Origin: Nageia nagi
Taxonomy: Eukaryota > Plantae > Pinophyta
Direction: 5' to 3'
Length of the DNA stretch: 64,000 bases
Assembly: GCA_050084985.1 (NCBI GenBank)
Contig: JBITNC010000002.1
Coordinates: 19,840,001 to 19,904,000 of the forward strand
The number at the start of each line of letters is the position of its first letter. The first letter of the stretch is position 1. Both the position numbers and the translations under genes were made by a program. Of the stretch, positions 1-64,000 are shown in pieces. Below the pieces are notes generated by a model. The model ran no database searches and was not told where the DNA came from. It saw only the letters and a list, made by a program, of their open reading frames with translations.

Positions 1-2161
1 TCACTCTTGGTTGTTTTGTCTAATTTTTGCAATAAATCCTTATAGCCAATATACTTCACTCCTTTTTATTTGAAATAATTAAGGACTTTAGTGTCTTTTC
101 TATCTCAAAAAAATGTTTTCACCATACTACTCATAAATAATGCATATCTTCTTAGTTCTACAAATACACTCTTCTTACTTGGCATACACCTCTACCATCA
201 TACTCCTTTTAGTAGCATTCATACCACATGCCCTCAATAATAATAACAAATATTGAATATTTCATTCCAACTTTTACATGGCTATATTCAACCAATTCTT
301 GTCATTTGTTCTCCATTATAACTATCCTCAACCATCTTGTTTAGTTATTTTCCTAAATTAGTCACCACTCATTAGCTTTATTTTCTACTTTACACATTAT
401 TCCATATATTATTTTATCTAAAACCCACTCTTGATTAATAAATTTTCTCATGGTGGTCATTTAGTTACAACCTCTTTACCTTTGGTTATAAAAATGATGA
501 ACACATGAAAGTCCCACATATTTAAGCTACTATACTTTTGATATATGTGTCCAAATTCAATAAAAACTCCACCATTAGATATCTTATATCTAGGAGATGT
601 GAAATGAATGGTCATAGAAATCCTTTTGTCTTTAGAAATGAATGTTTGGCAATCATTTTCATAGCTACTATAGAATATGGTAGTCAAAAATGCCTAGAAC
701 TTCCTATGCATAAACTCCCAATATTTATTGTGCATAAATGCCCAACACTTACTATGCACATGTTTGACCCTTGAAAAACTTTTTTGATTCCTAATAAACT
801 TTGTTGATGCCTAACAAAGTGTGTATTAATATCCAAAACTTGTTGAATAAATGCCTAGACTTTAACAACTATATTTTTTACCGTAGAAAAGTATTATTTT
901 GACTTGATTAACTATTATGATGACCAACTAACTATTATGATGCCCAATTAACTATTATGATGCCCAAATAACTATTTTATACATGTTTGATCAACTAGCT
1001 CCATTTAGTGGGCAAGTTTTCAACAAAGATACCTGTAGTCCCAAAATAATGCAATTAATTATTTATGGGGTTTAATTAATGCACTATTGGTCTACTTGTT
1101 TCTTATTGATGCATATATCTGAAATATGGCAATAAAACATAATATAAATGTACTTGTTTTTAATTAGATCGTGTGTTCATTCCGTAAAAAGAAACATACA
1201 CAAAAGCCAAGCCTACATTCATTTAATTACATGCCATTGGCATCATGCTACTGATAGCTTAAGATAAGCAATATAACAAATGCAATAAAGAATGTAGCGA
1301 TGAGTGAATGAAAGAATCATCAAATAGATAACATAAGATATAATTTGCAAACAATGTTTGCACATAATAGAGTGATGTATCATGTACTAGAATCTCTTTT
1401 GAGTCCTCCTCGTATTCACTTTTCCCATAAGGTTTAAGGTCATCAATTCATGCCTTTATATATGATACAAGTTTACATGAATTTGATATTTTTGACCCCT
1501 TGTACATACCACAAGGGTACACTATTCCTATCATATAGCTTTATCATGACTTAGGGTATTATTTTAACCCCTTTTTACATAATACATCATTAAGGATCTA
1601 AAATGAATTATTTAATAAATAATAATTCATTTTAGGCATCTACAATAGGGATGCATATACTCGTTGAAAATCTTATTTCAAGCACTATCCAAAAAATAAG
1701 AAACTCAATTAATTTGAAGCCTTTACTAAGAGTTATAGCTCTTCAAATATGATTGATCCTTTTTATGATAAATTTTTACCATCACAACTCCACTTTGCAT
1801 TATTATATACTACCTTGCATTATCAAAATTCACCTTTCATCATCATTCTTCATCTTGTATTATCGAACTTCCTTAGTTGGCCTTCACTTTACATTAGCAG
1901 AATTCATATTTTATTTTCCCTTTTAGCTTATTTTCCTTCACCTTCCATTGTCAAACTTCCTTTGCATTGTTGGAATTTACTGGCTATTTCCATACTCCAT
2001 ATTATTGGCCTTTACCCTACATTATCTAACTTCATATTACATTATTGTAATTAATATTTAATATATCATTTTAACTCCTTTATTATGGTGTGTTGACAAT
2101 AATGATATTTTCTCTACTATGGTATGTTTATGATAATGATAAACTTTACTTTTGATCAGCA
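1..2161 (-). repeat. 3' LTR of copia element (partial, interrupted by a solo LTR)
   Basis: Colinear with 8252-9808. Ends ...GATCAGCA, directly followed by the PPT complement ATCTCCCCTTTT. Confidence 0.88.
1034..1644. mobile_element. Solo LTR (TGTAG...CTACA) inserted in the copia 3' LTR
   Basis: 611 bp absent from the sister LTR at ~9308. Termini TGTAG/CTACA with imperfect terminal inverted repeat; degraded 5-bp TSD ATACC/ATAGG. Confidence 0.8.
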
Positions 2162-2420
2162 ATCTCCCCTTTTGTTATTATTGATAATAAATACTTGGCA
2201 ACACACTTGCTATGAGCTACTATATCTAATTTGAACTTGCATTTGATCTTAATTTGATCCATTGTACCTCTTTTCATTCATACCTCTTTCCATTCTCTAT
2301 TACTAGATTTTTCTCCCCCTTTAATAATAATGAAAAAGGGTACAATTGATCTCCATTGTGAACTTTGTGATAACTCCCCCTTAGTTTGTAAACATAAAAT
2401 TTATCAAATTACTTCCCCCT
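2162..2420 (-). promoter_or_regulatory. Multiple polypurine tracts upstream of the 3' LTR
   Basis: C-rich boxes on + at ~2164 (CTCCCCTT), ~2313 (CTCCCCCTT), ~2374 (CTCCCCCTT) and ~2412 (CTTCCCCCT), i.e. AGGGG(G)AG-type on the element strand. Confidence 0.75.
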
Positions 2421-2537
2421 AAATCCATACACCATTCTCAAGTTCATGTTAGAATTTAAAAATATAAAAGAACATACATAGGATCATAAGATAAAAACTA
2501 TGAATTCTCCTCCTAAAAATGTGTAGCCAATAACTGG

Positions 2538-5500
2538 CTAATGCTTGGGAAGTGTGACCACTCCTAATTTTTATCTCAAGTATTCAAAGAATTTCTTGGG
2601 AAATGGTTTGGTGAAAATATCAACTATTTGTTTTGTTTTGGGAACAAACTCCAACTTGACTTCACCTTCTAGTACTTTCTCTTTTTAAAAATGATACTTG
2701 ATGGTTATATGTTTTATTCTTGAATGCATGATAGGGTTCTTGGAGATGTTTATGGAACTAATATTATCACACATGATACAAATGGGCTCACTAACATTGA
2801 TTCCTAAATCCTTAAAAGTGTGTTTAATCAACTTCAACTTCACCTGTAGATAATGAAATTTATTCTTGTTTCTTATTTTACCATGAAACAATATTATCAC
2901 CAAGAAAAAATGCACCTCCACTTGTACTCTTTCTATCATCTACACATCCTACAAAATTTGCATCCAAATAAGCAATGAGAGTGAAACTTCTACCTTTGGG
3001 ATACAACAATCCATAATCCATGGTGCCTCTAAAATATCTAAAAATATATTTTACTATAGTAACATGTGTTTCCTTGTGGGCTACTTGAAATATTGAAACC
3101 ATGCATATTACTTGTAATATATTTGGCCTAGATGCAGATGATATAGTAAACCACCAATCATTTATCTATAAATATTTTGATCAACAAGAGGTGAATTATC
3201 CTCTTTACTCAATTTGTAGCTACTCATCATGGGAGTGTTCATAGGTTTACTATCCTCCATGTTAAACTTTTTCAACATCTCTTTCATATACTTAGTTTGA
3301 GATATGAATATTCCTTTGTCTAATTGATTCACTTACAAGCTAACAAATTATGAAAATTCACCCACCATAGACATGTCAAATTTATTTTTCATTTGATCAA
3401 AAAATCCTTGCATATTTCATTTTGGATCCATCAAATATGATATCATCTACATAGACAATAATGATAATTTGATAATCATTTTTAATTATAAGATACAAAT
3501 TACTATCCACCATACCTTTCTTAAACTATTTTTATATAATATAATTGTCTAGACTTGCATACCATGCCATTGGTGCTTTTTTCAAAATATATAAAGATTT
3601 CTTGAGTGTATAATCCATATTTGGATCTTCTCCTAACTGAAAGACATCTGGTTACTTAGTATATACTTCCTCCTCTAACTTTTCATTGAGAAATATTGAC
3701 TTAATATCTATTTGATATAATTTAAAGTTCTTACAAATAGCTAGAGCAAGAAAGATTCTAGTAGCTTTTAATCTAGCTACAAATACAAAGGTACATATCC
3801 TTTGCATGCTAAAATTGCCTTGTTCCTCATGAACTTGCCATCTTCATTTAGTTTGTTTCTAAAGATCCACTTAGTGGCTATGATATTCTTACTGGTTGGC
3901 CTTAGAATTAACTCCTAAGTTTTATTCTTTTTAATTTAGCTAAGCTCCTCTTCTATAGCCTTGACCCAATGCTCATCCTTGCTAGCTTCTATTACATCAT
4001 GTAGGAGTTTTTGGAGTGGTTGGTTGGTGTTATTTTTCTTCCTTTGGCTCTTCATTATTACCTTTAATGAGGTCATCATAAGTGGGGTACTATTTTTTAT
4101 TTCCAACAAATTATTTAGGCCCTTATCTACCTTGACATCAACACTTTAAACAATTTTCCTTAGCCTTTGATTGTAACATTGATAAGCTTTGCTTTCAAAA
4201 GAGTAGCCAAGAAATATACTTCCATCTATTTTATCTTAAAATTTTCCAAGATTATCTTATATTCTCTTGATGTAATACTTGTTACCAAATATCGTGAAGT
4301 GTCTTACTATGGATTTTCTACCAAACCATAACTCATATGGTGTCTTATTTTCATATGATCTTATCAAACAACTATTATGAATATAGATAGCAATATGAAT
4401 GGATTCTTTCCCAAAATGATCATCCACTTTACTCTTAGTAAGTATAGTTCTAGCCATCTCTTAAAAAAATCTATTCTTTGTCTCCATAACATTAATTTAT
4501 TTAGGTGTTCTGGCTGATAAAACTTTCCTTCTAATAATATAATTCTTATAGTATTAAGCAAACTCCTTTGAAATAAAATCTCCTCCTCTATCTAACCTTA
4601 AGCATTTGATCATTCTACCAATTTGATTTTTATATAAGGTTTTGAAATACTTGAACATGTAAATAGCCTTTAATTTGTGCTCTTGAGGGATTCACTTAAT
4701 AGAAAATCTTCAAAATATGTGCAAAAATGAGCTTCTTAAAAAAAACTCCTATTTTTAAAATTTATCATCTCCCCTTTTTATTAAACCCTTCCTGATAAAC
4801 CCTTGTATAATAAATAATAACCCTTTTTTAAAACTCACCTTTTTGAAAAAAAATTAAATAAATATTTAATACCTCCACCCTTAACTATGTACCCCCTACC
4901 CACCCTAACGACACCACCTCCCTTTTATACTAGTATAATATTTTGCATGAATTTTAAATACCCATACCCCCCTCTCCTTATAAAATACTTATTAATGTAC
5001 TGATGGATCAACTAGATATTAAAAAAAAATTGTATTTTCACACATGGTATTTACCATTTCCTATTAGTGACTCCCCTAGGCATGTGGTTAAGAAATTGTA
5101 CCCATGTAATTCTATTATAGTCATCAACACATAAAATATATATATATATGGTCATGTATACTTTAAGTTCTTGTTGGCCCACATAAATCAGTATGCATAA
5201 GTTCTAATGGTTTGCTAGTATAATACTTCTTAGCTTTGAAAGAGGTTTTTATTTGATTACCTTTTTGGAATGAAGAATATATATGAATTGATGGCTTGGA
5301 TATGCTAGGAATGTCATGAATTTCCTTTTTTAAATTTATCTTTGCTAAGTTATCAAAAATAATGTGCCATAGCTAACTTGCATCTTCTTTCCCAAGAAAA
5401 TAAGATCCTTCTATTATTTCAGTCAACGTATATATATTTTTAGTTGTTCTAATTCCAATAGGTATTAGTTTGCCACTATTTTCCCTTCTAATCTCACAAC

Positions 5501-7778
5501 CATATTTTTTTAAGGTAACATCATGAGCTCTATCACAAATTTGACTAATACTTAGTAAGTTGTATTTTAATCCAACTACAAAGAGAACTTCTTCTAATTT
5601 TACCATTTCTAAGCTTCATTGTACCTTTCCTAGGAATTTTAGCTCCACCATTATTACTAAATTTATTGATGCACCTTCGTACCATTTCAAGTTCTCAAAA
5701 TGTTTCTTATCACATGTCATATATTTTGAGTAACCACTATTAATTATATAAGGCTTGATATTATTTTTAGCTTTTAGATTTATTTGCATAATCAAGGACT
5801 TCTTGATATTATCATTATTTTCTTTCCAAATATGCTTAAGATTGGGTTTAGCTTTAGTAATATTTTCATTCATAGCATGATATTCTATTACTTTCTCAAT
5901 GGTTTTACTATTTTGTATGCTAGGAGATATACCACAACTTTTCTCTTGTATATGGACAAACTTGCAATGTAACTTTTGTAAAACTTAACTATGTGGCCAA
6001 AATTATGACACTTATAATATTTCACATTATTTCTATCAAGGGAGTAAAAGTATTTTAATGTACAAAATTGGTTGGATTGATACTTAATCTATAATTAGCA
6101 ACTTTATGTTCATAATGATTACACTTACAACAATAGCAAAAAATGTATTGTTATACCCAAAATAAGAGTTATAAAACTTATTTTATGAATAATGATAGTT
6201 GATTGGTCTTATTGGTAGTCTCCTCCTTTGATTCTCAACCTTGTTGAATGCATCACTATCTACATTATGTTTGTTCCATGGTTATCTAGTGTTCACCTTT
6301 TGTTCCTATTTGTTATCCTCATGAGTGTGGTTTTGCTCAACTTTGAACTAATTCTTTCCTACTACATTCGAGGACTCATCTAGTTCAAATCCCAACCTAA
6401 ATTTAATTTTAAGATTTCTTTTAACCTTTAACATCTCATCTAACTGCTCTAATCTCTTTATATAAATTTGTAGCTAACACTAGCATGTTTAGATAAGTTC
6501 TCAATATCCTTATTTAAAGCCATGATTTCTTCCTCCAAGTTGTGTCAAGCATCGATTCTTTCTATCAATTATAGTTTTAGATATTCTTATGTTATCTTGT
6601 CTTTTTCTATCTAAACACTTATCTCCTCAAGTTTGTTACTAGACTCTTCCAGTTTTCTAGTTAATTTTTATTTTTTCTTTCTTTAAATATCAAGATCTTC
6701 TAATGTAGATATTAATTCCCCTTCAAGATCAATTATTGCTTCTTCCTCATCATCATCAAAATCTTCTTCCTTATTCCTAGTTTCAAATGCCATGAATAGG
6801 AACTCATCATTATCATCTTCAAGTTCATTATTTGTATTAGCATCAAATTCACTTTCATTTTCTTGTGAGATGAAACTCTTATTTTTATAGATAGATTTCC
6901 TAAAATTCTTATCTTCATTCTTGTAATTTTCATTTCTTGATTTGATAGCATGATTGTCATGGTTATCTCTTTTTTTATAAGGGTACTTTCTTGCAAAATG
7001 ACCTACTCCACCATAGTTAAATCATTTTAAGGGTAACTTACCTTTGTATTTTCCATGTCCTTTTTTGAGCTATTATACAAAATTGGACTCTTCAAAATCA
7101 TATGACTCTTATTCTCTAGATTCTTATTTAGAATTGTTCTTCTTAGCTATATTGAAGATAGGTTCTTTACCATGAGCCTTTGCTTTTCCTATTCTCATTT
7201 CATAGGTAGTCATTGATCTATGCATATTATCCATTGAGAATGAGTTTATATCATTTTCTTCTACAATGGCTAAAACATTTTCATGAAATTTGGATGGAAA
7301 AGATCTTAACACTTTTCTTAATAATAAAAGCATACTTAATTTTCTCTCCAAACCCTCTGATAGAATTGAAAACTTCAATGACTCTCAACATATAGGCAAT
7401 AATATCTTCTTTATTATTCATATTCAAGCTTTCAAAATGATATCTTAAAGTTTGCATTTTGGCCTCCTTGATATTTTTATCACTCTCATGTATGCCTTGC
7501 AATTTATCCCAAATATCCTTAGTTTTTTAGCATCCTATAACAATATCAACTAAACCACACATGATAGCATTCTTGGCCTTGGAGTCACTCTCAAAAAGTA
7601 TCTTACCAAAAACATTTCTTAGAGTTGTGTAAGGTATTGTGTATCCATTTGTTACTACTTCCCAAATGTTAAAACTCAAGGCACAAAGATATGTTTGTAT
7701 TTTGAGCCTCCAAAAGGCATAGTTAGTTCCATTGAATAGAGGTGCTTTATTTGATGAGAAACCTTCTTTGCTAGCCAT
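2538..7778 (-). pseudogene. Copia gag-pol polyprotein, many stops and frameshifts
   Basis: Gag (PLFNGTNYAFW), protease region (INSGYSKYMT; VVGLKYNLLSISQICD), integrase (KCLRLDRGGDF; NKTPYELWFGRK), RT/RNase H (YLDANFVGCVDDRKSTSGGAFFLG; CDNISSINISKNPIMHSRIKHI). Confidence 0.92.
4680..5082. mobile_element. ~400 bp TIR-bounded non-autonomous element (MITE-like) inserted in the copia integrase
   Basis: TIR GAGGGATTCACTTAATAGAAAAT vs revcomp AGGGGAGTCACTAATAGGAAAT. TGTG duplicated on both flanks; removing the insert restores integrase FLNHKLKA. Confidence 0.8.
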
Positions 7779-7827
7779 TGTGTCACTTCTTAGATCTTAT
7801 TATTTGATTAGATTTGATAAGAACCTA

Positions 7828-7839
7828 GCTTTAATACCA
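7828..7839 (-). promoter_or_regulatory. Primer binding site (tRNA-iMet)
   Basis: TGGTATTAAAGC vs canonical TGGTATCAGAGC, between the 5' LTR and the gag ATG at 7778. Confidence 0.85.
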
Positions 7840-7841
7840 AT

Positions 7842-9808
7842 TATTATACTAAAAGTGACACTAAGAGGGGGGTGAATTAGTGTGTTTTAAAACTTCTTTA
7901 ATATTAGCCAAGAAATGAAAATTAACAGCTAGTTATTTAAAGATAAAAAGCACTCACACAAGCAATTAACACATACAATAAGATTTATAGTGGAAGACCA
8001 ATATGGGAAAAACCACTTTCCCAAATGGATTTCTTGTGCTCCTACTCAAATCTAGTCTGAAATGGTTTGTTCTTACAAGATTAGAAGCACCAACTTCTAA
8101 GAGCACTAACTCCTAAGTTTTACAACACCCATTACAAGGAGCACCAACCCCTCTTGTCAAGTACCAAATTGACAAAATAATAATTTAGCAATTTTGATGA
8201 AAGATTGTCAAACCTATCTCAAATATCCTTAATGATAAAGCTCATAAAACTTTACTCTTGGTTGGCTCTATCTAATTTTTGCAATTAATCCTCATAATCA
8301 ATCTATTGGCCTCCTTATCATTTGAAACAATTCAACACTTTCAGTCTCTTTTCTATCTTAGCAAAATATTATCGACCATATTGCTCATCAATAATGTATA
8401 TCATCTTAGTTCCATAAATACAATCTTCTCAATAATGTATATCATCTTAGTTCCATAAATACAATCTTCTTACTTGGCATACACCTCTACCATCATACTC
8501 CTTATAGCAACACTCACACTACATGGCTTCACCAATAACAACAAGTACTAACAATCTCATTCCAATGTTTACTTGGCTATGATCAACCAATTATTATCAA
8601 TTATTATCCATTATAACTATTATAAACCATTTTTTCAATTATTTTCCTGAATTAGTCACCACCCATTAGCTATATTTCCTAGGTTACACATTATTTCATC
8701 TATTATTTCATCCATAAACTACTTGTGATCAATAAATTTGCTCATGGTGGTCATTTAGTTATAACCTATTTACCTTTGGTTACAAAAATGATAAAATCCT
8801 GAAAGTACCATATATTTAAGCTTTTATAACTTTTGATATAGATGTCCAAATGTAATAAAAACTCCATCATTGGATAGTTTATATCTAGGAGATGCAAAAG
8901 AAGTAGTCATACAATCCCTTTTGGTTCAAAAATGAACATTTGAAAATTATTTTTGTAACTACTATAGAATATGGCAATCACAAATGCCCAAAACTTCCAA
9001 TACATAAATACCCAACATTTATTGTTCATAAATGCCCAACACTTATTGTGTGCATTTTTTACCCTCGATAAACTTTGTTGATGCCTAACAAACTTCATTG
9101 ATGCCTAACAAAGTGTGTATAAACATCCAATCCAAAATTTAATAGCTACATTTTTTACCTCTAAAAAGCATTATTTTGACCCCTAACTAACTATTTTGAT
9201 TCCTAACTAACAATTATGATGCCTAAATAACTATTTTCTTGACCAACTAAGTGTCTTTGATATGTTTGATCAACTAGCTCCATTTAGTGGATAATTTTTC
9301 AACAAAGGTAAACACGCATATTCTCATTGGAAAGCTTATTTTGAGCACTATCTTATAATAATAAAGCAAAATAATTTGAATCATGTATTAAGATTTATAG
9401 CTCTACAAATATGATCGATCCTTTTATGATAAATTCTAACCATCACAACTCCACTTTGCATTGTCATACATTACCTTGCATTATCGAACTTCACCTTTCA
9501 TTGTTAGAATTCATTGGTTATTATCAAACTCCACCTTTCATTATCAGCCTTCACTTTGCATTTAAAAACTTCCTTATTCATCCTTCACTTTGCATTATCA
9601 AAATTCATATTTGATTTTCCCTTTTAACTTCTTTTTCTTCACCTTACAGTATCACACTTTGCTAGCTATTATTGGCCTTCACCTTGCATTATCAAAATTC
9701 ATATATAGTCTATCATTTTAACTCCTTTGTTATGGTGTGTTGATAAAAATTATATTTTCTCTTCCATGGTGTATTAATAATAATAACTAACTCTAACTTT
9801 ACAAAACA
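7842..9808 (-). repeat. 5' LTR of copia element (~1.97 kb)
   Basis: Homologous to 1-2161. C-rich ATTCACCCCCCTCT signal near the PBS end; internal ~41 bp tandem duplication at ~8389-8469. Confidence 0.87.
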
Positions 9809-9809
9809 C

Positions 9810-10450
9810 TTGGATCTTCAAAAGCCCCCTTGTAGATAAATGGAGGTTGTTCTAAATAATATTTCCCAATAATAGTGATGATAGACCAATCCGAACTAGA
9901 AATAAGAAAGGGACATATAGTATCAAATAATAAATTCATTAGCTAACTACTAACTCAGTAGAAACAAAGAAGGATCTTTGGAAGAAAGTTTGAATTAAAG
10001 GTTTAATACCAAAGATTTCCCTTTTTATGTGGCTCATAGCCCATAATAAATTAGCAACTATTGAATACCTTCATTAAAAATGAATGTAATTCCCTCATAG
10101 ATGTTACTTATGCCTAAGTGGGTAAGAATTAATGAATCATATCTTCATTCATTTCCCATTTTCTTAGATAATCTAATATAGAATGAGAAGGAAAATTGAA
10201 TTCAATGGGCCTATTCCAAAATCATTCAAGGATCTAATCATAAAATGGAGCCCAAGAAAAACAAAGGAAGAAAATAAACATAAGAGGAAACTTCTTCTTC
10301 CCCACACTCTCTCGCAAATTGAGAGAGAAATAAATGAGAGGGATTTCAACAATAAATAGAATGAAGAAAAAAAATATAAGTTAAGCAATTCTCCTAAGAA
10401 CCTCAAAAAACTTCAAATTCTACCTCCAAAAAGAAGAGAAAGACTAAAAT
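9810..10450 (+). mobile_element. L1-type LINE ORF2 3' remnant (zf-RVT zinc-finger region)
   Basis: Translates to PKISLFMWLIAHNKLAT...PHRCYLCLSG*ELMNHIFIHFPFS and IEREINERDF, matching plant L1 zf-RVT and IWKERNxRIF motifs. Confidence 0.72.
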
Positions 10451-10999
10451 TTGTAAACAAGCAACATAAGGGGCTTCTTTAACTTTTTGAAGAAGGATTT
10501 CAAGCTTAGGCTTTCTACTCCAATAGGGTGGAGGATGGGCTATAGCATAACAAGGATAAAAGTCAGTCTAAGAGTAAAACTTTTTAAGGTTATCTACCCC
10601 AAGCCCCAAAATTATTTTATTCATCTATATAAGGGGTAGTGTTGGATATGACCTTTCCAAAAAATGAGCATCAATAGTTTTATTTTTAAATTTTGAAGTC
10701 TATCAATTATCATGTTCCAATTAGGTCCCTATTAAATAATATTAAGCCCATTAATTAAGCTTGATTCTTCACATGATGGAGTAGGGGAAAGATTGAGCCA
10801 ATAATATTTTCTAATATTATGCCCTCCAAATCATTTCTCTATTTATTTTTAGCTCAAATTGATTAAAATTCTTGATTCCATCTCCTTACAAACTCCTTAC
10901 AATTAGGTTTCCTCTAGCTTCATTAGTAGAGATAGGACTCTTATCCATCCTCAGAGGAGATTGTAGTACTTTAATCAATATGGGAGGTGATTTAGTGAG

Positions 11000-12950
11000 A
11001 ATTAAGTTGATCTTCATAGATGATATAAAATAAAATGAGGTATAGAGAATTATATATGAGAATATTGATTAGAAGGTTTATTGACAACATGTAAAGGGTA
11101 TGGTGACCAATTTTCTATCCAAATAGCTAAATCCGAGAAGGATGGGGCCTAAAAAGTTAACCCAAGCCATGTAACTATTGAATTAAGGATTAGAGGTAAA
11201 AAGAGAAGGAAATATTAATAAATTAGCAAGCTAGGGATAAGTTCATTTAGGTAATCATGATTGATAAAGACCTATACAAGTACCAAACTAGAGTTGAGAG
11301 AACAAGTCTTCGAATCCCATGGGATGAGGTTTCCAATACCCTTATTAGGTATGTTACCATGGAAGAAAGATATAAATTTATCCTTATTTACCATTTTTCT
11401 TTGCTCAACCACTTCATGTTCCCATTTTCAAACAAGGTTAATTTTCCTTTGTTCATCTTGAATTTCCTTTTTATTTAGGTAGACATATTTAAAATAATTA
11501 AGGCCCAAGTTTCCCTCCATGGAGTTGTTATCAAGATAGTTTATGACCAAGCTCTAGAAAACCAAATAAAAAAGTTCCTTAGGATTAGAGTTATCATATT
11601 AGGTATGATATTTGATTCAAAGGAGTTTAAAAATATCAATACAAACCCACCTACAATGGATTCCCTCTTAGTACCATCCTTAACCAAGGTATCCTCTTAT
11701 AAACCTCACCTTAGCTCATCTTCCAACCCTGTTAATAGGGGATTAGCATTGAATCTAACATATCAGGTGTTGAAGGAGTTTTAGAACTAAAAATGTAGAT
11801 AGGTGAGGATAAAAAATTATGCCCCCTTGGCAATAAAAAGAATAAAAAATTAAAGCTGTTGAAGTTGATACTGATATTGAAGTAGTAGATACTCCCCTAT
11901 CTATTAGCAATAAGGGAAATAAAAGAAATAAATTGAGTTTTGCTAAAGAAAATCAAAAGGGGTAGTAGCCTCTAGTAGAGTTATTACATGCTAAAGGATA
12001 GAAGGGGAAATCAAAGGCAAAAATGATATTAAAAACTAAGCAAAGAAAATAAAATTAGGAGGATCCCCCAAGAAATAAAATCCCTTGCTCAGTTTCAATA
12101 TCCTCTAGAACTAGAGGGAGAATAGCACAACAACATCTTGATTTAGGTAATATTGCTTGCAAAGAACTTACCATAGCATGAGGAATGATGAGGTAATTGA
12201 GATTAAGGAAGATAAGAATCATTCATCCCAAGAGAAAGAGAATCAAGATTCATAAAAGGAAAGAAAAAGAAAGCTCAAAGAGATTGGAAAATTAGTAGAT
12301 TGTAGGAAGTTCAATAGTGAATCAAGAACCCACCAAGAGCTAGGACTAGATGGAGAATAGCACAACAATATCCATATTTAGATAATATTGCTCATAAAGC
12401 ACTTATGAAAGATGATGCAAACTATAGCATGAGGAATAATGAGGTAATTGAGATTAAGGAAGATAATAATCATTCATCCCATAAGAAGGAGAATCAAGAT
12501 TCATAAAAGTAAAGAAAATAAAATCTCAAGGAGATTGGAACATTAGTAGATTATAGCAAGTTAAATAACGAATAAAAAACCCACCAAGAGTTAGGAGGGG
12601 ACCCAATTATCAATGCTACAAATTAGGTATAATTTAAAGAGAACCTAATTCTAGATAGAAGTAAAGTAGCTAAGTCCCAAGCAAGGGTACTTGACTCCCT
12701 TTCACCCCAAGATAGCCACCAAATGAAAGTTTACAAGAGAAGAAAATATCATAAGGACCAAGATAAGCATCAATGCAATCCTTTTATAGAGGAGGTTGAA
12801 CCTATAGTTGGAGAAGATATGACCAAGTAAATGTGGAAAAGCTAGAGGTAGTACCATATCCAAGAGAGCTGAGAAAAGGGAAAAAGAAAAATATGATTCC
12901 AATTAGAAAACTATTGATTTATCAGCTACACAACACCATGTTAGTGGAAG
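11000..12950 (+). pseudogene. Decayed TE-associated ORF of unknown function (plant mobile-element accessory type)
   Basis: Coherent protein-like block PWDEVSNTLIRYVTMEERYKFILIYHFSLLNHFMF...LHGVVIKIVYDQAL, followed by a purine-rich, charged low-complexity tail. Confidence 0.45.
12111..12596 (+). repeat. Tandem duplication, 2 x ~240 bp
   Basis: CTAGAnGGAGAATAGCACAACAA...CCCACCAAGAGnTAGGA at 12111-12345 and 12346-12596. Confidence 0.9.
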
Positions 12951-14699
12951 CACTACTATAGAATGGGGCACATAGAATTATCTTTGAAGCTATATGGGAT
13001 TCTCAATCATTTAGGCAAATCATCATTAAAAAAATTTAACTTAGTTTCTACATGAACAAAATTGAAAAGGAACACTTCATTTTCCCAAGTTTGTACGTTG
13101 CAAGTAAGGAAGTGAAGACAAAGTAGATTGAAGCAATTTGGTACCATTCACACTCCTTCCATAGTTGAACTAAACAAATCAAAGTTTCTCTAAATTTATG
13201 TAGTATATTTTTTAATAGTTCTTTTCACTTAAAAATATCTCTCAAAGCTAGTCAGTACAACCTTGATGTAGTTTTTGCAAGTTTGTTTATATAGTCCTCT
13301 ATCTTACAATTGCTTAGTTTTTTATTTCCAACTGCAAAAGATAAATTATAGTATTTTGGCAAAATGCTCTATAGCTTGAATGTAAGGTTTGAAGTTCCTC
13401 AAAAACTCAACTTTTTTATTAATACAAAAAAATTATAATTCTTTGAAATTATTAAAAATTAAAAAAAAAATATTTTACAGAAAAATAGTTTTACATAAAA
13501 ACCTAGATTTAGATGGTCATTTTGCTAAATTTGTTGAGATCTTGGATTAAAAAAATTTACCCAAACCATATACAAATATAATTTTGAAACATTTATGATT
13601 TTGCAACTTTTAAAGTTGCATATTTTGATAAATATTATGAAAATGTTGTAGAAAATATTTTTAATGAATATATTTCAACAATTTGGTGACTAGTTTTATC
13701 ATAAAAACTTGCCAAAAGTATAGGTAATCATAGTACATAAATTTTTGAGAGTAATTTTTGGATTATTGCACACATTTTCATTAAGGATTAAATGTTGTCA
13801 ATTTTTCAAACAAAATATTTTTGCATAAATACCTAGATTTTAAAAATTAGTATCTTGAATTTGGGAAGTTCTAGCATCATAATACTTGCTTTGGATCATA
13901 GATATACATATTAGCAAGTTATTTTTAATTTTGTATGGTATACAGTTACACATATCATAATATTTCTTAAAGTTTCTTGAAAACTCTATATATTGCATTT
14001 ATCATGGCTACAAGAGGTTTCTTTTATAGATTATGGAATATGCTAGGTGATATATTTGAATTTCATCAACAAAATGAAATGCTTAAAGTAAATGATATGA
14101 TACCTATAGATAATCAAGAAAGTGATAATGATAGTAATAATGATGATTATATGGTTGAAGATAGATTATGAGGAATATTTAAATATTATTGCTATGAATA
14201 AGTTTGAGGCACATGATATTGCATTGTAAAATTTATCATTTCAAAATCTCAATTCAATAAAATTAAAGATCATATGTTAGCCAATCCTTATTTGATATTA
14301 GGAATTAATATATATCCTAATATAAATAAGAAATATCATGAATTATTTAAAAGAAAATATTTTATTAAAGAGCTAGAGTTATTATTAGAATACCCTTATG
14401 CAAGAAATCATTGTATGTAGAAAATTCAAAAAAAATATGCAATTAACAAGAACATTAGTATTATAGTTTTAAAAACAAAAATAGCTCAATTAGTACATAT
14501 TAGAGTTGGGATGGTTTAGGAATATCCTAGAATCTTAAGAAGCAACAACATTGATGGATTAAAACTTTGCAATCACAACATCAACATTATACATTTTATT
14601 CAATCATAGGCAACAAAAAAGGAAAATTTTGGTTATCAAGATACAAACAAACATGAATATGTTGTAATTTAGTTAAATCTAAGTTTATAAATAGGAAAT

Positions 14700-15758
14700 A
14701 TTATTTTTCTAAAGAAAATCAAATTAAGTTAGAAAACCTTAATCAAATTATGGAAGATGAAAACTTTAGTTTTCATATTAATCAACCATCATATCATGGA
14801 ATATAGAATAAGTATCAAAATAAAATCTCAATCAACCATCATATCAAATTCAAATTCAATGGTGTATTAATCAAATGGATCATGAATAAAATCAGCCTTA
14901 TATTTTGCAAAGCAATTTTATCCCAAATCAAGCATTGAATCAACTATTATGGAAAAGCTTTCAAAAATACTTTCAACCAAGTTACCAAAATAAAATCATG
15001 GAAAATCAACAACCTCTAACTATGAATGATGAAATTATAAACAGGTTATAAGATATGAAGCTTAAAATCAATAATCAAGGATAAACCAAGATGTCTTATC
15101 ATATGATTGTCAATGAACCAATCAATCCCATGATTCCAATCAAGTCATTTCCTTACAATTTTATAGTTCCTTATATTGAAAACTTTAAATGTAAGGAGGA
15201 TGTAAGGGAACATTTTAAAAAATTCAAGTATTCTTGCTACATCATATTTAATAATGATGTTTTGATGCTTTGAACCTTTCCAATGACTCTTACTCTTACA
15301 GACCAAGCATTGGATTAGTACATCAATTTTTCTAAACATAACATTTATTCATTTGAATAATTGGAAAACTTATTATTAGATCAGTTTTCTATTAAATATA
15401 AGAAATAGGCAATCTATTACAGATTTGAATAAACTATCATAATTTGATGATGAATCTATCAATGACTATGTATCATGTTCAAGAATATTAATAACAAATT
15501 TGGTTTACACTTTACCACTAGATGACCTTGTGAGGATGTTTAACAAAAGTTTTAAAAATCCTATATCATTTATTTTAGAAATATAACAACATAATTCATT
15601 TGAATAGGAGTTGGTACAAGCTAAAATCCTTAAGTAAGTTAAGCTCCATTCAAGTGAAATCAAACTATAAAAGAAAAATAATGATCAAAAGCATAACAAT
15701 GGTGGAAATGAAAATAATCAATCTTATCAAAATATATAATCAAATCAAGTATCATATT
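14700..15758 (+). pseudogene. Ty3/gypsy gag remnant (5' part, split by the Sola2-like element)
   Basis: PYIENFKCKEDVREHFKKF...ML*TFPMTLTLTDQALD*Y...IYSFE*LENLLLDQF, a retrotransposon gag pattern. Gln/Asn-rich sequence resumes after 26594. Confidence 0.7.
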
Positions 15759-15828
15759 TGGTAAGTGTCCAAAGTTGAGTCCCACTTTGGAGGAATTAAT
15801 TGTAACTTAATTTTTTTATCATGGGCTT

Positions 15829-15960
15829 GAGATCCTAGGTACAACCCCAAGATCCCAATTAGGCTCACGATTCTAAGCCTAGCTAGGATCTCAAGGGTCA
15901 AGATCCCAAGGTTTGAGATCCTAAGGATCATGATCCTGACACCTAGGATCCTAGGGTCTA
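15829..15960. repeat. GATC-rich subterminal repeats (GATCCTAG/GATCCCA/GATCTC)
   Basis: Clustered GATC motifs near the left end. A similar cluster lies at 25692-25762 and in the MITE at ~39650-39700. Confidence 0.65.
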
Positions 15961-16189
15961 AATATAAATAGTTATAAATTCCCTCACAATTTGATTACAA
16001 TCATTTTTAGCTATGAATGTTGCATGTTGGTGATGCCTAAGATTTCAGGATTCGCAATCCTGATCTTAGAAGTTCTAGTTTTCCCTCTAGCTTATCCCTG
16101 TAGTGACCTCCATCATTCCCCCTTCAAGGTATGCCTTGGAATATCTCTTCTAGTTTATTTTTTGAAAAAAAAATATTTTTTTTATTTAT

Positions 16190-17060
16190 ATTAAGGGTTT
16201 GGGTAAAAATAAAAAGGGTTTTTCTATCTAATTTAAGGGTTTTTTGGGCCAAAATGAATGTTTTCATGTAAATTAGGGGTTTTAGGGGTTTACTATTCAT
16301 AAATAATGATTATTATTGGGTTTACTAAGTTTATATTAAATTTAAAAATAATAAAGTATGTTTTATGTTATTAATTTCTAAAAAAATAGATATTATATTA
16401 GATATAAAGCTTTGATTATACATGTTTTAGATTAAATTGATTATTTATATTTTAGATTAAATTGATTATTTATATTTTAGATTAAATTAATATTGATTGT
16501 ACATGCGTTAGATTGTATATTTTATATTAAATCTTAAACCCTAAAAATCTTACTCAAAACCCTAAACCCTTAAAGTCATAAACCCTAAACCTTGAAAATT
16601 TTACTCAAACCTCTAAACCCTTAAAACACTAAATCTTAAATTTGTAAAATCATAAACCTTGAAAATCTTATTCAAAACCCTAAACCCTTAAACTCATACA
16701 CCCTGAACCCTAAAAAATCTTACTCACAATCCTAAACCTTAAATTTATAAAATCATAAGGCTTAAAAATCTTACTCAAAACCCTAAACCCTTAAACTCAT
16801 AAATGCTAAACCTCAAAAATCTTCCTCAAAACCTTAAACCCTTAAAACCATAAATTGTAAAATCATAAACCCTAAAAATATTACTCAAAACCCTAAACCC
16901 TTAAACTCATAAATAATAATTTTTTCACATATTTTGGTAATCAAGGTAAAAATCCTATAATATTGAGCTTAGAGGACCCATTAAAACCCTAAATATTAGA
17001 CCTATAAACCTTGAATCCTAAAAATCTTACTCAAAACCCTAAACCCTTAAAATTTAAAAC
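16190..17060. repeat. Telomere-like (TTTAGGG/CCCTAAA, telobox) arrays plus a 25-bp minisatellite
   Basis: G-strand variants at 16190-16325. TTGATTATTTATATTTTAGATTAAA tandem at 16412-16490. Repeated AAAATCTTACTCAAAACCCTAAACCCTTAAA units at 16530-17060. Confidence 0.85.
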
Positions 17061-18142
17061 CCATATATCATAGGAAAATAATCCCCTATATAATCCATTT
17101 TCAATCCATCCTTTAAGATTATTCTACCTTGATTTGCATACATAATTCTATAAAATCCCCTAATATTGAGCTTAGAGTCCTTCACAACTTACATTATGAT
17201 ACTCCTTATCACACCCCTCTTAAAATTGATCTTCTTACTTTCAATTGATCTTCTATATTAATCTTTTTTAATCACTTCATACTATGATTTGACTTACACA
17301 TCTAACAAATATATCCTAATGTAGCTTTTACTTACATGGTTCTTTAGGATGAGGGGCCTTCTCCAAATATAGTTAAGATATTAGGAGTTTTATGGTTATT
17401 TAGGGGCCTTTTCTTATGCAAATGGGGGCTTATTTTTATCCTCTTACTTCTTTTGTAGAAAATGAAAATCAAGGTTATCCTCTAGATAGCTTATGGACCT
17501 CTTCATGAAAAAATTATAAATTCATTAGGATCCCATAGTATTTAGGGAAACTCAAATTCATCACTTAGGAACATCATGTTCTTATAAATATGTTCTAATA
17601 CTTATAAATTATAAGATAACTCAAATTCATCACTTAGGGGTTTATTTCTCTTGCATTTTCTCACCTATCCTTCTCATCTTAGTGTTAAGGATAGATCTCC
17701 CACCATATAATAACATGATTAAGCATTTCATATTTATCATTTCTAATAACATTGATTTTGAAAGAGAAACAATGTAAGGCAATACCAAACATGAATTTAC
17801 ATAAGGGTCTTTATTGTTCTTAAATTATGACCAACCTTAATTTCCATTTTTAACTTCTTAGTTTTTTCATTTGCCAACCTATTACCATTTTTAACTTCCT
17901 TGAAGCATATTTCCTTCCTCTATCAAAACTCACTCATACTCTTAATGATTTACAATCTTTTTAGGTTATTATTTCATGTTGCTTGTTTAAAAGGTTTGAA
18001 CTATTACATGTATGTTTGATGAATATTTTATTATTAACTCAATTTAATGTTTTCTAGATTTGAACTAGATTATTATGACTTATAGATCTTTAAATTTAAT
18101 ATAGTTATATTTATTCTTAGAACTCATTGTTAATTCATGCAG

Positions 18143-19800
18143 GTGAACTTTTGTATATGTCCATGAAAACCCCCATTACTTGAGGATGCTTGCTTGTGAG
18201 AAAATATAGTTGAGAACATCACCTCTATTTAGGGTATAATTTAGGAGATGTTTCATCATAAGGTTATCCCCCCTGCATCTTACATGGTTTGCAATTTTAA
18301 TGCAAATTATAGTTGATACAGTTGCATCCATATATCATACCATAGGTGATTTCCAATCACATAGAGAGGAGAGGAGGAGGTATTATACTGATGGCCTATC
18401 CCATAGACAAATTGATGAGACTTATAGCATTACAAAAGGAGATTTACATCAATATTTTAGCTATCCTAGAAATGGAGAACCAATGGCACCCACCCAAAAG
18501 AGAACTTCTATTTTTTGGTTTAGGCATGAGGGGATCATTACATATATTTAGGAATGATGGTGGATTATATTTAATCATCCACCATATAATGGTGGTAGTG
18601 AAATACCCTTTTATTTAAATAAATTTTTATGGGTGGATTTTTTTATTGGGAAAAAACCCAATTATTTTGATATTCATGAATTTCATGGTGTTGGTATGGG
18701 TAGTTCACATCAAAGGTTGGGGGCATGGCTTGATCCTAGATGATCTTCTCATGCTACACATCTTGTTATTCCTCTTAGATATTTTGTTCCCACACATGTC
18801 CATCATACAACCATGGTTTTTTCCCTTGGATCATTGAGTCATCTTACAACAAACCTCACTGCACAAGCTACTAATGTGGCAGCTAAGTTTGATGAGGTTA
18901 GAGGTGATGGCTTAGGACCTAGTGGAGTTGGTGGGACTAGCATCTTACCTAGGATATTTGCACTTTATATATGTATCATTTTCCATGCGATATTTCATGG
19001 ATCATCCACACCATCATATTCAAGAGGATTTATGCATTTATTATTTGGTGATATTGATCATGAGGCATATAGGCATGGATCTGCATCTTTGGGTGATCAA
19101 GGTTAGCATATTGATTTCCTTGTAAGAAAGATGCATGAGACACCTTTCAACCCATACATGGTATGTATTAAATAATGTTTATAAGTTAGAATTTCAAATG
19201 TAGATCAAATTGTAAAAAATTTAATAATTTGAATATTTATATATATGTACTTATAGGTTGAACACACTTTTACGATGCAGGATATGTTTGTTGATACCAC
19301 TTTTACTAGCGAGGCATATGGGTCACATGTTTATTCTATAGTGGTTGATCCTTCAACCTATTAGAATCCATTGATGGTAATTTATAATGCATTTTTTTAT
19401 TAAGTTTCTGGTAGATGTGGTTATAAATTTATAATGATTAAGTTTAATTTTTTTAATTTTCTTTTGATCTCTTCTAGATCTTGGTTAACACTCTTTTTTC
19501 TCAAGAGGTATATGAATCATCAGAGTGGCCTATTATGATTGAGCCTTTAGTTTCTCATGAGTTGCATGGCTCATCAAAGTGTCCTACAATGGTTGGCCCT
19601 TCAATCTCTTAGCATGATATCATGGTAATTTATAATGCATTTTAAAATTTAGTGTACATACATTTTGTATGATAATTTATCATTATTAAGTTGAATTAAC
19701 TCTAAGTTTATTTATGTTTTCATAGTAGGGGATAGTTCTATGTGATACATAGCATGGAATGAAGAGGATTCTTGACTATCATCCTTCACCTAGTTAGGAC
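18143..19800 (+). pseudogene. Intron-containing cargo gene A of the Sola2-like element, unknown product
   Basis: Near-continuous frame GDFQSHREERRRYY...WWIIFNHPPYNGGSEIPFYLNKFLWVDFFIGKKPNYFDIHEFHGVGMG. GT-AG introns at 19161-19256, 19377-19477 and 19625-19725; acceptor at 18142. Confidence 0.6.
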
Positions 19801-20159
19801 TAGTTTGGTAGATAGATAGATATAGGTGGATGGATTTATAGATGTCCATTTTTATTTTATGAGTACATTTGGACTAGATGGAGTATATATATAATCTTAT
19901 TATTTTGATACTAGTACATGTCACATGTGTGGATTCCTATTTTAGATTATAACTGATATACATATTTATATTTTATCTACATTGATGGATGTTGATGGAT
20001 TGATATACATGAATAGAATTCATAAAGCTAACTTATATTATCATTTAAATAAGGTACCCCACTACCAATCAAGCACATTAAACTATGAAATTAACCTTAA
20101 ATGATCTTGGAAGGGTTATGTTTGAGTGGTGATCAATTTGGAGGATGTTTTGATGTTTA

Positions 20160-20230
20160 GTTTGTGAGGTTTAGGGTTAATATTTAGTTTAAATAGCTAG
20201 GGTTAGGGGTTAGTGTTTAGGGTTATGCTA
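20160..20230 (+). repeat. Short TTTAGGG/TTAGGG-like cluster
   Basis: GGTTTAGGGTT, TAGGGTTAGGGGTTAG and GTTTAGGGTT; followed by a GGGGAA tandem at ~20301-20348. Confidence 0.7.
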
Positions 20231-20362
20231 AGACCATAAAATATTTTTAGCTAAACTCATTTTTTTAACTCTTTATTTTTTTAACTATTAAATTGTTAAA
20301 GGGGAGAAGGGGAAGGGGAAGGGGAGGGGAATAACTTGGGGAAGGGGAATTGATATTATATA

Positions 20363-20802
20363 TGATGAAATCAACCCTTTCTAAATTAACTTCTAGTCTA
20401 CCAAGATCTCAAGAAGATAGTCACAACATCAACACAATAGTATAATAACACAAGCTAATATATTAAAGAACACAAGATATAAAGTGGTTCCTCCCTCCTT
20501 GAGAGTACATCCACTAGCCAAGATCTTCTTATTCTTAAGGACCTCTCTTACAGAATCTCTCCTTTCTCTCCAAACCCTAAACCTATAGCATAGCTTGCTT
20601 CTAAGTTACATTATGAGAGGGGGTACCTCTCCATTTGTAAAATCAAACCCAATATTTAACCTTCCTTTTACTCAAGGTTAAGGTTAAATATTTTTCCATA
20701 TTTATTCCCTTAATGCTTTAAGGTATCTAAAGATACTTTAAGCATTAGGTGAATTTATATTAAAGAGAAATATTACATAATATAACATTACAAATTCTAA
20801 CA
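20363..20802 (-). mobile_element. Solo LTR (copia-like), 440 bp, nested in the Sola2-like element
   Basis: TG...CA termini with a perfect 5-bp TSD ATATA. Contains AACACAAGATATAAAGTGGTTC...GTACATCCAC, typical of a reverse-oriented copia U5. Confidence 0.85.
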
Positions 20803-21029
20803 ATATATTAGATGTATTTCCTCACATAACAAATAACTAATTATCCCACATATCATAAATCAATATATATATACATAATTCAAATATAAATATCAACAAA
20901 ATATATCCTTAAAATAAATATCATCATACAATATATATAGGTCATAAATATATCATATTCATGATTCTAGGTACAAATCCAAAATGATAGGTGTGCCAAG
21001 ATACATTGTGTAATGATTCAAAATAATGA

Positions 21030-21792
21030 TGTACTTTTGTGAGTCCTCTTCTTACAAATGTTAATTAAATTTGCATGGGAATGTGAGTGAAATATATATA
21101 ACATAATTGGGGTTGATAAATGCATCACATGAGGATTAACATAGGCATGCTAAGTAAGGTGGTTGGTGCATGTGATATCAAGTCCTATGCTAACTCTGTA
21201 ACAATGAAACATATCAAGATATGAACAATCATTAATGAAAGGGACCCATGGATGATGGGGATTATCCTCCACTCAAAATTTAATTTTTTAACTACCTAAC
21301 TCTCAAGGTCATGTAGTTGTATTTTCCAAATGATGAGCACCATGACAAGGTAGAAATGCACTGAGCCTAAAATTAGGGAATCATGTTCAATGGGGGAATC
21401 ATAAGCTTTGTTAAGGATCTTTATGGATATAACCCAAAGTGATCTAGGTAGCTATAGACTCTTGATATAAAGGTCAGGTTTAGGTTGATGTAAATCACTT
21501 CTATATCACTATAAAATTGATCTTATAGGCTATGGGGATGGCCAATGTTGGGGTCAAGCATTGTAGGAACATTTGTTCTACCATTAAAGAGGTCCAAACC
21601 TTCCTCTATCCTAGTGATCCTATTACCAAGAGAAGGGTATCTACCTATATAGTGTTTGATATTCCATACCCATCAAATGAAGTCTCCAAGGCATTGGTTA
21701 GACTCTTCACTCTAGAAGGAAGACACACATTACTGGCTTTCATTTTCTCTTATTGGCCCACTTCAAAGAAAATCTATAGGTAAATCTTCCAT
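21030..21792 (-). pseudogene. Possible decayed cargo ORF B, unknown product
   Basis: MEDLPIDFL*SGPIRENESQ...WVWNIKHYIGRYPSLGNRITRIEEGLDLFNGRTNVPTMLDPNIGHPHSL...; stops are mostly explicable by C>T or G>A. Confidence 0.4.
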
Positions 21793-21920
21793 GTTTCTTA
21801 TATCATTCAATAAATTCCTATATTTTTAGGAATAGGGGATAATTGCCCCTCCATCGAGGATTAATTAAAAATTTGATCATCTATGCTACGAGGGTAGCAT
21901 ATCGAATCATTCCATTAAAA

Positions 21921-22817
21921 ATGGCTCCTCCATAATTAAATGCAATTGATTCATTGCCTAATCAATTGAATTTTTCATCCCCACCTCTGGCTCTAGAGAA
22001 TGTCAAATTTAAAAGCCCATCCCCCTTAAAGATGGTTGTAGAACCAACAGAAGAGTCCTAGCCAATACCAATTAAGATCTTTGATGACTTGAAATCCTCA
22101 AAGTTAGTGGATTTTGAATATGAGGCCTTGAATATTATAGAGGATAATTTTTCCAAGGACATTCTGAAGGAGAATTCAACCTCAAATTCTATGGATATTG
22201 ATTATGAGTCTTCAAAGATGATGGAGGATATTTCATCAAAGGAGAGAATAGGGGAGCATTTTGCCTTAGAGTCTATGGATGAGGTTTTTCCTTTAGATAT
22301 TATAGAGGAAACCTTTTCTACTTTGGAATAACACCCATATATAGAGATTGTATAGGATCCTATACCTATGATGGAGGAGACACTACCCACAATGCCTGAA
22401 GAGGCACCTCAACCTATAGTAGATGATGCCCTAGAATTGAAAATTCTAGTAGCTATAAATGAAAAGGATCTAGGGCCACCTCAGCTGGTGAGAAGTAGCT
22501 TTGACTAGAAAATGCCTTTCAAATTCATCTTAAACATCATTGATTGTAGAAATTTATAAGAATGGGATAGTATCATGACATTCAAGATGGCAATACAAAA
22601 ACATTGGGATGATAATTTTGAGATCAAAAGAAAAAAATTTGAAGCCTTCATAGCCATTCAATGTGAAGAAATTCCTAAAGCTATCCTAATTCACATTGAT
22701 AAGGGCTTCACAAAAATAGAGCTAGCAATCTTTTGGTTAGCTTTTGAAGTACACAAGAAATCCCTAGGGATCCTCAAGATCAGACCTTGAATGAACATGC
22801 TCTTTTATAGGTGTTAG
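21921..22817 (+). pseudogene. Decayed cargo ORF C (~300 codons, acidic linker plus helical C-terminal domain)
   Basis: The ATG at 21921 and ORFs 22089-22331 and 22575-22790 are all in one frame with no frameshift, only isolated stops. Confidence 0.6.
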
Positions 22818-23069
22818 ATCCTATGAAGGAGGAAGAAGATTGATATCACATGAGAAGCCTTTATGTTTGACCCTTTTTGTTCAAAAATTGTATTGAATAT
22901 CCACATGTTGAATATCTAAATGTAAGATAGGTTTTGTAAGCCTTGTATAAATAATCCCCTTTAATAAACTTATCCTTACCAAAATATATATATATATATA
23001 ACATAATTGTATTTAATTTAGAAAATTCATATAATTCCTTGTTTAATATTACCTTTATTTTTCAATACA

Positions 23070-25520
23070 TTATACAATCTACATCCTCTCTTTTTTACAA
23101 TGAATCTATAATCATCTCATGGTCATCCAATGAAAGGGTGCACAACACTCTATTAGCAGGCTTCCTTTTATATTTGAATAGTTTGATATTTCTTACCAAT
23201 ATAAAATGCAAGTAATGTAAAATCTTCTTAGTTATTTCATAATATTTGAATGCAGGTAAAACTAGTTACTAGCCTAGTAGGATATTTTCATAGCCATATG
23301 CCAATAACCACCATAGAACTTGTTGGATATAACCATGATTTATCCATCATTATCAAAATTTGAAAGATAATTATAATTAGTATAAAGAAATGTCTAGAGA
23401 GTAAATAATAAGCTAGCTTGAGAAATACATATATACGAACCTATTGGATAAAGAAATCCATCATCGTCACATCGAGGTTGAGTTAATTTATATTTTTTCT
23501 CAACATATCGAGCTACCCAATACCCTCTTCATTCCCTTTAGGTACAACAACTGCATACACATTTCATATAAACAAAATTTATATCAATAAAATGTTAAAT
23601 GTATAAAACTAACATAATATATATTAAAATGTACATTTTTAAGAATATAAATAAATTGAATTTAAATTACCTTCTTGTACAAGGTATGAAATATGATCAT
23701 ATTCTTCTGATACTAATAGTTCATCTTCAATTATTATTTCTTGTTGATCATCATAGGCTTGTGAAGGTGTCAAAGATCTTTGTTTCCATTCCTCATCCCA
23801 TTCTATATTTCCACATGATTATGAATCACCTATAATATAAGTCTCATAAAAATATGCAAGCTCCCTTATCCATATAGTCCAAGTGCTTGCTTTTGAACTC
23901 CTAAATAAAAGCCACTTTGTTGATCCATTGATTGTATCATAATCAAGATGATTCAAAATATTATCTTCTTCAACTAACCAAAAGTATTGTTGAATTGTAT
24001 AATTCTCACTTGATCTTGTAGATAATGTTGCACTACACCATTCCACAATCTCATAAGTATATGTAAATTTACTTACATGACCAACTTTCAGTTGCTCTCT
24101 AGGGAGAGCTCTTTTAACACATGCACTTGTTGCATCATGTTCTCCTTTACAATGTGTTATTCAATAAAACTCATATATGTTCAATATTTTTTTCTTTTTG
24201 AACCCTACTTAGCTAATAAAACATTTGTGAATTTTTTAACTATGTAATATAATTATCTAACCATATGAAATATTTTTCCATATGAATTCCTCTTTCATTC
24301 AAATTATTGTAAAATACCTTAAAACAATGTTGGAAAAACTCTAATGAGTATAATTGATTATCACTCATATAGAAATGGTACACCCTCAAAACTTTTCTTT
24401 TATTTAGTACTATCATCTACATGTCTATATACAATATGGATGAAAATGGCAACTTGAACTAAATTATAATATTGTGATTGAATTTTTTTTTATGGTTTAA
24501 GACTATAATTTTTGGCAAAGTTAACAATTGATAATATAGTTCCAACTAGAAATGTGTTTCTACATTGATGGAATTGACTATTAATCCATCTAGCATTTTG
24601 GGAGTGTTTCACATATTTTGGTAGATACTTATCTTAAAATCAATCATGAATGTATGTACTTTGATGCTTTCAGTGATCAAATTAACACTCTTTCCAATTT
24701 TTCCATATTTGAAATCATACACAACATCCTTGAATATTCTACCATCCACATCTTGTTATACTCTGAATTTATGCATACTAATTTCATGCATACAATCTCC
24801 TAGTAATGAAATGTTTTGACATCTATCACATTATCCTGTAACACATGCATTTGAATAAAATGATTGGGCATGAGAAGGTGGACAAAGCAAACTTGCTATA
24901 AACTCCTTGATGGTTTTAGGTGGTATATGAATACCACATTCTTGCCTCAAATCATTAGTATTCAATTTCCCACATATGTTTCAAGAACCACCATAATAAT
25001 ATTGAAATCACATATGAGTTTTGTAATAACATGTTACTCTTTCCTTGTTAATTTTGGCATACCAAGATTTGCACTTCTCAAATAATCTTTGACTTATTTC
25101 AATATTAAATGGTTGTATTACTCCCTCTTCTCCAAATTGTTGATACAAATCAATTTGAGTAATATCTACTAGGTGTTTTGGATGAGATTCACAATCTTTT
25201 AACCCAAGTTTTAATTTCAAAACATCTCTACAATGTGGTGATACTCTTGTTCTATTATGCCAAAATATTTCAATTATATCCTTGATATCGCTAGTCAATT
25301 TTATGTCATACCTTGGGATTCTACCACTATAACTCCAATATTGGTTGATTGAATCACTTTTAATACTTTATCTTCTCTTTACATCCATTTGCACAATTTT
25401 AATTTCCTCAAACATGTTCTTCTCTCTCTTTTTCATTATGCATCCCTCTCTTTATATGTTTGTTCTTGTTCAAGTGTAAAGTACCTCTAATCTTTCCTTG
25501 ATGTTTTTTTGATCCCATGA
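23070..25520 (-). pseudogene. Sola2-like DDD transposase with 3' introns
   Basis: FWHNRTRVSPHCRDV; CVTG*CDRC; TILSIVNFAKNY (24505-24522, decayed DFAENY); QSQYYNLVQVAIFIH; HFYMSD; IWLDNY (~24255); HCKGEHDATSACVKRAL (24105-24154); WTIWIRELAY. GT..AG intron at ~23670-23555. Confidence 0.82.
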
Positions 25521-26593
25521 CCTCCTTTCAAAATTAACCTTGCTTTGAAATTATTGTAATCACAAAAAATAAACAAAAAGTTGCAAAAAGAAGAGAAAAT
25601 TACAAAATTAATTTGAATAATTTCGTATAATATTGATGGACATGAATAAAAAAATAAAATACTTTTATGCATATTTTAATATATATGGGTTAGGATCCTA
25701 GGGATCAGCAACTCGATGGTTGCGATCTTGTAGCTTGAGATCTTGATCCTTGAGATCTTGATGTTTAAATTCAAATTTTCACCTACCTTTTCCCCTTATT
25801 TCTAGGCTCGTAAATAGGTTCAATGACCCATCCCTTTTCTTTGGACCTACAATCTAACCATCCTAATAATGGTAATGGAATTTGTCAACTTTGGCCATGC
25901 ATTTGATGAGGTTTTTCAAAGAGTTGTTTCATAAAATTTTGAAGGATTGCAGATGAGAGTGCAAATTTCAAATATGCTTTTTTTTTTATAATTAGGTTAG
26001 ATTTATTATGTTTAATATAATTTTTAATGAAATATGATCCATAAAATTTAAAAATTAGTGTTTCATACTTGTTTAATAACTTTTAATTTTATGGGAATTG
26101 TGAAAAAACAATATGTCCACATTCTGCATACAATTCTCTACAACTTAAAAAATGATAGGTTTAGGTCAAATTATGCTTGAGGGACATAAGCACTTTTTGA
26201 AATGATAATCAGAGCTAATAAAAAATTACAAAAAATATCCTCCATAATCTTTATTATCTAAGGATCAATATCCAAAAATATTTAGCAAAATATTGAAATT
26301 TAGGTCCAATTATGTGTGAGGGACATGATGGGAGTATAGTCCTCAAACTTAATTTTTTAAAGAGTGGGTTTTAAAAATTTCTATCATAAATTTACTTATA
26401 TTATAGGTATTGGAATAAATTACATATTTGAAAACTAGACTTCGATTACTACATTTTTATCTAAGTAAACTTTTTCAAGATTTGGACTCTTAAGTGCTTC
26501 AAATTTTGAGATCAATTGTGATGAAATGTGAAAATCAAGGAAACTACTTCCACTTTTTGGTCAAAATTTGGGCTCATCTTCCTATACTTAGCC

Positions 26594-28000
26594 TATTATG
26601 TTAATCAAGCACAACAAATCATATAAATGGTACCTTACTATTAAGACCACTAATTTGGAACATAAGTTTTTTTTGCATAGATAAAAACCACAATACTTTC
26701 ATATAAATTACAAACACTCACATAAGTTGATGCATATAATGACACTCCTTGCCAAGAGATGCCTAAATTGCTCATCCAAATCTTGGAGTGTAATATTTCA
26801 ATGATGTTAAGAAGCCAAATATTATGAAGATGACATTTAGGCTCATGCAACTTGTTCATGTATCCCAAAATAAGTTGTTGAAGTAAAGCTATTAATCCCT
26901 CTATTTGATTAACCACACACTTTAAATCTAAGTATCATTTTCTTTTGTTAGATTATAAAATGACCAATCAATTAAATCAAGTTTCCTATTGGTCCTTGTT
27001 ATCATAGTACATCCATTATATAACACCCATGGATTCTCAACCTCATCAATGATCAAACAAATCTCTTAAATCTAAACAAGATTTGCAAGTTTAGGCCCAC
27101 TGCAAGTTTGAAAGAAGAGAGGTTAATAGTCAACACTAAAAACTCTCCACTTTCTTCACTAAACTCTACAAACTTATATTAGCATTCCTTTAGAGAATTT
27201 CTTGATCTTTCATAGGTTATACCTAAGATAATTTTCATATATTCTCTTTACTAATTGACATCCAATCAAATTCAAGTTTTTAATAAAGGAAGCTCACTTT
27301 ACATAATTATCTTACTAGGTTAAGTATTACAAGTTCATTCCTATATGAAATATCTTAACAAATTGACAAACATATATAATGAAGAATGCTTTTATCTTCA
27401 ATTGTAGTTTAGAGTTTTTTTACTGAACAACCCTCAATAGAATTAAACCCTTCTTATATTCCTTACAAGAGTTAAGTAGAAATATCAAAAAATGTATTAA
27501 ACTAACTTGTGGTTCTAATAATCCATAGCTACACTATGATCTCACCAATAGTTTTTACTATATTTTACATACTATTGATCCCACATTATTTTCTAAATGG
27601 CCATATTTATATTATTACATCTCAACTAAGTGCTAAATAGTTTTCAACATCATATAAATGGTATTTAAGACCTTATATATTTCCCATTTTTATGTTGGAT
27701 TACAAGAATCATTGGATTAACTAATAGGTTATTTTCTTGAATAATTGGACCTTGCCATTAATTACTCTTTAAAAACTATCCAATATTTCTCATTGCTTAG
27801 AATCCCAAAGAATTATCTTTCTAACCATAATAATGAATTTTAAAGTCTCCTATTATTCATACACTTCCCTAGTGTATGCAACAATTAAACCCAATTAAAC
27901 TTCTAGTCTTTTTCAAAACCAAATTAAATTCAATACCTTGATCATAACTCAACCAATGCATTTTAATTACCATCACAACCTATTCTAGATTTCTATCCAA
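26594..28000 (+). mobile_element. Continuation of the decayed Gypsy gag/protease region beyond the Sola2-like insertion
   Basis: Sequence joins 15758 across the TATT TSD. Heavily degraded, so the downstream limit is approximate. Confidence 0.4.
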
Positions 28001-30546
28001 AATTTTACAAAAAATAAATGAACTCACAATACAACATGAGTAACCCACTATTATCCATAGTTTCCAAATAAATATAATAATATTAAATGTCAACCTGAGC
28101 AAGGATAATCACCATGACCCTTGAAGGGTCACATGATTCATCTTGCCCCAATTAGTTTCAACAAATACCCCTTCACTAAAGAGCCTTCAACATAAAAGAT
28201 GCACATAATAGCCAAAGTCCTTTTTCTCATCATTTTACAATAGTAATGTTACATTGAAAATATGTACAACTAGAGTGCAAGAAAGATCCAAGCTATCCTA
28301 TATAAGGAAGTATACCCTTATAATATTCTCTAAACTTTCAATAGGTTACAAGTTTTCAAACATCCCAAGATTTTATTTAAATGGTGCATAATAGTCCCTT
28401 TGAAGATTATAACATAAACACAAAAAATGAAGTAGAAAATAAACTAGTTTTGGAAGAAGAAATGAAGGCCTTTTGCTTATCAAAATCACATGAAATTTAT
28501 ACAGTTTGGAGAGAAATTTATGGTATATATATTTTCTAAAAATTAGCTAAAAAAGAATTTTAAATCAAAATCTATAGCCTTTCAAAGTAGGTTGTTAAAA
28601 CACTTTTTATTTTTTTGGATCATAAAACAATGTTCATCATTCCAAAACAACCTCCATTTTCTTCATTATTTTTCTATAGCTAAACATAAATCATTTCACA
28701 TAATATACAATAAGAATTAAATATATTTTATCATTCATACATGGTTATGAAGTTCCCCTTCATTAGATAAAAAATATCAACCATCATTCATATGAATCAA
28801 GAGCATACAAACAAAATATGATTGCTTTTTGAATGAACCAACAACTAATTTTTATTCCACTTCTTAGTTCATTCATAAATTACAAACTTATACATAAATA
28901 AAATAATAATAATAATAATAATAAGTTAATCAATCCCAATATTTTTTCAAATCCCAAACCCATTTCCAACTAGAATTACATGTTTTAATCTAGAGAAAAG
29001 GAATCCAACTATGGGTTTAACATAGCATCCTCAAATAATTCCAACAGTACATAAAATGGAAAAATATCAATGATTTTTGAAAGGAATCTACACAACACAC
29101 AATAATAAGAACTAGAAAGCTTCACTTCAAGTACAAGTCTGAATCTATAAAAGAAATACAACTAAGTGTGAGATTTTTCAATCTCAGTGAGTTCTGAATC
29201 TAGCGAACAATGCCAATAATGTCTATGAAGAGTTGGATCACCACTTACATCCAATTTAGTACCCTTGCAAAGGCATGCATACAAGGGGAACTAATTAAAT
29301 CAACTTCCTAAATGAAACAACAAAAATTAAATGAAAGTAAAGATATAATCTAGTAAAATATGATCTTTTATGCAACATGATTCATAAAATATACTATAGT
29401 AATATCATCCAGAAGCTTATAGTAATAATATCTATATGAGCATGCAATATGAGCAATATAATACCAATTTAAACACCACACATGATTATTATGAGAAGAT
29501 AATAAATACAAAAATTACTGATATGAATAATGCATGTCTATTTTTTTATTTAAAACATGTTTTAGTTTGTTTTCAAATTGGTTCTTTTGGCTTTTGCATT
29601 CCAAATCCGTTGTTGGGGTTTATTTTTCATGGACATGATCTCAGATCATGCCATGACCATGGTTTCCTAAGGTTCAACTTCTAATGAGATTAATCCCATT
29701 CTCAAAATGAAAATCCCATAAAATGTACATGTGATAACATAAACCCTCATAGGCTTATCCAATAATTATGGTTCAATAATTAAACACATTTTTACATATT
29801 TTAGAATGCAATGATTACAAAAATGAAATATCTACTATTATTTTTGCAATGATTCTAACATTATGGTGGTTCCTTCTAGGTTCATTCATTTCCAAAATTG
29901 GTCAAGACCTAGAAACTCACCTCAATTGCTAACCAGATGATGATTCACTAGACTCTGGTCAAAATCTTTGATGTGAAGTACCAATCTCCCTTCTCCATAG
30001 TATTGGTCCTCATAGTTTCTTGGGCATAGTTCAATATTATTGGTATCATAAATTCAAAGATCATGGATAGTGTCAAGCCTAATAAATGGTTTACAAAATT
30101 GTAATAGATACTAGACACTCTTAGAACATCTATCCATTCATATACCAGCATCAACAAATTTTGGTCATACATGTTCAATCATATCTAGTCAAACTTATTG
30201 TGATTTTAAAACAACATTAACCAAATTATACATGAAACATAAGTGAAAACCCCTATATATAGGAGATTTGTTAATTATTTCAAAATATTTCTTAAAATGT
30301 ACTTTGGGTAATTGAAAATGAAAGAATTTATCAAGTGAGTGATGGCATATGTTAAAGACACTTGGGAGTGTGCTACTAAAGTATTCAATATCTCTCTAAG
30401 AATGATGGCCAACATCAAGAATACCATATACATATTAGTTCTAAATTTTATATTGAAATCTCCTCTTTGGGCATTTTAGTGCAAAGTATCATATAGTTCA
30501 TTTTGAGCTAACCTAGCATGTGTTCACAATAATAATTCATTTACTC

Positions 30547-30549
<3 letters not shown>

Positions 30550-30628
<79 letters not shown>
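30550..30628. repeat. (TA)n microsatellite, ~39 units
   Basis: Uninterrupted TA run of 79 nt. Confidence 0.98.
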
Positions 30629-30631
<3 letters not shown>

Positions 30632-31431
30632 GGCTTGCTTAGGATTCCTAGGGCTTGGAAAGTTTGTGAAATAGCTTTAACTAAGAAATATATGACTACC
30701 TATCCACTTGCACTTCTTACCATCCTTTGCTTTGGGCTAGTGAATTCTTGAATCAATTTGACCAGCTCAAGGGTGGGGTTGCATCTTCTTGCAACAAACC
30801 AATTCAACATGTTATTCCTAGGTTTTTTCGTAATTACATTTGAATTTTCTTTAAAGCATAAGGCTTGAGCATTACCTTTTAGGTTTTTATGGACTTATTT
30901 TACATGGGTGTCTTTAATTCCTTCTAATCTATCACTCCACTTACTTGTGTTATTATCCTTAGCCTGCTTCAAAGTGATAATAGATGTGTCCATAGTCATT
31001 TCTTGACCTTTCTCTTTCCCTTTACCATTTTCTTATCTAGAACTTATTTTTTTGCTATAATTTTGCCTAAGAAATAGATCCCCCTTAGTTTTATGCATTT
31101 GATCCTCTTTCTCTCTCTTTTAGCTTGGTTGTTTAATGTATAATTTAATCTAGCTCTATGTTGTAAAATTCAACTTGGCTCCCTATATTATCTCTTTGCA
31201 TGCAAAGTGGCTAAGTTTCTAGATAAAAAAAAGGCATTTTATTTAAGCCCCATAAAGCATTCAATGCTCCCATGTGCTATTCCAACTATGTGCATAATAT
31301 TTCATTTAATTCATTCTTTCTCTCCACTTGTTGGATGTAATTAATAGCATATAAATTTGCATTAATGAACTAGAATTAAATACACTTATTTACATTAACA
31401 TATAATATGGCTAGTGATTTCTAGCAACCAT

Positions 31432-34400
31432 TTATCCGCCATATGGTTTTAAATGTACATCATTGATTGAAATGGGAAAATATGATCATCCAATCTAGCC
31501 AGTTCAAAAGAATTGAACCTTTTTACCTTATTGATGATGTAAGGCCTATACCACATAGAATCAAATTTGAAATTCTCTCAAGCTTAGATCTATCCTCATC
31601 CCATTTTTGAACCAAGTCACCCTCCTTAAAATCCTTAGTTGTGAATTTCTTCTTGGAAAACCACTTCTTAACTACATTATTTATTTTTTGAAGCTCTTGG
31701 TAAGATTCATTTCTTACTTCTTCTAAGTGTAACAACTCACACTATCAGACCTACATGGGCTCAAACTCTAAAATATCATATTCTTGCAAAATTTTCAATA
31801 TCAGGAGCTCAATTTGGCTAGACAATATTACCCTTTTCTTATAGATCAAGGTATAAGGGGAATTCTTAATAGATGAATTTATAGTGATGTGGTCCTCCCA
31901 TAGAGCTAGATCTAATTTCTAATCTTAATCTTTATGGTTCTTCTAAAAAGTTCTCTTTAGTATCTAGAGCAAGTTTTTATTAATGGACTTGTACAAACCA
32001 TTACTTTGGATAATATTTTGAGGAGGTATTTAGAAATATCATACTTCATTTCAAATTTTATTACCTTTACTTCGAGGAATGTTAGGCTATTAAATCAAAA
32101 ATGTTTACCATCAATATCCCAAACTTGGCTATTAGCTTTTCTATAAAGGTTATGATTGTCTCTTGCTCTATATTGTTAATTGCAATTGCTTATACCCATA
32201 TAGTGAATTAATTAGTTATATTCAAAATGAATTTGTGTCTTGATGAATAATTTGGATTTATGACTCCAATAAAATATAATCCCCATTACTAAAATATTCC
32301 TCAATCTTGATTAGTTGTAGAGGAAGGGCTTACATCCTTCTTCTCACATAACATTTTTATTTTTTATATTTCTTAGAGATATTAAAAGTATCTTTAAAAA
32401 TGGTTATCCAATAGTTTCCAACTTACATGATCTTAATTGTAGTTGTATAGCCTGAAGAGTGACCCCCAAATGGTCCAAAATGAAATTCCTTAATTATTCA
32501 ATCTAATTCCTTTGGCTTTATGCATCTTAGTAGCATCCATTTATGACTTTCCTATTAGAGAATATCATTTTTCATCATATATCTCAAGGCATGCAACTTT
32601 AATCTCCTTCTTTGTGAAGCATTGATATGCTCTAGGAGTCTTCCATGTTGTAAATATATTGTCAATTGGTATATCCAATATCTTTGACAATAGGGACCAT
32701 CAACATCATTTTGTACTTCTTCTTCAAAGAACATCGATTTTGTAGAGGCATCTATGGCCAATTGTTAATATAATGCCCTACCTTTTATAACCTTATTTGG
32801 TCTTACCTCTACATCATATTAATTAATATTAGTAATCCATCTAGCTTTGCCTTCCCCTCATTTGCCTTGGAGGATGTAATTTCTTACATTTGGGTGTATT
32901 ATCAATCCCAACACTTTACTTTGGAATATGAAATATTTAAGCTTATTGAGTATCTTCATGATAGCATACACTTGCTTCTCAATGAAGCTATACCTATCCT
33001 CATGATTATAGAGAGTATTACTAAAAAAGGTTATTGGATATTCTTCATTGTTATTTCCTTTTTTATTTAGAATAGTTGCTAGACTCTTTTTAGCTCTATA
33101 AGAATACATGATGAGTTATTTACTAAAATCTAGGTTCTTGAGAACTAGTGCTCTAATTATTACCAACTTGATCCTTTCAAAAGCCTATTTTATTTCTAGA
33201 GTACAATGGAAAGGTGTTTCCTTCTTTAGCATCTCCATGATTGACCTTATAATTCCAAAAATATCTTAGATGAACCTTCTTACAAATTTAACTTGACTTA
33301 AGAATGATTACAAAGCTTTCTTATTAGAATGCAAAGTTAACTCAGAAATAACACTCACCCTATATGGATTGATGGACCATCCCTATTTTGATATTATGTA
33401 TCCTATCAACTTCTCTTTCTCAATAGCAAAGATAGATTTTTTAAGATTTAAGGAAATCATAACCTTTTAGCATTTTAGGAACACTTACCAAAGGTGTTGA
33501 AGATGGTATTTTGTTTATCAAGAGAACACTATGATGTCATCCATTAGTATCAAGGGATAGGTATCTTCCAAGTATGCTTTATTTAGGTTTTAAAAATCCA
33601 CACTGTGCCTTATGTTCCCTTTTTTCTTCTTGATTGAGACCAAGTTTCTCAACCAAGTTGAATTCTTGATTGAGTAGATGATTTCGATGTTGAAAAGTTT
33701 CAACACCTCTTTCTTAATAGTAGTCTCAATTAAGGGATTATCTGGTCTTTTCTTTTATTGTACTAGTCTTACATCATTTATAAGCTCTATGGTATGTTGG
33801 ATGGCTTATTTTTCATATACTTTCATATCATTGAATGACTAGGCTATGATCCTAAATATCAACTCTTTACATAATTCTTTAATCCTCCTCATTCCTTTAG
33901 GGTTGTTCTGCATACCTATCTTAAAAATCTTTTTTTGAGCTATTTCAACATCCCAAAAGGCCTTTTCTTCAATTACTAGCCCTCTTTATTGGGTGCTACC
34001 CTCCTTATTGAAGAGTTTTTTAAAAGAAACTATAACCTTCAATAAAGTGTTAATTTGTGATTGTATGATATCTTGATCTTGATAGGATTCCTCTATGGCT
34101 TGGTAATTCCAACATAAGAGTTCTTTGATAAAAATTTGTTGATATATTGATCACCATTAAATACATATCATAAGCATTCATTATCAAGTACTAAGGGTTT
34201 GTATATTACCTATACACCCTTTTGTCTAAAGTGATATTCAGTTGAATTAAATTTTGCATGCTTTTGAGCTAATTCATTTGCCTCTTAGTTCTTAGATCTA
34301 GGAATCACCACACAATTGATGGTATAGTATATCTTAAACAAGTCTCAAACTCTTTTCCTATATGCTCTTAGTTAATAATGTTCATATGAGCACTTATTTA

Positions 34401-37267
34401 TGACTTGATTAATTACCAATTCAAAGTCTTCAAATATTTGAATACACTAAATAGTCATGTTGTCTACCTACTCCAATCCTAGGTATAGATATTTTTACTT
34501 GACCATATTATTGGTGGAACTCAATGTAAATTGGAATATAAATTTATTTGTTCCTTGTGTAAGATATCTTAACACTATTCTAGTTCTTGCCCCTTCTTTG
34601 GATCTGGCTCCATCAAAGTGCATATTTCAATCTTTTGAAACTCTTAGTTGATACTATCAAGGTCAACATTGAATTCTTTGCCTCAATGAGGATATAATTG
34701 CTAGGTTCAAATTCTTCAACAAAATTTAGGAAATTCATGGTATTTTCATCTTCAATGAGTAATTATTTGATCAAATCATCAAGCTCCTCTATGTCATATT
34801 CATCTTATGCATCTTTTCCACATGGAAATTATATATGGATTCATTGAAAAAAATTACCTTCTTATCCTTACATGGAACCATGATGTGTGACTAATCCATG
34901 GCCAAATAACCTCCAAGTTTAGCAGTAAATTCTCTAGACAAGCATAGTCCAAACAAGGGTGGTAGGTATACCATTGGAATATCTTGTATCACTAATATTT
35001 TTGGGTACTTATGTGCAATCTCACTCCCATATATTTAACTAATCTAATTATCTTAACATTGATTCTTTCTAGGTCACTCATTTTGAATTCCTTGTGCATT
35101 CCAATTACATCACATTTGCAATCTTCTTGGGTATGATGGTAGTTGAAGCATAAAAATCAATTATATAATTATGCACTACATGGTCCTCTATATACAAGGA
35201 TATGTAGAAGGGAAAGGGTTTGATATCACTCATTTCTATCAATTTAGAAACAACTTCTTAATTATATTTTGACCAATCCACATCCTTATTTGAGGCAAAT
35301 AAGGCTTCTTTTAGGAGGTTAATCAACCTAGGAATCTATAATGCATCAAATAGAGAGACTCAAGAAGGATTCTATTTCAATTATTCAATAATATTAAAGT
35401 GCTTAAGGTTGTAGGTCTACCTTATTTCTCCAATAATGTCTTCTAGAATTATTGAGTTGCTTCCTCTCTATGATCTTCGATCAAGGATGGGAACTAAAAT
35501 ATCCTAGCAACCTTCTCTCTTTCATCAATGAGTTGTTGACTTTCATTGGTTGAATTAGTTTTTCTATTCCTATCAATCTCTAGGGCCTTACATTTGATTG
35601 GTTCCTTAATAGCTTTTGTAGGTTTCCCTTTTAAGTGTTCTTATATACTCTCTTTAGGAGAGGTTTGATTTGAAGATGATGTTGAGGACTCAAGAACTTT
35701 GTATGGCTTCTTAGAACATGTAGTTTTAATAGTGAAAACACCAACATCGGTTAGGATTATATTTACAAAATTTAGTTCAAAAGCCTTAGTATTCATGCAT
35801 TCTTATGTGACCCCTCCATTAGCTGCTAGCTATGATATATAATGTTATGTTGGGTATGATTTTTGTACATGAGAATCCTTGCAAGCTATGCACTAATTTG
35901 CACTTTGGGTATTAGGAAATTCATGTGATAAATGCACTTTTTCCTCTTCCTTTTTTATAGATGTCAAAATTTGTTTCTTTATTGCATAATGAAATCTCCT
36001 TTATTTTCCTTCATTAAACCTTTGATTTCTCTTTAGGGTAGTGACTTGATTAATAATACTTTAGAGCATGACCTTGACCTCAATTTTCTCTATCTGCATG
36101 AAAATCTCCCCTTGAGCTTGGGTACTTAATAGGAGTGCTAGTAAAATGATAGGAACATTAAGTATTATAAGGGTTAATTGGGTGCTTTGAACTAATTTTT
36201 GATTCAATGTGCTTATCATTTTAAAATTTCTAACAAATGGATGAGGCATTCTAGGTATATCATCTAAAGGAGGAGCTGATGATGTCAAAAATATTTGGTT
36301 CTCATTAGGGAATATAACGTATGGATTAAAATGGGAAGTGACCCTACTTGGAAGTTTCCCCATGATGATAAGTGATACCTCAATCATTGTCATCACTTGA
36401 TATAGTGTTGGGAATATCGTTTCCCTAAACATATCAATTTTTAAAGCTAGGTCAAGTGAAAAAATCCTTAAAAAATACATGTGATTAACATTAGGGGCTT
36501 TACCTAAGCTGGGATTATACTCCAATTCTTTCCAAAATAAATATCAAAATTCATGAGACTTGTGTGCATTCCTCCTAATTGTTTTAAATAAGTAAATAAA
36601 GAGTAACAATCCTTAGCTCATCAAACCATTTGATGAAAGGTTCAACTATATACTGCCAAGTGGTAACAAAGCCATCAAGTAGGCATCTATACTAATCTAG
36701 TATTTTTCCTTTGAAGGATTAGGCTAGTGGTATTACAATCATATTTTCCTCAAAAAATATATGTATTTTATCAATGACAATTACATCCAAAAAATACTTA
36801 TGAGTTATCTTCTTGGTACCATCATATTTTAGTAGAGACTTCAAGGATATGGAAAAAATATCTATTATATTGATCAAGTTCAGGGCACCTACCATATTGT
36901 ATTCGAGGTAAATTTAGGTTTTTTCTTGAGTAGCCATTGTAGCTACTATATTAAATAATGGAAGAAATATTTGAGAAAGAGACTTTGCTTGAACCAGGAT
37001 GTCTATCAAATACTTAGTTCTTCTTATTATTTTCTTTCCTTTTGGGTCAAGTTCATAGAACTCAAAAAGATCCTTACTTACCTTATCCTAGTATCTTATG
37101 AACATGTTCACTCAAATTGAACCTTGGTGAAATTTCTATCTCACTAATGAGTTCTTGCCCAAAGTTAGTTGCATTGAAGATAGTAACAATGAACATAATT
37201 AACCTTATTTTGTAAACTCATCAATAAGATATTTATAGAACTTATGCTTTTTTATAATGGGAAACAT
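31432..37267 (-). pseudogene. Gypsy gag-pol (gag-PR-aRH-RT-RH-INT), decayed
   Basis: RH NNEEYPITFFSNTL..RYSFIEKQVYA; INT QRRRLKLHALRY and DFKEGDLVQKWD; RT LNKAYLEDTYPL/MDDIIVFS. Confidence 0.88.
34250..34625 (-). other. Additional archaeal-type RNase H (aRH) domain between protease and RT
   Basis: MHFDGARSKEGARTRIVL...STNNMVK...IFEDFELVINQV...IPRSKN*EANELAQ. Confidence 0.82.
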
Positions 37268-37270
37268 TTA

Positions 37271-37287
37271 TCCCACCAAGCATGCTA
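37271..37287 (-). promoter_or_regulatory. Primer binding site (tRNA-Arg-like)
   Basis: TAGCATGCTTGGTGGGA resembles the Tat/Ogre-type TGGCACGCCCGGTGGGA after deamination; lies just upstream of gag. Confidence 0.6.
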
Positions 37288-38783
37288 GGAAAATAATTAT
37301 TGATTGAGACTATGTAATATTCTTACATCTATGAATCATAACTAATCAAGTCACTATGGATGAACTACTTCTCAACGTTCAACCTTTGGTATGAAGGTTG
37401 ATGCCTTATTAATTGGCCTAGAGTCACCTCAAGGGAGGATCTACTACACTAATATCTAAAAGTGTAGGGTGTAAAAAAGAGATAAAAGATAAGAGTGCAA
37501 GAAAGTGATTAAAATGAACATCTATGGCCAACATTATCTTCCTCAATTGGAATGGTTGGAAGGATATACAAATTAACAGCCATAAACTAATAATCTTAGT
37601 TAGATATAACATTTAAAAATACTAATTCAATATTTTCCCATTAAGACATGAAGCATATACAATGATTTAAGCTCATATATGAACAAATAATTAAGGAAAG
37701 GTCAAACATGTCATACTTGTATTCAAAAAATAGTCTCAGTAACATTGGTAAGGGAAAACATTTAAATGTTCAAACCTTATTACATTGAGTTTCCTTTTAT
37801 TTATAGGTCGATATTATCAAAATATCTTGATTAAAACTTAAACTTTAACTACTGCTAACAAGCATCAATCTATTACTTTAAATTCATTCTCTAAAGAAAA
37901 TTAAAACTAAACTCAAAGAAGTTTTTGGAATATAGCAGTATTCCCTTCATATAGTTTGTATGGTTCAATTGATCTAGTAGTACTTTGTAGCTACTCAATT
38001 CCTTAAGCTAGTTTTTCAATGGCTATTATTGTTGCAACTATTTCTTCTGCATTCAGGGTTACCTTAGGGACATCATCAGATGAGTTTATTGGCCTTTCGA
38101 GCCTTTGTATATTTGATCACAAATAAATAATGACTCCTACTTACTTATGGGGGTTATACTTTTAGTTATTAACATCATTTATCTTTTTCTCATGGTATTT
38201 GTTCAAAATTGCGTGTTTCAGCCTCACTGATGTTATCACTATGGTTCACTAGCTACTTGAACTCATGCATGCCTTTCTTATCTTCAAACTTGAACTCTAA
38301 ACCATTGTCAATTATCGAAATCCCTATTGTTGATATCATCAACCCTCTACTCCCCAAAATTAGTGCAAAACTAATAGCTTTAGCTTCATTGATGTCATCA
38401 ATTTCATTGACTAACTATATGGGCCTTCACATTCTCTTTCTACTTATTTTTATTTTAAGCCCTTACTAATTCTTAGATTTTCCATCACTAACATCATCAA
38501 CTTTAGACTCATAATGGTTAGTTTAAATTCTACTTATCTCGATCGAGTGATGTCACTTGTTTTTCCACCCCAAACTTAGACTATCTTTTAGATCTTGATG
38601 TTAGTGCTTTGCCCCATCTCAATAGTTATTGATCTACTTATGTTTCTTGTTGGGATCCTACCTATTGAATATTGACATCATCCATTCTGGTACCTTAATA
38701 CTTAGTGCATTTTATACTCTTCTTCCTCTTAGGTGCTTTGCTTATTTTCTTTGGTGACATCATTACCTAGAATTGTTCCTTTT

Positions 38784-39779
38784 GGGTGGATGCAAGAAGT
38801 TGGGTCCACTTTAAGGCCAAAAAGTGGAAGTGTTTTCCTTGATTTTCAAATTTGGGTATGATTGATCTCAAAATTTGAAGCACTTAGACATGGAATATTG
38901 ACAAAGGTCACTAGGTTGAAAATGTAGTGCTCAAGGTATAGTTTTCAAATATTTAATTTGTTCTAATACCTAGATCATAGAATTTAAAAATTTTATAGGA
39001 TGAACAAAAACTACTTTTAAAAAAAAAACTATTTTTGGACCATACCATGAACGTGTTCGTCCACCATAATTTGACTAAAATCAAGGTATTTTTAAAATCC
39101 TTTTAAAAAAAGATACCTAACACATTGGAGCTTTTCTTGAATATTTTTCCATAATTTTTGAATCAATATTTTATTTTTTATTAATTTGATACCAAGTATG
39201 TTTGTGGTTTTGAAAAGTTCTCCTATCTGTTGACCATAATTTGATCTAAACTTAATCTTTTTTTAATTTTTTTATTCTTAGAGAGAATTCTGTGAAGCTT
39301 GTCCCTCTATAATTATTTTTTCATAACTCTTTCAAAAATAAAACTTATTAAGAAAATACGAGACCCTCTTATTTCAAGTATATGGACCACTTTTACTAAA
39401 AAAATAATTACAAAATACAAAATCTTATCCAATTGTAAAACAAATTATGTATTTTAAATCTACACTCTTTAATATATAATGGGTTTTAATTTCATAAAAA
39501 AATTCTACCAAAAACTCCATCAAACATATGCCTAAAGTTGAGATTTCCATTAAAATTGCCATAAATATATACTTGCAAGTCCAAGGCTAAGTGTTGGGTC
39601 ACCAAGCCTTTTTCGAGCCTAAATTCAAGGTGAAATTGAAGATATAAATATCAAGATCCTGATATTTGTACATATTTAACCTTTAAATATCAGGATCCCA
39701 ATTTTTTTGACATTGAATTTTAACTTTGCTGATTTTCCCCACTTACCCTTTAAGTGGACCCAACTTCTTGCTTTCACCC
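38784..39779 (+). mobile_element. Non-autonomous Sola2-like element (996 bp)
   Basis: TIRs GGGTGGATGCAAGAAGTTGGGTCCACTTTAAGG and revcomp GGGTGAAAGCAAGAAGTTGGGTCCACTTAAAGG. 4-bp TSD TTTT. Body homologous to the revcomp of ~25760-26593. Confidence 0.9.
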
Positions 39780-40091
39780 TTTTACTTGTATTTAAGCCTT
39801 GATCAAGTCTTGGGAAAGGCTTCTATGGTACACACTCAAATACCTCATATCTAGATCTTACAAACAAACTATACAAGGCATTTAAATATTAAATTTTAGT
39901 ATTTACATTTATAGTTACTATCTCTTATGAATTTTTCTATTGCATTTATGGAGGAATATTATATGATATTATTTTTATTATTATTACTAGTTGATTTGTA
40001 ACTCACTTTTTTCTTACCCTTTTTCATTCTTTTGAATCTTATTAAATAATTAACATTCATCTCCTTAACTTGAAGGGACATCACACCTCCC

Positions 40092-40576
40092 TCATCTTCT
40101 ATTCATGTTGTTTGGTACTATTTTTATATCATTTTTTTTTCTTTTTTTTTCATTAAGATACATATTGTAATATCTTTTATGTTACATATTTCAAAAGGAA
40201 CATAATGTAATCACTCAAACTAACATATTGATATCTTTATCTATTAATTTATTTGATCTTTCATCTTTCTTGTTATATATACATCCTTATTGTTCTATCT
40301 TCACTATATTTAATCCATATTATCAATGTTGTTTTATCTTCATCTTCTATTCATGTTGTTTGGTACTATTTTTATATCATTTTCTTTCTTTCTTTTTCAT
40401 CAAGATACATATTGTAATATTCTTTATGTCATATATTTCAAAAGGAACATAATGTAATCACTCAAAATAGCATAATTGATATCTTTATCTATCAACTTAT
40501 TTGATCTTTCATCCTTCTTGTTATATATACATCCTTATTATCTTATCTTCACTATCTTTAATCCATATTATCAATT
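40092..40576. repeat. Tandem duplication, 2 x ~248 bp
   Basis: TCATCTTCTATTCATGTTGTTTGGTACTA...TAATCCATATTATCAAT starts at 40092 and again at 40340. Confidence 0.92.
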
Positions 40577-42489
40577 TTATATATGCACCTTTTCATGTTC
40601 ATCAAATATACTTCATTTATTGATATAAATCCTAAACTAACTTTTAAATTTAACTAAGAAAAATCATTCAATTTATCCGATAGAATTCAATTTATCCTAT
40701 AGAACTTAAATATTTATCATTAAATTTTATGCCTTGAAAATCACTATAATTTTATCTTCCCAATTAAATTAAAATTATTTTTAACTTGTTAATCAATTAT
40801 TTTAATAACTCATTTCATTTATCTTTTACTAATGTTGTCCTAGCACATAGATCAAAAATAAATATTATTTAAACCGTATCTAAAGATTTTGACCTTTTCA
40901 CTCTTAATCACCTACTCCTAATTTAAAATACTCGTGCTTCATTTTGAAACACCTCTAAAATTGCAATATTTATACTTCATCGATCTGTTGCATGATATTG
41001 TCTTCATATGAAAGCTATTTCAATATTAGTGCACTGTTCGCCAAGTTTGACTGCTATTTAAGAAATCTCCTGACAACCCCAAGGTTGATACTACACTTAT
41101 TCTATCATTTCTAAATCCTAAAGAATAAAGATAGATAAAACTCAACAAAATCAAAGTCTAGAGCGATCATCTTATATATCTTGATTATAAAATACCATTA
41201 TAATAATTTTAAAATTTTATCATCATCATAACATGAATTGATTAAGGTTGATAAGTTTAAATTTCCAAAACATACTCGGTAATAGAGGATTACAGCGAAA
41301 ACGGTGTGCCCAACTATGGGATTCAAGCTTCCAAGCAATAATAAACGTCCACAAAATGACTTTTGCTCATAGAGGGGCTCCACAATTCCAACCACTATGC
41401 TCACAGTCTTCACCGCTGCAATGAAAGTTGTAAAGCCATAAATAGTCATGTAGAAAACTGAATGAGAGATGTCATGAAACAGACCAACCAGGCGCCTCCT
41501 CACAATTGCGTGATTAGACTATTCGTCGGGTTACGTTCCAAATCTTTTGGAATTACAATAATCCCAATTTTTCTGGAATAACGTCTGGAATTAAGGTTAG
41601 GGGGCATTATGTTTACCGACTCCGTTGAAAGATGATATGACACTTTCTCTCTGACCTTATTAGACTGATCGATTGCTTTCGCCCACCCTAGAAGAAATTA
41701 ATGACGTCGTTTTTGGGTTCAATTTTCTCCTTTTCTTGTTGCGCTTGACAAGGAAAAGGAGGGGTTAAACCAGACGGAGACCCCTTGAATTAAACTATAC
41801 CATTTCAGAGAAAATTACGCATCAAGATGAGTTGGATTGAGTTGAATTTCGTGTCAAGAATTTGATCTCCATGAAGAAAATGATTAATATATTTAAAAAG
41901 ATTTTTTAAACGTCTGTTAGAGATCAACATAGATCTACGAGACCTACTTTTTCATTAATAATGTGTGTAGAGGTGAAGGAAAATTGAACATAAAACCTAT
42001 ATCTTAACATGATCACTTGACCAATTCCACCAACAAACTAGACATTGGATAATGGATATAAACAAGCCATGGAGTGTCATTGGATGACAATATCTTGTCT
42101 TAGATCATGAATTTATGAGAGGTTGTCGTGTTCAGGGGAGGAAACGATGATTCGGTGGGTTAAAACTACAAAACCCATTAAAAAAAAGAACAAAAACAAT
42201 GACGAAGGTGCTCTGGCTTATGTAAGCTACATGCTGGTGGGTGAGGTGTGGGGTGTCGTTACATACCAAAACTAGTGGGAAAGGGAGACGTATTGTGATG
42301 AATTCCTAGAAATTGAAAAAGAGGGATTAGAAAATGAGACATGTCGAATCGAATTTGCGTGGAAGGACTCTTTCTTTCTTTGCTTAGTTTTCATCTTTGT
42401 GGAGAATTGCAAGAAAATGCTGTGAATGTGAAAAAAGGCAGCATAAACGCGTTTGACTTAATCTATCTCCACTCTGCCGTTAAAAAATT

Positions 42490-42515
42490 GCATTTATACA
42501 ATCTTCCTTATAAGA
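42490..42515 (+). promoter_or_regulatory. Candidate TATA box region of the MYB gene
   Basis: TTTATAC and CTTATAAGAG about 125-140 bp upstream of the ATG, inside a CpG-retaining region. Confidence 0.4.
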
Positions 42516-42634
42516 GATAGCCCCCTCGACTTTTAAGGTTGTAAAAAATCTCTGCAAATCCTTAAATATCTGTCTGCTTTTCTGAGTTCTGATATTTTGG
42601 ATGTCTGATGTATTTCTAGAGTTCTCTGTTTAAG

Positions 42635-44075
42635 ATGGGTCGTGCTCCGTGTTGTGATAAAGAGGGTGTGAAGAAGGGGCCATGGACTCCCGAAGAGGAT
42701 CAGAAGCTTATTGATTATATTAAACGCCATGGCCATGGAAGCTGGCGTTCACTTCCCAAACGTGCAGGTTCTGGGTTTTTATTATTCGTGTATTTTTTTC
42801 TAGAGGTTTTGGAAGATTCTGGAATACCATAAGTACTATTGGATTTTATGTTCGATCTCATAGGATAGGAATATTGTGTTTTTTTCTATTTTTGCAGGGT
42901 TGTTGAGGTGTGGGAAGAGCTGCAGGCTGAGATGGACTAATTATCTCAGACCCGATATCAAACGAGGCAACTTCTCAGTCGAAGAAGAGCAGACCATTAT
43001 TGGACTCCATGGAGTTATGGGTAACAAGTAAGACATAGTAGACCATATAAGCTGTTGTGCTAAAAAAAATTATGTTTTTAAACTGTTTGGTTATGCATAC
43101 AGATGGTCTGCAATAGCCTCGCAGCTACCTGGAAGGACAGACAATGAGATAAAGAACTATTGGAACACCCACTTGAAGAAAAGGCTGCTTCAGATGGGAA
43201 TAGACCCCGTGACTCACAGACCCAGAATGGATCTCTTTGATTTTTCCAACCCCATGGCCACTCCATGGAAGAACGCAAGACTGCAGGAAGTTCTGACGAG
43301 AGAATATTATCTAAAAATTGTTGCAGCAGCCATGATCCAGCAGCATACGGATGTCTATAATCATGAGAATGTAGGCTCAATTAATGCCCTTGAGGACCTT
43401 ATACTCAGATCTCAGCCTGCAATTGAATACCCCCTATCTAGCCCAGATTTTACTTCAAATCCTATCATTTCTCAGATTTGTTCTCACCCAGGATCTCTAG
43501 ACTATGATACATTAGTGCCCCAAGCTCTAGAGCAACTGGAATCCCAAAATCAAATCATGAAGAACATTCAGAATTTGTCCCACACTTCCACTCTACATGG
43601 CCTCAATAGTCCATCATCCAACATCAAACTAGAAAGCCAAGACAATAACAATGCAACTCCTACTGCCACCATCATCAATGATCAACAAAATCTAATTCCT
43701 GACCCTAAATTCTTGCCTCATCACTTCTCAATGGAATATGCTTCAACATCATGGCCTGAAGAGAGCCTGTATGGAATTTCTAGGAGTACTGTTTCTCATG
43801 AGTCCTTGCCAGCACTTGCATCGTCCACGTCCTCTTCCAAAATTTTTAACGATTCTTGTGATTTTGTTGGAGATGCTTCTTCATCAATGCTAGACAAAAA
43901 CACTAGCACGCCAAGTGCTACTACTAGTAAGAGATCATATGTATTCCCGTCTGAATTTCTCCTGGATATTCAAGAAGTTGGTTCCCAGCAAACCGAGGAA
44001 AGCCGAGATATGCAGAAGTGTGAATATGGGAGAGACTATTGGAGTGATGTGCTCAATTATGTTTCATTGGAGTGA
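42635..44075 (+). CDS. R2R3-MYB transcription factor, exons 42635-42767, 42898-43027, 43103-44075 (411 aa); GIDPVTH-type clade (subgroups 9/10/11/24 related)
   Basis: [25 protein letters not shown]...[27 protein letters not shown]...[47 protein letters not shown]. Canonical 133 and 130 bp first exons, GT-AG introns, open frame. Confidence 0.97.
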
Positions 44076-44088
44076 TGTGCTCAATTAT
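44038..44088 (+). repeat. 23-bp direct repeat (28-bp period) spanning the MYB stop codon
   Basis: ATTGGAGTGATGTGCTCAATTAT at 44038-44060 and 44066-44088. Confidence 0.95.
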
Positions 44089-44363
44089 CAAGAGCAACAA
44101 AGGAAGTATCATCTGCAGAGTATTACACCATAACTTGATTGCACATATATTGGCAGAAATTATGATATGTAGACCACTGGTAGCTTTAGGATATATGTGT
44201 GATGAAGGTAAGGTGTAATTGATGAATCATGCTCATGCCATGAACCTCGAAAATCTGAGCATGAGGATTCGACGATCAATTTTCTAGCAGTGTGCATGCG
44301 GCTTTACATTTCACAGATTATTTTTATAGATGGCTTCTTGATGAAAGATATCTAATAGAGAAC

Positions 44364-44780
44364 ACCACTTGAGGCTTCACATTTAGTGGGAGTTTGTTCT
44401 TAGACAGTGCTTGTGTTGAAAGGAAGGAAATTGTTGCAGGTAAGTTGAATATTAACATTTTTCAAGCCGTTGATGTATTATGAGAAAACAATTAGTCTGC
44501 GTGAGAGGTTCATTGCATTGCTGTTAACATCTTGAAAATTCAAAATAAAATCGATAAATTTTGAGGAAATTTTGGTTGTCATCTTATTGTGGACATTATG
44601 AGCCATTCATTTTGGGCTCCTCTTCTCACTATATGTTTTCCTTATTTTGGGATGTAGATGCCTTGGAGCTCTCTCTGAGATCGACTTTTCAAAAGAAAAC
44701 ATAGCTGATAGTGAGTAGCGAGAAAAAATTATGTATAAAAATTGAAGAAAAGATAGTAATTTGGATGTATGATGGTCATA
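44364..44780 (+). repeat. MYB 3' flank segment, duplicated at 47171-47575
   Basis: ACCACTTGAGGCTTCACATTT...AGAAAAGATAGT..GATGTATGAT is colinear with 47171-47575. Confidence 0.85.
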
Positions 44781-47170
44781 ACTTGGAGAAAGGTTATATA
44801 TCTTCTTATAATTATATTTTTCTAAGGTAATGTAAAGGTTAAGTTGATTTCAAATTAATCTTTCTTTTATATTTTTCATTTGAGGATCGCATTTTCTTTT
44901 TCTACTCAAAACTAGTTTGGTTGTATTTTATTATTTTATAATTTTTAATATTTTTATGATATACTTTTAAGTATTTAATTAAATTATTTATTTTTTATCA
45001 AGTTTTTAAGTTGTGGTAAGTATCTATATTTTATATTTGTCATATGACATGATATTCTTAAGTTAAAATTTTAATGACGAAATTTTGCATTTAAAGATAT
45101 GATTGTTTCACCATAATAACTTAATAAGGAGTTGCTTTAGTGAAGGTTCTAACACCCATTTTTTGTTGAAATATATTTATATTAATAAATGAATATAAAC
45201 ACTTTTTACATAAAAAAGGTTGGTTGAAAAAGAATATACCTAAAAAATATCGAAAGTATATAAAAGGCCATTTTGGCATGCTCATCAAGGTAATATTAGA
45301 GATATTAAATCACTATTAAAGAAGGGACTCATGCATGTTATTCAATTGAGGGCCATTGGCTCACATCCTTAATTAGTTAGGACAACATGCTTGATCAAGG
45401 TAAATGTTAAGACCCTACATGCCCCCCTCCCAAAAAAACTAACACCCTAGAAATCTTTGGTGAATCTATTAGAAATCTATTTAGAAATTTGATCGAATTT
45501 GGTTAAAACTTATTTAGAATGCTTGGAAAATTTTATACTTAAATTAAAAAGATAAAAATATATATATTGGAGAATATAGTAGCTTAACAATGAAAAAGTA
45601 GTTGCATCAAGCATTCAAATCTAAAATTCATTTCCTAAGTGAATGACATTCTAAACCATAAACTTTACATCATGAATTCATAAATTTATATACTTAAAAA
45701 TTGGATTAAAAAATTAAAGATGAATAAAGAAAATAAATTTTATAACTATATTTATTTATGTTTTCCTTTAAAAATGTACATAATGGAAGGCCTACAAATG
45801 AACCACATGGAAGCCATGCAATACAATTACGTATGAAAACTAGCCATATGGCAAGCATGCAATCTAAAAACTTGTATTTGTAATGGATTTAATATAAAAT
45901 TAAAAGTGTACATAATTACATTAAGAACAATGAAAATATTCCACAAGTAGTCATTTTTTAATATGGCTTTATATAATAGATTGTTGAATTTATTCCCATC
46001 TTCTCATTAAGTCACCATTGAAGAAGTATATTCAACATGTAGAATCAATAACTTGTACTTTTATTGTTATCCAAAATTATTACCATCTACATAAGACTAT
46101 ATAGCTAGAGGAAGAGAAATAGTTTAGTCTGGAAAGACTACCTATGATTTATGGAACTTTTCTTCAACTTCTTATGTAGTATTTGATGTCAAAATAATTA
46201 TTTATATACAAATTGCTCATGCAACTATTACATGAGTGATATGCATAATGATTAAATAATACATCAAACATTATTTCTTCTTGTTCTTAAAAAGTATTCT
46301 AAAGGGAATTAATTGAATCATGTCCACTATGCATTGAGAGAGATATCTCAAATATTATTCATTATTTAATAAAATGGTAAAAAAGGTCATAAAATATAAA
46401 TTATAAAATGTAACCTAACAATTAATACTAAATGATAAAAATAATTTGGAATTTCTATGTTACTAAGAATAAAAATAAAAACTTGAATTACTTAGTTATA
46501 AGAAGTTATCCAATAACACCCATAGATAATGGTTAAAGTAAATTCCTTCTTATTTTGATAAGTATTTCAAAAATTAAGTAGGAATTAGCTTCAAGTAACC
46601 CTTAATCCTTCTATTTAGAACATTATTTTGGATTAAGATAAAATCAAAAAGAAAATTTTATTTACTATTATGAAAAATGGAGAAGGAGGTAGTACATTTT
46701 GTATATAGTAATGGAGGGATGTGACTTGAAACATATGTTAAATGTCATTTCAACATGAATCATACTTCCTTTCCATATGTGAAATGTTGTTTCAACATGT
46801 GTAATATACTAGTTTCCATATCATAACTAAATATGTAAAGATGTTATCTAGATGATGATGTAAGATAGTAATGTTAGTTATCATATTTGTTATCACATCA
46901 AATTTTACTATCATTACCACAAACATGTTATAAGGTTGTCCAAAATATGCTATTGAGTCATTAAAAATATATTACCAAAATACCAAAAATATGATATCAT
47001 ATCATACATAATATGTTATTGAGTTAACCAAATATCTAACTAGGTCGTTAGAAATATATTATAAATCATCAAAAATATATCATTGGCTTGTTATAAATAT
47101 AAGTTACTAGGTTGTAAAAAATATGCTATTGGATCATTAGAAATATACTACTAAATCATCAAAAAATGCT

Positions 47171-47575
47171 ACCACTTGAAGCTTCACATTTGGTGGAATG
47201 TTGTTAGATACTACTTCTCTATAATCGAAGGAAATTACTGTGGTAAGTGAGTATTAATATTTGTTAATTTATTGATTTATTATGAGAAAATAATTAGACT
47301 TTGTGAGAGTTCCATTGTATTTTTATTCCTATATATAAATTTAAAAAAAAAAACATGAAATTTTTTGTTATCATGATATCACCCTTATTTGGTACTCTTT
47401 ATGCCATTCATTTTGGTTGATGTCTTTTCCTTTGAGTTATCTATGATTAACTTTCCAAAAGGATATCATAGATGATAGTGAATAGGGAGATAAAAATGAT
47501 GTATTATACTTAAAAAAATATTGAAAATAGTAATAGGAAAAGAAAAGATAGTGAGTTAGATGTATGATAATTATC
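47171..47575 (+). repeat. Decayed second copy of 44364-44780
   Basis: Same block order with many C>T/G>A differences; preceded by a degenerate ~20 bp AAAATATGCTATTG-type array at 46920-47170. Confidence 0.82.
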
Positions 47576-49449
47576 TATTTAAGAATATTTCTTCAAGAAT
47601 GATTATAATATGTGTAGCTACAAATTTCTCTTTTTTCTTAGGGGGAGTTATTGATGAATATTATATAATAGTGAAGGGATACATAGTAAAATAAATATAT
47701 CTTTACATAAACTAGGAGATGATATTACTTTACAGTTTTTCCCATAAGAACTCCATAAGTTGGTAACACTAGGTTGCAAAAATAAAATAATCATCTAGAG
47801 ATGAATTCTATTGAACCTTATCCTCAATTTTATCAATTTCCTCTAGCTGTTCATATTAAAGTTGTAGCAAATGATCATAGCCTACCGTTTTCAACTTCAC
47901 CAAATTATTTTTCTTTACAACTATTGCTTACATTTCTTGTTGTGTTTTTAGTAGTTCAGGTAGTACTATTTGATCAAGTAATAATTTCTTACTCATCTCT
48001 TTAAGGATAATATTTAGTTCCTCTATGGTTCTATCAATTCTTTAAGAGGGTTGATGTATGATATTATGAAAAATGGCATCTTGTTGATCATTGGTAATCA
48101 ATCTATATATAGTGATTTCCCTATGTACACCTTGTAATGTATTCTAAAATATTTTATATCATTGTATAAAATTTTATTGATTTTATCAGATATATTATTG
48201 TGTCATTTATTTATGGTGAATGATCTTATACATGATTGCTTTTAGTTGATTGCCAAGTTTTTGGATTCTATATAGCTAAAATATAAGCATTTCATAGTGA
48301 ACTACCTAAATTGATGCTTGCCTCTTATCTTTCCAAAGATAAAAATTTTCTTATTGACCAATAAAGACTTGGTGAATATTGTGATCAACATTCCTCATTA
48401 TGTGAAAATGATCTTGGATCGTAATTTTATTTATATTTAGGAATTTTAATAAAGTGAATTTTGTAATTTTAGGGTGAATTACTAAAATTATACTTTCTAA
48501 ATAGAAAGTGGATAATTTAGGAATTTTCCTTCATCATATTTATCATACTTTGCCACCTTCCTCTTCCAATTGTATCCTTCCACTTGGTTTAATAATCAAT
48601 GGTTCTAGTCCCTTCAATCCATGTATTACCTATGTTAGCCATGTGAAGCATTACACCCCATGTGCCACCCTATGTAAATGTTAAATCTAGTATGTTACTC
48701 ATGTGATACTATTAGGAAAATTTATGTTGACAAAAGCCTCATTGTAAGCTTATAGTTATAGATCATTTTTTTATGTATTCATGTCATAAATTTTATAGAT
48801 AAGAGCTCAAAATCTAAACTATTTTGAATTCAATGTGATAATTTCTCCTTTGGCTTATTTTTTGTGTTGATTCAAGAATGTATATCCTTTTGCAACCTTA
48901 TATTATTTAAATATTTATTGGGCATGTTCTACCATATGATTATATTCCTATCATTGCAAGTATTGAATTATTAGTTCATGATACTATTTATTGTTATTTC
49001 TTCATCATCGAATCCATGCCCATTCCTTGAGTAGGATACTTGGCACCACTCTAGATAACTCCAAACTAGAAATATTCCTAGTGATTAGATCCATTTTCTC
49101 TTATAAAATTATTTTATTTTATTTACACATTAATTACTCTTTTGAGAGTGAAATCTTGATATTTTTCAACAGAAAGAGGGTTATAATCCTAGACTTATAG
49201 TTAAATATCCATGGTTGTTATCTAGTAAACCTAATATAATTATAAAAAGGTGGTTACATTCAAGTAACCTCATATCTATAGATAAATAGGGGAAATAAGA
49301 TTTGTGACATTAACCTTAGCATTCCTAAGTGGTTCCTATATCTTTTACAACAATTTTACAATCATTACATTGCATAAAATTGTGTCTCTCTACTTTATTT
49401 TGGCAAAGAGTACATGAGCCTTCTAATGAAAACCATTGTGTACATACCT

Positions 49450-49865
49450 TGTACTATCATTATATTTTTTTAAGTAATAATAAAAGGATGGTTGTAAACT
49501 ACCATATTATGTTTATTTGGGTAGCTAAAAACTACCCTCATAAATTGTAACTAAGAAGGCATTTATGAACAACCCTAATATAATCTAAAAGGTTAATTTT
49601 AAACCTCCCTCATAGTGATAATCCAAGGTGTGTATGTTGTGACTTAAATTTACAATTTATTGTATAGGGCACTTTATAAATTCCCTAAAATATTTAAGAG
49701 GGCAATTTATATCCTCCTTAAAAGATACTAATAAGGTTATTTTAACCACTTTTGTATGGTGTTGATTTTTTAACAATACCACCATAGAAAGTAGTTAGAT
49801 AACCCCTTTAAAATACCTTTAAAGGTGATTACAAATTACCTTAAAAGGAAAACTTTGATGTAGTG
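49450..49865 (-). mobile_element. CACTA-like terminal fragment
   Basis: Ends in TGTAGTG (CACTACA on the minus strand), with short subterminal AAACCACC/GGTGGTTT-like repeats. Confidence 0.45.
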
Positions 49866-51499
49866 ATATCTATGTTTATCACATATAATGGATAAGTATG
49901 ATAGAATACCATTTTAATTTATTCAAGCATATCCTTTTTGACTACAAGTGTGGATGATGGATTAGTGAGATCTTTTTGTTTATTCCTTTTCTTCATCACA
50001 TAAATAATGAAGAAAATATTATATAAATTTATTAAGGAGAGAAGGTCCATAAAATTAATGATATACCAATTTAATATGACTACCATAGAAGATTGGTTGT
50101 ACTTGCGTTAAAATTCAATTTGCTCCTACATTCACAAAGCTTCCTAAATGTTTTATGGTATACAAGGTGGGTGATTAGAAATTCTATCTACATCAATTCT
50201 CATACATATCATAGCACAATTTTCACAAGTCATACTTATGATCATATCACTTCTTGTCCATGGTAGCAAAGTTCCATGTCTTCATTGCATCTAAAATGAT
50301 ATATTTTTGTTGTATCAAGCTAATATTTTATTAGATGTAAAATTTATATAAGTATTTAAAATTTAATACTAAAACATTATTGGCTAAACATTTACCATAA
50401 TAAGTTCCCATAACTAGCTTTTAATAGCCAATGGTATTGAACCTCTAATTTGTATGGGTGATAGGATAATCTCCCTCACAATGATCCCTAAGTAAGATGC
50501 ACTTAGTAGAATTTCCTTCTTGGGTATATATATTTAGTTTAAAAATGATCTCCATATTATATATATTTCTTGAATTTCGTACATATCTTTTTGGATCTAT
50601 CTTTCTATAATATTCAGTGTTTGAAGTGTGTGATGACCTAGCATTAATAACTATATATTGGATACCATACAAATATCATTATATCATATAGTATGATACT
50701 AAAAATAACATCATGAGAAAATTTCTTATGTGATCTATGTACCTTCTAGATAGCCCAATAATCATCATACTCATTTCAAGTATTCTCACCATTGAAATAC
50801 TTTATATCTTGGGTGACCTCCTTATCTTCCTCATTCATGAAACTTCATAGTTAGTATATTCCTTTTCCAATTACTACAACACATAATATTCAATAATAAA
50901 AGTATAGTTAATTCTAATATGCCTAGGTCAATCATTACTAAAAGTACTATCAAATTTTAAAGACTTACTATTGGCTCCTAACTTTTTGTAACAACCTTAA
51001 CTATCGATGATGTCATCCTTTGTCTAGTTTTGAATATATTTTCACTTTGAATATTGTATAGACACATTGTAAAATCAAAATATACATAGATAACACATAA
51101 TGAAAGACTATATATGCATACAAAAATGTAAAATACTAATGAAATACCCTTACCTCCATTAAGTGTAGACATTTTTCACAATAGCCAATTTATGTATAGA
51201 AATTCAAAGATAATAAGTCAAGAATATCAATAAGTCAATCAAATAAGTGAATAACATCAAGTAAAAATTTAATTCAAACATCTCTAGTATATTATTATTT
51301 GGAATGGATCAAAAGTCACAACTCCTACATAATATCACTAATTACCATAATTTTCTTTAATCCAATGATTTAAATCAAATGATATCCCTTATGCATCTAG
51401 GAGCTTCTAAACTAGGATAGCAAATAACATTAAAGCATGCGTAATAAGGGATCATCGATCTATCATTTAAAGATACTTTTATTTTCTATGATCTTGAAA

Positions 51500-53040
51500 A
51501 TAAATATGGTACCTACTTTAGTATTGAACAACATCCATGCCAAATTTGGCATCTTCATCAATTATGAGTAAATATTAACAAATTAACATCAAACTTCAAC
51601 ATTGTTATTTAGTATTGATGTTGATCCTTTATGGTTTAAAAAATTGACTATTCTCAAATAATGCAACCCATGAAATCTTACTTTCAAAATGACTTCAAAA
51701 AAGTAAGATGACTTTAGTTAATAACTTCTTAAGGAAACTGAAAATCTTTTTAAGAACAGCAACACAAAGACAAATCTCATGGAATGTAATAATTATAGGA
51801 TATATAAAAAATAAGGATGGTTTGGAGGCTATAAAGTTTTCAAAAAATCAAATTGATTGATTTCATATCATATTCAATAATCTTTGTAAGTTTTCTTCCT
51901 ACATACACTAGCACAACATCTTTGCAAGAGGATATAGACATCAAAAATAAGAAGTAATGTTCACTCATGTCATTATTATAAATATTCAGTCTATGTATTA
52001 TTTTAAAAAAATGTAACAAAGAGATATCATATCATGGAATACAATTATTAAAATATATGAATAGAATGAAATTCATGAGGCTCTAAATATTTTTTAGGAA
52101 ATCCAATGATGTGATATTGTACTACATGAATGAATTTGTATTTTCCAATGTTGTTTTACTATGTGTTAGCTTAGGATTCTTGGAAGAGCATGTTGACATC
52201 CATTGAAAATTAATAAATAATAGTTTTCATTGAGATGTTGACATATTGAATGCTTTGATAGACATGTGTGCTAAGTTTGGGAATATATAGAATGTCTGTG
52301 TACTATTTGATAAAATGCAACAAAGAGATGTCATCTCATGGATTGTAATGATTACAACATATGTACCAAAAGAATTTACATTTTTTAGATTTTTTTCTTT
52401 ATGTATCAACTCAACATACTTGAATAGTATTTTAAAATCTATCAAGAATTAATAAAAAATGGTTTTCTTTGTGATGTTATAGAGAATTATTTATTAGATA
52501 TGTATTTAATTTTGGTAATATGTATAAATCCCTTGTATAATTTGATAAAACAATAGACCAGAACATATTCTCATATAATGCAATGAGTACTAGATATGCA
52601 CATAATGGGTTTCTTAATGAAGAAGTAAAACTCTTTAAGAAAATACCTTAAAGAGATACAATCTCATGGAATGTAATTATCACAAGATATACACAAAATG
52701 GGCATGGCTTAGAGACTTGAATTATTTTTTTAAAATGATTAATTTTATACTAGATTCAATATCCATTACAAAGTATTATGGTTGTAGGTGTAACTTTTGT
52801 AGCTTTAAAATGGGGCATGGACATTCATGGATAAATAATTAGATGTAGGTTTCTTTTGAATATAATTGTGATAACAACCCTAATAAACATGTATGCAAAA
52901 TGTGAGAGCATTAAAAAGGTAAGGGTTTTCTTTGACAATATATTTTATGAATAAATGATTTCACTTACAACAATAATTGCAAGATATGCAAGGAATGGTT
53001 GTAAAAGGGAATCCACCAAATTATTTGGAGAAAGTTAATA
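51500..53040 (+). pseudogene. PLS-class pentatricopeptide repeat (PPR) pseudogene
   Basis: Repeated motifs SWNVIIIGY, QRDIISWNTII, NALIDMCAKFGNI*NVCVLFDKMQQRDVISWIVMI, DTISWNVIITRYTQNGHGLETL, TTLINMYAKCESIKKVRVFFD; many stops and frameshifts. Confidence 0.88.
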
Positions 53041-53734
53041 TAATCACTATGCCTACAAGCATTCATGGTTTTAACAACTTACTACAACTTATTATTCTTT
53101 GAGAAAACTCCCAATAATGTATATGCCACACATGAAGAAAGTAAACATAATCATTGTGCAAATAAGCATTTAAGGTTTTTACAACTTATCTTAAGCTTAA
53201 GTGAAAATCCTTTAGTATTTATTATTCTTCATAGTTCCTATTTAAATGATGTAGAATAATGTTATGATTATTTGTGTTGTACCTAAGTTTTTTGAACCAT
53301 TTTTTGTTCACACAGATTGGATACATAATATATGCTTATTGGATGGTAGTAATATTCAAACCCTTCAATCATACTACTGATTCCAAGTACCCTTTTAATG
53401 TATGCACTTATCTTAACCTACAATCCACCCATATGCCTACTATTATATAAATATACTATTATGTCTCTACATATTATAAGTAATGGTTTCCTAAATGTCT
53501 ATACAAATACAAATATGAAAGATGAATTAGGTATGGTAGTGGTAATGAATCATATGTAGCAATTTTTGCATATATTTTATCCTATTCCACACTCATGAAA
53601 GAATATTTGGCACATGATAGGAGATGGCACATCAGCAATAAGGGCATGATGATATGAGAAATCATGAGCTTGCATGTAAAATATGACTAAGCTCAATTCA
53701 CGAAGGCGACTAAAGCTCCTTTCATGAATCCTCT

Positions 53735-53908
53735 ATTTTTTTATGGTGATTTTTAAGGGCATTTTTAAACTTACCTCTTAAATTTATTGTGAAAGTTTTA
53801 AACCACCATAAAAAAACATCATCTATTAGAATCTATTAGGGTGGTTTAAAATCATCATAAAAATTGCATTATTTTAATCATCCTTAAAAGCCTTTTTTTG
53901 GTATAGTG
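53735..53908 (-). mobile_element. Second CACTA-like terminal fragment
   Basis: Ends in TATAGTG (CACTATA on the minus strand), with AAACCACC/GGTGGTTT subterminal repeats similar to 49450-49865. Confidence 0.42.
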
Positions 53909-56900
53909 AGTCAACGAGATAAAGAATAATAATAGCCTATAACTCTACAATTATTATTTAATTCATTATATAATTATTTTTATGAATTTTATAATCAAAG
54001 TAGTTAAGTTGGCCAAAAAGGTCAAAATAAAGAAAATAATAGCCTAGTTGACTAAACAAGGGCTCATTGGAGACTAGTGAGAAAAGATAGGTTTTCTTAC
54101 AATTAGATAAGATAATCTATTTTATGAATTGATTTATTTAAAGTTTATGTTATTTACATTTCCTTCACTATTTAAAGGACTTATCTAGTTGTAACTACTT
54201 AGTATTTTCTTTTTTATTGCATGTATTTCTTTTAGGTTCTATTTGAAAGAGGGTGGAAAAAGGGACTCTTTCTATGATTTTCTTCTTTCATTAGCATATA
54301 TTGTGAACATAATCTTATCAAATGCATACCCCATATTGATAAGATATAAATAACACATCAATGTTCTTGAATGATCAAGGCTACACATGGTGCATGAGGT
54401 GTCATATTTTATGCTAGAAACCCCATCAAAGGTTAATGATGATATGTTCACATGCCTAAACATATGGGAATATGAAATATGATATAATTTATTCTATACC
54501 ATAAGAAAAATCTCACAAATTATGAGGAGCATCCAAATCCTATATATGATATCCAAATGAACAAGGGTTCAATAAGTAGTCTTATAATTGATTAATTATG
54601 CAAGATTATGAAAGAATCAAATAGCATGTTAGCATAAAGAAATATTATAGGGAATAAAATATACAATATAAAATAAGAAATAATGTGTAATATTTTGGTG
54701 GGTAATTATTCCATGTACACATAATACTAGTTTAATAGAATGATGCCAAAATGAAGATAAGTGAATCATAGGTTTTTTCTTTAAAGATGTATAACATCAT
54801 TCCCAAGGATGATCAGTCCAAATGATTTAATATCGATAGTTTGATAATTAGTATTATAGCATACTCTCAATTGTTAGATAATATATAATAAATTAATTTA
54901 CATATAAATAATGAAATAGCACGAGTTAATAACATAGTGACAATGATTAGAAATTGTAAACTATGTCTAGCTTAATATCAAACACCCTCCCATATGTTAG
55001 ACTTAGGGGATCTTAACAATATGATGATTGAGTTCCATTTGAAGAAGAAGCCATTATGAAGATATAACCACTCCAACATCATCCCTTGATGGCATAATCA
55101 CCATGTCTTCTTATTCAAATGGAGACATGATTTACATGTTTCTACATAAGGCATTATGTTACAATATTTTTGACTATCATGTTATGGTGTGTTAGTTCCA
55201 TTATAATGGGATGAGTCCAATAGTATTAAAGGATAAAACTAATATATGTATCATTTATACTTAATTATTTGATTAAAGGGGTTTTCTCTTATAATTTCAA
55301 ATGCATTGAGTAGAAATCTAAAAATAAATTATGCTTTATAATCTTATAAAAGAAACATAGTCATTTCATGTCATAGAAATCTCTTACTCAAGTTATCTTA
55401 CACAACAAAAACATAATCTTGGTCATTATCATTACACATCAACCTTCTCTTTGGCATATTGACATCTTGCATTCTTGGCACTTTTACATCATTGATATCA
55501 CACATTTAAAATCAATCTTAGTTATTTGCATGTAAGACCTTACATCTTTATAAAAACTTATTATTTACCAAATCTTATCTAATTAAAAGCTTCAACTACA
55601 CATTGTGAGATAACCCATTCTTAAATCAACATCAATATCCTATTTATTTCATCTTTCAAATATTTAAGAAAAAATTCCAAATATATTTCTCTACACTTTT
55701 ATTAAAGAAAATTTAAATAAATAATTAACTATTCCAAAAAATATATAACCTATCATCAACAATTACACAAATCAAAAATACCATAATCTCATGTTAAATA
55801 TCCCATTACACTATAACATCATCTTCTTCTTAATGGAAATTGTCTAATATATATACCCTTGTACAATTTCAACCAAAGTATATCATGAATAGACTAACAT
55901 AGTAACCTAATCTTCGGAGTAGGCTAGTTCCTTATCTATTGGGTGTGGATGAAAAGATCAAGTAACAAGAAAGAAACAAAAGAGGGTAGAGTGTGAGAAA
56001 TAAAGCAAGAAGGATAGAGAGCAAGAGTAAAGCAAGGGGCAGATCACTAGTTCAGTGTAGACTTTCACATAATGTGAAACCTTGGCAAGAATCTAGTGTA
56101 GCAACCATAGTGTAAGCTTTCATTCTCTAAATTATTCTTTAGCTTAACTCTACCATATTAGTAGACATAGTTATACCAACAACTCATTGTTATCATTCAA
56201 AAAATATCCACTACTTGCCACAATATAACTAGATTAAGAATAATAATGCCAAGTGTTGGACAAGAAAGGTCAAGATGGCATTGTATTACTGATAGAACAA
56301 AAGATCATCGAAAATAAATGCAAAGGGAAATACTAGGGATGTCAACCCATTTTTTCTCTATCTTCAACTAAATTTATACTAGGCTAGAGTGGTTATAGAA
56401 TTAATAAAATAAAATAGTTACAAAATGGCCTAGAGATTCTAGCCTTCTTTTAATAAATAGCTAACTATCTCTGCCACATGGCATTTTATTTCTAAAAATT
56501 GAAAGATCAAGAATTGTAACTACCTCTAAATTGCAATGAGCATGTTTCTTGAGTGATATTTGAACCTGTATTACATTTACAAAAGATTCTCTAATTGATT
56601 ATGATGATTCCAAAGATTTTCCATCTTCTAGTGATTATTCCAAAGCCTTCTCAATTTTTAGCTCACATTTTAGAGTCTTTTGGTGAAGCCTTGCTTGGGC
56701 AGAGATTTCTTTTGTTACATCTGACATCATTAATCTTTGCACTCCAATCTTGAAGGCTTTTATTTTTATTGACGTCACTTTCTTCTTGCACCTTTGTAAG
56801 GTAAAGTAAGTAACTCTAGGAGATCTTAGTTTTGCTTGTGACATCATCCTCCTCTAGGTCTGTTCTTTTAGCCAAAGTGGGTTTCACTTTACTTTGATAA

Positions 56901-57249
56901 TGTCACCTTCTTTCATGCTTTGGAACACCTAACTCAACTACCATGGAACTTTTAGCATTACTTGCTAACGTCACTACTCTTGGAGTTCAATTTTAGATGA
57001 AAATAATACTCACCTATACTCTACTGACATCATACCCAAAGATTGCTATAATTAGTGCATTTTCTCCTCAAAATTATTCAAAAGTTTCCTAAAACACACT
57101 TCTTTAGACAAATAAGAACAATACACATCAGGAATCCACTAGGGTGTTAAGCTATGTATGCATATACATTTGGTGATATTTACAAGAAACTTTTGCCTTT
57201 TTATACAAAAAATTTTGAATCTAGCACAAAACTTTAAAAAGGGAGAGGG

Positions 57250-60200
57250 ATTAAGCTTCAATTCTGTGAATTTAGGAACTAGTAAACCTTTCCCCATTTC
57301 ATATGCATTTTAGAGAAATCTTTTAACCTTGAATGAGCTAAGGCTATAGTGTTCAAAATTTCATAGGACACTTGCCCATGTTTTTGCAACAATTGCTATA
57401 AACTAACCCCAACCTTTGCCAAAAAATAAAAGAGTTTTAACAAATTCACCTAATCAAAAGAAGATAGCAATGCTTCCACATCATCAATTTGTTTGCTAAT
57501 TTTCTAAATATTTTCTAAAAATTCTAATTCCAAAATTGGTGAATCATCAATCTTCCACAATTTTGGGACCCCAATGTGGTTAATTTTTGCAACTCTATCT
57601 TCAGAGTCTCTATTCCTTACAATTGGTTCAACACATTATTTTTGATCTCTTAACAAACCCACTTTCCCTGCACTAAGTAATTGATTGCTGCCATAAGTTC
57701 AACTTGATATCTAATATTTAGGGCCTATAAACTTTCATTTGAAATTTCATTTAGTTTATTATTTACTTTCTTAGCCTCCTCTAATATAGGATAGAGGATA
57801 CTCTCGCTTCTACTAACATCTACCTAAAGCCCTTTTAATTCCAACAAACACATTTCAACATGATCCTTGAGATGAACCAATTCCTTGATTTCTTGGGACC
57901 TCTATTCCCAAAATTTCTCTTTTATGACTAACAAGAAACCCTTATCCACTTTGTACTTATTCATGCTTTGTTGTAATTGAGCTACGTTGGCATTCAGACT
58001 ATCAATGATTGAGTCTCTTGATGCAATTTCTATTGTTCTTATGGTTATTTTTGCATATTTTTTAGCAATAGTGGCATCATTTTTGCTCATGCTATTGATA
58101 GTAGGAGTGGTAGCTAAACTTGCCCTTAAATAGCTATATTGTTATCGACAGCTTTCAACTTGACATTTTGGGAAACCAACTACTTCTTCATCGCTTCATG
58201 GGCCTTATGAATCTTGTTATACTTGACCTCTAATTTGGTCAACTTTGATATATTTAGTTCCATAGCTATTTGTAACATCTCATTCTTATCACTCTGGGAA
58301 TGCTTTTCATATCTATCTTCACCTAGGTGTTCATGGAGGTTAAATCACTCTACCCTTCCTAGAGATTCTAGGCTATAGCCATCTCTAGCACTTTATTTTT
58401 TGAATCCATAGAAGTTTAGAGCGTTACCAAATTATTCTATGTTGGAATTTTCTTCAATTGCTTCTACATCCATTCTTCTTGGTTACTCTTCATTTGTTGG
58501 TACTATTGCATAATCCCATCAACAAACACCTTCTACCCAGATATGGTAATGAATGGAGAATCGACACTCAAATCTTGGGAAGGGGAGGCCACAACTTATT
58601 TTGCTAATGTTGTAGGATTGGCCTAGCTAGAGGTTGGACCACTGCTACTGATGGGATTTACTATGGAAAATACTAGGATTGGTGGTGGTGGTGATGGTGG
58701 GGGCAATGATGGTATAGTGATGACATCAGTGAGAGGAGCAACAAGGGAAATTGATGTGGAAGGGGTAGGATTATGCCATTGGAAAGGTAGCAATAACATC
58801 AAAATCGATTGTGTGGTGGGTGTAAGAGAGGTCATCACAACTATAGAAAGGGGGGCTTGAGTGGAAATGGGTGAAACAACTTGAATAGAAATTGGTATGA
58901 TAGGGTTTATTGCAAAGATATCAAAAAGAGAAGTAGAAAGAAGAGAAATAGAAAGTATGCCTATTGGAATGAGGGTCTTCTTTTTCTTCTTAGGTGAAAG
59001 GAGGGTCTTCTTTTTCTTCTTAGGTGAAAGGAGGGCCTTCTGAGCTTTCCTCTTTTCCATATACACTTCTCACCCTTTTGATGTCCCTTGTATGACTTCA
59101 AAGGTAGCTTCTTTAACCTCTTCTTTAGGTTACTCCTCTTAGCTAATTCCTTAAGCTTCTGGCTGATCTTGTTCTTCTTCTTCATCATCACTTCTAGGAT
59201 ACTCTTCAATAGGGACATATAAAGGGTGTTCCATCTTCCACATATCTTTGAACACATCATCAAGGTCAAACTTAAGGGGTGTGAATTTATTCCTCTATTC
59301 AATTTGGTATTGGTTAAATGCAATAATTTTCTCTTTGCTCCACTTAAGCCTTCTCAACGTAGCTAAAGATTTTTGGGAATTGAATCGATCCTTGGATTAA
59401 AAAATACATTCTTCTCATAGAAACTCATCCATGGTGGTAACAAATCTTTAACAATCAAATACATGGGCATTATTTTATCCTTCACTTCTAGATTTATCCA
59501 CTGGTTTAGCTCTGGTTTAGCTTCTAGTTTAAAGTTGGGAGGGTTGGGCTGATTTTTCAATCTTTTGCCAAACACATCTTTTGGATCATATAGTTGATAT
59601 TGATTAATCCTTTTAAACTTCAACCTAAGCAACTTCTTCTTTAGTTGGTATCTTCTTCCTCTACTTTGGAGTACCAAGTCATGCACCTTATGAGGTAGAG
59701 CATAGACTAGTCTCTTCTTAGCTACAACTCCATATTTTGCATCTACATAATCAATTTGCCTTCCATACTCTATATTGAAGATCTAGTCAATGACATATAT
59801 AGGTAACAAGAAAGGGGAACTTGTAAAACCATAAATTCTAATGAATGTTCCTTCCTTAGGTAAGAACCAATCTCTAATCTCACCATGAGGCATTCGAAGA
59901 TACAATTTTGACACATTCGACAACCTTGGAATTTTGGGAGCAAATAGACTCATGGTCAGAACTAAAAAGTTTTCCACAAAGCTATAGTAATCTATCAATG
60001 ACCTTACTTCTTCATCCCATTTATCCACAAACCTGAGGGAACCATCTTCTTCATGCTTAATTAAGGTCAATTTTTTGAAGAATTTCAAATTTTAATGAAT
60101 TACCAACCAAATAATATATGATTCACATGCAAAGTGAGACCCTTGATCAATTTTTTCCAATTGTTTTGAAATCCTATTTGAAATAGTAACATCCCAATCA

Positions 60201-60790
60201 TAAATGGTGGGAGTATTCAGGTGAGAGATATAGTAGGATATGGCAAGCTTTGTCAATGAGATATATTTATCTAACTTTTCCCTTGCTGCTACTGACAACA
60301 TTGATAACAATAATTGCAAGTGCAAGGAGAAACTAGATAACAACACTTTAGAATTTGAACCTCTAATAAATTCACAACATCATCCACATTCCTATTGAGC
60401 CAAGATAGGATGTTCATCCTTATATTTGAGCTTGGTCTTATGTTCTAATTTATCAAGATAGGGGGAGAGAATGGGGTAGATGGATTAAAAATGCTAGCTA
60501 AAGACATTGGGTCTAGGCTAAGAACCACCTTCCCCTCTAATTTTCTTACAACCCTCATTGTAGGATCAAATGCCCCTTTGATTAGCTCTATCAAATTTGG
60601 TATTGGGAAACATCTATGGGGAATAAAATACATAAGCCCTAACCCCATTGGTGTGTGAGCAATATGATTAAATCTAAAAATAGAACACTTACCTTCTACG
60701 GTGCCCTTTAGATTCTTATTTTGAGCTATTATCTCTATGTCCTATAGTAATTCCATTGAATCCACAACCCTTTTAACCACCCTTCCTAGA
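57250..60790 (-). pseudogene. 3' extra ORF of the Gypsy element (~1100 codons, fragmented), unknown function
   Basis: Successive minus-strand ORF pieces 60445-60648, 60092-60346, 59783-60088, 59363-59686, 58623-59066 and 57902-58090. Globular N-terminal part, Lys-rich repeat, Pro/Ser/Thr linker, coiled-coil-like end. Confidence 0.72.
58971..59040. repeat. 30-bp tandem repeat encoding LLSPKKKKKT
   Basis: GAGGGTCTTCTTTTTCTTCTTAGGTGAAAG x2.3. Confidence 0.9.
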
Positions 60791-61198
60791 GTTGGCACCA
60801 TATTCTTTCTAAATTATGTTGTGCTTCTAAGTATACCATGCTTCAATTTAATAATTTTGAATGATGCCCTGCATTTCTTGGCTCTATTGAAGACTGGAAA
60901 CTCAAACAACTGCTACTCTTCAAAAGTTTTGGAATTTGTATGTTTTGAAATGCACTACCTTTGCTTCTTTTATTCTTAAATTCCCATGCATCACATTTAT
61001 TTTTTTAATCATGTGACATAACTATCATGTTGTTTGCATTAATAACCAATTTGATGATTCCAAGCTTTTCTTGGGAACTTCGATTCCAACAGTGCTAAAA
61101 ATGCATCAAGTAATTAATATTTCCATTGAAAAGAAATGTACTCTTACTTGAAAATTAAATTCAAACATATCATATTTACAAAGGTAGTAAATTTTCTT

Positions 61199-64000
61199 TT
61201 AAAAGTATTCTCTCACCCATGCGGACTTGTAATGTTTCAAATGTTGCCCATTTACTAAAATTGGCAGCTTCCACCTATTTAATTTGGCTATTTCAAAAGT
61301 GTTTCTTCCAATGCACTTGGCTATGATGTATGGTCCTAACCATAAAGACTCAAACTTCTTATGCTTTTCGAGTTTAGCTCTATCTTTGTCCCATTTTAAA
61401 ACAAGATCTCCTCTTTACAATTTCATTTCTCTTTTGTAAATCTAGATACAACTTATTTAAGGATTCTTCTAGATGTAATAGTTCATTCATCTGTACTTGA
61501 AGTGATTTAGATCCTTCACCATATTCTTGAAGTATTATCAAAGCAAGAAGCTCTATATGACTTGGTAGCAAAACCCTTTTCCCATATACCAATGCATATG
61601 GACTAATCTTAATAACTGAATTTATAGTGATTCTATTTGCCAATAATGCCCAATTTAGCTTCTCATGTCAGGTTTGAGAATTATCCTTAATAAATTCTTA
61701 TTTGTTGATTTAGATAGCCCATTACGTTGTGGATAGTGATTTGAGCAAGTCTTCCACTAGATCCTATATCTCATAGCAAAATTAGTAATATCTATCCCTA
61801 CAAATGCCAAGCCATTATCAAAAAATGATTGTTTGAGGAATTCCATACCTAGTAATCAATTTTTCAGTGAATTTTAGAATAGTTTTCTAATTTTTCTCTT
61901 TCATGGCTTTCACTTTGGCCCATCTGGTGAAATAATCGATGGCGGTAAAAATGAATTTATGTTTGATTAAAGAATTTGGACTAATAATTCAATAAAGTCT
62001 AATCCCTACTATTAAAAAGGTTCTTCCATCTGAATTGATTCTAATGGTAAAGCCACCTTTTTCTTTCTACCTACAAACCTTTGACATTTCTCACAACTTT
62101 GAACCTTCGTGAAAGCATCTTTGAACATAGTGGGCCAATAATAACCCGTTTGAATTATTTTACCCACCATTGTATAACTAGAATAATGACCTATGGATAC
62201 CCCAAAATGAAATTCTTTAATCAATTTTGCTATCTTGGATAAAGGTATACACATCAGTAATACTCCATCATGATTTCTTCTATAAAGCACTTGGTCAATT
62301 TTTGAATAATTTTGGGCATGAATTTTAAATCTTCTCCTTTGTGATATGTTCAAATGTGTAGGGAGTTTACCAAATTCAAAATACCTATTTAATTGGTCCA
62401 TCCATTCATTTTCTTCCATACATAGTTCCTCATCCAAAATTACTTATTCAATGAAATACACACTATCTTTTCTTTCTTTGATGTCTCTAGTTAATTACTC
62501 ACAAAGGGCCTTTCCCCTTATGGTTTAGTAGTTTTGATTTCCACATCATATCTTAAAATTTTAAAAATCAATCTATGTCTTCCTTCCCCAATTTCTCCTT
62601 GCATTATATAAGATCTAACATCTGGATGTAAAGTTAAGACTAGGACTCTGCTCTGACCTATGTAATATTTCAACTTTTCCAAAGACTTTAGTATTACTAG
62701 GACCTATTTTTCCATAAAAGTGTACTTCTCTTCACATTTATTCATAGTTTGACTAAAAAAGGAAATATGATATTCTTCATTATTTTCAAATTTATATGTT
62801 AGGATAGCTCCAATGCTTGAATTAGAGCCATTCTCATTTACAAAATGAATTCTTTGCTGAAATCTAGGTTCCTTAAGATAGGTGCTCTAGTTATTGCAAA
62901 CTTGATTCTTTGAAATGCTTCTTTTCCTTCTTCATTCCATTCGAACATAGCATTTTTTTAACATGAGGTTCATAAGCCTAACAATTCTTGAAAAATTTTG
63001 AATGAATTTTCTTTCAAAGTTAATCTATCCTAGAAAAGATTGTAAGTCCTTTTTGTTTGAAGGAAGAGATAATTTATTTATTGCTTCTACCCTATCCAGA
63101 TCAATAGCCCAACCTTATTTTGAAATAACATGTCCAAGAAGCTTTCCCTCATCTACTACAAAAATAGACTTTTTTAGATTTAAGAAAATTCCATACCTTC
63201 TTCATTTGATAAAAGCTTGCTCCAGATGCTATACATGGGAACTCCTATCATGAGATAAAATAGTGATATCATCCAAGTATACTAGTACACTTTTATTTAC
63301 TATTTCTCCAAAAGCATAATCCATAGCCTTTTGGAATTTTTCTCCTACATTTGATAATCTGAAAGGCATTCCTTGGAAAGCAAATGATCCCCATTTGGTT
63401 GTAAAAGTCATTTTGAACTGATCTTCATTTTTTACCCAAACTTGATTATACCTTGAAAAACCATCTAATAATGAGAATCTTTCCACTTTGACCATAGTAT
63501 TTAATATTTGTTCCATAGGTGGTAGAGGATAATTATCTTTTAATGAAATTCTATTTAAACCTCTGAAATCCACACACAATTGAACCTCTCCATTTTTCTT
63601 TCTAACTAGGACTAAATTTGACACCCATATAGAAAGTTTAGTAGGATATATGATACTAGCTTTATACAGTTTCAAAACTTCTTATTTTATCACCACTTCA
63701 ATATTGGGGTTTACTGGCCTTTGCTTCTGTCTGATTAGCTTGGCATCTTCAATCAATTCTATCATATGTTGAATTATAGATTTATCAAAAATCTTTAGAT
63801 CATCATACGACCAAGCAATTATATCAATAAAACTCTACACAACTGAATAATCTCTTTGATTTGATTGGGGTTGTTACATATGCCAATTTAAAAAAACAAT
63901 GGGAAGAATTTCGTACTCCTTATGATTATCAAGGTTTATAATTATACCCTTTCTTCTTACCTGATCATTTTTATTAAACAATGCTTTGAATGGAATTAGA
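61199..64000 (-). pseudogene. Gypsy pol (RT-RH-INT), decayed
   Basis: RT WVSNLVLVRKKNGEVQLCVDFRGLN...LDGFSRYNQV...VYLDD; INT zinc finger EFHFG..GHYS...GYYWPTMFKDA..CEKCQRF. Confidence 0.93.

Follow-up and report, generated by a model that had tools for sequence, protein, structure and literature searches.

Sola2 transposons have termini that follow a 5'-GRG rule. Within the Sola superfamily they make up one group (Bao et al. 2009, cited after PMC3627910 and PMC4455052), and a 4-bp target-site duplication (TSD) is one of their published features (PMC3627910). Transposase sequences are available for Sola2_DFa-2 and Sola2_PPa-1 (PMC3627910, supplement 3), whose hosts are dictyostelid amoebae (PMC3627910); the published DFa-2 consensus starts with GAGC and ends with GCTC (PMC3627910). 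An earlier note on the DNA analysed here took Sola2 elements to be single-gene elements. This premise is too strong, since Sola2-Fanzor chimeric elements (DFa-1/2/3 and PPa-1/4/5) of 10-15 kb, with a Fanzor gene aboard, have been published (PMC3627910). Sola is counted among the plant DNA transposon superfamilies; it is reported to be missing from all angiosperms examined to date (PMC9804982), and Physcomitrella Sola1 and Capsicum are given as examples from plants (PMC9033089).

The element described here occupies 15759-26593 of the window (the whole 64-kb stretch of DNA that was analysed) and is 10.8 kb long. It is probably one old, dead insertion of a Sola2-type cut-and-paste transposon without a fixed accessory gene set. 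The Sola2-type family to which it belongs is abundant in an AT-rich, strongly CpG-depleted, plant-type genome.

Boundaries of the element

Imperfect terminal inverted repeats (TIRs) of ~33 bp and a 4-bp TSD of TATT had been claimed for this unit, and both are borne out: the same tetramer adjoins either end (Table 1), and the ends are identical to each other at 23 of 33 positions. Compared with the family consensus, they are about 25/29 and 23/31 identical. The family-type end sequence is GGGTAAGTGCAAGAAGTTGGGTCCACTTT, and the terminus consensus is GGGTAAGTG..., with the GGG intact in 3 of the 7 termini read; the window element's own terminal triplets are decayed (TGG and GGC). Apart from both ends of the 996-bp relative at 38784-39779, positions 15759 (+) and 26593 (-) are the top consensus matches in the 64-kb window, the left TIR being the best + strand match after the end of that relative.

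The right end recurs at three metagenome loci (L014, L016 and L045) with unrelated flanks, and in these loci and in the 996-bp relative the flank diverges at once outside the terminal GGG-type end. The consensus that the TIRs match is seen at five further termini with unrelated flanks. None of the related contigs extends over the left arm (15759-16500), so that the left boundary is drawn from its TIR, the flanking TATT and the left subterminal repeats. These repeats are the sole GATC-motif hot spot in the window, and they are possibly transposase binding sites. The 996-bp relative shares with the large element not only TIRs and a 4-bp TSD but also some 850 bp of one arm.

Insertion into a Gypsy gag, as the earlier note proposed, was not confirmed. 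The flanks are gag-like by eye in + frames (15085-15650), none of the flank pieces reached a Pfam gag model, and the sole retroelement domain near the element is an RT_RNaseH remnant at 32861-33115 (-).

Table 1. Positions of the element, its internal features and its short relative in the window.
Feature	Position	Strand	Basis
Left TSD copy, TATT, 4 bp	15755..15758		read directly, identical to 26594-26597
Left TIR, TGGTAAGTGTCCAAAGTTGAGTCCCACTTTGGA, decayed GGG end	15759..15791	+	about 25/29 to family consensus, one 1-nt indel
Left subterminal 15-bp GATC-containing repeats (GATCCCAAGGATCAA), putative binding sites	15887..15968		TRF row 15887-15936; inverted match to 25676-25757, 82 nt at 72%
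Tandem array, 51/103-bp units on telomere-like CCCTAAA motifs	16528..17060		TRF, self-blast
ORF A, low-stop stretch, 3 stops in 288 codons of one frame	18090..19229	+	stop density
Internal block collinear with L001, 77-86% identity, apart from indels	19110..21109		blastn of L001 against window
G-rich (GGGGAA)n tract	20299..20359	+	common to L001/L002 and L010
Window-specific ~450-bp inserted segment adjoining the G-rich tract	20352..20801		missing in L001 and L002; partly like L010 9623-10004
Nested 1.87-kb insertion with ORF C (22062-22787)	21110..22980	+	direct duplication 21090-21109 / 22981-23009 (~20 bp); exact empty site in L001, L002 and L016
Sola2-like DDD transposase pseudogene, catalytic part intronless	23098..25400	-	profile of 17 intact relatives; tblastn
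Right arm	25389..26593		kept in L016 (79%), L014 and L045 (70%) and the 996-bp relative, 38796-39635 (66%)
Right TIR, reverse complement GGCTAAGTATAGGAAGATGAGCCCAAATTTTGA	26561..26593	-	in register with L014, L016 and L045 termini and both ends of the 996-bp relative
Right TSD copy, TATT, 4 bp	26594..26597		read directly
Non-autonomous (MITE-like) relative, 996 bp	38784..39779	+	33-bp TIRs (29/33), TSD TTTT/TTTT

A dead Sola2-like transposase

Eight collinear pieces of the pseudogene match positions 148-694 of a profile built from the 17 intact relatives (E 1e-26 to 0.035), and residues 323-1025 of the L019 ORF align with the window in tblastn with a summed E of 5e-108, through HSPs in three frames with 10-13 stops. 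The N-terminal ~147 profile positions are absent, which fits a ~575-bp deletion relative to L016/L010. What is left is broken by a minimum of 10 in-frame stops and 3 frameshifts. The decayed DFAENY / WSD / HGKGEHDG..CVKRAL motifs that had been reported are indeed present in this order, as NFAKNY at 24505-24522 (DFAENY in the relatives, so that the first catalytic aspartate is lost), FIWLDNY at 24249-24269 (WLD versus WSD) and HCKGEHDA..CVKRAL at 24131-24154. The cysteine cluster is there too (ACVTG*CDRC, 24819-24848), with its spacing read as C-x4-C-x2-C rather than the C-x3-C-x2-C given before. With the N-terminus gone, with stops and frameshifts and with changes in all three catalytic motifs, the window transposase copy is, on its sequence, dead, and so the element is unable to transpose.

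DFAENY, WSD and HGKGEHDG are invariant in 17/17 intact relatives, in which the invariant blocks are TCCC.YH, C-x4-C-x2-C, DFAENY, HF.SDD..HC, WSDG.A.QFK and GHGKGEHDGAGA. Compared by eye, these blocks correspond to CPYC, DFKEN, FSD..NHC, FWSDG..HFKS and YHGKS..D of the two published dictyostelid transposases. The claim that this is a Sola2-like DNA transposon, with GGG-type ends and a TSD of 4 bp, is supported; its assignment to Sola2, and not to Sola1 or Sola3, was made by motif reading against two published sequences.

In a structure model of the relative L022 (mean pLDDT 54; 75-90 for the core alone), strand 1 bears D616, while D705 lies where strand 4 ends and D746 where the helix after it starts. 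Its core, residues 594-802, superimposes on the integrase, IstA and Mos1 cores with Z scores of 8-9 and an rmsd of 3.2-3.6 A over 140-170 residues, and a Foldseek search with the model gave only weak RNase H-like rows. The catalytic core of the relatives is thus predicted to be of the integrase/transposase RNase H-like type and to carry the DDD triad.

Low-stop stretches and a nested insertion

Against a background mean of 12 stops per 150 codons, only two low-stop stretches besides the transposase stand out in the unit, at 18090-19229 and 21720-22799, both on the + strand. Three further ORFs on both strands had been claimed; the two + stretches hold up and the minus-strand ORF B does not, as no minus-strand ORF stands out by stop density in the unit. 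The longest open piece in the unit has 120 codons. For all ORF pieces scanned (at least 58 residues, A and C included), Pfam was blank, and no TnpB or OrfB family appeared among the results.

In two overlapping frames of ORF A, stops are much rarer than expected, and one piece of it has a relative, a 103-aa fragment at 62% identity; for this piece the ESM Atlas was blank and recognition was low. The stretch is covered by none of the 80 related loci, the only collinear contig (L001) ending at window 19110. It looks like former coding sequence without a known domain. Because of the few stops in two frames and the 62%-identical relative, there could be a real lineage-specific second gene here. 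That the 17060-20299 block, with 18090-19229 in it, is the remnant of a true second gene, acquired and propagated by a gymnosperm-type Sola2 subfamily, nevertheless seems to us quite unlikely. If it were so, the slot behind the transposase, in which sister subfamilies carry tRNA-Lys-like repeats, would be a cargo site.

ORF C, on the other hand, lies in a segment that is a nested insertion, because 21110-22980 is exactly absent from the closest copies and is accompanied by a ~20-bp target duplication in the window. No TIRs were found for this insertion, and a word search among 5.8 billion proteins gave no relative of the ORF C piece. Whether other copies carry the ORFs was checked for ORF C, and the closest copies (L001/L002 and L016) lack it; identity to the window is 81-86% for each of these lineages, and between the two it is 82%. 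The earlier note's fixed accessory set (A+, B-, C+) is therefore not borne out, ORF C residing in an insertion that these lineages precisely lack and ORF B being unsupported. In a tblastx comparison of 15759-23100 with the 80 loci, there was no match beyond L001, L002 and L016, and other subfamilies (L010, L012, L006 and L045) have differing sequence behind the transposase. Within contig reach, the intact relatives have a single gene, that of the transposase, which is in some cases split by one intron, and no other long ORF. For the Sola2-like family, as judged from intact relatives within the available contigs, there is no support for accessory genes as a fixed set.

Why is the element so large? 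The 10.8-kb length is secondary, a product of later insertions and rearrangements and not of an extra gene set. The 3.2-kb ORF A block, with the G-rich tract on one side and the telomere-like array on the other, fills a slot that holds a short tRNA-Lys-like repeat array in other subfamilies. The same type of telomere-like array occurs in the relatives L008-L012 and L016.

Alternative interpretations and proposed history

A composite Sola2 lineage with fixed accessory genes (A+, B-, C+), which VANDAL/Mutator or CACTA elements might parallel with their helper or anti-silencing genes, is very unlikely. It could draw on the two low-stop stretches, on the relative of ORF A, on the multi-gene Sola2 elements known in dictyostelids (PMC3627910) and on L001, which is collinear down to 19110, so that the region adjoining ORF A is partly common to a second copy. 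However, two related lineages, independent of each other, are without the insertion that has ORF C, no ORF B can be detected, the ORF pieces match nothing in Pfam and the ORF C piece nothing in the protein search, and the relatives with intact frames are single-gene while L010, L012, L006 and L045 differ behind the transposase. We give even less credence to a transposase of another superfamily (Sola1, Sola3 or an unnamed DDD group) with a Sola2 likeness that is only motif-deep. No Pfam model matches the transposase and no named relative of it was recovered, but the lack of any Pfam model for Sola2 is already documented (PMC5751038). Moreover, the family and both published Sola2 transposases have five motif blocks in common, which agree in order and in spacing, and the 4-bp AT-rich TSD agrees with published Sola2, as do the G-starting termini, a feature seen in the consensus GGGTAAGTG....

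It is also unlikely, though less so, that the 10.8-kb unit did not arise by one insertion and that the true element is ~6 kb long, from the right end to ~20.8 kb, the left 5 kb and the TIR-like end there being separate (for example a second non-autonomous copy or rearranged DNA). L001, L002 and L016 all lose collinearity near window 20802-20865, and the left 5 kb may therefore differ in history. In L016, the sequence behind the transposase is joined to an inverted copy of the 5' arm. The left arm (15759-16500) has no homologue among the 80 related loci, and the left TIR scores 20/29 when ungapped, a modest excess over the background of 17-18/29. Against this stand the TATT, which is identical on both flanks, the inverted GATC-containing subterminal repeats at both ends and the fact that no better + strand TIR match lies inside the unit. 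The order of transposase, G-rich tract and telomere-like array is the same in the window and in L010, and the array is therefore placed inside the element.

On the preferred reading, a single dead Sola2-type insertion, a DDD transposase whose core is RNase H-like would have bound the GGG-type TIRs, to judge from the family, and possibly the subterminal GATC-containing repeats as well. It would then have excised the element and reinserted it with a staggered cut, leaving the 4-bp duplication, here TATT. The 1.87-kb insertion with ORF C and the ~450-bp segment would have come in after transposition or in the window's sublineage.

Comparison with known systems

What the window contributes, together with the 80 related loci, is a well-bounded Sola2-like family of a low-GC plant-type genome, in which many copies are dead and which has MITE-like derivatives of its own; intact relatives of the family occur in other environmental plant DNA. 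The family is of value for annotating repeats in large plant genomes, since its transposase would escape standard pipelines based on Pfam. As in other MITE/autonomous pairs, 38784-39779 resembles a deletion derivative of the large element, which is nothing unusual.

PIF/Harbinger (ORF1 and transposase), CACTA (TnpA and TnpD) and VANDAL (VANC) elements are like the window element in being TIR elements with extra frames, but only by analogy: from copy to copy their second genes keep the same order, and transposition or anti-silencing depends on them, whereas ORF C failed conservation. The Sola2-Fanzor elements come closer in their large size, 4-bp TSD and content of more than a transposase gene. 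Their second gene is, however, recognizably TnpB-like and recurs across copies, while none of the ORF pieces in the window matches a protein family and the additional sequence is specific to the copy. The claim of a gene-carrying Sola2 lineage does not hold for the window copy.

With dictyostelid Sola2, the window family shares an AT-rich TSD of 4 bp, G-starting TIRs that are short and imperfect and, at the level of motifs, the ordered DDD blocks C-x2-C, DF.EN, FSD..HC, WSDG..FK and HGK...D; both are also without a Pfam model. The window host differs in being plant-type, the termini are GGGTAAGTG... instead of GAGC..., and the window copy is a pseudogene. Another difference from its dictyostelid counterparts is that tandem repeats lie behind the transposase in the window family; they are telomere-like and, in some of the subfamilies, also tRNA-Lys-like.

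Structure and boundaries of the large unit

The large unit is a real, well-bounded and dead Sola2-like transposon, and its size is inflated by later insertions. Its left end, read inward, is TGGTAAGTGTCCAAAGTTGAGTCCCACTTT, and its right end, read inward on the opposite strand, is GGCTAAGTATAGGAAGATGAGCCCAAATTTT; the two are identical at 23 of 33 positions, and the flanking target-site duplication (TSD) was read directly. These ends were made interpretable by a small, non-autonomous (MITE-like) relative in the same window, about 850 bp of which is 66% identical to the large unit's right arm. The small relative looks younger than the large copy and has far better preserved terminal inverted repeats (TIRs). 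When five right-type termini were aligned with both ends of the small relative, all were in register, and directly beyond the GGG-type end their flanking sequences diverged. The family TIR consensus is GGGTAAGTGCAAGAAGTTGGGTCCACTTT; when the whole window was scanned with it, both ends of the small relative matched best, followed by 15759 (+) and 26593 (-). A further degenerate terminus may be present at CTGGATATTCAAGAAGTTGGTTCC, where 17 of the first 24 consensus positions match.

Coordinates of features in the window
Feature	Position	Strand	Remarks
Target-site duplication	15755-15758 and 26594-26597		TATT
Telomere-like array	16528-17060		CCCTAAA type
ORF A	18090-19229	+	
G-rich tract	20299-20359		
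Nested insertion	21110-22980		contains ORF C (22062-22787)
RT_RNaseH remnant, Ty3/gypsy-type	32861-33115	-	Pfam PF17917, E 7e-11
Small relative	38784-39779		996 bp; 33-bp inverted ends GGGTGGATGCAAGAAGTTGGGTCCACTTTAAGG and GGGTGAAAGCAAGAAGTTGGGTCCACTTAAAGG, 29/33 identical; TTTT on both flanks
Possible further terminus	43962-43985	+	

The right-arm end falls on the same base in L016, one of 80 related metagenome loci, and is offset by no more than 3 bases in L014 and 12 bases in L045. Comparison of the left arm with the related loci gave only AT-rich noise. Since no locus covers this arm, the left boundary is drawn from the TIR, from the TSD and from the 15-bp GATC-containing repeats that lie close to both ends in inverted orientation. 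A second terminus was sought in L045, where the sole candidate was weak and had flanks that do not match, and no TIRs were found in the contigs of the intact relatives.

What did the element insert into? The earlier note had it splitting a Gypsy gag. The plus frames of 15085-15650 are gag-like by eye, and none of the flank pieces reaches a Pfam gag model, which leaves the gag assignment unconfirmed. No second copy spanning the insertion site was found. The G+C content of the window is 30%, and CpG is extremely depleted (observed/expected 0.13). An exception to this depletion is a stretch of about 4 kb at 40001-44000 (observed/expected 0.53, 35% G+C), which may be younger or genic.

Related loci

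A C-terminal transposase piece, 23822-24160 (-), served as query in a whole-library HMMER search, which matched only short unnamed metagenome fragments and spurious Ig-repeat proteins. Ten of the fragments were aligned (A2), and this alignment was used to scan JGI metagenome contigs, giving the 80 loci. Sixteen loci have 28-33% G+C and 70-86% DNA identity to the window, the closest being L001, L002 and L016. L001 and L002 are 98.8% identical to each other and were counted as one lineage, and L016 is 82% identical to both. Collinearity between L001 and the window extends from 25381 to 19110, the position at which the L001 contig stops. Several loci recur at 99-100% identity across JGI samples (L008/L009/L010, a single locus in three samples; L014/L015; L001/L002), and those samples therefore hold DNA of one low-GC host plant that is a close relative of the source of the window. 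At 10802-14776 in L010, downstream of the dead Sola2-like copy, lies an inserted Copia element whose gag, integrase and RT frames are open (427, 547 and 263 codons); the retroelements of that host are thus much younger than the Sola2-like family.

The transposase

Long ORFs are present in 17 loci with 31-43% G+C, for example in L019 (1016-4333, 1106 codons). The alignment of these intact relatives (A3) has the invariant blocks TCCC.YH, C-x4-C-x2-C, DFAENY, HF.SDD..HC, WSDG.A.QFK and GHGKGEHDGAGA. Searched one at a time and unjoined, eight collinear stop-to-stop pieces from the minus strand of the window, from 25367 to 23642, match the A3 profile over positions 148-694 (E 1e-26 to 0.035). By tblastn, residues 323-1025 of the L019 ORF match 25400-23430 in five segments, in three reading frames and with 10-13 stops (summed E 5e-108). 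The window motifs have decayed to NFAKNY, FIWLDNY and HCKGEHDA. The copy lacks the N-terminal 147 or so profile positions, which are present in other low-GC copies, and about 575 bp near 25389-25432 that are present in L016 and L010 are missing from it. Every low-GC copy is a pseudogene. A C-terminal extension of the transposase (L019:3800-4333, GDYWLARC... in L019) follows a probable short intron and is conserved as far as the window copy, at 23430-23645.

Does the element carry accessory genes?

The earlier note proposed a composite Sola2 lineage with a fixed set of three accessory ORFs, A (+), B (-) and C (+), beside the transposase. Stops average 12 per 150 codons, and low stop density singles out three regions only: the transposase, ORF A and 21720-22799 (+). 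The last of these falls within a segment that the closest relatives lack: L001, L002 and L016 continue directly from window position 22992 into 21109. The sequence AAATATATATAACATAATTG occurs at 21090-21109 and again, with its AT run expanded, at 22981-23009 in the window, and once in the relatives. The empty site in the relatives and the doubled sequence together identify the segment as a nested insertion with a target duplication of about 20 bp. It has no TIRs, no Pfam match and no protein relative by word search, and it may be a retroposed copy or repair filler. For ORF B, the minus strand has no stretch that stands out in the interval separating ORF A from ORF C. With ORF C in an insertion lacking from all three loci and ORF B undetected, a fixed accessory set is unsupported. 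In the intact-frame relatives, the upstream ORFs are N-terminal transposase exons, and the contigs available show no other long ORF.

ORF A has 3 stops in 288 codons in one frame, and a second, overlapping frame is likewise open, which hints at an effect of composition. Pfam and the ESM Atlas were blank for ORF A, and a single relative was found, of 103 residues at 62% identity. In L010, the transposase is followed by a G-rich tract, then by tandem repeats that span about 770 bp and include a tRNA-Lys(UUU)-like sequence, and last by a telomere-like array. The window retains this order and orientation, with 3.2 kb between its G-rich tract and array that include ORF A and no tRNA-like sequence; searches of the element with ARAGORN and Rfam were negative for RNA genes. 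L001 and L002 also lack 20352-20801, a further segment of about 450 bp.

The tRNA-Lys(UUU)-like sequences detected by ARAGORN belong to tandem repeats that closely follow the transposase in two related subfamilies (L010:7262-7334; L006:4003-4075 and 4244-4316). The plant-telomere-like arrays, with 51/103-bp units, occur in the window and at L010:2460-4160 and 7887-8096, L012:1-612 and L016:4361-4908, and the side on which they lie relative to the transposase varies between subfamilies.

Relationship to Sola2

Pfam gave no meaningful match for ten pieces of the element's ORFs or for ten pieces of its flanks, and none for the intact relatives even at E values up to 10. For the transposase this is expected, because Sola1-3 are without a Pfam model (PMC5751038). 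A word search with the 17-row profile returned ten matches, all unnamed. A structure of L022, predicted with AlphaFold from A3, is poor as a whole (mean pLDDT 54) and good in the core (75-90). It places D616 on strand 1, D705 where strand 4 ends and D746 where the following helix starts. Residues 594-802 superimpose on the cores of retroviral integrase, IstA and Mos1 with Z scores of 8-9 and an rmsd of 3.2-3.6 Å over 140-170 residues; Foldseek alone gave RNase H-like matches, weak only.

Plants are among the hosts for which Sola elements are listed, and the angiosperms analysed are said to lack them (PMC9804982, PMC6839031); the named plant examples are Sola1 of Physcomitrella and Capsicum (PMC9033089). 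Sola2 elements with more than one gene, 10-15 kb long and carrying Fanzor, have already been published (PMC3627910). Supplement 3 of the same paper prints two Sola2 transposases, Sola2_DFa-2 and Sola2_PPa-1, with the blocks RTDTCPYC / RTDMCPMC, MDFKEN / CDFKEN, FSDVLNHC / LSQVLNHC, FWSDGAKHFKS / FWCDNARHFKS and YHGKSDVD / YHGKSECD. AT-rich TSDs of 4 bp are given there as the Sola2 feature (PMC3627910). In a motif-level comparison by reading, the blocks of A3 follow the same order as those of published Sola2, and the spacing matches where compared, from DFKEN to WSDG and from WSDG to HGK.
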